Positions 1 through 64,000 of a stretch of 64,000 nucleotides of DNA are shown here, one piece after another. The position numbers and the translations under genes are program-made. Each line of letters begins with the position of its first letter. Position 1 is the first letter of the stretch. Where the stretch lies: the NCBI GenBank assembly GCA_017499595.2, contig CM039006.1, positions 1,302,001-1,366,000 of the forward strand, given 5' to 3'. The notes under the pieces are model-generated. The model did not search any database, was not told the DNA's origin, and was given only the letters and a program-made list of their open reading frames with translations. The stretch comes from Psilocybe cubensis. Lineage: Eukaryota.

Positions 1-2604
1 GCTTGCAGTGAAGAATTCTCGTAGTTGACCACTCTTTTTATACTCGATTTTGTTGTAACTTGTTTGGTAGGGCATAAAGTAATTAAACTGGACCTGATAG
101 AGTACCTTGACATCGTTGTGCCCGTTTTTAGGTTCAGAACGTTCGTAAAGAAAGTTCAATGTTCTCTGACAGATGTTGCAAAACAAGCTTTCATACTTTG
201 GCCTTTCGAATCAATGTAACCGCAGTCCTGCTGACAGACGAGTTGTAGACACAAACCTTCGATTCCCACGTTCTGTACATGAGGTGTACCCTATAAGAAA
301 AAATACACCAGCAGTGGGCGCTAAATTTGGAAGAATGGACATTACCGTGACTGGGTGGTTGTTTTCAAACATCTGTGAGTGAGAAAACTAAAGCTTCCAA
401 TTGAAATGATAGACGAATGTAGCTAAAGGAAACACTTGCAAAGTATGTGCTGTATTTTGGGTGTAGCCTAGACTCAGTTAGATTCAAACCTTGTGCACAA
501 TATTCAGTACCACACAGGTCTAGCACTTTTACGTCGAAACAGGAAACAAAAAATACTTACAACGTGCTGCACCTTGCTGCAAGCCTCAAGGTCATACCAG
601 CTCCATGGAGTTTTCAGGTGACTTACGAAAGTGGTTCCTAGCAGTTTAAGCGGGTTAAAATAATATTAGGCATGTTTTGTTAACTTATACTTGTTCTACA
701 AAGCGTGTCGTTTCCCAAGATTTTCAAACAATTACTGATCTTCTCAAAAAAATATTGGAGCTATCGTAACTTGTAGTCAACTTCTACAACTCTACAGAAT
801 TAACCCTACCAAACCAAAGCAGATCCAAATTCAATAAGTCAATCTTGCATATTCCTATCGCCCAATGCCCAATAAGCTATTTGACTTGATGAAGGACTTG
901 TACCATGTCCAGAAAGCATTCTTCCAGTCAAATTGGATATAGTTTTTTTTGGTTTCGTTGCGGGCCTCGTTGACTGGGCAGAGGGTAGAGAACCAACGTG
1001 ACATTCTTCAATCGCCCGCAATCCATACAGGCATTGTGTACCGGCAGCTTCCGAGCTCTCATGGATATCAATTATCATGGAACTATCCGTTGATGGCCCG
1101 ATCTGACACTTTGTACTTCGACAGCTTGACTATTACGGCGTCCGATTCGAAGACACTTGGGATCTTTTTATTTACGATACCAGCACCAGTAATCTTTTTC
1201 CCATTTGTTATAAGGCACAATTTCCACCTGCGAGAGGCCTAGGACTCTTAAAAGGGGATAAAAGTCGGGGTTAAACTTTTTTGAAAGTGGAGAGATTGTG
1301 CTATGCTGCAATGCTGTTCGTCAGGAATTTTTGACTCCGCTTTCATTCTCCGCCGGATCTCTCCCGAGCATCTGGAGCCGAATTACAACAACCTTCCATT
1401 CACAAGGCGGCCAGGCCTTCCTTTCTGTTTGGGTGAGTTGGAGCGAAGCCTGTATTGCTCTAGATGTCGGAAGATGTTAGGCCCGGTTGTGTCATTTGAC
1501 AGTTTCGTTAGCAAGGATTGGTGTCCCTCGTCAGGGCAGTTCGCGGAGATTAAAAAAGAATTCAATGTCAGACAACACTTGCCTTTGGTTTTATATCGTT
1601 TATGATCTAATCTTGGTCTAATCAGATGAATCACCTGGATAACTTCTAACGTTAGAGACATCTAGAATTGAGATAAAACCCGACTAGTTGGCCCTTTCAG
1701 CGCCGCCGATTCAACTTCAATGGCTCATGATCCAGTGGCAGAGGCTTCTGTTCCTTGGGCCACCTCCTGGGTGTAACCCCAAATTTTCAAAAGTGGGGTC
1801 CCTAGATTTAAACCGAGTATGGGCTTAGTTTGGAGTAACTTGGAGCTTTCCTTGCTCTATTCATGTGTATACTGTCATCGTGATGTATCATACAAACTTT
1901 CTTTCGTGTCATACACATACACGACTTGTGAAGCGCCACCATGGACGGCACAAATTGACATAAATAGCCGGCAATTCTCGGCATATCGGCAACTTTTATG
2001 ATTGCCACAGATTCTGGGTTGTGTCAAGTTTTACAAATTTACTTACACAAGACTCACATTTGAGGGACTAGAAAAGTGGTCGGTCTAGAAATCCAGTCGT
2101 TTGAAGAGACAGTCATTCAGTGATATCCTCTCACGCACAATTTTGGCTCAAAACACTGCACTGAAGAAGGTCTTCCATGATGTAAATCGGCGTCATTGAG
2201 GCAAACCGCCTTCTATAATATTCCTATGCTCTATGTAATGTCTTGATACCTGCTTTTTTCGAGTTCACTTGGGGTCATCATTGATGTTCACCCTTCAGTC
2301 ATTTTAAGCCATATAAAACTCCGGCTCTATGTTAACCTAGTGCCCTCAGACGCCCAAGGGAATAGATGTATCAGATACAGCATTGTTTCTTTCTACCAGA
2401 TTGTAGTGAGCATCTGGAACTTTTAGACCCTACAAGAAACGTAGGCAGAGCACATTACCCTGCAGTTATCTATGTTAATTCGCTTCCTCACATGCTTCTG
2501 TATGAAATATATGCGTAAACGCCGTAAACCTAGTACGTTTCTAGGCGAGCCTGTTGAAGTAAAGGGTGCATCCCTGAAGCACTCCGATTTGCGATTTCTT
2601 GCAG

Positions 2605-2611
2605 TATAAAA
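2605..2611 (+). promoter_or_regulatory. Putative TATA box of the tyrosinase gene
   Basis: TATAAAA about 85 nt upstream of the ATG at 2691. Confidence 0.4.
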
Positions 2612-2690
2612 GCTGTTTGCATACTTTGGAAGGTCATCAGTTCCTCTCCAACGAGCCTGAATATTCCATTCACTACGACACATTTTCAAG

Positions 2691-4618
2691 ATGGTCAACC
2701 GACTTATTGTTGAGGGCGCTGTACCCAAGGTCTCGGGACAGGCACCAGAGCGACTCGAAATCTCTGTCTTCCTCAAAGATATCCGACAATTCTCTCTTTA
2801 TATCCAAGCTCTTGGTACGTCTCGGATACATTGGTAGAGCATGTGGTTGAAAATATTTTTTCTGGTACAGTCGCCCTTTATAGTCAAGATAGAAACGATC
2901 CAGCATCTTTTTGGCAAATTGCTGGAATACACGGTCAACCATACGTCGACTATGATGGCACACCATGCGACGGGAATGAATATTGCGTTCACAGCACGGA
3001 TCTGTTCTCACCGTGGCATCGGCCATATGTCGTTCTCTTTGAGGTATTACTCAAATATTTACTCCATTTATCCTACTTATGTTATCCTATAGCAAGAGAT
3101 CCAGAAGTTGGCCCGGGAAATTGCGTCAACGTACAAGTACGATTGCGACTCGTGGATGGAATCAGCAGCTGCGTTACGCCAGCCGTACTGGGGCTGGGAT
3201 AAGATGGAGAGCGTAGTTCCTCCTGACGAAATCATCGTGGAGACAAATGTTCAAATTATGAAGCCAGATTGCAAATCACTAGTATTTGTTCCGAATCCTT
3301 TCTTGACGTACTACTACCCCGAAGGAGGAAACTCTTCCTTTGTTGAACATTTCAAATTTCGGCCAAATACTTCGCGGTACCCAAACACAAACTGGATCTC
3401 GCAGACAACGATGTTGAAGGCGTAAGTGTGTTTTTCTTATTTTAAAGGGTTGTGCCGATATTTTTTTATATTTACAGGGCGCTTCGAGCAGAAGCTCCAG
3501 CAATTGTAGAAAACACACAAAGGCTGTTCTCGCTGAAGACATGGCACGATTTTACTCTGGGAAGCAATGGAACCACAGGTCTAGAGGGCATCCATAACAC
3601 CATCCATTCCACTACAGGCGGTGCGAAAGGTAACATGGCGTACATTGAAGTAGCAGGCAAGTTTAAAGTAGAAAGGTGAACTTTCAATTTAATGCTAATT
3701 TATGACCTGCCATTACTCTCCAGCTTTTGATCCCATCTTCTGGTTACATCACACTCAAGTCGATCGGATTGCAGACTTGTGGTATAGATCTCATCGCTTA
3801 TGGGCAGAAAGCATAAAAGGTTCAGACATCCTTTACTTCAAAGAAAATAATCCATCTGCTCAAAGTCCACACTAGATTTATTGCCATTCAGAAAAACTCA
3901 AACCGACTACTGGCAATCTCCCGGCATCGTTGATACAGCGGATACCTTCAATTATCAATACGCAGGGAGAGCACCTAAAGCCTCTTCCTCAGAAGATGTC
4001 GCAGAGCCCGCAGAGGGTATATCTTCATTTGAATTATTATGTCAACCGAACTTAAATACTAATGCCGCCTCGTTCGTAGTAGCGCTTGAAGAATATTCAC
4101 ACGCGCCCACAAGTGGCACAATTTTAGAATGGAGTATTCGCGTGCAATGCAAACCATTCGCACTAGGCGGCAGTTTCTCGGTGTACATCTTCCTCGCCCC
4201 CACGGTGCCCCCCACTGATTCCGCCCAATGGCTTTTCGACCCCACGTTCGCCGGAACGGTCGATGTCTTCGCCAACACAAATCCTGAGCAATGTGCGAAC
4301 TGCACAAGCCATGCGAATGAGCTGATCAAGGGCTTTGTGCACATCAATCGTATATTCAAGAGTCGATCCGGAGCGCATTCCATCGACCCTGACGCTGTTT
4401 TGCCTTATCTTAGAAGCAACTTGAGCTGGGGCGTGGTCAAGGTAAGTGGAATTTTATTGTCCACCCCGCGTGGTGGTGTTCCAAATGGCTTACACAAAAC
4501 TATTTAGGCGTCGGGAGAAGTGGTTGAGATTGAAAAATTACCGTCACTTGAGGTGACGGCCATGTACACGCCGCTCAAACCTGAAATCACTCGGGGTCGG
4601 ACTGGAGGACATCTTTAA
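2691..4618 (+). CDS. Tyrosinase / polyphenol oxidase (type-3 copper) with fungal C-terminal shielding domain; 7 exons
   Basis: Approximate exons 2691-2814, 2871-3043, 3093-3421, 3478-3656, 3724-3819, 3876-4441, 4508-4618. CuA motifs GIHG, YCVH (Cys-X-His) and PWHRPY; LRQPYWGW; CuB motifs EGIHNTIH and AFDPIFWLHH; C-terminal CANC (CXXC) and TRGRTGG end typical of agaric PPOs. Confidence 0.93.
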
Positions 4619-4806
4619 GGAGGTGTAACTTGCATATCTTTGCTGCTTTTCTTTTCTTTTCTTTTCTTTCTCTCTTTCATTTCTCTAGCGCGATGTACTA
4701 AAATGACGGTGCCTTGAGACACCCGTGATAGATTGGCGATACATTTCTACCGGCTCTCTGCACGTTAAATACAGCTTTAAACGAAATTTATTTGCAAGAA
4801 CAAGAG

Positions 4807-6750
4807 AACTTCATTATAACCCATTGATCAATTGCCTAAATGTGCAACGGGAAGTAACCCGCCAATTGTCCGGTTTGATGAATTGAGAAATGAGAAATGA
4901 GAAATGACGAATTGATCCACTTGGGCGTCTACACTGATAAGCGCTCGTGAGTACTGACTTTGTTCAATTATTCTTTGATTTAGCGCCCGATGAGACGATC
5001 AGGCTGTGCTTTTTCATCGTGTTGCGGAGGACATAGCTTGAGCTCACATTTTAAATTCGAATACGAATTCTGGAGAGTCGAGATGGATATAAATGATAAT
5101 GTAAGGGTTCTTGCTATGCTTTTTCTTGGTGGGGTGGTGGTAAGGTGATGCGATTTTACTTTTTACTAGTACTTTTACTTTTACTTTTCAGCGGGAATCA
5201 CAGTGGGTGTTGCTTTGCTCTTTCCTCTTTTGCATTTCGCTCTTTTGCATTTTGCATTTTTCGTTTTCGTTTTGTATCTTTCGGAAATCATTCATGACTC
5301 ATGGGCATAATAGATTCGGGTCCTGCCAGCTCCTCGGGAGGAAGTCTGAGGAAGTGGATTTGTGTAACGTCGTCAACCCTCACCCTCACTCTCACCCTCA
5401 CCGTCCATCGAACGCGATTCTTAAGTTCTTCTATCTCATGCGATTGCAATTTACGATAACTCTTTTTCGTTTTTGAGTCTTGAGATACGTACGTTTGCTT
5501 TTCGCCGAGTTGGTCTTTTTTGCTGACAAGTATACCGCGGCGTTGGGTCTTGTCGGATCCTGACTGTGATTGTGATTGTGATTGTGATTTCCTCCGTTCC
5601 TCCGTTCTCCCTTGCGCTCAAGCATGTTGCAGTTGTATGCTGGTTTAATCGTTCTTTTTCACAGGGCTCGGGATGCGGTGTAAAGGGGTTCAGACCGTCT
5701 GAGTCAGTTCAGATCTAGAGCGCACACGCTCTCGCTCTCGCGTGCTCAACGACACTCTGCTGCGCCGCTGCGCCGCTGTGCCGCTGTGCTGTATCGCTGG
5801 CAGAATGACAATGGTCGAATACAATTTGGTGGGATTCGAATAAGCAAGAAATGACGTCTCTGCCTCCGCCTCCGCCTCGCTGGCCTGTCAATATTGGCTG
5901 GTCATTTTATTCGAATTTTCGCACGCACCGCGTAGTGACTAGTACTCGAAGGGTGGTGCAGAACTGGCTATGGAAAGTGGGAAGTGGAACTGGTCCTAGG
6001 TCCTCCGGTTTTACGCCTGGTCGCCTGGTTGTGCCCGGGTTTTCTGGCGCGCACGAATTTATTTTTTTTGGCTTCTGGATTCTGGATTCTGGGCTCTGGA
6101 TTCTGGGCTCTGGGCTCTGGGTTCAATTGTGGATTGATGCATCGATGAGTTGGTCTCCGGCCGGGATTGTGTTGTGTTGTATCATATTGTGTTGTATGTA
6201 TTTGCGAGGTCGGTAGAGTGCATGTGCTATGTTTTTGGGATATCTGCTACTGTTAGCATGCGTGGATGGTTTGGTAGGTAAGGCAACACTTAGAACTTAG
6301 AGGTTAATTTGGTCAACTTCTGGTTCTGGTTCTGGTTGATTTCTGGTTTTGGTTAATTTCTGGTTCTGGTTTTATCGGTAAAAAATTGGGGAGGAGAAGA
6401 TTCAAGAAGAATTTGGATTCGTATTTGGATTTGGGTGCAACGTGCATGAGAGCCGAACACGATGCATTTTCGGATGTGTGGATGATGCGATGAGGATCTT
6501 CCCTGTGTGCGGGATTTTCCATATTGTTTACTTGCAGAGGATGGCTGGCTGGTGACTCTGAAGGCCATCGTCCGACCTCTTTTGATGGGATTCGATATTC
6601 CCGGCGGCAGTGACTGTGTATTTTATTTTTGTGGTTGCGTCACTCCGGAGGAGACTGCTCTGTAAAGTATACACGGCCCTACGTAGTGGGTTTATCATGC
6701 AGTATAAATATATATTTTTCCGGGCACACTCGAAAAATAAGCTTCTGCGC
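4807..6750. repeat. Left arm of a long degenerate inverted repeat (partner ~14740-16277)
   Basis: 4807-5146 matches the reverse complement of ~15962-16277 (shared strings include cccgccaattgtccggtttgatgaa, tctacactgataagcgctcgtgagt and gtgttgcggagg). Further collinear matches at ~5548-5690, ~5720-5810, ~6030-6055, ~6150-6190 (ttggtctccggccggg), ~6318-6400 and ~6700. Confidence 0.85.
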
Positions 6751-7299
6751 GCTTCGTCTGGAGAGTAGACTAGGCGCAGTCGCAGTGGGAGGAGAGGCAA
6801 GGGAGAAAGGGAGATGGCTGTGTGAAAAAAGCAGATAAAGGCGATTAGATAAGGAGGCCTGTTCCTTGGGATGTAGATCCGAGGGATCAGAAAATGGCAA
6901 GTGTTCCCTTCTGTTCTTGTCGCTTGTTGGCCTGTTTGCAGCCTGCCGTCCAATCCTAACGCACACACGGCACGGGCTCGGGCACGCGTTTCGTCTCCTC
7001 TCACGACGGCGGTGCATCCTACCCCCCCAACAACGACGAGGTCCAGGACGAGGAGAGACCAGTGGAAGCTGAGCTAAGCTAATCGGTGTAAGTGCCCAGC
7101 TGCTTCTCCTTCTTCTTGCCCTTGTCCATCCAGGGGAAGAGGGAAGGGAAGGAGGGGGCGTGTGGCTTCCCAATTTGTTTGCAAACGCGTGTTTTTACTC
7201 AACATGAGGCAACAATCTCAGGGCTTTCCCGGGAGGTCGTGATCCAACACCCTACGGAGAGGAGGGGTCATATCCGACTATTCTATTCCACACAGATAG

Positions 7300-7760
7300 C
7301 TAGCTAGCTAGCTGGCCGCGCACACGCACACACGCACGCAACGCAACGTAGTCAGGTCAGGTTAGGTCAGGCCAGGTCAGGTCAGGTCAGGTAGGTTAGG
7401 TCAGGTCAGGCCAGTCTGTTCCTGGAAAGCAGCGACCCATCTGACCCACCCACCCGCAATCCAGATCCTCTGAATCCCCTGCACACCCCACCTGCCCCCC
7501 TCCCCCTCCCATCCGACATCGGCACATCCGCTTCCCTTCTCAGCACACCCACACAACCCGTGCATCCGCCCGCTATCCCAATCGTCCGCTATCGCGCAAC
7601 GGCCCAACCAGAAGAAGAAGAAGTTGAAGAGGGGAAAAAAGGAAGGGCGTTGGATTACTGGATAGGATAGGACTCAGATTTTGGGAGGGGAGAATTGTCG
7701 TTTTTTTGTTTCTTTTTCGATTCGATTCGATTCGATTTCGATTTCGATTGAATTCAATTC
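7300..7760. repeat. Microsatellite cluster upstream of the 7762 gene: (TAGC)n, (GTCAG)n, (TTCGA)n
   Basis: Directly visible tandem arrays at ~7297-7312, ~7351-7410 and ~7716-7760. Confidence 0.85.
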
Positions 7761-7761
7761 G

Positions 7762-10700
7762 ATGCCAGCGGTGTCGCAGCATGTGCCATCATCCACCCTC
7801 CCCCCCACCAGCACCAACACCAACACCAATGCATACCGCCCATCCGCATCCGACGCACTCGACACCTTCGAGCCCGACGCCGCATGGGTCGACGAGATGC
7901 GCAAGAAGATCGAGGAGAGCCTGCACTCCATGGTCCTCGACGCACAGCAGAACATGGAGGCGCAGCTCATGCGCACGGTCGTCTCAATCGACGAGCGGAA
8001 TAGGATCAAGAACGAGTATTTCGCTGCCATGCACAATGTCAAAGCTATCGCGACCGATGCGCTCCGTGCCGAAGTCGCAGAGGAGAGGAAACGCCGTAAA
8101 AAGGTTCGTCTTCCTCGCTTGTCTACGCTATTGTGATCATCGCTAGAAAACAAGCTTTTTTTTTACTTCTTTTTTTCACTTTCTTTTTCTTTTGGGGTTT
8201 TTTGGGGTTTTGTTTTGTTTTGTTATAGCAAGCGGAGATTGAGAATTTGAGCAAGACATTTATCAAGCAGCCCGCGCAGAGCATCGACGGTTTGGCCATC
8301 GAGAGCCCGACGGACTTTCGCGTCGGCTCGGTTCCCATCAGCGATCCCCTCCCACCTCCCCATGCTCATGCTCATACGCATACGTATGCCCCGCTCCAAT
8401 CACACACACCGCCAATTCCGCACATCCACGATGAGCACGAGCGGAGCTCGCCCCGCCCGCGCGCCTCTGTTTCTGCATCTGCCTCGGCCTCGGCCTCTGC
8501 ATCTGCATCCGCCTCTGCGCGGCGCACGTCGACATCGGATGTAAAGAGCACGAGCACATCCACATCTACCGCATCACCCCGCGATCGCGATCTTCCTCCC
8601 GACCCCGCTGCGCCCCCATCTCGCCGGCACAGCACCACCACCAAACACGCACACGCACATGGACACGGACACGGGCAAGCACGCGGGTACGGGCAAACAC
8701 CCGCACCCGCACACGCACACGCACAGGAGGACGCTGACGAGCCCGACGTGATGGCTTACCACCACCTCCCTCCGCCAGCCCCGCCGGCGGCGCCAAGGAG
8801 CCACCGCAACTCCATCGACCGCCCTGCGTTCCCGCCCCCGCCCCCGCCCCCGCCGTTCGCGATGGCCGATCGGACGGCTGAAGGGGGATCAGGGGTATCA
8901 TCGCCATCACCATCAGCGGGGGCGGGGCACGGGCACGGGCACGGCGCATCGCTTCGGCGCTCGTCTGGCTCGATCCGGTCTGGTTCGGAGCGGGGTAGTG
9001 CCGCTCCTGCTCCTGCTCCTGCATCTGGTTCTGGTTCTGTAGCGGATATGGTGTGGAAGCCGACGATCAGCGTCAGTGCGGGTGAGGAGAGCGGATCGGG
9101 TACGGGGAGTGCTGCGTCCAAGTATGCGCACGGGCACAGGGACAGGGACAGAGAACACCGAGAACTCAGGGAACAGCACAGAGAACTCAGGGAGCTGAGA
9201 GAGCAGCACAGGGACCAGCAGCAACAGCAACAAGTAGGCCGGCGCGGGAGCTCCGCGAGTCTCACGAGCCTCACGAGCTTGACGAGCCTGACGAGTCTGA
9301 CGAGTATGCGCTCGACGGGGTCGAGCGTGGGTGTGGGTGTGCGCCCGTCGATTTCGGAGACTATTCCGGAGAGGGTTGATGGGTTTGAGGGCGAGGGCGA
9401 GGGCGAGGGGGAAGGTGATCTTGAGGGCGGGGGTGATGGAGCTGGAGTTGGAAGAGGAGGTGGTGATAAACACGATAGACGAAGATCGTCGGATAAAGCG
9501 CCGCGCGACAAAGATAAAGACAAAGATAAAGAGAAGCGCGCGATGAAACGGAGGGAGAGGGATAGAGAGAGGGAGAGGGAGAGGGAGAGTCGGCGCACGC
9601 GCACGCGCACGCCCGATATCGATGTGTCCCAGCTGCCTCCTGCATCGTCATCGTCTGCTACGACGACTGCGTCTTCGGCGACGATGCAGTACGCTACGGC
9701 TGCTTCGTCATCGACAACGTCCATACCAACCTCTACGTCTACGTCTACGTCTATGGCTACAGCTACAGGTACAGGTACATCTATACCAACATCTACATCT
9801 ACATCTATACCAACATCTACATCTACATCTATACCGACATCTACAGCTACACCAATGAGACGCTCATCCAAATCATCCTTTGCCCCTCCTCCTCCTCCAC
9901 GCTCGCCTTACACCTCTAACGACATCCCCGACCGCGACCGCGACAGGGAGAGGGAGAGGGAGTACACTGCGCCCATACCGCCGAGCAGACCTATGAGCGC
10001 GAAAGCGCCGTTTGCCGAATACGAGTACCCGCACGACTACGAGTATGCGGTTCAGTATACACCTGATTATCCGCGCGAGCATTCGCAGGATTATCAGCAC
10101 GAGTATCAGAACGAGTATTCGCAAGATTATCAACACGAGTATGATTATCCGCATCAGCATCCGGCGGTGTCGGTGTCGGTGTCGCGTAAGGCGTCGTTTA
10201 CGCATGATGAGCGGCGGCGCGAGTGGGAGCGCGAGAGGGATAGTCTCAGGGAGAGGGAGAGGGATGGTCTGAGGGATGGTTTGAGAGAGAGGGATAGTCT
10301 GAGGGAGAGAGATAGTTTGAGGGAACGAGAAAGGGACCGCGAGAGGGAGAGGGAGAGGGAACGCGAGAGAGATAGGGAAAGGGAGAGGGGGAGGGAAAGA
10401 GAGTATTGGGACGATGAGCGTGATCGGGATAGGGATCGTGAGCGCTGGGAGCGTGAGCGCGAGAGGGAACGGGAAAGGGAATATGTACCCCGCGAACGTG
10501 ATGCGCCGTGGGATCGTGAGCGCGACCCACGAGAACGCGACAGGGAAAGAGAGATATACACCGACACACGCTCCTACCCGTACCCATCCCCGCGCCCTGG
10601 AGCCGGACCCGTATACGGCTCTTCTCCATCCAACACCAGTGCTGGTGGGCTCAATGCGCGGAATGCGCCGTACGCGCATACGCATGAGTACGTCCCTCCG

Positions 10701-13700
10701 CCTGAGCCTGCGTACGAGCGCGAGCGCGAGCACGCAGGGATGGCGCCGGGGTCGGCGCAGGGTATGTATTATGTCCCGCCTGCGCAGAGTGCGTTTGAGG
10801 AGTGGGATGCTAGGGATAGCGTTCGGGAGCGGGATAGGGATAGGGATAGGGATAGCATTAGAGAGAGAGAAAGGGATAGAGAAAGAGAAAGAGAACGAGA
10901 AAGAGAAGCAGGCCGCCCGATTCCCAGCCGACAACACTCGTTTACGACCAGGCGAGGAGGAGATGATGTATCTGTATTGGGTTTGTGTTTTTTTTTTTAA
11001 TTCCTATCCGTTGTTGACTGTCTTTCTTTGATATGGATAGATGGATACAATATGCGATATGGTAGTGTTGGGAGTATCAGCAGCGGCGGCGTTGGCGCTA
11101 CTGCAGGGAGCGCGGGAAGCAACACTGTGCCTATACCACCTCGCCACCCACCAACAGCAGCAGCAACAAGCAGCACCCTCAACAGCAACAACCAAACGGA
11201 CGACGGACCACAGCAACCCGCATGGACGAACTGGATCAACGAGAGCGGCGCAGCCGCAGTCGCCGGCCTCGCCCGAAGGTCAAGCGACGCGCGCCATCGC
11301 ACCGTCTCGGGGGATACACTGCCTAGTGTTAGTGTTAGTATCGCCGCCGCCGCTGCTAGTGGTGGCTTTGCGTCGTCAGCACGATCGCCTCCGCCGCCTA
11401 CCTCTGCTTCGTCGTCGCATTCGCATTCGCACCACCCACATCCACACGCGTCACCGAGCAAGAAGGCCGCGCATCGAGCCGGTGCCGCCCCCGCGTCCGC
11501 CCCGCACTCGCACGCCCACGCCCACGCCCACGCCCACGCCAAACCTCCCGCACACAGCTACGCCCACGCACGCGGCGGCGGCCCGCGCCCGCGCCCTCGC
11601 ACCACCGCGCGCGGCGCGCCCAAGCGGCCAGCTGCGGCGTACGACGACGATATCGTGTACCCCGGAGAAGCGTTCTACGACACGGATGATGTGGCGGTTG
11701 CCGTGCCGCCTCCGCCGCTGAGGAGACCGCATCGCCGGCGGAAGCCTGCTTTGGTTGAGAGTGATGATGGGTCTGAAGAGGATGAGGGTGAAGATGAGGG
11801 TGAAGATGCGGATGAGGAGGATGAGGAGGATGATGATGAGGAAGAGGAGGAGGAAGAGGAGGGGGAGGGGTATGTACATGATGAAGATGAGGAGGACGAG
11901 GATGAGGATGAGGATGAGGATGAAGACGCGATGCACGGCGACGACGAAGCTGTGTTCAGAGGTAAACGCGAGGATGAGCGGTGGCGCTCCGCGCACGAGG
12001 CACAGCGTCTCCGCGAGCTGGAAGAGGCGGCGCGGAAGCAGAAGGAGCTCGAGGAGGAAGCGGCGCGGAAGCAGCGGGAGATCGAGGAGGAGGCGGCGCG
12101 CAAGCAGCGGGAGCTCGAGGAGAAGGAGGCCGAGGTGAAGCGCCAGGCGGAGGAGGTGAAGCGGAAGGAGGAGGAGTTGAGGGTGATTTTGGAGGCTGCG
12201 AGGAAGCAGAGGGAGTTGGAGGAGAAGGAGGCGGAGGTGCGCAGGAAGGAAGAGGAGGTGAAGAGGAAGGAGGAGGAGGCGGAGATGAAGAGGAGGGAGG
12301 ACGAGCAGAAGGAGGTCGAGCGCGCGCGTATGGCCGAGGAGCTCAAGCGCCAGAAGGAGGAGGCGGAGAAGAAGGAGGCGGAGGTCCTGCGCTTGTCGGA
12401 GGAGGCGAACCGGAAGGCGAAAGAGGCGAAGAAGAAGGAGGCGGATTTGCGCAAGAAGGAGGCGCAGACGAAGATTAAGGAGCGCGAGCTCAAGGAGGAG
12501 GCGGAGCAGACGCGGAGGTTGCGCGAGCAGGCTGAGCAGGCGACCCGCGCGGCGCAGGAGCGGCTTAGGTTGTTGGAGGAGGAGACGGCGCGGAAGGAGC
12601 GCGAGGTGCGTGAGCGCGAGCTTGCTTTGACTCGTCGTGAAGAGGAGCTGAGGCGTCGCGAGGAAGAGGCGCGGCTCAAGCAGGAGGAGGCGCGTTTGAA
12701 GGAAGAGGAAGCGCGGCTGAAAGAGGAAGAGGCGCGGCTGAAAGAGGAGGAGACACGCAGGAAGGAAGAGGAGCTCGCCGCGATGAAACAGCAGGATGAG
12801 CGCAGGCGGCAGCGCGAAGAAGAGCGCAGGAGGGAAATGCTCAAGACCGAGGAGGAGAAGAACGCGCGTATCAGGGAGGAGGAGGAGGCTAAGCGTAAAG
12901 AGGCGCAGAAGCGCGACGAGCAGAGAAAGGCCGCAGAGGCCCGCAAACGTCTCGAGGATGAGGAGAAGCGTAAAAAGGCCGAGGAGGAACAGCGCCTGCG
13001 CGATAATTTTGAGCTCTCGAGCAGCATTGGCTTTGATATTGACGAGACCATGATCGAGGAGCAGGCGTACCTCATGCAGCAGTTGAAGTATGAGGCGCAG
13101 GCTGCGAAGATCATATCCAGCCGCGAGGAGCGCAAGCGCAACGACAGCTTTGGCAACGACGGTCTCTGGTCTTCCTCCTCCTCCTCCCACTTTGTCCCCT
13201 CCTCCTCCCCGGGCAACCCCACTTCTGCCTTTCCTCCCAAGAAGCCGAACGGCTCTGCAGCCACCGCACCCACCTCTGCGCGTACGCCGACTACACCCTC
13301 TGGATGGACGACGACGAGCAACAAGCCCTTCTCAACCGCCTCACCCACATCCGCGCGGTCCACTCCCGGCGCAGGCGCGATACCAGCCGGTAAACCCAGG
13401 ACAGGCTCCGTCAGCTCTGGCACATACCCCGCCACCGCCGCCGCCGCGTCGTCCTCCTCGCCGCACGCAGGCTCATTCTCCGAGGCGGACCACGCGCGCC
13501 GGCAAGCTGAATTTGCGAATAGCCAGCAAGAGCGCTTTAGACAGGAACAGGAGATGCTCGAGACGCGCAGGCAGATGAAAGCTGCTGGGAAGCCGCAGAC
13601 GAAGCAGGAGGCGCTGCGCGTGATGGATTATCACGATACGCTGTGGGCGCGACTGTCCTCTGCCGCTGTAGCTGACACTGGCTCGGGTGCGGGGCTGGGC

Positions 13701-14006
13701 TGGGCGGATATCCCCTGGCCGATGTGGAAGCCGCCTTCAACACCAGACGACATCTCCTCGGCACTCATCAGCGCCTACGTCCTATCCCCTTACACCAACA
13801 AGTCGGGCAAGTCAGCGAAAGACCGTGTGAAAGAGCACATCAAGCGGTGGCATCCTGATAGATTCGAGACGCAGCATTTGGTGAGGGTCGCAGAGGGGGA
13901 GAGGGAGAAGGTCAAGTTGGGAGCGGGGAATGTGACGAGGTGTTTGAATGATTTGTTGAAGAAGGAGAATGAGAATAGTAGTAGTGTTAATATATTTGGA
14001 GATTGA
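7762..14006 (+). CDS. Giant (~2019 aa) low-complexity protein: N-terminal helical domain, RE/RD tracts, acidic tract, long E/R/K charged helix, C-terminal WHPDRF (HPD/J-like, NFKBIL1 C-terminus-like) domain
   Basis: Three exons join in frame: 7762-8103, 8229-10980, 11041-14006 (GT-AG introns of 125 and 60 nt; 6060 nt of CDS). The C-terminus reads WADIPWP...KDRVKEHIKRWHPDRF...VKLGAGNVTRCLNDL. The family assignment is from recall. Confidence 0.85.
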
Positions 14007-14739
14007 GTGGTGCTGTTTTTTGGGTTGGGTTTGGGGAAGGGGAGAGGGAGAGGGAGGCAGGGGACTTTGTGGTTATCGTGTATGATTTTTGGTTTTGAGT
14101 TTTTGAGTTTTTTGACACCCACATCATTGTTCATTTTTTTTTTTTTTCATTTTTTTCTTTGTCTTCTTCTTTCGAATTCTCTAACCTTTTACCGGTACCT
14201 TTTTTCTATGTAGCCAAATTGTCTCTCTCTCTGTCTCTCCCACCCCCTCATCTCATCTCATCTCATTTCACCTCATTTTCATTGTTTTTTTTTTCTTTTT
14301 CTCTTTCTTTCTTTCTTTCTTTCATGTACGATACCCCCATTTCTAACCAATGTCAATGTCAATGTATGAATACATATCAGATAACAGATAAAACTTCTTC
14401 AAAGAATATATATCATATGATGTGTGCCTATCATCCATTCTGTTCTTCAATTCTTTGCTCTTTTCGTTTTCGGTTTCTTTTTGGTATGACTTTACTTATT
14501 TTACTAACACTGGAAGTTCGCGCACGCCTCGTCTCGTTTCCTGAACCTTCCCCTTCCCATCACCCATCACTGTACACTTCCCTTCCCCCTCCCCCTCCCT
14601 TTCCACACTTCACTTCGCTTCCCCTCCCAGTACCAGTACCACGTAACTTTCCCTCTAATATAAATAGGCCCCATCGTTCCATTTCTTCCCCCAGTGAATA
14701 TCATGCCACTGTTACATGTGCAGTGTCCTACGCTAAAAC

Positions 14740-16277
14740 ATCCTTTCGTATGTGTGTGTATGTTTTATTTATATACAATTTCTGGAACTTCTACTCGAAA
14801 AGCGCCCAACCCTCAGGTTGTAAATACCACAAAAAATCGGTACAACCCCGGGTTCCTTTTGAAAATATAGGAAAATTTAAAATATACTTACGCCGGACAT
14901 CTGAATCTTCTGGCAGAACCAGAAACTAGAACCAGAAATCAGAACCAGAACCAGAACCAGAACCAGAAACCAAAAAGGTTACCCAGAATTTCAAGCCAGA
15001 GTTTACCCAGAACCAATCATAATACATAAGTAGTCTTAGTCTTAGTCTTAGCCTTAGCCTTAGTCTTACTAATACTAATACTAGTCCATCTGCATCGCCT
15101 AAGCCTTGAATCAAAGCATGCAAAACAGGCTGCAGAAGCAGCCAAAAATGTTTAGAGAATGGATAATCCCATTGACAACTTGCTAACCGCGTATCGTATG
15201 GTGGTATGCAAGCGCTAAGCATGCACTATGACTAACATAGTAACAACAGCAGATGCAGCAAATGGAATCCATGCCAGCCACGGCTAGCCACAGTGGGGGG
15301 GGGGTACTAAAACTCGCCCACGACCCAAGAACTGTAACACTTACCAACGCAAACGCAATACAATACAATACAAGCCCGGCCGGAGACCAAATTAAAGTTC
15401 GATATTCGATCACATTTTCCCAGCCACCAGCCACCAGCCATAATATAATCCAGGTAAATGGGAAGTAGAAGGAGGCGTGCACGCCGGAATTTAACCCAGG
15501 CATGGACGGTAGGGACCTCGTCAAGACCTTGTTGTTGTCCGAAGCAAATTGACTAGAAACTACAAACGGCGGCAAATCGCATGCATTGGTCTGAGTCTGA
15601 GTCTCTGAGTCTCTGAGTCTCTGAGTCTGAGTCTGGATAAGGCACGCACGGCGTCGTTTCTGAAATGGCTTCGGATCGCAGAAGTTGGGGCATTGTCGTC
15701 TGACAGCGATGCAGCAGCACGGCGACCTTGAACATGTGAACAGTGAGAGCAAGCGAGAGCGTGTGTGCTTTTGAATCCTATTCCTGAATCCCAATCCCTT
15801 TACACAGAACCCCCCTGATCCTGAACGTGTGAAGAAGAACGATAAATCAGCCTGCAACTGCAACACGCTTTGAAGGTAAGGGACCCGGGAGCCGTGCAGG
15901 AACGAAAGGAAATCATAATCACAAAATCATTATCACAATCATGATCCGACAAGAGCCTCCAACCTTACCACTCCATCAAGTATCAACGACGTATCCGGAG
16001 GAGGAAAAGGCCTTGCATCTGTCTCAAGGGACCAGAGTTCATATTCGAATTTTAAGTGTGAGCTCAAACTATGGCCTCCGCAACACAATGAAAAGGCACA
16101 GCCTGATCGACTCATCGAGCGCTAAATTAAAGAATAAATTGAACGAAGTCAGGACTCACGAGCGCTTATCAGTGTAGATGCCTCAGTGGATCAGTGCGTC
16201 ATTTCTCATTTCTCATTTCATCAAACCGGACAATTGGCGGGTGACTTCACGTTGCACGTTTGGGTAGTAATGAAGTT
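14740..16277. repeat. Right arm of the long degenerate inverted repeat (partner 4807-~6750)
   Basis: Reverse-complement matches to the left arm in collinear order, for example the (AGAACC)n tract at ~14915-14970 mirroring (GGTTCT)n at ~6318-6370, and cccggccggagaccaa at ~15375-15390. Confidence 0.85.
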
Positions 16278-19200
16278 GAAAAGATGGAAGGCGGAAGTTG
16301 GATGTTGGACGTCGATACGTAGTACCTATACAGTAACATCTAGAAAAGCGTACAATAAGCTCTTGAGCTCTGACTGATGAGATAGATACAAGGTAGCAAA
16401 CGCACACGTTGAAACTTCACTGACGAATTTGATGCAGATTCCAGATTCCATATTAGAATCCGAGGTATCTGTCCCTTTACGAAATGCCGTAGAGCACCCT
16501 GAAAAGTCAAAAGAGTCATGCGAAGTCTAATCTTCTAAAGCGCAAAGAAAGTCCAAGTTCTGACGACATCCTAGTGGAAGGATCAAAACACCTTATACCT
16601 TATGTATCGCGAACCACCCATCGACACCACCTGCCCATGCATCATGCACAAAACTCTTCACTTCAATTTCAACGCACACATAGACAAACCCTGATCTGCT
16701 CCCATGTCTGAATTACGAAGACACGAAGATAGCCAGCACCTGAATCGGATCAGACACACCCGGATCCCAAAGAGAAAAAAAAATCGGGAAGACATTCATG
16801 CACTCACCATGTATGCATTCATTTACAGGCCTCAAGCCTTGTGCATAAAAGGCACATCCTCATGTCCCCAAAAAATCTACAATTTCCAACGCGTGCTCGC
16901 TTCAAAAAAGTTTTTCTAATTCAAATTCAATCAGCGTGAGCCAGGGTCAAGCTGGGTCAAGACGCGTGCCCACTGCCGCCGGATTGCAGCGCCACGAGGC
17001 GTAGCGCGTTGCGCGTTGCATCTAACACGTTACCACACCTGCGTATGTGATGGAAAGATGGGGTAAGCACTAAGCGTGGACCGCTCACCGGAGAATATTA
17101 GATATTGTCGGCCGGAGAAAAATAAAGGAATATATGGGTAGGAAATATATTTGAGGGTAGGGTAGGTGTAGCCGGAGGGAAATTCGGGGAGATGGGGGAG
17201 GGTCGGAGGTCGCGCTGGCTCGTGCTGCTGATTCAGATTGGCTTAGCGTAGGTGTAGGCGTAGATGTAAGCGTAGGAGAGACTCCATCCTGACAGCGAGT
17301 ATCAGTGGAAGATCTGTTTTGCAGTGAGTTGGGTAGTATGTATGTGGAGATGTAGTTCCATCTGGAAAATACCTTTCGTTTGTCGAAAGAACATGAGAGT
17401 ACCATGGAGCAACCAAGGAGCGAGATGAAAGCCTTTCAGTAGAGTCACAATCTTTCACTGGCAGAAGGAGCGTTGACCGAAGCGAAACTTGAGTGTAGTG
17501 CAATGCTCACCTCGTAGCTGGTCATTTGACTCTGCGAGGACGTGTTTTACCTCGTGTATAATCCTAATAGAAGGATTCGAACAGACATACCTCATTTCGA
17601 AGCTTGTATATGCGGGTCACTTGATAGGAAATGGGCGTCTTCGGCCATGACTTTTGTTAGCAGTGGAAAAGGCAGGATCTAAAAGACTCCTGGCTCGGAC
17701 AAGGTGGGAAGTATGAGAACATTCTTCTCCTCAAGGAAGATGGTCAAGCCGAAAGATACTCACTGAAAATGCCAGGCAACGGAAGGGAAAGGGTCGTAGG
17801 AATCGGCAATAAAAACGATCGTATGAGCCCACAAGTTTACCGCCGACACGGTTTATTTTGGGACACAGTCGAAGGCGAGGCAATGACGCGTGGACGCCCG
17901 TTCCGTTTATGTAGGAGGTTATACTGGACACACAGGGTGATTATTTGCGAAAGACTCTTTTTAAATTGACAGCTTGACCAGCGACTTATATCCACCGTAT
18001 CATCGTACGCGGAGCGCAGCACTATGAATGGTTAACTTCGTACGGGTGTAAAGTGGTTGAAAGCGTTTTACCTTAAGCCTCGTTCGTGCTCTGAAGAACC
18101 GGCGATGTTGATAGATGCGATCGATAGGTGGAACGAGAAGTTTTTATGAGCGGGTAGAACGTGGGCGAAAGGAAATGGTACTCACTTTTCCGCAATCTGC
18201 CTGCCAATTCTATCCACCCGAACTCGTTCTGCTGGGTCTGGCGGCATAAAGTTATATGGGATGGCACGACACTGCTTCCCGTCGGCGAGCTGACTGATTT
18301 TGGTATGAAAGTGAGGTATGAACGCGTGAATATTAATTCCATCAGTGCAGGACACGCCACTTTTCTGGCCCGTGAATAACGCATAAACATTAGACTGAAT
18401 CCATTGCGGTGCACAGTGCACTGCACGCAGCCTTGGTTCAAAACTGCGCAAGTAATCGACTTCATAATCGGATCCCTATAATGAAAAATTGGAGACTCGT
18501 TAGCGGGGTTGGTTGACAAAGGATAAAAAGAAATTGATAGTTAGAATGAAATCATCCGAAAGATGAATTATTCAAAGTAAATAATTATGACGCTCTCACC
18601 ATGTGGTGAGCTTCCATTGCGATTCAGAGAAGCATCATCCTAACCGTGGAAAGGGTGTATCCTATCAGAGGCAAAAGTATGCTTGATATGGGTGCTTGGT
18701 CTGAGGCGCATCATGCACTCAATCCCATCGTATACCATTAATATCACGAATTCGGCCGATGTTGTTGACCTCAGAGTGAAATTAGTCTGTCGGCTGTTGA
18801 AGAAGATGCTGCGCGTCATTCAGGGCAGAGAGGTACGGCATAACACGTCTAAACCACGAGATAGACGCGCATGTTGTCGAGTCATAATACAACAACAAAG
18901 AGTAGACTTCTGTGTGTTTGTTTGTATCGCGCATATACTTACCCCATCCCGAAGAAGCTTGAGATGCGGTTTCAGATAGCAGTGATATGATACCGGAGTA
19001 GAAGCTTGACGGGGAGATGAAATGAAGTGCGCTCGAATTAATCCAGCTTGCCCGAAGTGCTTGAACAAGGTCAAGTGGACCCACTCCCTGAGTGGGACAA
19101 CGACGGTACGTGACAAATAAGCGATATGTGTCCATCGTGGATCACCCTGACGAGCATGCGCAAGTCACAACCCAACAACGACCAGGACCATGTCGGGAAC

Positions 19201-19587
19201 TCTCCCATCGATAGGGTATCCACAATGGAGATTCTCGCGAGGTGTTAGAGCTGATTGGCTCGAAATGGAACTGGGCAAAGGGTGGACCGACTATTCACAC
19301 CGCGTGTCGACGACGTCGAACGGCGTATTCCACGGCGAGCTCCCGGTACACACCTACCAAAAACACTAACCCTTGACCACCAGCGGATCCATTACGGCGA
19401 AGGACCGGGATACAACTCGTACAATCTCCGAAATATAGGACTACAATCAGTTTTCGGCTGCCCGCCAGAAACACGAGGCACCCCGTTTTGTTCCCAACTT
19501 CTCTCCCTTTGCAACTTTTAGTACTGGCTTGTCAACGCTTTCTCCCGCTTTCTCCTTCTCTTTCTTGGTCCCCTTCTGCTTACAGCC

Positions 19588-22500
19588 ATGGCTAACGTCC
19601 AACATCGCCCACTAGCATCCACATCCACCGCGTCGTCCAGCGACAAGGTCAGGAAACTATGGAAGGACTTCGAACGCACCATCCCAAACGGGCGCAACGT
19701 CATGGAGCACAAAGTCAGCGCAGCATTAGTCAAGGCAGAAGCAGAGTACCAGAAGATGCCCGATAAATCAAGAGTTCCAAACGAACAGCACGAAGAGATG
19801 AAGACTAATCTCTCAAAGAAGATCAGGCAGGCTTACTACGACGGCGTCGTCGCCCAGTGGCACACAAAGCTCTCACAGGCCGGACTCAAGGCGGAGGACT
19901 GGTCAGACATCACGCCAGAGGAGATGGAGACCGTTGCACAGGCTCTCGGTGGTGGAATTGACGCACACAGTGATGAAGACATGGTCGTAGTTCACCCAGC
20001 CGTGAACCCTGTGCCACAGACGCCCTTCCTAGCAGCATACGCTACCTCCCTCAACCAACGCCCCATTGCCCCATCTTTCTCAACCTCCACAAGAACCAGT
20101 AACGTCTCTACGGTATCCACTGCTTCATCTGCATCTAGTTATGCCGTTGTAAATCCGAGTGAATTCCACTCTGAAGAAGAGGACGACTACTTTTACAGTA
20201 ATATCGTACGTTTCTCGTCTCCACATAGTTAAATTGTCATCTATACTCACCCACATAACCGCATTTCGTCAGGCCACATCTCATGAGACCTCAGGTTCAG
20301 AAGATGAAGATGGCCTTCCAACAACGTTCATCGCTCCCAGCCGCAATAACCACTTCGGTGGGTGGAGCAGCAGTGAATCATCCTTGCATAACTCCGTCGA
20401 CAGCCTTTCCAATGTCCCCTACACTCGTCCTCCCGTCTCCAACATCATTCAAAACATGCCAGCAAACAGCCGCCCAATACCTGCCAGCAAACCCGCTTCG
20501 ATCGCCCAGACCCCGAACGAAAATATCCATGCATCATCCTTCGCTTCTACTTCCTCTGGTGCCTCTCCGAAAACCAAAGTCCGGCAGACGTACATCGGCC
20601 CGCAGCTGGAGGATCCTAACGAGCCACTGTCGGAGGCGGACGACTTTGAACTGTTCAAAATGCAAACCCGTATGCAGAAAATCGTGGAATTCCACCGAGA
20701 AGCTGCCCTGGCTGAGATCCGGCTCTTCATCGAGATATACAAAGATCGAAAAGCGTCGGCCTCTGGTGGAACGGGTGTCTTGGGATTAGGAGACCGGAAG
20801 GATGTGTCGGCCCGTGTTATCGAGCACCAGAAACGGATGATGCAGCTGCAAAAGGAGAAAGAGGATGAACGGAAGACCACTGTCAAAGCCGAGCGCGCAA
20901 AACGCAGGTCGGAACTGCGCACTGGTGGGCGTCCGGGGCGGTCGAACACTATTGTGGCCCCCGTTCCTAGCGCTATGGTCAACCCAGCTTGGCTGACGAG
21001 CTTCCAGGAGAGCGTCTCGGCGCAGGTGGAGACGAACTTCGACTTTTCAAAAATAATCTCCGAGAACCCGGACGAGCGAGAGGGCAATGTCGAACAACTG
21101 CTGAAGAATATGTTCCCCAATTCGGACAATGCATCCATATCATACCCGACATCTGTTTCCTCAGCATCGAACAGTAGGTATAACCTAAACGCCACCCGGG
21201 ATGGAGAGGAGTATGATTCTGACCCTGCTTCACCGTACGACTCTGGGCAGCGCTGGAATCCTAATTCTGGCATGGGTGTGGGCATGTCGTCAGCGTCCGC
21301 ATCGGCTTCCAACAGCAACTCGAGCAGCCGGCAACCCAGTCGCACCCAAATGCAACCACAAAGGTATTCCTCCGCCTCCGCTGCAGCAGCCAATGTAGCT
21401 GCACAAAGTGCAATGCGGAAAGGCAAGGGCAAAGGGCGGCCGTCTCCATTTGGAGAGGACTCCGGGTCGGAATCTGACCCCAGTGACGATGATGATGATG
21501 ACGGCACGCATGGGTCCCCCGCGGGTGTATCAAATGCAGGTGCCACTGGATTAGCCCGGTCCTTGAATGACGAGCTAGCCAACCAGCTGCATCAGGACTC
21601 AGTGTTCGCCGCCGCGGTGGCTCAGTATGGCGGGCTGGGTGCCGGCATTGGCATGGGCAGGACGTCGAACTCGAGCTCTCCCCCGATGCAATGGCAGCCT
21701 AGCAATTCAAACAGTTTGTATGAACAGCAACTCCAAGCGCTAATGCAGCAGAGTCAAGCACAATTGCAAGAGCAGCCTGTTTGGGGACGCGCGCCATCGG
21801 TGCAGCCTCAGTCTAGTATGTGGATGCCGAAGGAAGCCCGCGCGACGCCCGTTGCCAGTGGCTGGACAAGGAAGAGGACCGGAAGTATTTTGTCATCGGA
21901 CGCCCCCAAAGCATCGTCCAGTCATTCAGGTACCCCATTGATGAGCGCATCCGACGCGTTTGGCTCTTCCCAAGTAGATATGTATGCTTCCGCATCTGCG
22001 GCATTTGGTCCTCATTTGGGTTCATCAACCTCCTCTTTTGCTCCTGCCTCTTCAATTTCGACAGCTGGAAAAGGCAAGAAGACGATGGCATCGTCTATGC
22101 TAGAGCAACAGCAGCAGGAACGTTACGCCTGGGAACAGGACGATCAGCAGACCCCATCCACAAAATCATTTGCCGCTGGCATCTTCTCTTCGTCTATCTC
22201 CAATGCGAAGGGCAAGAAACCTTCAGTGGAACCGCAGCAACAACAGCAACAGTCCATCTGGAATGAGCCACCCAAGCAGCAACAATCCATCTGGAATGAA
22301 CCACCAAAGAAGGCAACCCCGCCATCTACGGCAGCGAACAGCAAACAATCTATCCCTACCCCTGCCCCTGCCCCTGCACCAGCGGCGGCTCCTGCCCCGT
22401 CTCCACCAGCACCCGCTGCCCCGCCTAAAGTCGAAAAAGTTGCCCCGGCTCCAGCTCCAGCTCCACCGGCGAAAAAGATGAACAAGAAGCAGCGTCAGGC

Positions 22501-24127
22501 TGCGATGAAGAAAGGTGGTGCTGCTGCCGCCGCCGCACTAGCTGCCGCTGCCGCCGAGGAAGCTGAAGCCGAAGCCGCTGCTGCTGCCGCCGCTCAGGCT
22601 GAACCCGAACCCGAACCTGAACCCGCCGTCGTGGAACCTCCCCCGCCACCACCGCAGCACCAGGAGCCTGCGTCTCTGATGTCTAAGATGATGCCTTCGA
22701 TGGGCATGGGTCGTGCGCGCAAGGACTCCATTACATCCGCGTTTGGGTGGGAGGACAATGTTGTCACCACTCCCCGACCTGCGTCCAAGATTCCAGCGCA
22801 CCTTCAACAGCACGAGGCGGCAGGCACGCCTCGCCCAGGGTTGCCAAAGAAGTTTGGTACATCTGATTCGGCGTCTGGGCTTGGGATGAATGCGAGTGGA
22901 ACAGGCACGATTAAACCTTCGCAGTGGGGCGCTAGCGCAGGTGGCAGTGCCAGTAACAAGTCGATCTTCAATTTGTTTGGCGGGTCCGCGGCTCCCTCTA
23001 CTGCATCTGCGGGAACCAGGCAGTCAGGCATGAGTTCATCGTTGTTCGGCAAAGGCGGTGCTCGTGTGCCAGGTGGATTTGACGTCGAGGATGATGATGG
23101 TGGTGGTGGTGGAGATGACGATGGCGGCGGCGGCGAGTACGAAGAAGAGCAAGAGGAGGTCGAGGAGGAGGAAGTGAGCCCGCAGGTACAGAAAGGGCCT
23201 GCCGCTTCGGTTTGGGGTTTGAAAACTGGCAAGGCATCGGCAACGGCTCAACAGCAACAAGTCCCACAGCAACAACCATTATCTGCGGCACAGAGATTCA
23301 GACGCATGTCCTCAGCACAGTCGAGCACACCTATAGTCAAGGTTGCCGCTCAAGCACCACCGGTACCAGCACCTGCACCTGCACCTGCGCCCGTAGCAGC
23401 ACCAGCTCAACCGGCAGGTAAGAAGGGCGCACGTGCAAAGAAGAATGCCAAAGGCAAAAAGGCTACAGTCGAGGATGTCCCAGACGAGGAGGTGGACAAT
23501 CGAGGTGGCAGCCTACCTGTCGATTCCTCTGCCCTGCTCCTTCCAGCTTCACCTTCACCAACAAAGGCTGCGCCGTCGAAAGTGATCCTCGAGCCCAAGC
23601 CCAGTGTGGCTCCTAGAATGTACAGTTCTATCATTGATTATGGTGATGGGGAGGAGGGAGAAGGAGAGGAGGAGGATGCTTACTTTTCCTCGTTTGCTGC
23701 CACGCCGTCGACTGCCCCTAGCTCACCACCCGACCCGTTTGGCGGTGACGATGCACGGCTGGCTGCAGCTATCAAAGAGCTCCAGGAAGGCACCTCAAAG
23801 ATGTCGAAGCTTCTTGGAGGTGGTGGGGCGGGTGGGGGAAGTGGAGGGGCGTGGGGTATTTCAGCAGGAGAGAAGCGACAGCAACCGCAGCTAGGGCATG
23901 CTACATGGACACCCAGCGTCAGCGAAGCGGAACAAAACCCGTCAACCTTCCCTTTCGGATCTCGTTCAGGAGCAAAAGCTACCAGTACGCAGCAGCAAAC
24001 ACCTGTATGGGGTCAGATAGGTAGCAAGGACAAAGGCAAGAACAAAGCGACGGACTCGAACGAGGAGTCCATGAAAGGTCCTGTCCATAACATGAAACGA
24101 AACAAACCAGCCACGGGTTGGCTGTGA
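19588..24127 (+). CDS. Hypothetical ~1490-aa protein: N-terminal helical domains plus long S/A/P/G/Q-rich disordered tail
   Basis: Exons 19588-20205 and 20273-24127 join in phase 0 through a GTACGT...CAG intron. Long open frame; no recognised catalytic motif. Confidence 0.85.
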
Positions 24128-25574
24128 AAACGCACTTTTTTTTTTTTTTTTTTTATTTTCTCCTCATATTTTCAAAGATGGTTTTTCTTCTCCATGTATC
24201 ACTCTCATCATCTTCCTCTTCAATATCCTTGTTCTTATATTCGCATTTCTTCGCTGTGTTGCATTGCTATTCGCTTTCGATTTCTTTATTGCCATTCTTC
24301 TTGCCCATAGACGTTACTCCAGATAGTGCCTGTTCTAATTTTCTGTCATGTACCAATACATCAATACATCTTCAATTTTCAACATACCTGGATTATCCTG
24401 TCGATGGGGGAGAAATATTAACGGTGCTATCAAACGGGGGGAATGTGTCAGTAGGGAGAACCAGAGAAAGAAGGAGGATGCTTTGCCTTTGAAATACGAC
24501 TAGTCGTTGAATTCTATTCACAGCTGACAACGTGCAATTGGCACACCCCGGATTTTGAATTACCACCGAGCGAAAGAAGCTTCACGATGATGAAGATGTA
24601 TACAAACACGCACAGTGCTTGAGAGTTTAGAATTCCGATATGACCACCTTGTCTTTAATGTGAGTTCATAAGCCTGCGATAAGGAGGAAAATAGCTACAG
24701 GGCGTACATCCGTGCTGATAATTCACATGTAGAATCAGATGGCAGGCATTCTTGACGAAGAGTTACATTTCCTCGAGGTACAGACTCAGTGGAGGAACCC
24801 TTTGATACGCAACGCAACTTCTTATCGAGTTTCTGTAGATTCGTCTTTGTGTGTGGCGCACCTCGGCTAGATACTGGCTGGCTATCTAGACGGGGAAAGA
24901 CTAGCATCGAGGCATACACGAGGATAGCGACATATCTCGAAAACTATATTGATTGCTTGATGATCATACGGACACACGAGGTAGATCTCGTGAGCTCAAG
25001 TATGTGAATAGAAAATTCGGAGGGGATGTTTTAAGCACTAAATAATTCCCTTCATTGTAATGAAATGTCAATCATTCAGTTAGTGTGCGAGTTTGTAATC
25101 AGGGAGATCGAGAATCAAGCCCCCAGGTGAGGATGGATATGAGACTTAACTCCGATATATAAATTTACAGGAATCTATTTTATTACAGTACCTCTCAGTT
25201 AACGGGGCTTTTTCTGAGGATGTCTTTCAGAAAGTAAGTCTCTGACTCCTCGAACAAGGACAAATAAATATTACAAACATTGGAGTGCCACCTGTTCATA
25301 TAGTTGAATTAATCAAACCAATTTATTTGTATATACTGAGTCCAGGAATCTCTGATATCATCACCGAATGCTCTAATGTGCAGCTTGTCCAAGTAAAAGT
25401 ACGCTTCCAGTACAGCGTACTACTACCTAGCAATTATGCCCCCACAAAACTACATGGTTTTCGGCTAATTTTGACTGTCTGATTAGATTTGAGTGACTTC
25501 TCTTCCTATCACTTATAAGCTAAGTGGAAAGGTATACTAGATTCAATCTGACCAAATTAGGACTTAGAACTAGA

Positions 25575-25620
25575 CCGACGCGTCCCGACGCGTGTTGGAT
25601 TCTGGAAGAGTCCACGTGAC
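25575..25620. promoter_or_regulatory. Tandem ACGCGT (MCB-like) sites and a CACGTG box upstream of catalase
   Basis: ccgacgcgt occurs twice at a 10-nt period (25575-25593) and ccacgtgac at 25612-25620, about 260-300 nt upstream of the ATG. Confidence 0.25.
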
Positions 25621-25877
25621 ATAATTTTCACTTTATTCGTTTCCCACACTCCAAGCCGTTTGAGTCTTGTCTTTCAATCTTGCACTCAACCACAACGCTG
25701 TCTCAAAGGTGCCAAAGATCCTCGAAGAGTCTTAGAAAATCGTTGATGGCGTCACATAATTCTCTTCAATCGTGGTGATTATACCAGACATTGTGGAAAC
25801 CGCGACCTTTATTTCAAAGTTTTTGGTCAATGTAGCCTGCAGTGTTCTTCCTGAGCTCGTCCTTTCCCTGCACTACC

Positions 25878-28504
25878 ATGCTTTCCGGCCTCAAAAAACA
25901 TGTGGTGTCTAAAGATAACAACAAAGCCAAGGACCTTCGTGGGGAAACTGAATATATGACTGGCGCCTCTGGCCTCACAACAGATTTTGGCGTCAAAATA
26001 GCAGACGACGATAATTGGTCAGTCAATATGTTGCGATTTTTTCATGGCCGTCTAATGCCCCCTTTCCTTCAGGTTGAGGTTGTCCAACGCCGAAGACATT
26101 GGTCCATCATTGCTAGAAGATCATATTGGCAGGGAGAAGATTCATCGCTTCGATCATGAGCGCATTCCTGAACGGGTTATTCATGCTCGAGGCGCTGGTG
26201 CTCATGGTCATTTTCGTGTTTTCGACAACCGAGCTGCAAAGTGGACTTCGGCACCTGTGTTGACAGACCCTGCTCGTACAACCCCTATTTTCGTTAGGTT
26301 CAGCACCGTCCAGGGTTCTCGTGGCAGTGCGGCAAGTTGTCGCATTCCTTTGGCAGCTCACTGAAAGTAATACTTGTTGACTCTAGGATAGCGTTCGTGA
26401 CGTGCGAGGTTTTGCGGTCAAGTTCTACACTGAGGAAGGGAATTGGGACCTTGTGGGCAACGACATCCCTGTCTTCTTTATTCAGGACGCCATCAAGTTT
26501 CCAGATCTTGTCCACGCCGTCAAACCGGAACCTCACAACGAGGTGCCCCAAGCTCAGAGCGCCCACAACAATTTTTGGGATTATGCTGGACTGCAACCTG
26601 AGTGTACGTTAATGATAATTTCCAGGAGATTGAATCTTACCACTTCACCGTAGCGGCTCATATGATTATGTGGGTCATGTCCGATAGAGGTGAGTAGTTC
26701 TTCGGTTTCTTGTTTAATGCAATCATAAACCTACCATTATTCAGGTATACCTCGGTCATACCGGATGATGCAGGGCTTTGGCGTCAACACGTACACCCTC
26801 ATCAATGCGGAAAACAAACGAGTTTTTGTCAAATTTCATATGACACCCGAGCTTGGTGTCCATAGCTTTGTATGGGATGAAGCTTTGAAACTAGCTGGTC
26901 AGGATCCTGGTATGCAGCAGAGATTCCTCTCTATGCTTCACACATTCAATAATTTTATAGACTTTCACCGAAAGGATTTGAACGAAGCTATCGAAAGTGG
27001 GTGCCATCCGAAATGGACACTGGGTATACAAGTTATTGAGGAAAAAGACGAACATTCATTTGACTTCGACATTCTTGATGCAACAAAGATATGGCCGGAA
27101 TCACTCGTCCCTGTTCAACCCATTGGCGAATTTTGTCTTGACCGAGTTGTTGAAGAGTACTTCCCTCAAACCGAGCAAGTGGCGTTTTGCACGAGTCATG
27201 TTGTTCCTGGTATAGGTTTCAGTGACGACCCTCTTCTCCAAGGCCGCAATTTCTCATACTTTGATACCCAAATTACTAGGCTGGGTATCAATTGGCAAGA
27301 GGTAAGTGTTGTCGTGTTGTCAAAAATTGCCGCTCGTTGAGCTGGTTATAGCTTCCCATCAATCGCCCCATATGCCCTGTTATGAACCATCATCGCGATG
27401 GCTCTTCTCGGCACCGTATCACTCCAGGTTCTATCAATTATTGGCCCAATCGAGAGAATATAGGACACCCAGTGTCGCCTCTCCAAGGAGGTTACGCAGA
27501 GTGTGTAATGCATTTGGTTTCCAAAGACGCATGGTTAACTTTTGCTCAGGTTCAACCAGAGGGTAGAAGGCATCAAGCAACGCGCCCGTGGTGCAAAGTT
27601 CCAGGAGCATTACAATCAGGCCCAATTGTTTTACAATTCTCTTTCCGACTATGAGAAGAGTCACCTTGTAGCTGCCTTGTCCTTCGAATTGGGGCACTGC
27701 GATGACCACCGTGTCTATGAGGGGTACACCAAGCTTCTCAACAACATCGATTTCGACTTAGCGAAGACTGTTGCGGAGAAGGTGAATGGCGTAGTACCCA
27801 ACAAGCCGCTGCGCGTCAACGATGGCAAGACAGAGTCCACCCTTTCGCAGACTCATTTCGCATCCAAAAAACCCACCATCGCGACTAGGCGTGTCGCCAT
27901 TCTCATCGCCGATGGGTTCAATATGGTCGAAGTTGAAGCCGTTCGCGCTGCTCTGAAAAGTGCGAAGGCCACTTCTTGGATCATCGGTCCGAGGCGCGGT
28001 AAGATTTCTTCGAAGGGAACTATCGTTTCAGGTGCCGGGATAGTTGCCGACCATTACTTTGAAGACCAAAGGTCCACGATGTTTGATGCTTTATACATTC
28101 CTTCTGGGCCTGAGCATGTTAAGTCACTCATGGTTAACGGGCGTGTCGTTCATTGGATTCGCGAGGCCTTTGGACACTGCAAAGTTATTGGTGCCATCGG
28201 CGAAGGTGTGTTCTACAATAACCTGACGAGCGAAATGCTGATGAAAAATCGTAAAGCTGTTGCGGCTTTGAACCACGCCCTCGAAATTCCCGAACTTCAA
28301 TTATCGAAGTCAGAGACAGACCACGTTGTGTCTTCCTATGGTGTAGTTACTGCTGGGAAGTACGATGTCGCATCGGCAGCGGTGGACGTTCTTAAAATTG
28401 CTCCCGGCCCCAAGGGTTTTGTTTCGAATTTTGCGTATGAGATGAGCAAACATAGGTGCTATGCGCGTGAACTCGACGGTTTGACGAGTCAGGTTGCATA
28501 CTAA
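25878..28504 (+). CDS. Large-subunit monofunctional heme catalase (KatE/CatA/CAT-1 type) with C-terminal DJ-1/GATase-like domain; multi-exon
   Basis: [15 protein letters not shown] (distal His), [39 protein letters not shown] (proximal Tyr), and C-terminal [11 protein letters not shown]...FDALYIPSG...[10 protein letters not shown]. No signal peptide is evident. Confidence 0.96.
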
Positions 28505-28939
28505 AGCATTCACTAGAAATTATCCAGAAATCTCGTGTATTCATGGCAATTGACGGCAATTTCGTATGGCTTGCATTCCCTTAAAGCATTTGCTTTGCCC
28601 TACAGACGCATACCCGTAGTACCCCGCTCAACGGATCGTTTACTCCTATTTCAACACGGCACTGCAACTCATTTTGTGTATGATTAGGGTCAGCTGCTGA
28701 TGCAATCAGGGAAAGAACTATCCTTAGTCCAGTGCGGGTGTAGATCACTCCAGGAATTGACTACCGATTGGTTCATTCCCCTGTCAACCGTCGGCATCTT
28801 GCCAGAAAACTTGCCTCCACACAAGTACACATGCACCGCGTATTCGTGTGGAATATTCCAGGACGCCCGCATCATAGATAGGGACTTTCAGGTTGACACC
28901 CCTTATCTACATTGAAGTCCCCTCTCACCTGCGCCCACA

Positions 28940-30729
28940 ATGACTAGTATCAACGACTCACCCCGCGCTCACATTGCCTGGGGCAAATTTCTGGCCAAAT
29001 ACCAATACAAAGTGTCGACCCTGAGTAGCAACCATGACCGGTCTACTGGCAGACTTCATTCCCTTCCCCCGGAACTTCTGGAAAGCGCCCGAAATGAGTG
29101 GATTTCCGACCTGACAAAATCTGGATGTACGCCTTACGGCTGGCCGACTTTACCAGAGGAAATAGGGCAACTAGAGCAAGTGTTACAATGGCGATCATCG
29201 GAGATGTGGAACCATCTCATTGGACTCAAGTTAGGCGCCCGTGACTCTAAACAACAATCCGTGAGTTGCTTTAATACCAAGTCCCTCTTTCACACCTATA
29301 TGCAATTGTAACAGACATTTCACGGTTCGTCGCATCATTCTTGGACCATGGAGAACGAAGGGCCAATGGGCAATACCAGTATTCACATGGACGCTACCGC
29401 CCCAACACGAACAGAACAGGAAGATTCTAACCTCGATCCCTCATCGAGGGTTATTGTCTTTTTACCTCGCCTTTATGGATTGTCCCCCAGTCTTTTCCAT
29501 AGAATTTGGACCTCAGGAGACGAGTCTTCAGGTTTGAAAGATTATGCGTTACTGAAATGGCGAGCTCTCATGAAGGAATTCTACTCGATGGCCAAGCAGT
29601 ACGGTGAACAAGTAGAGGATCTTCTCCGAAAAGTCAAGAACGTCCATGACGTCGAGAAACTACTTTTAGCATCCGATCATTACCATCAACAATTGGCCGA
29701 TGGTGTGTATAGAGATTGGGAGCAGGCCATCAGCGAATGGTCAGAGGGATATGCGGAGAAGAAAGGAAGTATTTTGAATGGTGATATTGGAATTATGGGC
29801 CATGACCAGCAGGTGAGATTCGTTGCATTACTGGGCAGTGTACATGAACTAAGCCTTCCTTAGAATCATACCAAATTTGATATATCTGGTCCCCAGGAAA
29901 ACACACAGGTTAGCATAAATTTATTTTAAACTTCAACGTTGATATACTATGTATGAACAAACGTTGGAATTTTTGGCAGGGAATGGAAACCAACCAAAGG
30001 TCCGTTTCAGTCGGCTCTTGGACTGCTTCAAGCGAAACTACATGTAGAGGAGAGCGTCGCTCTGTATGCCTTGTTGATACCTACGGTGATCTCTCTTCTC
30101 CCTCTTCTTCAGCATTGTCAACATTCCTTTCAAATACCAATGACATATTTACGAGCAAAACATTCTCCATGCCTTCAAATTCTAGACACCGCTCTGACTC
30201 ACAGAGCGATTTGTCGGCACGAGCTACAAATCAACACGAAGAAGACCCACAAGATTTTGTGTTACCTCCCGATATTTCTGCGGAGATTGAAGCGGCATAC
30301 GCACAAGCAGGCAAGCTACATGCGGAGAAAGTACGAATGATGGACGACGTATACTGTCGAATGGAAGAAGGGAGGATATCAGTCTCATGGAATACAGAGA
30401 ATTACGAAGACTTACTAGGACAGTCATATGACACCGTGCTTGAAACCACCGAAAGTGATATGCAGGATCCGACAGAAGAAGACGAGTGGGATGAATCTAA
30501 CACTAGTACGCCAGTACCCGGAAGCCCGGCGTTATCTTCGACACACTTGGAAAAAAATTGGTCACTATCTCCACTCCTCTCTGAGCTCAATCCCCTTGAC
30601 ACAATGCCAATGAATTCGCCATGGACAGCTTCTCCAAAGGTTAGAGAGCAGAACGGCGGGAGAGTAGAATTTCTTGGCCGACCCAATCAAAAATTAACCT
30701 GCCTCAGTGATGGGAGGGTCGGGCACTAG
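28940..30729 (+). CDS. Hypothetical multi-exon protein, probable distant paralogue of the 19588 gene
   Basis: Approximate exons 28940-29260, 29315-29812, 29864-29908 and 29980-30639 or later, with GT-AG introns. The first junction was checked to be in frame; the 3' end is uncertain. Confidence 0.65.
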
Positions 30730-31298
30730 CATATTAATAAGAGTGACTTTAAAACATTAACATTTTAAGCCTTGCTGTCCTCAAGTTGAATGCGACTAGC
30801 ATATTATTTAACCGAAGAGGATGCCGAATATCATACGACCCTGACGACAGCATGAAAAGCTTGTAAAGGAAATTTTGTAGGGTTCTAATCGGTTCAATGG
30901 TGACTTACTTACCTTGGAAATTACCACCCAGGACCAACATTTTGCTTGACCAAGTAAGTAAATGTAAATCAACATAGTAAACTCGCAATATATATCCGAC
31001 AATCGACTGCAGCAGAAGGTTTTCCAAAAAATATATTTCCAAAATAATCCTAAAAATGACGTGTTTAGACTGAACACCGATCCACGGTGTGCAAAATTAT
31101 AATAAGTTAGGGAGTGCATGTAGTATATATGAATATGTTGTGTCGTCAAAAACGTGGAAGTTTAGCAAAACCCAAGCCCTTTACTTTTTATCAGCCCTGA
31201 TGGATGCCCAATAAGTCCCAAAAAGAGAAAGAACGGAGAGTAGAAGACCATGAATGGTCGCAATTTTGGTATTTAACCCGGCACATGAGCGACAGCAT

Positions 31299-33425
31299 TC
31301 ACTGGCGGCTGAGTGTGTTGACCTGTTTCCAGCCCTTTACGAGTGTGCGGCGCAGGCTGTCGAATCCTTGCATCGATGGCTCAGTTGGGTGAGTGTAGAC
31401 GTCCCCAGTTGCAATGAGTTGTTGAGCGGTGCGGCGATCTGCCGGAGCGAAAGGTTGGTTCCTGATAGCAAAGGAGCGTCCGTCAGATGGGTTTAAGTAG
31501 CGAGAGGACTTCAAGAACTCACAAATTGCTGAACACAAAGTCGGATGGGCTTGGTGCGGTGTGCTAGACAGCAACGTGAGATTAAAGAGCACAGAGAGGG
31601 ATCAATATTACGTACAGCAGTAATGAGATGTAATTCACGCTGAATAGCTTGGCAGAAGTAGTCAAGATCTGTAAAGGAAATGAGAAGTTGGGTAATAATA
31701 AACATCGATGGCTCCGTACCAAGATCGTTCAAATCATAGTTGAAGGGGTTTTCACTGGACGGTCGCGTTAGAATATATGTATCGTTAACGTGGGTAGAGA
31801 TGGCTCACATTTCCTGACCGATCTCAAGGAAACCCAGCAAAAGGAAAGAAGCAAAAGCCGTCCCAGGGATTGTGATCCAAGTAAAGGCCTTTTCAATTTG
31901 GAACTAGAGGAAATAACAATTGTTATACGCAAGATCCACTTATTCGAGGGTTCATACTCACAGGAAGGAAAAATAAATAAAGCCTGCGAGAATACGAGGT
32001 GGTTACTGAAAGTCAATAAAAACCATAGAGACCTGTGCTCACCAGAGGGACATGCGGAGATGTGCCTGATATGCAAATGGCAAAGGAGTATTACAAATAC
32101 GCTCAAGATTAGAAAGAGTATCCTGGAGAAGGGTAAGATTTGCAGTAACTCCGGTAGCTATGGCAGGCTGGAGTAGTCCATTGCGCATAGTCCCTATATC
32201 ACACGAAGGTCAAACGACTACAATGAACTCGGTGATCATAACAACATACAGGCTGTATAACTGTTAAATAAGGCAAGAGTCATTAGCGCATTATTTTATC
32301 TATTAATGAAAGTCACTAACTTCGAAAGTGTAAGGATGATCTCCAATGGTATGTGACTTTCCACGTATTCGTTTTGGCGTCTTTTCTTGCCTCTGCCCTT
32401 AGGACGAGCCGATCGAGTAACCTTGCGGACGACCCATTTGAAAAATCGAAGGAGAGGAATGTAGTCGAGGATGGACGTCTCGGGGGGATTGCGAGCGGGT
32501 TTCAAAGGACGATCGCTCGCGACATCAGGGAATGCCTTCTCCGGGTCCGAAACACCGCTACTTCCCCGACGCGTGGAAGCCCGCGAGGACGAATCGGCGC
32601 CAAGCTCGGTAACAGGCGCGTTAGCATGCCGATGGTTGACGGATTCTTCTTCTTGCCAAAGAGGAAGCTTCTCGGACTCTACACCTTCCATACCACTTGG
32701 GTACTTTGGTAAGAAGCAGATCAGTGGGTAAAGGTCCTCGTAGTAAACACCAGGCTCATCACGCAAGAAGTGCTAGAAGTAAAGTCATCAGAAATTCTGC
32801 AGATTGATTGAGCTGCACATAAATTGCAAACCTTTACAGATACGGCGAAAGCGAGAATCTGTTCAAGACTCTTCATGAGAGAGAGAGGGAAAAAATCATG
32901 GTCAAGAAAGCGCACCAAGTTGATCATGGTTTTCTTCTCAATGATATTTTGAAGCTGAGTTGTCTCCGCTGCTGCACCTTTTCCCGTGCGGTCAACAGGA
33001 ATATGTACCCAGATCTAAGTAAGAGCACAAAGGTTGGAACCACCAAAAGCCATAACGAAGCAGTGACTATACCTGCTGAGCAAGGTTACGCGATGCTGAG
33101 ATGATATTTGTCCACATCTTTCTTCCATCTTGGTACCGTTCGTACGCTGACGATGTTCGGAAAGAGATAACCAGACCGAGAACTGTACCCAGAACGGTCA
33201 AGAGCTGATTTGAGATGCTGAGGTCTTTAGAGGTCTTTTCCGATACCAATACCACCACTGGAAAGACAAAACTAAGTACAAGTTTGCAGACTCTGACGAT
33301 CACGAGCACTTACTAGTTGCTACGAGCGTAAAGAACGCAACTTCGGGCCAAATGTCATTGATGACGGTAGCTTGGAACTTTCTAGCAGTCCATGTACCAC
33401 GAAAAAGTGGGTTTGACGAGACCAT
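31299..33425 (-). CDS. Bestrophin-like / UPF0187 (YneE-type) anion channel; multi-exon
   Basis: Starts MVSSNPLFRGTWTARKFQATVINDIWPEV; contains LLTVLGTVLGLVISFRTSSAYERYQDGRKMW and LGFLEIGQEIENPFNYDLNDLDLD; last exon ends ...TLSRQ* at 31299. Confidence 0.9.
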
Positions 33426-35296
33426 CGTGCCAGTAAGGCGAGTTGCCTATGAGATGTAGCGGAAGAAAACGTGAATATTAGAAATAAGAAAGGGAGTGTG
33501 TCCGAGGAGTAAAAGGAGGGGATATGCCACCGACCAAGGGTGATTATAAGGGAATGAGAACAAGCAGCTTCAGGGTAACGATGCGTTTCCATTGCTCAGG
33601 GGGCGTGCGACGCGAACCGCAAAATTATCGACAGCCGGTTGATGTCCGAGACGTCCTCCGGATGACATCAATTGCACTCGAGATTTTTGATAGTTTCCGC
33701 TCATTTGAACTGTACAGCCCTCAGACTGTGTATGATCTGTCACACGATCTATTTCAAACACTTTTTATTCGATGCCAGGTAGGGAGAAGTAAGTGTCGTG
33801 GACGCAGTTTTACCCATCGCTACTTGATTTTCGCCTGTTTGCCTCGAGGCTAAAGGAACAGCGCTCATCAGGCCCGTGATGCCTTTCAATGGAGCCCGTG
33901 ATGAATGTCCCTGCGTGTGATTTGCCATTTCTGATTCTATCATGGGTTGATTTCATTCAAGAAGATAACGATGTGCCCTCGTTTTATGTATTGAGCGCCG
34001 AACGAGAAGAAAACGTTGTGTGCTTGGCGACAGAGGTATAATTACAGTTGCCTTGTGTGGACGAGAAATGGGCTTGGTCCTCCGAGTCATTCTCCGGTGT
34101 CATCGAGGTTTGAACGTAACAAGGTATCAATCAGTTTCGCATTTAAGATATACATAATCGCCCATACTATTAGCTAGTGTCATGCGGTGTCTTCATGCTC
34201 TTAGTCTGGACATGCTCTGGAAGTCAGCGGAAACTTTGCATGATTGACGGTTTCGATGCTATAAATAGACTTCGTCTTGGTTTTTTTCAGCCTTCGTACG
34301 ACCTGCAAACATCCAAGAGATTCTTGGAAGCATGTGTCCTCGAAGGACGGTCCGGAACATAATCTGGAACATTATACAGTAGAATAGCGTGTCATAATGG
34401 TGGCACAACTAAGCTCAGGCTAATACACAAAGGGTGTTACGGTTGTCATCAGAATGTTCGTGTAGATTCAAGTCGCATAAATCAATGACTATTAATACCA
34501 AGGGAACAATAAAAAAAGAAAACTAACTATGTATGTTACAGTGTGCAAATCATGATGTGCAGCCACCGTTTGATCAGCATTTCAGTCTTCAAACTGATAT
34601 GATTCGAATACAACCTCTCTCAAGTAGGGCAAGTCGTTCCACACGAGGCTTAAAATATTGAATGATGCACTTTCACCAACACCACTTTAACCAAGGAAGC
34701 AACTTTTGGAGTATATAGATGATAAAGGTCGGACTGAAGAACATTCCGTAGGTCCCATTATTTACGTTTCAATTAACGTTAAACATCTCTAAGTATGTGT
34801 TTCTCACAGAAAATTCTCCTCATCCGCTATAAAAAGACAAGGTTCGCAGCACACAGTTGTTGACATCGAACTCCACATTCAAGTAAGTAAAAACTTCCAC
34901 GGTTGACAAGTCGGAGTGATCATAAGATCCTCTAGTTCTAACCCGCTGCTATTAAAGATGCGTAAGTGAACACCGGAGCGCAAAGGTGGATGGGTCGAAG
35001 TAACTACTTGCTAGACATGGCTTGATTTCATTTCGTTTATGAGTGTGGCGCATACCTGAGAAGTTCCAAACATAGCTATGCATCGTTCGCCATGCCCACG
35101 CAGCTGGCAATGGTTTAGCCTAAGAAGAAGAAGGAAAACATTGAAAAAAAATGATGGAGCGATATTCAAAAATTGACATCCCAAATTCACAGTCCATTAA
35201 GAAAAATTACGATATGTAATCAGAGTCACAGCACCTGCAATCTTCACCACTTGTAGTCTTGTACACTTAAGATTTAAACTTCGGGTACGCTTTAAA

Positions 35297-37686
35297 TCAA
35301 GCGATGCTCATTAAGCTTCCAACAAACGTGAGGAGCTGGGAAGCAGGACATTAATTTCCTGTCCGACGATAGACATAATAGGGGAGCTTACCAGTCGAGG
35401 GCGAACATCTACAATATCCTCCGGAACCAAGAAGATCAAGGCGTTCATCTTCCTTGCAATTGAAATAGCAAGTTTGGCTAGAAGGATGGGACAGGCACAT
35501 GTCATGATTAATTATCAGTGGAGTAAATTTGACAGAAAAGACATACCGTTCTGCCTCCTCTCCTCATAATCTCCGTCCTCGGCTACGCTGATGACCAGGT
35601 TGGGATCCACGATACCTGGCCTAATGGCATCCAGTAAATCCAAGAAGAAAAGTCCAGTGGATATAGATGGGTCCTTGAACGAGCGAATGGGCCGCACGCT
35701 AGGCTTCGCTTTCTGTGCGGTGGTGTTAGCCCACTTAAGGATATCCTGGTCTGTAAGGGGTCGACCAGTCTTAGAAAGCGAAGACAAGGTCTTCGTAATA
35801 TTCATTCTAGAATGCGTTTGTATTAAATCAGTATCCATGACTTCAGGCTAAAGCCTAAACCAACGTACCGCATAAGCTGCCAGACGAGTCCTAAAACAAG
35901 CTTCTTCTGACCGTCGACGATATCTGCTCCTTGAATGCCCACCAGATGCAAACCATTTTGCTTTCCGAGGTCCACAACGTAGTTGGTGTTCTCAACCATT
36001 TTAAATCTCGACAGCGTGCTCTGGTTAGGAGTGACACCAATATCAGCTGCGTCCTCATCGTCCTCTCCTCCTGCGCTAATGTGCGGCGCAGGTGCACCCT
36101 CCTTTGGCTTGGAAACGCGTCTCCAGATCACACTTCCCGGGAGTATTTTGTCAAATGCTTGCAAAATGATCAACCCGTCCTTCAAGTTTTCAAATAGGTT
36201 GAAAACCCCAGGCTCTACACCAAGCGAGTTCAGCCAAAGGGTGAACACACGCGCTTCGCGCTCTCCTTCCGCATCGAAATCCTCCACCTGACCGTAATCC
36301 TTAGCTTCTTGCTCATCCAATGGTTCAAGGCCAGGATGTGTGTTGAAGAGATTGGCAACAAAAGCAAGATTTAGACGAGGATTACCCGACACAAGCGATG
36401 ATGGTGTCAAGTACTTTCTGCATCCAATTTTGTCGGCATTTTGCAGAACCTGTTAATTTTGTGAGTAACGAATGTGGATTAACACGGGAACGTCACATAC
36501 TTGTTCTGCGCGCGTGCGGAGATCACGAGTCTGTAGTGGGGCACGAGAGCACTGATCCGGCTTCAGCTGGTTGAGAAGCACTGTGTAGTTCTCTCCGTCT
36601 GAGACATCGCGGCTGAAGTTGTTCACCCTGCCAAGAATGTATGAGACCCTATTGATGCTTCTGAAAGCAAGAAAAATAACTTACCTGCGATTCCACCCGG
36701 CTGCTTTCAAGTGGTAGTTGAACCAGCGAAGAAGAATCTGATCCGGGGTGAGGCGCAAAAGATCATCGATGGTCTCTCCGTCTTCGCACAATCGGTAAAG
36801 TTCGGGATGAAGTTTGATGTCGACCTGGGCAAGCAATCCGCGACGGATGATCTGCCAAATGAGACCAAGAATAAGATGTTCGCGGCCCTCTGATATATCT
36901 GATGATCCAATGTTAACGACGGAACAGCCGATACCCTTCGCAGAAGTGATGACGATATTGTTGTTTTCTGTGATCTGGAATGCGTTAAGCGGCTTTCGTG
37001 GGGTTGGCTTGTTGAGGACACGCGTATCGATTGTGTCGGGCACGGAATCATTGAGGAGTTTACAGAGGATCAGACCGTCCTTGCATTCATCGAAAAGTTG
37101 CATCGTGTCTGTAGGAATGGGATATCTATCTCCAATGTCTGGATCATTTTCGATGACCTCCAGAGGATGTGAATACAGGCCAGAGACACAAGTAAAAAGC
37201 TTGGACGTACAAGATTGATGTGATTCGTGAACTCCGCACGCTCATCCTCGTTGATAGTATGACTGACGTTGGCATTGGATCCTTGAACTGTTACTTTTCC
37301 GGCCTTTGTGGTAATAGCAGCTTTCTGCTGCGACCGTAGTTTGACATTCAACTGCGGATCTGGTCAACGTTGTCACTCCGAACAAGGGTTACCGACGCGC
37401 ACCTCAACCCAGTCGTCCAATTCCACCTTCCCACTGGCATCGACGCTTACATGCTTCAGAGTTTCGCGCGCAACATCGTATGACTGTCCACTCGATTGCA
37501 ACGCATGCAGCACCGCGCTCTTGTCTACCCGTCCAGGGGTATCCGTATGGAGTGCACTGTGTCATCACGATGAGCCAATGATCTCACTTCCCCAACCCAA
37601 CATACGCACTTGAAGCGGTTGACAAGGTCATACATCTCATCTCGAGAGACCTCGGGAAACTTTTTCTGTAATTTGAGGGCTTCCAT
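35297..37686 (-). CDS. sac6: Fimbrin (actin-bundling protein, four calponin-homology domains)
   Basis: MEALKLQKKFPEV start; CH-domain motifs DGLILCKLLNDSVPDTID, HLILGLIWQIIRRGL, NPRLNLAFVANLFN, KLVLGLVWQLMR and AISIARKMNALIFLVPEDIV; ends LLTFVGSLMSIA*. Confidence 0.96.
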
Positions 37687-38141
37687 GGTGAGTAATTAGG
37701 TGCAGTTAGGAAAACGGAGGGGTAAGTTCAAGAAAGGGATTGACGGACCCTGATCTTATCTGGGCGTTGAGTGGCTGTGCTTCATTTGTCATGCCTAGCA
37801 CTTGGCCTTGTGCCGCAGTGAGCAGCAATCGACTCAGGACCTAAATGCGCTGCGGAAATTGTTGCTACTATCTGAAAACATTTCTAACAGACATACTGCG
37901 TGGAAACATAGCTTCAGTATTTTGACTTGCTGACTACCGCCATTCAAAGGATGCTAATGAGATTGAACGGTGAATCAACTATTCATGGCCCCACATCATG
38001 TCTGACTTCATTGAAAAACATAAATGCCGTGAGTATAAAAAAAGTACAAGTCATAACACCAGTTAATAAAGATACAAGGACGCAAAAGCGGTTAATAAGT
38101 TATGGAAGGATATTCCCAATAAATTAAAGTTTCAGCGAACA

Positions 38142-39990
38142 CTAAGCTGGATTATCCCTAGTAAAGGATGACATACACGGTCATACAGAATTTTTGACAT
38201 ACAGACCATACGTAAAGCAAACTTACCTTTCAACCACAGCTTCTTCACTCCTACTGACAATAACAAAGTCACTGACTGTGGACGTAGTTGGAAGATGCGA
38301 CGTTGTGGCCAATTCGTCATTTGTATACATAATATCCCTTGGCCAAGAGATAGGAAGTGCAGTCCCGTCTTTACTCAGAGCAGATCGTAAAGACAGTGTA
38401 AGTCGGGTGATCATGATGGAAGTTAGTCTGCAATATTTATTAGAGAATTACCCTGTACTGAATGTGCCATAAACGCTCACAGCATGCTTGGTCTTTAAAA
38501 TCAAGGAAGATATCAGCACTTCCATGCTCATTGCTTCAGGCGGAAGACGTTACGCACTGTGCATTTATCAACTTAATGCCTCGCTGTTGCCCCATGTTAT
38601 TCAGAAATATTGAAAATTGTTGTGATATGACGCTTACGTACCCGACCAGTGAGGGAGCATACCATCCATACAATATTTCCTGACAAAATGACCAAGAAGT
38701 AGAATGCGCCGTCTCTTAGAATCGTTCTTAAAAGGGAGGCAGTGGGAAGTTTTATTTGGCTGAAATTGACGGTACGGCAGATGGTGAAGATGAAGACGGT
38801 AAAATCGAAGAAAATTGAGACCCCAAGGTAAGCAGTATCCCTAATAACGATTAGTACATGATGGAAATGGATACACCAAACAGTTATCATGATGATGGAT
38901 CATACATCTTCGGTTGTGAATAAAGAATGCAAACTTGGTCATAAAATTAGAAGTCAATGTTTGGACGTATCAATGATAGGAAATACTCACCGTGGTAGGG
39001 ATCACCTAGGCCAGAGGGCGTTTTCAGAGCTGAAAATAACAGGTTGACCACGCGATGCTGATTTCATTATGGGGCTCGAGCAAACCTGGATTTGTTCCCG
39101 GGCGTGATATAGCATAGAAAACCACGCAACATTGCACCACCATCATACTACCCAAAAATGCAACCGGCACTCGACTGCGATTAGCAAGGGCGTACATACT
39201 GTACATTAATGGTACAAATCCCTTGATTTAAAAGGCTTACAACGCTCGAAAACGAAATGTCGTACCGTAGGACCAATACAGCTTCCGCAGGTAACACAAT
39301 GAGCAATGTCTGAATCCACTCGACGATTGCAAATCGATTGCAGCTGCTCTAATGCATCAGACCTTGTTATACTTCGACCACGAAAAATCGATACATACAC
39401 CTTGAACATATCAGAACATGAAATATGATGTCATCGGTTGAAAGAAAACGCACCTCAGCCGTCCAAAGACTTGAGAAATACGCTAGATAAAAAATGGCGC
39501 ATGTGTTAGACCAAGCAGGAAGGCATGATTAGTCTAATTGGAACACACCTGAAAGAGTAATTATGCAAAATGCCATGGGTACATATCGATTCTGGTTCTT
39601 GGTTAGACACATAGTTGGAACATTGAGAAGTTCTCCTCAAACCCACAATGATGTACAGGTAGAAAACTGATAGGTTCACAGTCTGTTAGTCTCCACAGAC
39701 ATGCATACGTTGTTTTCATACCCAAAGACCTATTCCCTTTCCAGATGGTCTCTATCTCCTGCCGAATAGTCAAGCAATAATCATATGCAAGTAACGCGGC
39801 CATCCCAACATAGTATCGCTGATCGGGGGATTCAGAAACGATAAGGAACGAAACCAAAGCTATTACCTTAAACGCGAGGCTAAAGAAGACCAGTTAGACC
39901 TTAAGAACTACAAATGGAAGTAAATAGACATGCGTACAGGTCATATCCAAGAGTGACGATATCAGGACTTAGTGGAATATTAGGGTCCAT
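38142..39990 (-). CDS. DUF6533-type multi-pass membrane protein (Agaricomycete GPCR-like family); many short exons
   Basis: ALLAYDYCLTIRQEIETIW, FDFTVFIFTICRT, LLRTILRDGAFYFLVI and LMITRLTLSLR are typical family motifs. The start is MDPNIPLSPD; the stop is either 38223 or 38142. Confidence 0.75.
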
Positions 39991-40984
39991 GGCGAAGAAG
40001 TTATTGCCTCCCTGCCAGGACGGCAATTGTCTGGGTGCTCCCCCAGAACCAAGGACAGAAACGATTAGAGGGAAGATAAAAGGTCGACGGGGAGAAGAAA
40101 TCGGAGCATCAGCGGACCCAGGCATTTAAAGATGTTCATTCAACCCAACATCCGTCTAAGTATACTGCGACCACTCTCCACCCGATTGGTGACAGGGTTT
40201 CTCACCGATGGGTGTCTAATGAGCGGATAAATTGTGAATTGAGATACCCTTAGACCTGGCACACCTAAAAAAGTATGTGGCGCGATGGAACATCTGCCTG
40301 ATTTGTCCCTGGCGATTGAGTCGTGCAATGGGCAGCACGGTCGTTATCATCGCCTCCCTGATTGATTTCAAAGTTCCCTCGTGCCATCAGTTTAAAATAG
40401 AGCATGCGCTTCAATAGGACCTGTCCAAGGAGGGAAGGCAACTTGCCCGACCTATAATATCTCAGTGTTAGCCATGCTATTAAGTCAGGAATTCGACGAA
40501 TGTGCATCACCATGAGACAAGGAAGATTTATGTATGAGAGATAAAGAAATGTCCATGGGTAACCAATGGACGGGTGTGACGTTTGGTGTCCTATATTTGA
40601 CCTTGTGCTCGGTGCTGCGAGCCCTCATCCTCGGTACCGAGTTACTGTACCACACGCCTGATATTTTTGTCTTGGACGTCATTGTAAATGCTCATGACTT
40701 TCCGTTGGTGTCCTTCATGTCGCTTTGGGATGGATATATGAACACCTCTGAGACGTCGTGCCTATGTCAATGAGTCAATCATTCATCCAGAATTGAAGTT
40801 CGCTAGGTCGAGAGCTCCGGGTAGTGGTAATCAGCTAATATACAGAATATTTACCTTTTTGACGAGAGAATGAGAAAAGCAAAACAATGCGAGGATACAG
40901 CTGCCAGCTGGCGGCGGGTGTTGAAGACAATGATTACTTACACATCAATTACACATCGCCACCAAGGTTTGGGTGATGCCATCA

Positions 40985-41346
40985 TGTGACAGAAGTGACT
41001 ATCGTGACTGTGAGGTAACGGTAGTGTCGTCCTGGCACACGGAGAGTTTGGGATAGCGAAGCTTGAGCACACAATAGACAGGTAAAGGGTGTTCGTTGTT
41101 CACTGGGGTTCTACAGTAAAAACAAGCCTGTATTTATACTGTAGGACTATTGGGCTAATGTAATCATGGTCCGAATAAAGCAACAGAGCCAAGGGGAAAT
41201 GGGGGAGATGAATAAGACAGATCATGGCCGAAGGTGAAGTAATCTAATCAGCTTGGAGGTGTCGACGGAATGGGAATGGAGTCGAACAGATAAGATAATG
41301 ACAAAAAGGGAAGGTGAGGAAGGTGGGAAAAGTTCAGAATGTCACA
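40985..41346 (-). repeat. 3' LTR
   Basis: No difference seen by eye from 50071-50432. Contains TATAAATA on the minus strand. Confidence 0.97.
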
Positions 41347-41405
41347 TACGCCCTCCGGGTATTGTTGAAGCAATGCCCGAATAAACAATAGAGAGAAATT
41401 GATGA

Positions 41406-42353
41406 TTAAGGAAGGGTGGGGTTCGAAGGTCCGGCCTGGGAAGCAGAGGAATTGTTGGAAGGAGTATTGCGGTTGTTGCGAGAATAGCGAGGCTTAGCGC
41501 CCGTGGGATCTTGACGGCGCTTGAAGTTGCGTTGGTGAAAATATTGGTCGTTTCGCTTACGGCGCGCGGTTTCGGCAGACGCGGAGAGCAATAGCATATC
41601 GTTAAAGAGGCGTCCGGCACCATGAGAGGTGTTGAGTAACGTGGGATCAACATCGGGCAGAGCGCGCGAGTTACGAGAGGTTGGAGTCGGTTTGGGATGA
41701 ATGGACTGTGCAACACGAGGGACGGGCAAGGTGAAGAGTTCTAGGGTGATGGGGACACCATCTGTAACGTAGCGGCGGGTAGTATCGTTCCAAAACGCGA
41801 ATCGCTCGGGTCCTACGGCGTATAGATTGAATAACTGGGATATTGTAGGGTATCCGTAAGGAATATATGATAATGCAACAGTGGGATCGGTTTGAGCACG
41901 GAGCTTGCGGTCGTAGGCGCAAAAAATTGAGAGTAATTTGGTGGTAATAGCTTGTTGGGCGTCGAACTCGGTAAAGCCGACCGTCGGTTCAAAGAAAACG
42001 AATCGATTTTTGGCAATGCGACGGACACCGGGATGAGGGATGGTAGGCAGCGACGGGAAGGATAACCCATCAGTGACAGTGGTGGGGAGCGCAATGGGTC
42101 CGACAGTGTTTTCAGCGACCGCAGGCGCGGCCGGCGGGGTGACTACAGCATTAGAGGCGGCGTCGTTGGTTGGGTTTGCAGGAGGAGCGACGACGGGAGT
42201 AGGGTTGGAAGTAGTAGACGAAGAGAGGGCATGGTTGAAGAATAGATCGATGTTGAAATTAGGGTCAGATAGGTTGGAGATGTTGGGTGCGAGGTTGGAA
42301 AAGGAGTCCGAGGAAGAAGAAGTGTCCATGGTGTTATCAGAAGTTGAAGTCAT
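41406..42353 (-). CDS. Extra 315-aa ORF of the retrotransposon, between pol and the 3' LTR; function unknown
   Basis: Same sense as pol and starts 20 nt after the pol stop. S/T/P/A-rich N-terminus, globular core (FCAYDRKLR...IPYGYPTISQLFN...RFAFW) and basic R/N-rich C-terminus. Confidence 0.7.
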   Translation of the reverse strand: MTSTSDNTMDTSSSSDSFSNLAPNISNLSDPNFNIDLFFNHALSSSTTSNPTPVVAPPANPTNDAASNAVVTPPAAPAVAENTVGPIALPTTVTDGLSFPSLPTIPHPGVRRIAKNRFVFFEPTVGFTEFDAQQAITTKLLSIFCAYDRKLRAQTDPTVALSYIPYGYPTISQLFNLYAVGPERFAFWNDTTRRYVTDGVPITLELFTLPVPRVAQSIHPKPTPTSRNSRALPDVDPTLLNTSHGAGRLFNDMLLLSASAETARRKRNDQYFHQRNFKRRQDPTGAKPRYSRNNRNTPSNNSSASQAGPSNPTLP

Positions 42354-42372
42354 TTCGATGGAAGTGATAGGA

Positions 42373-45300
42373 TCAATAGAAGTGGGGGATAATTTTAGAA
42401 AAGAAGGAGCGAAAATGGGTGAGGTATTTATAAGTTTTTGAAGAAGAATGAAAATGTACCGAATGCAAAAACACTTGAGGGTCGTTGGTCATAGGTTTGC
42501 CGCGCCCCTTCGGTAGTTGGGATACTTTGTCAACACCGAGAAGTTCCAGATATGCCTTGAGAGCAGGTAAGTCAGCGATTCTTTCATAGTGAAGCCAGGT
42601 AATGTCACCCGACTTCCATTCAATTTCAAAGAATGAGTCTTCACCCGATCCGAAATGCGATTTGATGCTCTCAATCGCCCATTCGGTTCCAGGTGCGTCA
42701 ATCGAGCTAATTTGCTCATCCAGTCTTCCAGGGAATAGCCGGTCGTCATTTGCATGGTGTATCCGCAATAAGGATGCATGGAATACATCGTGTACGCCTC
42801 TTTGTTTAAGGGAACTGGAAAGGTCTAGTTTATACGATTGATTACCATAATCCTTCAATATTTTGTATGGGCCAATATATTTGGGTATCAGCTTTCGTGC
42901 CAACCCTTTAGGAAAGGAGATATTTTTAGTGGATAGGTAGACAAGATCTCCTTCCACAAATGGCGATAGCTGACGCTTTCTATTTGCGTCCCGAGTTTGT
43001 TTGACTCGGGCTGCTAGAAGGTTATCATGTGCAGACATGATGGCCAACTTCTTTTGTAGAGCAAAATTCCGAACGGATGGATACTCAGATTTATCCGCTG
43101 AGTTCCATATCATGGGCCGAGGCATTTGCCCGTTGTTTAGGAAAAAAGGTGCAAATCCAGTGCTCTCGGATCTGGCAGAGTTAATTGCAAACTCAATTGC
43201 AGGTAGCTTTGATACCCAATCGGTTTGTTTATTATTTACGCACTGTCTGAGCATCTGATTAATAGTTCTATTAGCTCTCTCAGTTGATCCGTCTGTCTGA
43301 GGATGGTAAGCACTTGACATTTTCAGTTTAGTGCCCATTAATTGATTCAGATGAGTCCAGAATACACTGGTGAACCACACGTCTCGATCACTAATAATAT
43401 TGCGAGGTAACCCGTGTAGTTTATACACATGTTCAAATACTAATTCTGCAATTTGTCTTGCGGTGTAATTTGTCCTACTAGGAATCAAATGTACCATCGC
43501 CGTTAAGAGACAAATTACAACAGTGATAGAGTCATATGAGCTATCTCGATTCCTTGACTCCGGCAAAGGACCGATAAAGTCGATCCCGATTGATTCCCAA
43601 GGTGTTCCGGGTACGGGTAACGGATTCAATAAACCATATGGTTTTTGATTGCTAGGTTTACTCATTTTACAGGTAGAACAAGTTTCACAGTAAGCTTTGG
43701 TATCTGATACTATGTCTTTCCACCATACTTGTTGCTTTAGGTAGTCAACAGTTTTGGTTGCTCCAAGGTGAGCTAGCAGAGAGTGGGCTTCTGCTATGAT
43801 TATTTCTCTTATGCTTCTTCCCTTAGTTATAATCCTGGGAATACAGAGTAATGATTTATCTTTCTCCTTCAGAAATATTAGACCATTGTTTACTTCAAAG
43901 TTCCTGAATTCCTTAGGGTCTTTGAATATCTGCCCAAAGAAGGAGTCAGTGGCATACTGATCCCGTATCTCCTCAACGATGTCAAAACCGTTCACCGTTG
44001 ACGACGCTAAGTCCAACAGACTTGGCGGTTCTTGGCTCTCGGCATCGTGATCCGTACCGGGTAGGTCCGTTGGTTGTTCTAAATTAGGGACATCGTTTTC
44101 CGAATGGGTTACTTCGGTCTTTTTTCGTGCTGGTAATCTGATTACCAGTTTTTGTAAGGTGCGTTTTGCCAGGTTTTTTGTGTTTTTCGCCGTACTCCCG
44201 CCCTCCTTTCGTTCGCCAGGGGGTTTCAGAACGAAATGACGGCTTACGCGCGCTGCAAATTCCCTTGAAGTTTCAGGACGGCCTGTCTCAGCAGGAGGGA
44301 TGGTTTTCCGCGGACGTAAGGTACGTGATGCTGCTTTTGCTTCGATGCCAGCCAATATGGGCATTACATTAACCTTGACTTCCCCGTCGTCGTCGACGAC
44401 ATCATGATAGGAGTATTCGCTACGTGCACGTACGGTGCCAGGTGAGTCGTTCGAATATATTCGTGATAAAGCATCAGCTACCACGTTTTCGCAACCGGGA
44501 ACATAGACCACTTCAAACTCAAAGGGTGATATCTTTTCGAGCCATCGGGCTTGTCTTCCAGATAAGTTCTTCTGGTTGAGAAGGTGAGTCAATCCTTTAT
44601 GATCCGTCACCCATTTGAATCTGACACCTTGTAGGATATCTCGATGCCGGAGCATCGTCTCAATCCCGGCGAACATTTCGATTTCGTGAGTGGGATAGTT
44701 TTGCTGGGCTGAATTGAGTTTTGCTGAGTAGAATGCGGCAACTTTAGCCGTCTTCCAGTCATCGCCTTGGCTAATCAAGCCCGAAATTCCCGTTGCACAG
44801 CCGTCTGTCACCATCCAAATGGTGGGTGCGCCTTGCGAGTAATCGAGTGGCACCCGGTGGTGTTCACGCGCACTATCAACGAGTTGTTTGACGTCCTCAA
44901 ATGCCCTTTGCTCGGTGAAGGTCCATCTGAAGGGGACAGTGTCGCCAGTGAGTGCGCTAAGCACACCCATTGGGATTCGTACACCAGGCACATCGTCAGC
45001 CAGATATCCAACCGCACCCAGGAAACCTCGAAGCAGGTCGCGATTAGTCGGGACTTTCCAGTTGACGACCGAGTCAACCTTGTCATGGTCCATTCGAATG
45101 CCCTCATCGTCAATTACACGCCCCAGCACCCGTAATTCAGGCTCCAAGAACCTCAATTTAGATTTGCTCAGGTAAAGTTTTTCTCTTTTGAGTATGTCTA
45201 ATACAGTTCTTACATGCTTTACGTGTTCTTCTAGACTATCTGAATATATCAGTATGTCGTCGAGGTAAACGTCCATGAAACGGCCGATGTACGGGGAAAA

Positions 45301-48300
45301 CAGGTGGTTCATCAGGGTCTGGTAGGTGGCTGGTGCATTACAGTCACCCTGTTGTACAACTAAACTAACCATATTCCCATCTGGAGTAGTCACCCCAGTG
45401 CGGTGAACATGTTCAGGCTCGATTCTGATTTGTTCGTACGCCGATTTTCCGTCCAGAGATGATCGGAACGGATGTCGCGCCACGCGTCGAAGGATCCCCT
45501 CAATATCAGGGAGCGGCGAGGTTAGTTTGTGAGTATTTTTGTTGCGTTCCCGTAGGTCAAACACCGTCCTCAGTTCGGGAGGCTCGTTGTTTTTTCTGGG
45601 TTTAGGTATCAATAACATGGGTACAGTGTTTCCCGATGATGTAATTTTCCAGCGTCCTGACTTCAAGTACGCGTCTCGCTTCTCAGCCCACTGTTCACGG
45701 AAGGCTTCAGGGCATCGTGAAGGTCGCCAGGAGTAGACTTTTGTTTTGTCTATCAAAGGTATCGTGTGGTTTATGGCTCGCAGCGGAGGTAGCTCAGTTT
45801 CGCTGACGTCTTTGCAGAGCGGTTCAGCATATTTGCGAAGTGTTTGGCGTGCAGCTTCCAACTCCATTTCAGGTTGCAAACGCGAGATGGCGTGAACCAT
45901 TGGCTTGGTGTCAGTGCCTTGTTTAATGGGTAAAGGTTCGTTATTGCCTATTATAACTCGCGCCGGGCTCAACCCAATACAGACAGCGTGTTGGTACATA
46001 AATGGAGTCCCTAATATCAAGTCATAGTGACTGATATTAGCTATATCAAAGGTGCGATCGGTTTTGATACCTTGATATTCAAATTTTACGGTGGTAGACG
46101 CATTTACTTTTGACCTCGAGCCTTGGACGGCCAGCTGTAAAGTCATGGGTGTGTCAAACTTATCTCGTTTGACCTTTAATTGATCTGCTAATGCTGTTGA
46201 CATAAAATCACCCAACGATCCGGAGTCGATAAGCGCTCGCACCGGTTGGTTATTGATTTTTACTTGTACGATTACGGGTTTTGGCAGAAACCGACGCATC
46301 CCTTTCACGGATGTTGCGTTTCGTTGTATTGCGGCATAGGCCCGGCGGTCGATCTGGACTCCACTTAGTTGAAGAAACCGATATTGAGATATTGATTCGA
46401 CGTCAGAGTCTGACGATGTGGATTCTGAATCCGAGCTAGAGCCCGTTCGAGAGCTTAGGGCTCGTTTAGCTTGCATTAAACGGTCAGTAAACTTCCGCAT
46501 GCTTTCCCAAGTCTCCTCTGAAGAGCTGATTTGTTCAATGAGCTGGTCTTCAGTTGGAGATCGTTGTTTCTCATCGAGGCTGGTTAGCTGACCATCGTAC
46601 CATCGTGTGAAGTCAAAATATGGATTTTCAGCGTCACAGCGAGGTAAGGTTACTTCAATATTTCGAGACGAGTCGTAGATCTCAATGATTTTTGGATTGA
46701 TAATATTTTTCTGGACTTGAAAGTGTGGTGATACGAACGGGTCATCGCTTTCTGGTGAGAACGACATATCGAGTATTGTTTCAATATTTTGTTCCATTGG
46801 TTCGCCAATCACTGTTTGGTGTAACTTTCTTCCTTGTAGCCAATTGATTGCTACCTCACCAGGGGCTATTTCGTCGTTTTGAATCGCGCATTGTAGTGCG
46901 TACCAGTGTCCTACCGAGAACAGGTTATGACGGAGACGGCAAATGTGTAAGTTAGTTTCAAAACCAGTCATGTTATCTTCAATGTGGAATTGATTATTAT
47001 TGTCTCTACCCACAGTGAATCGTGGGGCATTATTGTTCCATTGTGGCCAGTCCTCGTCACCCGGATATGGTGCACATCGGTTCAGGATTAGGGTGAGTTG
47101 GGTTCCATATGCATCGGTTTGTGCAGGGTCGTGCCAGGCTATCTGCCCACTAATTCTGGGGATTAATCGTTTAGAGCCTAATTTCTCTGCTTCCAATACT
47201 CTGGGTATGTTTGTACGGATCATTAAATGTTTCTTATAATTATTTTTATACAGATTATCTTTTTCAAGACGCTTGGTGTACCAATCTACGAGGTCAATGT
47301 CTGGGTTTTCAAGAATCGATTTTCTTATGTAGGTCATTAGACCCAGATCCATGTCTTCGATACAGTACACAGGATACCCGGTTTGAACAGGTTTGCCAAC
47401 AGGGTATATGGAAAATCGTGCTTCGTCGTCAGTATCGGGTTTAATACTGGGATAGTTAGTGTTGATTCCGTCGCGCAGCAGGTAGGTGGGTATTTCGGTT
47501 AATGGCTGACCAAACGGTCTCCATATGCGACGAGGGTTCCTGAGCCCGAGCGCTCTAGCTCGTTTTTTAGAGTACCACCCTGGTAAGTCAAACTTCGAGT
47601 TCTCAAATGTCTTTTTAGTAATATTTATTTGAAAATTGGTGAGTCCATCATGAATCAAATACAGAGCGGTGTGTTCTAACGATCGTTTTATGGCAAATCG
47701 ACTACTGAACGGGTTATACACGGTGTTCGAGTAGTACTCATCACCGGGGTAGGGAATAGATGTCTGGAGGAGGAACTCAGCATTCATGGCAAAAGTGTCG
47801 CCTAGCTTTTGTCGAGGGTAAGTTATTAATTTGTTGATCCACGAGGGATCTTCGTTACTAAAAGCAATAGCGCCTAGAGGTAATTCTTCTAAGATTTCAA
47901 CAAAGTCATCCGAATCCGAGGTGTCTGATTTAGATTCTTCCACGGGTTCTAGGTTAAAAGTGGACATGCCCGGCGGCTTGCTACCAGCATGTTTTACTTT
48001 ATTTTGCTGAGGGCAATTGCGCGCGATGTGGCCTTGTTCGCCACATTTGTAACACGCACCAGATGCATAGCGCTCTGCCTTTTCTTTCTCAGATAATTCA
48101 AACCTAGGTTCCTTGCGAGGGCTCTTGTTTGGGTATCTGTTATTTCGATTTTTTGTGGACCCGTTTCGGGTATTGGAATGGTGAGTTCTAGTGTTGTCGT
48201 TATGTGGTGATTCTGACTTTTTGCGGCGCTTATCTCGATTGTGTTTATTTCCACGGTCGCGATGTTGTGTTAGGCTTCCGCGATCCTTACTAGGACGGTG

Positions 48301-49902
48301 CACACTTTCCGAGATTTCGATTATCTCAGCCTGACGAACAACTTGTTCCCAGGTAGAGAGGTCGGGATGTAAACCGTCGCGCCACAGGCCACGTTGGATT
48401 GTTTCAGATGCGCCGCTCCAAAAACGGCTGACTAGATCACTCTCATTCATAGAGCCAAGTAAGTTGAATTGCTCCTCAAGATAATATACGTACTCGCTAA
48501 CTTTTCGAGTACCTTGGGTAGCATTCTCAAATTTCTTTCGTATTCTTTGCTTGTAATCAATGGGGAAGCAATAATTAAATAGCTCTTCATAGAAAGTAGT
48601 TAGGGACATTGTTTCTTCATGTATAGCAGCTTTCTGCAGATAATAATCATATGCTTTTCCTTTCATGAAGTGTGATAGGGCCAATATTCTTCTTTTCTTT
48701 TTGAAGCCACTATCCTCTATATAAGCATTACTTTCTTTTACAAATCTGTGGTAAGCCCGAGGGTCTGCCCGACCATCATACTCCAGGGGTTTGAATGCTT
48801 TACTATTCCCCGATGTCTTCTTCGACTTGCGGTGCTTACTGCGCCGCTTCTTTTTATTAGATCGGCGGCGCGAACGCTCGGTCGAGTCACTTGACTCGGA
48901 AGGTCTATCAGATGACTCGGAACTTGGTTCCGATTCATCCGACGAGCTATCAGAATCGTCGGAGGAGCTGCTGTTAGATGAAGACGGCTCATCGGAACTT
49001 GAGGGGCTGTCTTGTTTCGGTTTTTTAGTATATTTCTTAGATAGTTTAACACTGTTGAGAGCTGTTCCAAGGAATGACTTCGGATTTATGTGTGCAACAG
49101 GTCTTGCAGACACAGGTAAAGTTTCATTTCTAACCCGTTTGTTATATGCAATTTGATCATATCTGATACCAGGAGCTACAGATATGCTTTCGCTAATAAT
49201 AGGTGCCATGTGTGTAGATACAGCATTAATTGTATTAACTTTCTTAGCTTTCTTGGCTAGTTTTAAAGCTTTCTTTTGGGCTTTGGGATCTAATTCCTCA
49301 GCGGGTATTCCTGCATTACCCCATTCCCTGGGATCAATGGTTTTCCCTTTATTCATAGAGGTCCCCTCGCCCAAGGAGGGAGACCGTTCGCGACGAATTT
49401 TCTTGTTTCGGCGGTCAATCTTATCTTTCTCTTCCTTAGACAGAGAATCCTCCGCCGCTTTGATGGCCGAGTCTATTTCTGGACTGCCTTCATCGGCACG
49501 TCTCTTTGTATGCATATTATCAATGGATTCCTTACGGCGCGTAGCCGACTCGAGTCTTTTAGCTCGCTTATTCTTAACGGTGGTCCAGGGACCACCCTCA
49601 TCATTCTCGGAGTTCTCGGAAGATGACGTATTATTAACAATTTCCCTATTACTAGGTACTTTAGTTGTCTTTGAACTAATTTCGCGAATAGTAGAGTCAG
49701 TCCCTTTGTTAGCCATCGTGACGATAGGCAGGGAGCTGACATCCCGTTCTTCATTATCAGAAGTAGCGAGTGGCCTCGGCGACACGACGTCACGGTAAGT
49801 GCGTCTGGGGCTGTGTCCGCCGGATGCGTCCGAGTCAGAGCCGGAATGTCGATCACCGGGATCGGCACGCGACTGAGACCGAAGGGGATACCTAGAAGCC
49901 AT
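42373..49902 (-). CDS. Single-frame Gag-Pol polyprotein (2509 aa): Gag, CCHC knuckle, aspartic protease, RT, RNase H, integrase, chromodomain
   Basis: CYKCGEQGHIARNC (~48013-48054); ALIDSGS (~46219); YLDD (~45256-45267); RNase H WMVTDGC and VTDHKGL; integrase AHSLLAHLG...CSTC, GIDFIG, ISDRD, HPQTDGSTE; GPY motif; chromodomain EWAIESIKSH...FEIEWKSGDITW. Confidence 0.97.
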   Translation of the reverse strand: MASRYPLRSQSRADPGDRHSGSDSDASGGHSPRRTYRDVVSPRPLATSDNEERDVSSLPIVTMANKGTDSTIREISSKTTKVPSNREIVNNTSSSENSENDEGGPWTTVKNKRAKRLESATRRKESIDNMHTKRRADEGSPEIDSAIKAAEDSLSKEEKDKIDRRNKKIRRERSPSLGEGTSMNKGKTIDPREWGNAGIPAEELDPKAQKKALKLAKKAKKVNTINAVSTHMAPIISESISVAPGIRYDQIAYNKRVRNETLPVSARPVAHINPKSFLGTALNSVKLSKKYTKKPKQDSPSSSDEPSSSNSSSSDDSDSSSDESEPSSESSDRPSESSDSTERSRRRSNKKKRRSKHRKSKKTSGNSKAFKPLEYDGRADPRAYHRFVKESNAYIEDSGFKKKRRILALSHFMKGKAYDYYLQKAAIHEETMSLTTFYEELFNYCFPIDYKQRIRKKFENATQGTRKVSEYVYYLEEQFNLLGSMNESDLVSRFWSGASETIQRGLWRDGLHPDLSTWEQVVRQAEIIEISESVHRPSKDRGSLTQHRDRGNKHNRDKRRKKSESPHNDNTRTHHSNTRNGSTKNRNNRYPNKSPRKEPRFELSEKEKAERYASGACYKCGEQGHIARNCPQQNKVKHAGSKPPGMSTFNLEPVEESKSDTSDSDDFVEILEELPLGAIAFSNEDPSWINKLITYPRQKLGDTFAMNAEFLLQTSIPYPGDEYYSNTVYNPFSSRFAIKRSLEHTALYLIHDGLTNFQINITKKTFENSKFDLPGWYSKKRARALGLRNPRRIWRPFGQPLTEIPTYLLRDGINTNYPSIKPDTDDEARFSIYPVGKPVQTGYPVYCIEDMDLGLMTYIRKSILENPDIDLVDWYTKRLEKDNLYKNNYKKHLMIRTNIPRVLEAEKLGSKRLIPRISGQIAWHDPAQTDAYGTQLTLILNRCAPYPGDEDWPQWNNNAPRFTVGRDNNNQFHIEDNMTGFETNLHICRLRHNLFSVGHWYALQCAIQNDEIAPGEVAINWLQGRKLHQTVIGEPMEQNIETILDMSFSPESDDPFVSPHFQVQKNIINPKIIEIYDSSRNIEVTLPRCDAENPYFDFTRWYDGQLTSLDEKQRSPTEDQLIEQISSSEETWESMRKFTDRLMQAKRALSSRTGSSSDSESTSSDSDVESISQYRFLQLSGVQIDRRAYAAIQRNATSVKGMRRFLPKPVIVQVKINNQPVRALIDSGSLGDFMSTALADQLKVKRDKFDTPMTLQLAVQGSRSKVNASTTVKFEYQGIKTDRTFDIANISHYDLILGTPFMYQHAVCIGLSPARVIIGNNEPLPIKQGTDTKPMVHAISRLQPEMELEAARQTLRKYAEPLCKDVSETELPPLRAINHTIPLIDKTKVYSWRPSRCPEAFREQWAEKRDAYLKSGRWKITSSGNTVPMLLIPKPRKNNEPPELRTVFDLRERNKNTHKLTSPLPDIEGILRRVARHPFRSSLDGKSAYEQIRIEPEHVHRTGVTTPDGNMVSLVVQQGDCNAPATYQTLMNHLFSPYIGRFMDVYLDDILIYSDSLEEHVKHVRTVLDILKREKLYLSKSKLRFLEPELRVLGRVIDDEGIRMDHDKVDSVVNWKVPTNRDLLRGFLGAVGYLADDVPGVRIPMGVLSALTGDTVPFRWTFTEQRAFEDVKQLVDSAREHHRVPLDYSQGAPTIWMVTDGCATGISGLISQGDDWKTAKVAAFYSAKLNSAQQNYPTHEIEMFAGIETMLRHRDILQGVRFKWVTDHKGLTHLLNQKNLSGRQARWLEKISPFEFEVVYVPGCENVVADALSRIYSNDSPGTVRARSEYSYHDVVDDDGEVKVNVMPILAGIEAKAASRTLRPRKTIPPAETGRPETSREFAARVSRHFVLKPPGERKEGGSTAKNTKNLAKRTLQKLVIRLPARKKTEVTHSENDVPNLEQPTDLPGTDHDAESQEPPSLLDLASSTVNGFDIVEEIRDQYATDSFFGQIFKDPKEFRNFEVNNGLIFLKEKDKSLLCIPRIITKGRSIREIIIAEAHSLLAHLGATKTVDYLKQQVWWKDIVSDTKAYCETCSTCKMSKPSNQKPYGLLNPLPVPGTPWESIGIDFIGPLPESRNRDSSYDSITVVICLLTAMVHLIPSRTNYTARQIAELVFEHVYKLHGLPRNIISDRDVWFTSVFWTHLNQLMGTKLKMSSAYHPQTDGSTERANRTINQMLRQCVNNKQTDWVSKLPAIEFAINSARSESTGFAPFFLNNGQMPRPMIWNSADKSEYPSVRNFALQKKLAIMSAHDNLLAARVKQTRDANRKRQLSPFVEGDLVYLSTKNISFPKGLARKLIPKYIGPYKILKDYGNQSYKLDLSSSLKQRGVHDVFHASLLRIHHANDDRLFPGRLDEQISSIDAPGTEWAIESIKSHFGSGEDSFFEIEWKSGDITWLHYERIADLPALKAYLELLGVDKVSQLPKGRGKPMTNDPQVFLHSVHFHSSSKTYKYLTHFRSFFSKIIPHFY

Positions 49903-50070
49903 AATATTCAGAATATAATTTCAAAGATGTTACTTACGTGGGGTATTGGTTTGATGGATGTTGGATGCGGCTGCCTTGATGTGGGTGGCTCTGGTTGATC
50001 AGACCAAAGGGTTCCGAACGTCGAGGCGGCGAGAGAGGAGATTTAAAAGTTTAGAGTACTGTCAAAAATA

Positions 50071-50432
50071 TGTGACAGAAGTGACTATCGTGACTGTGAG
50101 GTAACGGTAGTGTCGTCCTGGCACACGGAGAGTTTGGGATAGCGAAGCTTGAGCACACAATAGACAGGTAAAGGGTGTTCGTTGTTCACTGGGGTTCTAC
50201 AGTAAAAACAAGCCTGTATTTATACTGTAGGACTATTGGGCTAATGTAATCATGGTCCGAATAAAGCAACAGAGCCAAGGGGAAATGGGGGAGATGAATA
50301 AGACAGATCATGGCCGAAGGTGAAGTAATCTAATCAGCTTGGAGGTGTCGACGGAATGGGAATGGAGTCGAACAGATAAGATAATGACAAAAAGGGAAGG
50401 TGAGGAAGGTGGGAAAAGTTCAGAATGTCACA
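50071..50432 (-). repeat. 5' LTR
   Basis: Direct repeat of 40985-41346. Confidence 0.97.
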
Positions 50433-50681
50433 CATCACTCGGTATTATCCGGTCGGGAAACAGCGATGGTAAACGACAGAACGTACCAATTGATAGAAAC
50501 AAAGCCCAGGCTCACCGCGTCTGGAAATAAAGGAACTTTTCAACAATCAACAACTAGTTATTTAACAACTTGGACCTTGTAAAAACTACTCAAAATACAA
50601 CCAAAACCAATCCTCTGCGAGCACATCCTTGTGGGCATGTGACGTATTTACATGTTTGAAAACGGTGCATAAATGAGAGCG

Positions 50682-51578
50682 CTAAATATGTACTAGGCCC
50701 TGACCCAACGGCTCTTCAGTTAACTGTACCGTACTGACTGACTGTGATGGTCTCTCAAATGTGATTTTAATAGAAAATGGAACAAAGCTTCCCAGGCGTC
50801 TGAAAGCATCCTTTGACCTTTTGTAGGCAGTCTGCGCACCGGATCGAGTCCCGCCAGCAGCATGGATATGGCATATAATCAGAGCGACCAACACAATGCT
50901 ACTCCAAACCTTTAAAAACGTTGCGTATACAAAGAATTAGAACCTACCTTGTGATAATTGAAACAGTAAAAGATATCTTCATAAGAGCCCATGTCAGGTT
51001 TTTCCAGTTCCAACACTGAGGGTGTGGGTCATGACCCCCATACGGGCTACACCAAAGAGCATGTGGGTACTGTTTAGTGAAATGGACAGCAGATGTAATG
51101 ATACCCGCAACAAGCACGATATCGATGGCAATAGCAATGACATGGCGCTGAGGAGATACATTCCGCTTCAAAGTCGTAAGGCAGGCAGCCAGGAAGGACA
51201 AAATTATGGCAGCAAACATCTGTTTTGAGTTGTTAGTTAAAATATATGGATTATGAGCAATCATCATAAAGAGGAACCACATACCCAAATTGCAAGGACA
51301 GTGGTCACTCTCTTGGCTTTATAAAGACCGAAGTATGTTTGCAATGGTGCATGATAGAGGATAAATCGAATGCTGATAAGTAAGAAAAACGCGAAGAGCG
51401 CGATGAGGAGGCTATGAAACCTAAGGATCCTGATAAGGGCCGTGAGCCGACCTCCACATTCTTTGTTGGAATTATTGATGGGACCATAATTAAGATCCTG
51501 CGTCTCTGTATTAGGCCTCTGGATCTCTTCGCCGGCCTCAACGTCCAGGTTAAGAGGGGAATTCGACGCCTCTGGCAT
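50682..51578 (-). CDS. Hypothetical small membrane protein with about four TM helices; 3 exons
   Basis: ORFs 51264-51578, 50944-51288 and 50682-50894 join through GT-AG introns into a protein with four hydrophobic segments and a loop WC...CW. A TATATAA lies about 50 nt upstream. Confidence 0.7.
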
Positions 51579-52621
51579 TGTAGTTAGATTAGGATAGAGA
51601 AAGACTGGTTTTTTTTGTAAATTCAGTTATATAAGGTCCTGGATGATAATCGCTGCGGCTGGCACTGCGGATTTACAACCCTTACTAGACATGGGGTGCG
51701 GTTCAAAACAAATTTCACCATATCTTTGCTGCGGATGCTGAAATGCCACGTTCGCTTGTTTAAATCCGGGGAATTGTGGATCTGTGGCGGCCGATTGAGC
51801 CTTCTAAGTGCTCAAATTGATAATTGAAACCTTCCAGTTGTTGTATAAACACTCGATACGAGGTTGTACATCAGGTCACGCCCGGATGGTTCCGATGTGG
51901 GAGGCAACCAAGTCGTTTAATGCATTCAGATATCTGATTTTCCTATGACCCCAATTAATTAGTAGAAGTCATTATATTGAATCAGTCAAGGCTTTATCTA
52001 TCCAGGATATGTCATTTTATTTCCAGTTCCAGTCCAGTTCCTCTTATTCCAAGTTCTCTTTACTTGGTAGTATTGAAGTTGATTTTATTCTACCAATTCA
52101 CTGTCTGAAGGTTCAATTTGGAAATGTAGACATTATGAACTGAGATACACAAAGGACTCAGATTTCTACTGTTTCTAGCTTTCCTTACCGCTGACATTCC
52201 CTGAAAACATTTCACTAACCACAACATTGATGGTGGGAGCAAGCAACTGACAGGGATCGTGGATCGGCATTACGTCATAAATGATTTCGGCAGTCAAGTT
52301 TTTTTTAGTAATTTCGCAGGCCGCCAATCACACTCAAGTGACCGAACGCACGTGTGCCAGCACTACTGCCCACCTTGCTCGCGCTCCCTCTCGGACTTCC
52401 TTCCATCCATGTTGTGTGGTTTATTTGAACTGAGGAAGTCAAGAAGCAATTCACGATGTCAAAAAATCGCATGATCTAACTTCTGCGGCAAATACAATCA
52501 CGCCGCCCGTTGCATTTAACACGCAGATTCGTCACTACAAATGTCCCATCGTTTTCAACACAAGCCTACACGGGTTACGGGTCCAAACCACCTTTCGCTA
52601 CTCAAATCTCGTCGTGGAAGA

Positions 52622-54416
52622 ATGTGGGCCCTCGTTTCTTTATTGTCTCTCCTCGCTCTCTACGCTCGTGGAATCGTCATTCCATCCCTTCGTAAGCACG
52701 CACTGGGGAACTTTAACCCAATGCAGAGACCTCCGTGAAAGCAGTTAATGTTAATGGGTTTTGTTATGACTTTAGAGTCTCATGATGTATCGGTGCCGCC
52801 AGATTCTATAAACCCTTACCCAGGAAAGCCTCGACTATTGTTCAAGAAGGATGGTACCTTCAAAATTACTGTGTTCTCTGATCTCCACTTTGGAGAGAAC
52901 CCATGGGACGACTGGGGACCGGAACAGGACGTCAACAGTACCATTCTGATGAACGCCGTGCTGGCAGATGAAAAGCCCGACTATGTGTAAGCGCCTGTCC
53001 TACATATTCAACGGCAAACACATACCGATTATATTCCGGCAGTGTACTCAATGGGGATTTAATTACAGGAGAGAGTAAGTCTTTTAACTCTTGCAATGCA
53101 TGAAAAATAGTCTGATAGAAAAGTAGACACCTTTCGAGAAAACTCTACGTCCCTCATTGATGAGATCATGAAGCCTCTAAACGCTGCCAAGATACCATTT
53201 TCTTCCACTCATGGAGTAAGTTTGCCATCACTAAGCTGACGCTGACACTAACCTTTTTCAGAACCACGACAATCAAGCAAACATTACTCATGAGGAAGAG
53301 ATTCAACGCGAGTTGAAGGTTGCACCTCTCAGTTATACGCGCATGGCACCCAAAGGAGTCGGTGGAACCGAAGGGCCAGGCAACTATTGGGTTCCTGTAA
53401 GAAATTTTCTCAATGCCTTCATTCGGCCGGTTTAACATGACATCCTCTTAGATATATCGTGATGCGAAAGGTTTGAAATAATATTTTGCCTCATGAATCT
53501 TGAATAACTCCTTGGAATAGATCTTGCACCCATACTTGTACTTTGGTTCTTCGACTCTCGAGGTTTGTTTTCAACTCTCAACTCAACTATTCACATTTTT
53601 TTTTGCCTCTAAACCACTCCAACAGGCGGATTCTCTCCAAACCCTGACTCTGTTCCCGTACCTGATTGGGTCGACGAATCTGTTGCTGGATGGATAGAAT
53701 CCGAATCACAGGCAATGGAAAAGGCTTGGGGCCCTGCTGAGCTGCGAGGAGCTCTTGCATTTGTTCACATTCCACCGTAAGATTCACCAACAGTCCCGAG
53801 GTCAGTCTGTTGATCACTGAACACTACTCAGGCACGCTATCCAAGTCTTACAAACCAACCTGGACTCGGATAAAAATCCAGGCCTGAACGGTGAGCCTAA
53901 CTTCTACAGCAATCGCGCCAGAACGCCTCTGACATGCGGTCTCTTTGTACATTGACAGATGATATACTTGGCGACGGGTCCGTCCAGGATTCAAGTGCAC
54001 AAGGTGAAGACATTCCCTTCTGGGACGCGCTCAACTCAAACGTGAAGAATTTGCACGCCATCATTTCTGGTCACGGTATGTCCACACCTCTTTAGAAATC
54101 TTCATAGCAAAACTCTGATACCACCCAAGATCATGGCAACGAATGGTGTGCGCGGGAGTTTACAAAAGATGTTATCTTCTGTTTCGACAAGCACTCTGGG
54201 TAGATTATGATTATTGACTTCTTCAAACAGTGTGACAGACTGACATTTACCTTTACACTTAGGTATGGCGGATACAGTAGTGCAGGATGGGGCCATGGTG
54301 TTCGTAACCTCGTTTTTCACACTCCCGATCCCAAGGCAGGCGTGGAGACATGGATCAGATTGCAAGAGGGTGATACAAGGGCAAGAATCACGCTTGACGA
54401 CAACTACGGCAGATAA
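52622..54416 (+). CDS. Secreted calcineurin-like metallophosphoesterase (Dcr2 / purple-acid-phosphatase-like); many exons
   Basis: Signal-like start MWALVSLLSLLALYARG. Metal-binding motifs FSDLHFGE, LNGDLITG, THGNHD, AFVHIP and SGHDHGNEWC; ends GYGGY...TWIRL. Confidence 0.9.
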
Positions 54417-54646
54417 ACATGTCTTGACGTTTGAGCTCAAATCGGATAGTTGTTTTGTTAGTTAGGTCAATCAATCTGATCATTTAATTGTTCAAGTTGT
54501 GTATTCGTGTGTTTATTCGACCGGGAGTATAGGCTGAAATCCATGTCAATTGACTGAAAAACTCGGCTTTCTTGTAATTGAGCTTGCGCATGCAGTGTAG
54601 GAAATTGCGTACTCCAACAAAAAGGGACAGGAACACATACCCGTAT

Positions 54647-57600
54647 CTAGCATTGTCCCATATGGATGAAAGGCACCCAACGACGAAAAGAAACATGGGG
54701 CAATGATCGTAACTCCTTAACAGCAAGGTGAAGGGCATACGCTGACTTTGTCACATCAGGTACAAGTGCCTTCCCTCCGCCTTCGCCACGGAAAAGTTCT
54801 CGATAGAATGCATTGGCAATGGTAGGTCCATCTTTGTCGTTCATAGCCCTTGAAAAGAAAGCGATTATGAAAAGACAATATTGGAGAAAAAGGGCGACCC
54901 TATACCATAATGTGGCCACCACGCGTCGAAATCCACAAAAGAGCAAACTAGCGGCGATGCTCATTGCTTCATCTGGAAGGTTTATGTCTCCCATTGCAGT
55001 CTCACAGGCAAAAAGGGTAACGAGAGCGTTGTTGTTTGATAAATTCTCTTTCGTAATCCTGGAAATTGGCAGTTGTTCGCCTCCAATTTCAAGCGAGCTA
55101 TTTAATGGATCAGAAAAGCACTGATGGCCATGGCATGCAAAGTGGACTATGGTCATGTCTGCCAGGCGGCTTACAACATCCTCAGCTGCTGCTGGAGCTT
55201 CAGGAGTGCCCAGAGCAACAAGAGCGTTGCTAGGCACGTACTGCTGGATTTTCTGAAGTTCGTCCGTTGTGGCAGGTAAGGCTTGCGGCTGGATCACAGC
55301 CATCATCTGAAACGGCTGGAACGTTGTCGTTGTGGGGGGAGTAGGTGGCCCTTCAGAACAAAGCACGCATATTGTCGGAGTGTAGGAAGAAATGAAGTAA
55401 TCAAGCGCGCAGTCGATGCATTTTTCGTCATCATAGTTTCCTGCGGCATGTATCGGGAGAAAAGTAAAATGCCCAGTTAGGCACCATTGGAGAGTAGGCA
55501 AGTTTTCTGAGCGCTTCTAAAGGATGGCAATAAAATTGATCAGGAAGACATAATCTATAAGTCAAGCATACAAACTGACCTCAAACTGTAGGAAATCAAT
55601 AATAGGTTTCACCATTTCGTCCCAAAGTATTCTCAAAACAAACTTAAAAATTCCATCCGAGTCCTCGCTATCATCCAAGTAGCTTATTCCTCTTTTGTCT
55701 CCAAGAATTTTGTTTACTGCATTTCTGGTTCTATTCATTAAATCGGATTGTGGTCTCGTGGATGTTGAAACACCCATTTGCAAATTTTCGACGAGTATCT
55801 TGAGGAAAGAAGCATTTAAATTTGGAAGGGGGATGTCATGAATTGTCGTCGACTTCATAAGGAGGCAGTGGCTGCTGTCCTTGGAAGAAATGATGAGGCA
55901 GATCGGATGCTTTGAAGCGGCTGTTTGAAGGGTCGATAAGCGCGGCGGGAGTAAAAAATTTTCGAGGCCACGCAGTTTCCGAACGTTGCGCAGAATATTC
56001 TCCCATTCCTCCCCGAGGCGGTTCACGCGACTTGACTCTTGGTCTACAACTAGTCTGGTGGGGTTACCCAGACTTCCCGCTAAAATTTGTCGATGTGCAC
56101 CGTATTCGAGCTCCAGGGCTATTTCCTGAAGTCTGTCGGCCAACATTGGACCATCCGGTTCAACTCCCCTCACTCGGTCAAACGGTGAACGAAGTGAAAG
56201 AAGCTGAGACCAAAAGACACCCCGTCCTGCTTCAGAGAATTCAATAGCTTTGGTGTAATCCATGAAGCGGATGGCGCAGCTAGAGGCATCCCTGGCCAGT
56301 CCGTCGCTCCCCGTCGACGCCAAAGCTTGTTGCCTTAGCTCGATCGTCAACGTCAAAGCGGCTACTTGCGGTAAGGATTGTACAGCAGTTTCATAGGCAG
56401 TAATTACAGATTCATGGTTATACCTGTCTGCAGCGTGCGCCCATTGCTTTGAAATGTCAAAACGACGAGATGGTGATTGGTGAAGGCATTTTGTAGCTTC
56501 AGAGAAAAATAGCATGGCTTCATCGAGAACAGCCCGCTGTTGTTTGTGTTCGAAGAGTCTATAGAGGGTGTTTGCCAAGTTTATAAGCGTCATCGAACGA
56601 TTAGGGTGAGCTGGAGATTGGACAAGCAGTTCAGCCTGTCTATGTAGCTCTATAGCTTCATCCAGATCGCGCTCCTGAACGCTATGATCAAACAAAGTTG
56701 CCAAATTGACCGCCAAATTAGTAAGTGGTTGAAAACTAGCGGAAGGCGGTCGCAGTTTCAAGGCTCTCCTATCCAGAGATATGGCTTCGTCAATGTCACA
56801 CTGCTGATCTTTTAGCATGAAGCGAGTGGACAAAGATACAGCCAGGCCCTCGAGTACGGATGCATGGTCGGGATCAGAAAGTTGCTGCACTAGTTCAAGA
56901 GCCTGTCTGTGTAATCTAATCGACTTATCAAGGTTACTTTGATCAAGCGTTTGTCTGAACCGGGTTAATAGAACATTTGCAAGACTATTCAAGCAATTGG
57001 CTCGGTTGGGGTGAGGAGGAGGGTGGAGATCGAGTGCTTCCCTATGCAAAACAATGGCTTCGTCGAGGTCATCTAACTGACTTCTTTGGTTATAACGTGT
57101 CGTTAGTGAGTTTGCTAAATGGTATAATGTGGCAACGTAATTGCGATGCGTCGACGGACGCAGTTCAAGGGCTTGTCTGAAGAAGGTAATAGCATCATCC
57201 AGATCGCTTGTGGTCCCAAGCCCTTGTTCGAAGCGGATCGTGAGTGAAGTTGCAAGATCACTTAGGGAGTTCGCTCGGTTAGGATGGTTGCCAGATTGTA
57301 GTTCAAGAGCTTGTCTACGCAGGGAAACGACTTCATGAAGATCAGCTTGGGAACCCATCCCTTTACTGAAACGAGTTGACAGCACGGAGGCCATATTGCT
57401 GAGTACATGAGAACGTAGAGGATGACTAGGAGGGCAGAGTGCAAGAGCTTGCTTGATCAGGGACAGGGCGTCGTTGAGGTTATCTGTGTCACCGCGTCCT
57501 TGGTCAACGCGGAATACAAGCGCAGCTGCTAGGTTATCAAGTGCACTGGACCGATTGGAATGAGTAGGATGATACAGATCGAGGGCCTTTTTATATAGCG

Positions 57601-59182
57601 TTATGGACTCGTCGGAGTCTTGCGCATATTGTTGGCCTTGCTTGGATCTAGTCAGTAAAGCATTCGCCAAGTTAAAGAGAGAGTCGGGTGGAGGATCGGT
57701 TCCATGTTTGACTTCTGAAATGGCCGTCCTATGAAGTGATATGGCTTTATCAAGGTCGTTTTGGTTTTTTTCAATGTCAAAGCGAGCCGACAGAGCGATG
57801 GCCATATTATTTAATGTAAAGAGGCGTAGACTAGGATGAGGAGGAGGAAGTAGGTCGATATTTTGTTCATGCAAAGATATTGCTTCATCGATGTCGCTCG
57901 AATCCCCACCTCCGTTTTTAAATCGAGACCATAGCGCACACGCAAGTCCATTGATCCTAAAGGCATAGCTTTCGGTTCCACGAGCCAAGGTAGCTATCTC
58001 TTTCCTAAAAGCCTCAATGGCAGAATTTAGATCGTCGAGATTCCTCGTTTTGAAGTAGTGGTCAAAAAGCTCCTCCGCGGACTTAGGTTGTTGTGTCATT
58101 GCTGGCATCATCATTTGTACGTATCGCTTCGCAAGGTGAGACTTGGCGGACTGAAGATCGAGAGCATCACCCTTGAGGTTGAATCGTTCCACTAGCAAAA
58201 TGTAAACCTGAAAAACCAAGTTCCATGAGGTGGGGTCGTGAGTGATAGCTTCTTCTAAGACAGAAATGGCTTCACTGAGGTCACTCGCAGTCAAATCATC
58301 AGTGTGATGCTGACGCGCATATAATGCATTGACAAGGGTAGGGGAAGCAATCATACGAGTCGCGTGTTCGGCCGGAAGGTGTGGGAGTGCCTTCTGAATA
58401 TTATCGACGATACGGTTGAGAACATCAAGTGAGGTCGATTTGTGGAAGTTCCGCAGCAATCCGGTTGCAAGGTTTGCTTGAGATTCCATCTCTGAACTGT
58501 TTTCGTTGCTAACTGCAGCATCCGCCTTCATGGTTTCTCAATTGATGTCTAAACATTACCACAAAGGTACTCACCTGCTGACCTACAGCTTGGTCGACAT
58601 CGCCTACAAGTTGCAAGAACTCCATGACATCCGGCCTTTGGTTCGTATACATATACCTGACGCCCAGCGCCGACGCAAGATCATTCATAGCTTGTTTGCG
58701 CAGTGGATGTCCCGAATCCCGACTTTGGAGAACTTGCCGAAAGAGCAATACAGAATTGTCGAGGTTTGACAGCGACAGCTGTGATTTCTGTTCGGCCATG
58801 AGGGAGTTGGCGACATGCACAAGTTCATGAGCGTCTCGTGCATCCTGTATCGTAAGGGAATTGTCTCAGCATCACAATGTTCGGTATATGCATAACTTTG
58901 CAGAGGCACACATTGACAGTGAAGGGGGTCGGTTCATCAACATCTTGTTCTCGTTCTCGTTCTACCGCGGGGTTGTCGTCGACCTAGACATTTCTAAATA
59001 ACATCAACCGACAGTGATAATAGGTGACATACCGAGCTTTGAGGCATCTCTTGAACATCTGGGTTGGTAACCACACCCATCTGCGCGGCGCCTCCCGATG
59101 TCCTCTTAAATAACTTGTCAAATTTCTTCTTCAGGTCGCACTTCATAGGCCTAGGCACAAACTTCAAGAGCTTTGACGGCAT
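54647..59182 (-). CDS. TPR-repeat + CHAT (caspase HetF-associated) protease; multi-exon
   Basis: About 10 repeats of ~44 aa with consensus P.HPNR...L.NLA..L..RF......DLDEAI.LHR.AL.L. The CHAT domain has WCLTGHFTFLPIHAAG, VHFACHG (His), FACETAMGD (Cys), VVATLW and WVPFIHMG. The 5' exons are less certain. Confidence 0.92.
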
Positions 59183-60658
59183 GTCATGCTTGGTTTTGTA
59201 AAAGATTTCCGTGTAACTGTCGAAAAGTCCAACCTGTCAATTAAAGGAGAGCTATGTTAGAACATCAAGGCTTTTTATGCAGAATCCGACATCGACGGCA
59301 GTGCAATCGATTGTGCAAATTATAGAATCCGGGTATCCTCGTTGTCTGCACGAGTATGCATATATAAATTGATGCTGTGTCGTTTTCATTGAGAAGAAAG
59401 GTATAGAGCAATCTCAAGCCAAGAATGGGAGTGAAGGAGGGGGATATATAAAGTCGTCAACATCCGAGCCCAGTTCCTGGCCGTTCAATACCCTTTTCCT
59501 TTCCGGAACCTTTCGAAAAATCACATCCATAGAAAAGGAAACACGCACAGAAAAATGAAAATGCCGATACCCTACAATGTGCCCATTCTACTTGGAACAA
59601 GTACACGTTGGCAGGTGTGTTCATGATGCTCCATCCCATACATTTCACAGCTGTCCCATCATTTCAGTGACGCCGCTCGCATTGCGTTAAATGGTACGCA
59701 TAGACTGCCAGGAACGTTTTCGGAAACAGGTGTATACTGGGTAGAAGGTTGGTGAGGCGCGTTCAGATACGTAGGCGGGTTAGGGTTTGCCAATTGGCAC
59801 AAAACACAGTCACATGATGATACCTTTTCTAGTAATTTCTTTATGGGCAAAGCTGTCAATGACGTCAGTTAACCTTGACCAATAAATAGCAACTCCCCAA
59901 CTGATGCTCTGGTCGATTTGTATTATGAACGAGATGTTCGGGGGCTAGAATGTACCAGAGGCTACTAGAGGTCAATCAGAATAAAAAGATGACTCGAAAT
60001 GTTTGAGAGCAGCTGATATCGGGTCTGAGAGTTGCCGTTGCGCCTACAAATTAACTCTACAAATACAAGAAAATTTTCAGTATGCAACGCAACAATTCCA
60101 AAAAAAAAATTGAAGAGATGTTCTCGAACCTCCTGCGATGGGCGATTACACATACCATGTGGTGCTAATAACAAACGGTGCCCATGACTTCAGACGGGGT
60201 GAGCGGGACAACTCGTCCCGCCTCGCCACTAAAAATAGCTATTGCAACCGTAACAGGATGGCTTGCCCGGGGCAGTCAACAGTGATGGACCTTGAAACCG
60301 ATATTATTATTGTCGTTGCATGTGTGGTATACAATATACGATACAAGATGATGATGATATTGCCTAAACCTGAAAGAATGATGGGTTGACAGGTGAAGGA
60401 GCGTGAGGGTAGTACCAATAATTTGGAAGGATAGGCAAGGCGAACGAAAGAAGACAAAAAAAAATCTAAAAAATGCAAGGTATGTTCGGCGCATCAGCTG
60501 TAAGGTGTCTAAGAAAGCGTGGGATAGCGAGGGAGCGATATGAGCGGAGCAAGACAGCTGAATAGTCTAGGTGGGATGTGCAATGGTATAGTGGTGAGCG
60601 TAGGATACAGGTGTCGACGTGGGGTTGGGGTAAACCGAAGTAAAAGAAAGTGAAAGCC

Positions 60659-61745
60659 TCATCGACGAGCGGCTTTACCGGGGACGAAGATCCATGAGAA
60701 GGTGATAAGCATTCTGAAGCCGACACCGATTCCCAAGGTGGCAGCAGTCCCTAGTTGAGCAAGGATAGCACGTCCAACGAATGCGCCAATAAATAATGAC
60801 ACCGCAGCGATAAGCCTGTGGTCGCGCGTCATAACGCGCTGCCGGAGCTTGAACAATCTCGGATCGGACATCAGCTCAACCCAAACCGTCGTCAGAACAA
60901 CTAAGCAACAGAGATAAATACGTCACCGTCAGTGGCCCTGGCAGCAAATCAAACGGAATCAAGGGGAAATCAAGACGCACTTGTGGTTCCGAATTGCGTG
61001 TTTAGGCGTTTTCCCAGAATTCCCTGCACGCCTAAACTGGCACTCATGAATGCGAGGCCGACAAATGAGAGGGCATTTGTCCAAGCGGGGTCGTCTCTTT
61101 CGTCAGCGATGGATGAAGAAGCTGATTTCCAGAATGCAATGGCACCAGCCATTGTCAGAAGAGCCTGGATGAATGTTCCGGCGACGAGCCATATCCGCTT
61201 GTGCGCGCCAACACGATCACCGATCCTTCCAACGAATGCTCCGAGGTTGAATGAGATAAGAGAGCACAATGCTTGCTGATCAGCCCTGTGGAAGCTCGTA
61301 TCACGCAGTCCCGGAGGGCCTTCAAACAAACGACCGAGAGCGAGAGCCAGCTGTATTGCAAGGTCGATCAAACCACCATAAGAACTAGGCAGATAAGCTG
61401 AACTCACCTGGGCAAAATTTCCTGTTTGGAAACCGCACCACACGAAGATAGCAGAGAAGGAAATAACGTCGCTGCATATCAGTGAGTTTTGAAGCCAAGG
61501 TTGTATCGGGAGTCTGAAACAACGTACATGTAACCAGTCATAAAGCAGTACGCAGCCAAGGGTGCCGTCGTCTGTGCTGGGTCTACATCTGCCTTCAAAT
61601 AGTCCCAGAGAGTCATCGTGTTTCTGTTTCCCGCATGTTCTAAATCTCCCTTGACGGCCGATTCCACAATGGTTGAGGTAGCGGAAGATCGCATAGCAGC
61701 CGTATGGGCTGGCGGTGGGGTGGAGACCTTTTCTGAGGTGGACAT
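60659..61745 (-). CDS. DUF1275 / YoaK-like membrane protein
   Basis: YCFMTGY(I)D, WCGFQTGN, SFNLGAFVG, AFMSASLGVQG and FGTT.VLTTVW motifs with several hydrophobic helices, spread over about four exons. Confidence 0.85.
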
Positions 61746-64000
61746 GTTCTCCAAGTAGTTCCTAGATTCTTTCACGGTCCAAAGAATAGCTAGACGGGAG
61801 GACGAAAGAGCCCTATAAGGCGGGTGGGTGTACAGAGAAAGGGGCCGAGTTGTGAAAGTTGTGCGTCCTTTTGTGGAGGGAGTGAGCTATATTAGGACGC
61901 CTTGGCAACTTTTTTTTCAACAGCCACGCCGCCACGGGTAGCCGCTCGGCCCTGCACTGTCGGACCCTGCCCCATCCCATTCTTGTCTCTTTCCCTCTCT
62001 ATCACCGAGCGTGGAGCATGTCAATTGCTGTCTGAAAGCAACTTAGTTTCTTATTTCTACACAGAATACGTCCTGCCGAGACAGAGAAGGCTCATTAACG
62101 TTTCTCTGAATGAATGGATGGTTGAATAAAGGTCACACCAACGGATGACGCTTTCTATCGAGCTTCTGGACTGTTCTGTGGGTCCAAATCTGACCCGGGA
62201 AACACATTCTCCCCCATAGCCGCTCAATCCACGCACCCCCTTGAGCAACTCTTGAACCTCTTGGCCTCCTCGAGCAATCTGGGTCTCTGAGGTCATCGTT
62301 CATTAAGAGATGTAAATCAACAGCTACCCGTCACCGTCGGCTTCAATTGCGAGCTTGGCGTATACAGTCTAAGTAATAAACTTTCAACAAGGTTACTTTG
62401 GTCTCTCGTACGCTGTCTCTGGTCTCGTGGAGTTAGAAGCGTGCGATATCATATCCATTCTTTGCAGTGCTCGGAATGAATCTCACAGTGGTCACATACC
62501 CCAACGGTAGTTCCGCAACGTCTCATGACACCAGGCGTCCGGTTATCCGCTGCTATTACACCGAATGGTGTGTGACCATAAACACGAGTTGTAGCTAATC
62601 CTAGGTTAAAGCGCATCGTCTACTAATTGTCTAGTGAGAACAGCTATGCGTATCAAAGTTCAACGCTTGGTTGATGTAACTTGATGTGCCTTTAAGTTTA
62701 ACATACCGGTATGTTAGGCAAAGATATTCTCATATAATTCAAGGTGAATTGTTCAATTCAAATCGTTGAACTGGATTGTGAAAATGCTTTACATAAGTAT
62801 TAAATCCAAATGTACTGAAGTCACCTCACCATGGCTAGATACTCACAATTAAAGTCCTTAGCATATGCTTGGGTTGAGTAACGGTCATTACTTCAAGATT
62901 CTTATACTAAACACAACGTGAGTAGATCAGCGAGGTGATCCTCGCCAAGTACTCTACCTCTGAACAACTGACATTCCAGTCCACAATGACCTTCGAGTGG
63001 TCAATTGAACGTCTCGTCATCTTGAATTCATAATTTCAATTACACCTTGTCCTGTATAAAGTATAAGGAACACGTCCCAAACGCGGATGACATGTGGAAA
63101 TGTTGTCGTAATAATCAAATAATCCGGGAAGCCATACCCATGAAAACAAATTTTCGGCCCATAAGCGGAAGATTTCTAGGACTAGAAGCAGGCCGTTATT
63201 CAATCTCCCGGTGATGGTGGGGTAAATTTTTATATCCCATGACAAAGGTTTGAACGTTGGTATATAGGTAGCAGAGAATCACGTCTACAACATTGATTGA
63301 AGTAGGACAACACAGCGCCCAACAGTTTGAACCAAATACTCACCCAACAGAGAGAAAACCACGGGCATTGGATATCGTGAGGCATAATTCGAGGAAGTAA
63401 GCTCATAGACAATTCAATGCGGAGGCACAATGCAGCGCGCATCGAGGTTTCTGACATGTTACTTCTCGAAATGACCTCGCTCAATGAGCTCGTAGTCATA
63501 TAAACTCTGTGGAAGAACAGTCAAGACACTCATGGCAGAGAGACAGAGTTGCCAGTGCAATATCAGAAGCAAAAATAGTCATTGTTCCGCTGAGGTGCAT
63601 AGAGTCTAGACATATAAGCTTCTGGACCAGGTTCTTTTTCAGCTGGCTGCAAGAGAGCGGTAGTTTGAGTTCCCAAAGACGAGAGAGGAGCGAAGGGGTT
63701 TCAGCCTTTGATCCCAAGTTCGAGATACAGCAGATGGAGGTACATTTGTTGAGCGGTGACACGGACTGAAATCGTTTAACATTCAAATATTCGGCCTACT
63801 TTCCGCATGTCGCATTGATGTTTGTGATGATTTCGTCGGTGAAGAAAGAACGTGCAGCGGGACGGGAATAGCACTTTTTTCGGAGAATAAATATTTAGGA
63901 GGAGCTGTAACCATCTGATTTGCCGTGATGCCATCAGCAGGTCCATATGCAGGCATGACGCGTTTCACGGGGGACTTTGTCTTCCAATCACATTTGGTGA

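Follow-up and report, generated by a model that had tools for sequence, protein, structure and literature searches.

A single large gene in Psilocybe cubensis lies between two long arms that are reverse-complement copies of each other, within the 64-kb stretch of DNA analysed here (the window). This arrangement raises the question of whether the enclosed module of 11.5 kb is a transposon carrying a gene, a cassette that can invert, or the trace of an inverted duplication of non-coding DNA beside the gene, the three options that had been put forward by a sequence-only reading of the locus. The last of these is the sole fit to the tests described below; the first fails several of them and the second gains no support.

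The arms form a collinear inverted repeat

The inverted repeat is real. When the whole window was compared with itself by blastn, four distinct non-trivial matches remained after mirror duplicates had been removed, and two of the four belong to this repeat: 4835-5073 against 16264-16032 (87.5% identity, E 1.6e-80) and 5545-5663 against 15957-15828 (77%, E 5e-17). A repeat finder returned inverted pairs at 4835-4900/16199-16264 (92%), 4887-4969/16137-16219 (92%) and 4968-5088/16017-16137 (85%). Moreover, permissive pairwise blastn resolved the arms into four collinear minus-strand blocks, the first of which spans 4835-5088/16264-16017 (Table 1). The collinear reverse-complement arms that had been proposed were thus borne out.

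Gapped alignment carried the outer core to AACTTCATTA at 4807 and TAATGAAGTT at 16277, the very ends that the sequence-only reading had named. Across this core (4807-5092 against the reverse complement of 16277-16013), 232 columns match, 32 mismatch and 23 are gaps, for an identity of 88%, and the same ten bases form the sharp end of each arm. Identity over aligned columns falls to 80% in the second block and 78% in the third, which contains a 33-nt island at 91%; across the outer core and these two blocks, each alignment has 23-44 gap columns. The outer part is therefore the best conserved, as had been claimed, but the contrast with patchier inner blocks is only a modest gradient (88 to 80 to 78%). 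The arms are also shorter than the limits of ~6750 and ~14740 first suggested, since no similarity was found inward of 6372 and 14914; the left arm measures ~1.57 kb and the right arm ~1.36 kb. The arms are non-coding. Several different microsatellites occur in them, although much of the arm is unique sequence. A GAGAAAT subrepeat is present three times about 80 nt from the arm end, and an intron-like motif, GTGAGT...CTGAC...TAG, is conserved in the outer core of both arms.

Table 1. Features of the module and its surroundings (positions in the window)
Feature	Position	Strand	Description
Left neighbour, last exon (tyrosinase)	3851..4507	+	Pfam Tyrosinase_C, E 1.7e-27
Left arm, outer core	4807..5092	+	Non-coding, best-kept part of the repeat, stops in all frames
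Left-arm-only stretch	5089..5544	.	~400 surplus bases, low-complexity and microsatellite-rich; right-arm counterpart only ~60 nt
Left arm, second block	5545..5779	+	Pairs with 15957-15703, E 8e-24, 80%
5' leader of enclosed gene	5929..7761	+	Leader intron 7088-7221 (GT..AG); X10 contigs
Left arm, third block	6032..6202	+	Pairs with 15502-15336, E 1.8e-7, 78%
Left arm, innermost block	6279..6372	+	Pairs with 15056-14914; mostly (TTCTGG)n
Enclosed gene	7762..14006	+	Three coding exons, 2019 aa, ATG at 7762, stop at 14006
Right arm, innermost block	14914..15056	-	(AACCAG)n; pairwise blastn
Right arm, third block	15336..15502	-	Pairwise blastn and gapped alignment
Right arm, second block	15703..15957	-	Blastn and gapped alignment
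Right arm, outer core	16013..16277	-	Repeat finder, blastn and gapped alignment
Spacer, right arm end to 22-mer	16278..16385	.	108 nt; without left-side counterpart in X13 and X5
22-mer	16386..16407	.	Unique in the window: single match, 0 expected by chance

The enclosed gene is probably an ancestral resident

The introns of the enclosed gene, at 8104-8228 and 10981-11040, are placed by the open frame and by joints in contigs of X10, the one RNA-like run, whose assignment as RNA is a tool's guess that its GT..AG joints back up. In the predicted protein, which is of low complexity, the N-terminal part is conserved and so is a C-terminal domain bearing a WHPDRF motif; for this domain, Agaricales and other Agaricomycetes supplied 45 homologs at E<=0.001. 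A Gymnopilus junonius protein aligns with exon 1 over its residues 2-100 (E 4e-20) and is collinear with both exon 1 and the middle of the gene, and the G. junonius homologs of the enclosed gene and of its right neighbour are each listed on a contig of 532,785 nt. By these comparisons, the gene is a full-length ortholog, from N- to C-terminus, of a gene conserved across Agaricales, and very probably an ancestral resident.

The 5' leader starts inside the left arm. X10 contigs cover it at 5929-6771 and, in another contig, from 6774 or earlier onward, and the joint 7087->7222 was seen in X10 only. The third block of the left arm lies within this transcribed leader, covered by the spliced-type contig 5929-6771. 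X10 contained no transcript from the right arm and did not cover either outer core.

Proteins neighbouring the module carry P. cubensis names. The left neighbour is 94% identical to a protein of P. cubensis named tyrosinase, and it ends with a stop 300 nt upstream of the left arm. To the right of the module is a minus-strand transcript, so that the module sits between the tyrosinase 3' end and this transcript. The named accessions of the tyrosinase and of the right-hand gene are two apart, so that one annotated gene could fit in between. Pairwise blastn detected nothing left of an inverted second copy of the gene between 14006 and 14914.

The left junction differs among strains

Arms or parts of arms are present in X5, X9 and X13, which are runs from other strains. 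The right junction is collinear in two of these runs, with an X9 contig passing through 14333-17500 and an X5 contig through 15854-16500. The left junction is polymorphic: X13 and X5 carry surplus DNA exactly at 4805/4807. In 13 reads of X13 and one contig of X5, 4808 is joined to 16386 on the opposite strand, the shorter side of the joint being 22 letters. As read from this joint, the last 22 nt of the surplus DNA would be an inverted copy of the 22-mer adjoining the left arm end in X13 and X5, which suggests that inverted homology once ran past the termini; at the 90% threshold no more than these 22 nt of the extension can be seen. One terminal nucleotide of the repeat is shared by three indel endpoints, namely the stretch missing from the window at 4806/4807, the junction of 22-mer and arm in X13 and X5, and the 108 nt that follow 16277.

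The window and X9 differ by roughly 2% (41 other letters in 2,116 nt). The arms differ from each other several times more than this, by 12% for the outer core and by 20-22% for the inner blocks, and they appear to predate the strain splits. Six X13 variants at columns aligned between the arms were read off the variant list, and three of them carry the right arm's base; this is what simple divergence predicts, indicating that the arms evolve independently.

The arms may be the relic of an old local inverted duplication

Neither blastn at word size 7 and E<=0.01 in the remaining ~61 kb of the window nor nhmmer, whose sole match in the window was noise (E 1.3), found a third copy of the arm. Raw reads of X13 covered the arms to depths of 23.8 and 22.4 and the gene to 24.4, as for single-copy DNA, when counted at >=90% likeness, a threshold at which arm copies elsewhere in the genome that are less than 90% alike would go uncounted. 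Direct repeats bounding the module were sought at all lengths between 2 and 12, and none was exact. The flanks GAACAAGAG and GAAAAGATG, in which at best a decayed target-site duplication had been seen, match at five of nine positions. By length, the matches are 5/8, 5/9, 4/10 and 5/11; the best cases, 5/8 and 5/9, have an uncorrected P of about 0.03-0.05 and, with 11 lengths tried, are not significant. Because the arms are now 88% alike, a 5/9 match is too poor for a target duplication dating from arm insertion; by a binomial estimate, four or more mismatches in nine at 14% divergence have a probability of about 0.03. The 11 + 11 frames scanned within the window contained no transposase or recombinase domain, in agreement with the earlier statement that the arms enclose no transposase, and a MuDR-type transposase is absent from the window.

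We consider it about an even bet that the arms are the relic of an old local inverted duplication of intergenic DNA. A local event would have duplicated ~1.4 kb or more of intergenic DNA in inverted orientation, with the two copies ending up on either side of a resident host gene. The copies would then have drifted separately, through 12-22% substitutions, many indels and the growth and loss of microsatellites, until what survived was an outer core, free of repeats and readily aligned, with scattered islands of similarity on its inner side. The left copy would now contain the start of the gene's long 5' leader and the right copy would lie beyond its 3' end, with no present-day movement or flipping and no need for the arms to have a function. 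That there was a single duplication event, that it is old and that function is absent are what we infer.

The window contains just two copies, collinear in reverse complement over four blocks, and hallmarks of transposition (a duplicated target, a transposase, terminal repeats of the arms' own) are missing from it, all of which argues for a duplication relic. The 22-nt extension past the termini, if the joint is read correctly, is likewise expected of a segmental copy that was later trimmed by indels. Inverted segmental duplications arise by a fold-back or template-switch mechanism. Those trimmed later also consist of two collinear reverse-complement copies of non-coding DNA without target-site duplication or transposase, and here, as in them, divergence is fairly even in the alignable parts and both copies are common to the strains examined. 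The present copies differ from such duplications in having an intact gene in between; they are not arranged as a palindrome around a short spacer. Other features fit a duplication relic less well. A single neutral duplication would not predict an outer core at 88% against inner blocks at 78-80%, although microsatellite turnover may explain the weaker inner blocks; three indel endpoints at one nucleotide would be easier to understand with AACTTCATTA as the end of a transposon; and the GAGAAAT triple and the tandem-repeat-rich arms resemble Foldback or subterminal-repeat elements. As for relatives at this locus, the contigs recovered by a metagenome scan measured 5,001 and 1,136 nt, which is too short for synteny.

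Alternative origins of the arms

The same features leave some room, on balance doubtfully, for a non-autonomous DNA element of low copy number, either Foldback-like or of the subterminal-repeat type, of which two copies would lie in opposite orientation after, for example, a short-range hop, with the gene as a bystander. The shared sharp ten-base end, the well-kept outermost part and the abundance of tandem subrepeats, including the three GAGAAAT units near the end, all point this way, as does presence/absence variation in X13 and X5 exactly at the left end, together with the surplus 108 nt exactly at the right end, a pattern that a cutting site at the arm end would produce. Cut-and-paste elements are plentiful in Agaricomycetes, according to parts of PMC5751038, which also suits such a pair. 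However, the rest of the window contains no further copy, X13 depth at >=90% likeness is that of single-copy DNA, the window is without a transposase, no inverted repeat lies inside either arm among the 25 inverted pairs listed of 39, and the 22-nt inverted match outside the arm ends implies that more than the "element" was copied. The module appears to share with Drosophila Foldback and composite elements its long subrepeat-rich inverted arms with best-kept outer ends; unlike Foldback, its two arms copy each other collinearly over a mixture of repeats and unique DNA and are not arrays of one subrepeat, no copy family was detected (in the window, or by depth at >=90% likeness), and the target is not duplicated. 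A search that was not exhaustive found no report of Foldback elements in Agaricomycetes.

It seems improbable that the outer cores are a selected pair of functional non-coding elements (boundary or regulatory sequences, or small RNA genes) bracketing the gene. The core is better kept than the rest of the arms and the intron-like motif occurs in both, but the arms matched no Rfam family even at E<=1, the core has no coverage in X10, and compensatory pairs numbered 0 of 66 and 1 of 55, counts that carry little power with two sequences. Differences between strains, from an incomplete list, number 8 in the 286-nt core against 15 in the next 824 nt; the core is therefore not better kept between strains than its surroundings.

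Very improbable, in our view, is that the 11.5-kb module as a whole represents, now or in the past, a composite long-TIR transposon by which a complete gene was brought between two convergent neighbours. We place equally low the more specific proposal in which a genuine transposon terminus lies at AACTTCATTA and the module is what remains of a Foldback-like composite by which a host gene of 2019 aa was moved complete and with its promoter, in which case the three indels at that nucleotide would be footprints of aberrant cutting. A single gene does lie inside long inverted ends between the tyrosinase 3' end and the minus-strand transcript, the flanks match at five of nine positions, and Foldback pairs in Drosophila can mobilise large segments between them, as stated in parts of PMC6431247. 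Against this, the flank match is too poor and not significant, neither a transposase domain in the frames scanned nor a further copy was found in the window, arm depth is single-copy, and homology apparently continues beyond the "termini" in other strains. Moreover, the cargo is a complete, conserved ancestral gene with three introns and a leader beginning inside an arm, and the G. junonius gene and the right neighbour's homolog are on contigs of the length given above. The gene-carrying transposon of the sequence-only reading thus fails several tests. Pack-MULEs and other non-autonomous MULEs resemble the module in having long terminal inverted repeats around host-derived DNA (here 286 nt, 88%). 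Target-site duplications of Mutator-like elements are 9-11 bp long; unlike Pack-MULEs, the module has no such duplication, its arms are at single-copy depth at >=90% likeness, and what it encloses is an entire gene of 6.2 kb, introns and leader included. Pack-MULE cargo consists of fragments, mostly of 1-2 kb, and full-gene capture is exceptionally rare, according to the same parts of PMC6431247.

Least credible of all is the suggested invertible cassette, with arms as substrates of homologous recombination flipping the gene: its geometry, inverted repeats around one gene-bearing segment as in the flip-flop regions of fungi, fits, but the arms are at most 88% identical with many indels and, being 12% diverged, are not being homogenised, the frames scanned nearby held no recombinase, flipping would cut the gene off from nothing of use since its leader starts in the left arm, and the X9 contig (inner sequence 14333-14900, right arm, right flank) has the window's order. 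Regularly recombining repeats stay near-identical. In flip-flop regions, such as those of mating-type switching in methylotrophic yeasts and of the 2-micron plasmid, the repeats remain near-identical and each orientation occurs alongside the other; with 12-22% divergence the arms of this module depart from that pattern, and the sole informative contig, that of X9, which alone spans a whole arm in another strain (X13 and X5 reads and contigs being too short for that), is in the window's orientation.

Significance

If the transposon reading were true, the locus would represent the rare transport of a whole functional gene by a DNA element in a mushroom-forming fungus (Agaricomycete), a kind of capture termed exceptionally rare in parts of PMC6431247, and the repeated breakage at one nucleotide would provide a handle on the cutting mechanism. 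If instead the arms are a duplication relic, they reflect ordinary genome history, and the locus would caution that sharp-ended long inverted repeats around a gene, without a transposase, need be neither mobile nor invertible. Since its left junction is polymorphic, the module would in that case also offer a dated local marker for comparing Psilocybe strains.

An inverted repeat encloses one large gene

We found that the inverted repeat around the 7762-14006 gene, first described in the sequence-only reading, is real and was accurately observed there. Self-blastn of the whole 64-kb window gave four distinct non-trivial matches, two of which are blocks of this repeat: 4835-5073 against 16264-16032 (87.5%, E 1.6e-80) and 5545-5663 against 15957-15828 (77%, E 5e-17). 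Another is a repeat within the region that codes for the coiled coil. A repeat search placed three adjoining inverted pairs, with complementarity of 85-92%, across 4835-5088 and 16017-16264. More permissive pairwise blastn added 6032-6202 against 15502-15336 (E 1.8e-7) and a microsatellite block, 6279-6372 against 15056-14914; minus-strand collinearity holds for all arm blocks in blastn. Gapped alignment of the outer block (232 matches, 32 mismatches and 23 gap columns; 88% identity, with 19 transitions and 13 transversions among the mismatches) extended to AACTTCATTA at 4807 and TAATGAAGTT at 16277, confirming the outer limits proposed earlier, and gave 80% and 78% identity over the aligned columns of the inner blocks. 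Toward the gene, arm similarity was not seen beyond 6372 and 14914, which gives arm sizes of ~1.57 kb (left) and ~1.36 kb (right), so that the earlier description holds for the outer ends of the arms and had carried the arms too far inward. The left arm contains ~400 additional low-complexity bases at 5089-5544.

Features of the window discussed in the text (window positions)
Feature	Position	Strand	Basis or detail
Tyrosinase C-terminal domain	3851-4507		Pfam
Left arm, outer core	4807-5092
Enclosed gene	7762-14006	+	ATG 7762, stop 14006; introns 8104-8228 and 10981-11040; 2019 aa
C-terminal domain of enclosed gene	13299-14003	+	conserved, with WHPDRF motif
Right arm, outer core	16013-16277
Long catalase	27539-28504		Pfam
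Ty3/gypsy frame	42373-49920	-	2515 codons; Pfam; bracketed by identical 363-nt repeats

Genomic neighborhood

The window is fungal. The tyrosinase piece on the left is 94% identical to a Psilocybe cubensis tyrosinase, and the product of the gene to the right of the module is 100% identical to JR316_0009856 of the same species; the GenBank accessions of these two proteins are two apart, so that a single annotated protein could lie between them. The Gymnopilus junonius homologs of the enclosed and right-hand genes are each listed on a 532,785-nt contig. This listing is the sole hint of ancestral linkage; it does not establish that the two genes are adjacent or, strictly, that they share a contig. 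Immediately right of the module, over ~3.2 kb (16278-19520), 8 frames were scanned and none was recognizable by Pfam. A 59-nt CT..AC joint at 17313/17373 in a contig of X10, a putative RNA run, corresponds to a spliced minus-strand transcript. Farther right, a minus-strand Ty3/gypsy retrotransposon occupies 40984-50432; its single open frame contains gag, protease, RT, RNase H and integrase domains. Because its direct repeats (40984-41346 and 50070-50432) are 100% identical in self-blastn, this insertion is probably very recent.

The enclosed gene is complete and ancestral

The C-terminal 235 residues of the enclosed gene product had 45 homologs at E<=0.001 among 8000 scored candidates, in proteins of ~400-1800 aa from Gymnopilus, Crassisporium, Coprinopsis, Pleurotus, Armillaria and others. 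Exon 1 aligns with residues 2-100 of a Gymnopilus junonius protein (E 4e-20), which the middle of the product also matches in collinear islands. The product has 2019 aa versus ~1400 aa in the Gymnopilus homologs, and the surplus (8229-13300) consists of low-complexity repeats (RE/RD, TS and an E/K coiled coil), within which strains differ by in-frame indels such as those of 6 nt (position 9136), 12 nt (9731) and 30 nt (10133). These homologies and the collinearity of exon 1 and the middle show the "giant gene" to be an ancestral gene of Agaricales, complete and expanded by low-complexity repeats, and not a captured fragment. One source names a Coprinopsis marcescibilis homolog a "J domain-containing protein"; the C-terminal domain had no Pfam match to DnaJ at E<=0.01, and its PDB sequence search gave three matches, all at chance level (E 0.18-0.26). 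A metagenome scan with this domain yielded 362 pattern matches, among which two loci were confirmed; their contigs (5,001 and 1,136 nt) were not long enough to assess synteny or repeats in the flanks. Opposite-strand joints at 7808/9438 and 9022/14561 involve low-complexity coding repeats with sides of 20-22 nt and were treated as cross-matches and not as inversions.

GT..AG joints at 7087/7222 and 10979/11040 were seen in X10 and in none of the other runs compared. The X10 contigs span 5929-6771 and, further on, the stretch from 6774 or earlier to 14121, and record 2 of X10 omits 8104-8232, read as the second intron. From these joints and this contig cover, and as far as the putative RNA run goes, the gene seems to have an intron-containing leader of ~1.8 kb whose start lies within the left arm. 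Such a leader (5929-7761, with a 134-nt GT..AG intron at 7088-7221 seen in X10 only) is unusually long for a fungus.

Arm content and copy number

Six-frame comparison found stops in every frame of both arms, and thus no coding frame. A 247-codon open frame at 15183-15926 on the minus strand was rejected as a gene, as it lacks a start before residue ~143, has an odd composition and has no Pfam match. Rfam gave no match in the whole window at the gathering score and none in 4600-6900 at E<=1, and a tRNA scan returned zero tRNAs. In a joint fold of the two outer cores, covariation analysis, which has little power with two sequences, found compensatory changes in 0 of 66 and 1 of 55 pairs.

With the arms masked, blastn (word size 7, E<=0.01) found no additional arm copy elsewhere in the window, where the sole nhmmer match to a core profile was noise (E 1.3). 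Mean raw-read depth in X13, a run with the same species label whose reads were counted at >=90% likeness only, was 23.8 and 22.4 in the arm bins and 24.4 in the gene bins. The X13 genome has no additional copies of either arm at that likeness. At each of 5590, 6073 and 6106 in the left arm, 28-37 X13 reads break off into unlike sequence; the structure of the left arm therefore differs from strain to strain, mostly beside microsatellites. A literature search found no paper combining "Psilocybe cubensis" with "inverted repeat".

The left junction is polymorphic and the right junction is conserved

A 13.6-kb contig from X9, a run of another strain, is collinear through 14333-14571, 14644-16759 (41 other letters in 2,116 nt) and 16780-17500, and a contig from a further strain run, X5, is collinear through 15854-16500; the right junction is conserved in both. 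X9 has no contig over 3500-4900 (the tyrosinase end and outer left arm), though its right arm is fully covered. This hole may be a structural difference or merely a filter effect, and by itself proves nothing.

The left junction is polymorphic. In X13, 40 reads (local depth ~44) cease matching after 4805 and continue into sequence that the window lacks. At <=3 mismatches, the window contains no match to the first 20 letters of this loose end, and therefore the additional DNA copies nothing in the window at that stringency. An X5 contig of depth 10.9 likewise leaves the window sequence here, for 283 letters, and a second X5 signal of ~6.3 depth units reads like the window; these depth columns suggest that X5 is heterozygous at this junction. 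Both runs retain the arm from 4807/4808 onward, with variants.

X13 and X5 also share an opposite-strand joint, 4808/16386, whose shorter side has 22 letters. As read from this joint, the additional DNA ends against the arm in an inverted copy of 16386-16407, a 22-mer unique in the window, for which a chance match at that position is very unlikely (~3e-6 by our own arithmetic). Joining the left flank to the reverse complement of 16365-16386 conflicts with the 40-read consensus and was rejected. If the joint is read correctly, inverted homology reaches beyond AACTTCATTA in other haplotypes; in the window haplotype its outer left part would be gone, and 108 nt on the right (16278-16385) would be unmatched on the left.

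Three indel endpoints meet at the repeat's terminal nucleotide (4805-4808; 16278-16407): the DNA added at 4805/4807 in X13 and X5, the inverted 22-nt end equal to 16386-16407, and the 108 nt following 16277. No explanation so far accounts for this coincidence, and it is the sole reason that keeps a transposon reading alive.

Origin of the inverted repeat

One old local inverted duplication beside the gene, among the options first offered, is in our view the best-supported reading, with collinear arms, no further copy in the window and independent divergence of the arms. The arms differ by 12-22%, several times the ~2% between the window and X9. Where X13 variants, read off the variant list, fall in arm-aligned columns, they carry the right arm's base in three of six cases, as expected if the arms simply diverged independently after an event that predates the strain split.

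The arms could possibly be two insertions of a low-copy element. They are rich in tandem repeats, a triple GAGAAAT lies ~80 nt from the arm end, the outer end is better kept than the inner blocks, and three indels all start at the same terminal nucleotide; all four observations favor an element end. However, by eye the arm ends have neither CACTA nor a 3-bp duplication.

A gene-carrying long-TIR transposon fares less well, as it needs a duplicated target, membership of a family and, in the typical case, cargo made of fragments. We found no direct repeat beside the module at any length of 2-12. The decayed target-site duplication suspected earlier was not borne out: between the flanks, both purine-rich, the best matches were 5/8 and 5/9, with binomial P of 0.03-0.05 uncorrected for the eleven lengths tried. 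No family copies turned up in the rest of the window (blastn, nhmmer) or in X13 at >=90%, and the enclosed gene, being complete, contradicts fragmentary cargo. Pack-MULEs are described as mostly 1-2 kb, with none of those reported >7 kb, and as carrying fragments, full-length gene capture being exceptionally rare (PMC6431247). An invertible cassette, which needs near-identical repeats and two orientations, is not supported, with arms at most 88% alike and the sole informative contig (X9) in the window's orientation.

Under the old local inverted duplication, later indels and microsatellite turnover would have trimmed the duplicated copies, and the arms would now be functionless, save for the left copy as part of the gene's upstream region. 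The nature of the inverted-repeat feature is most likely ordinary.
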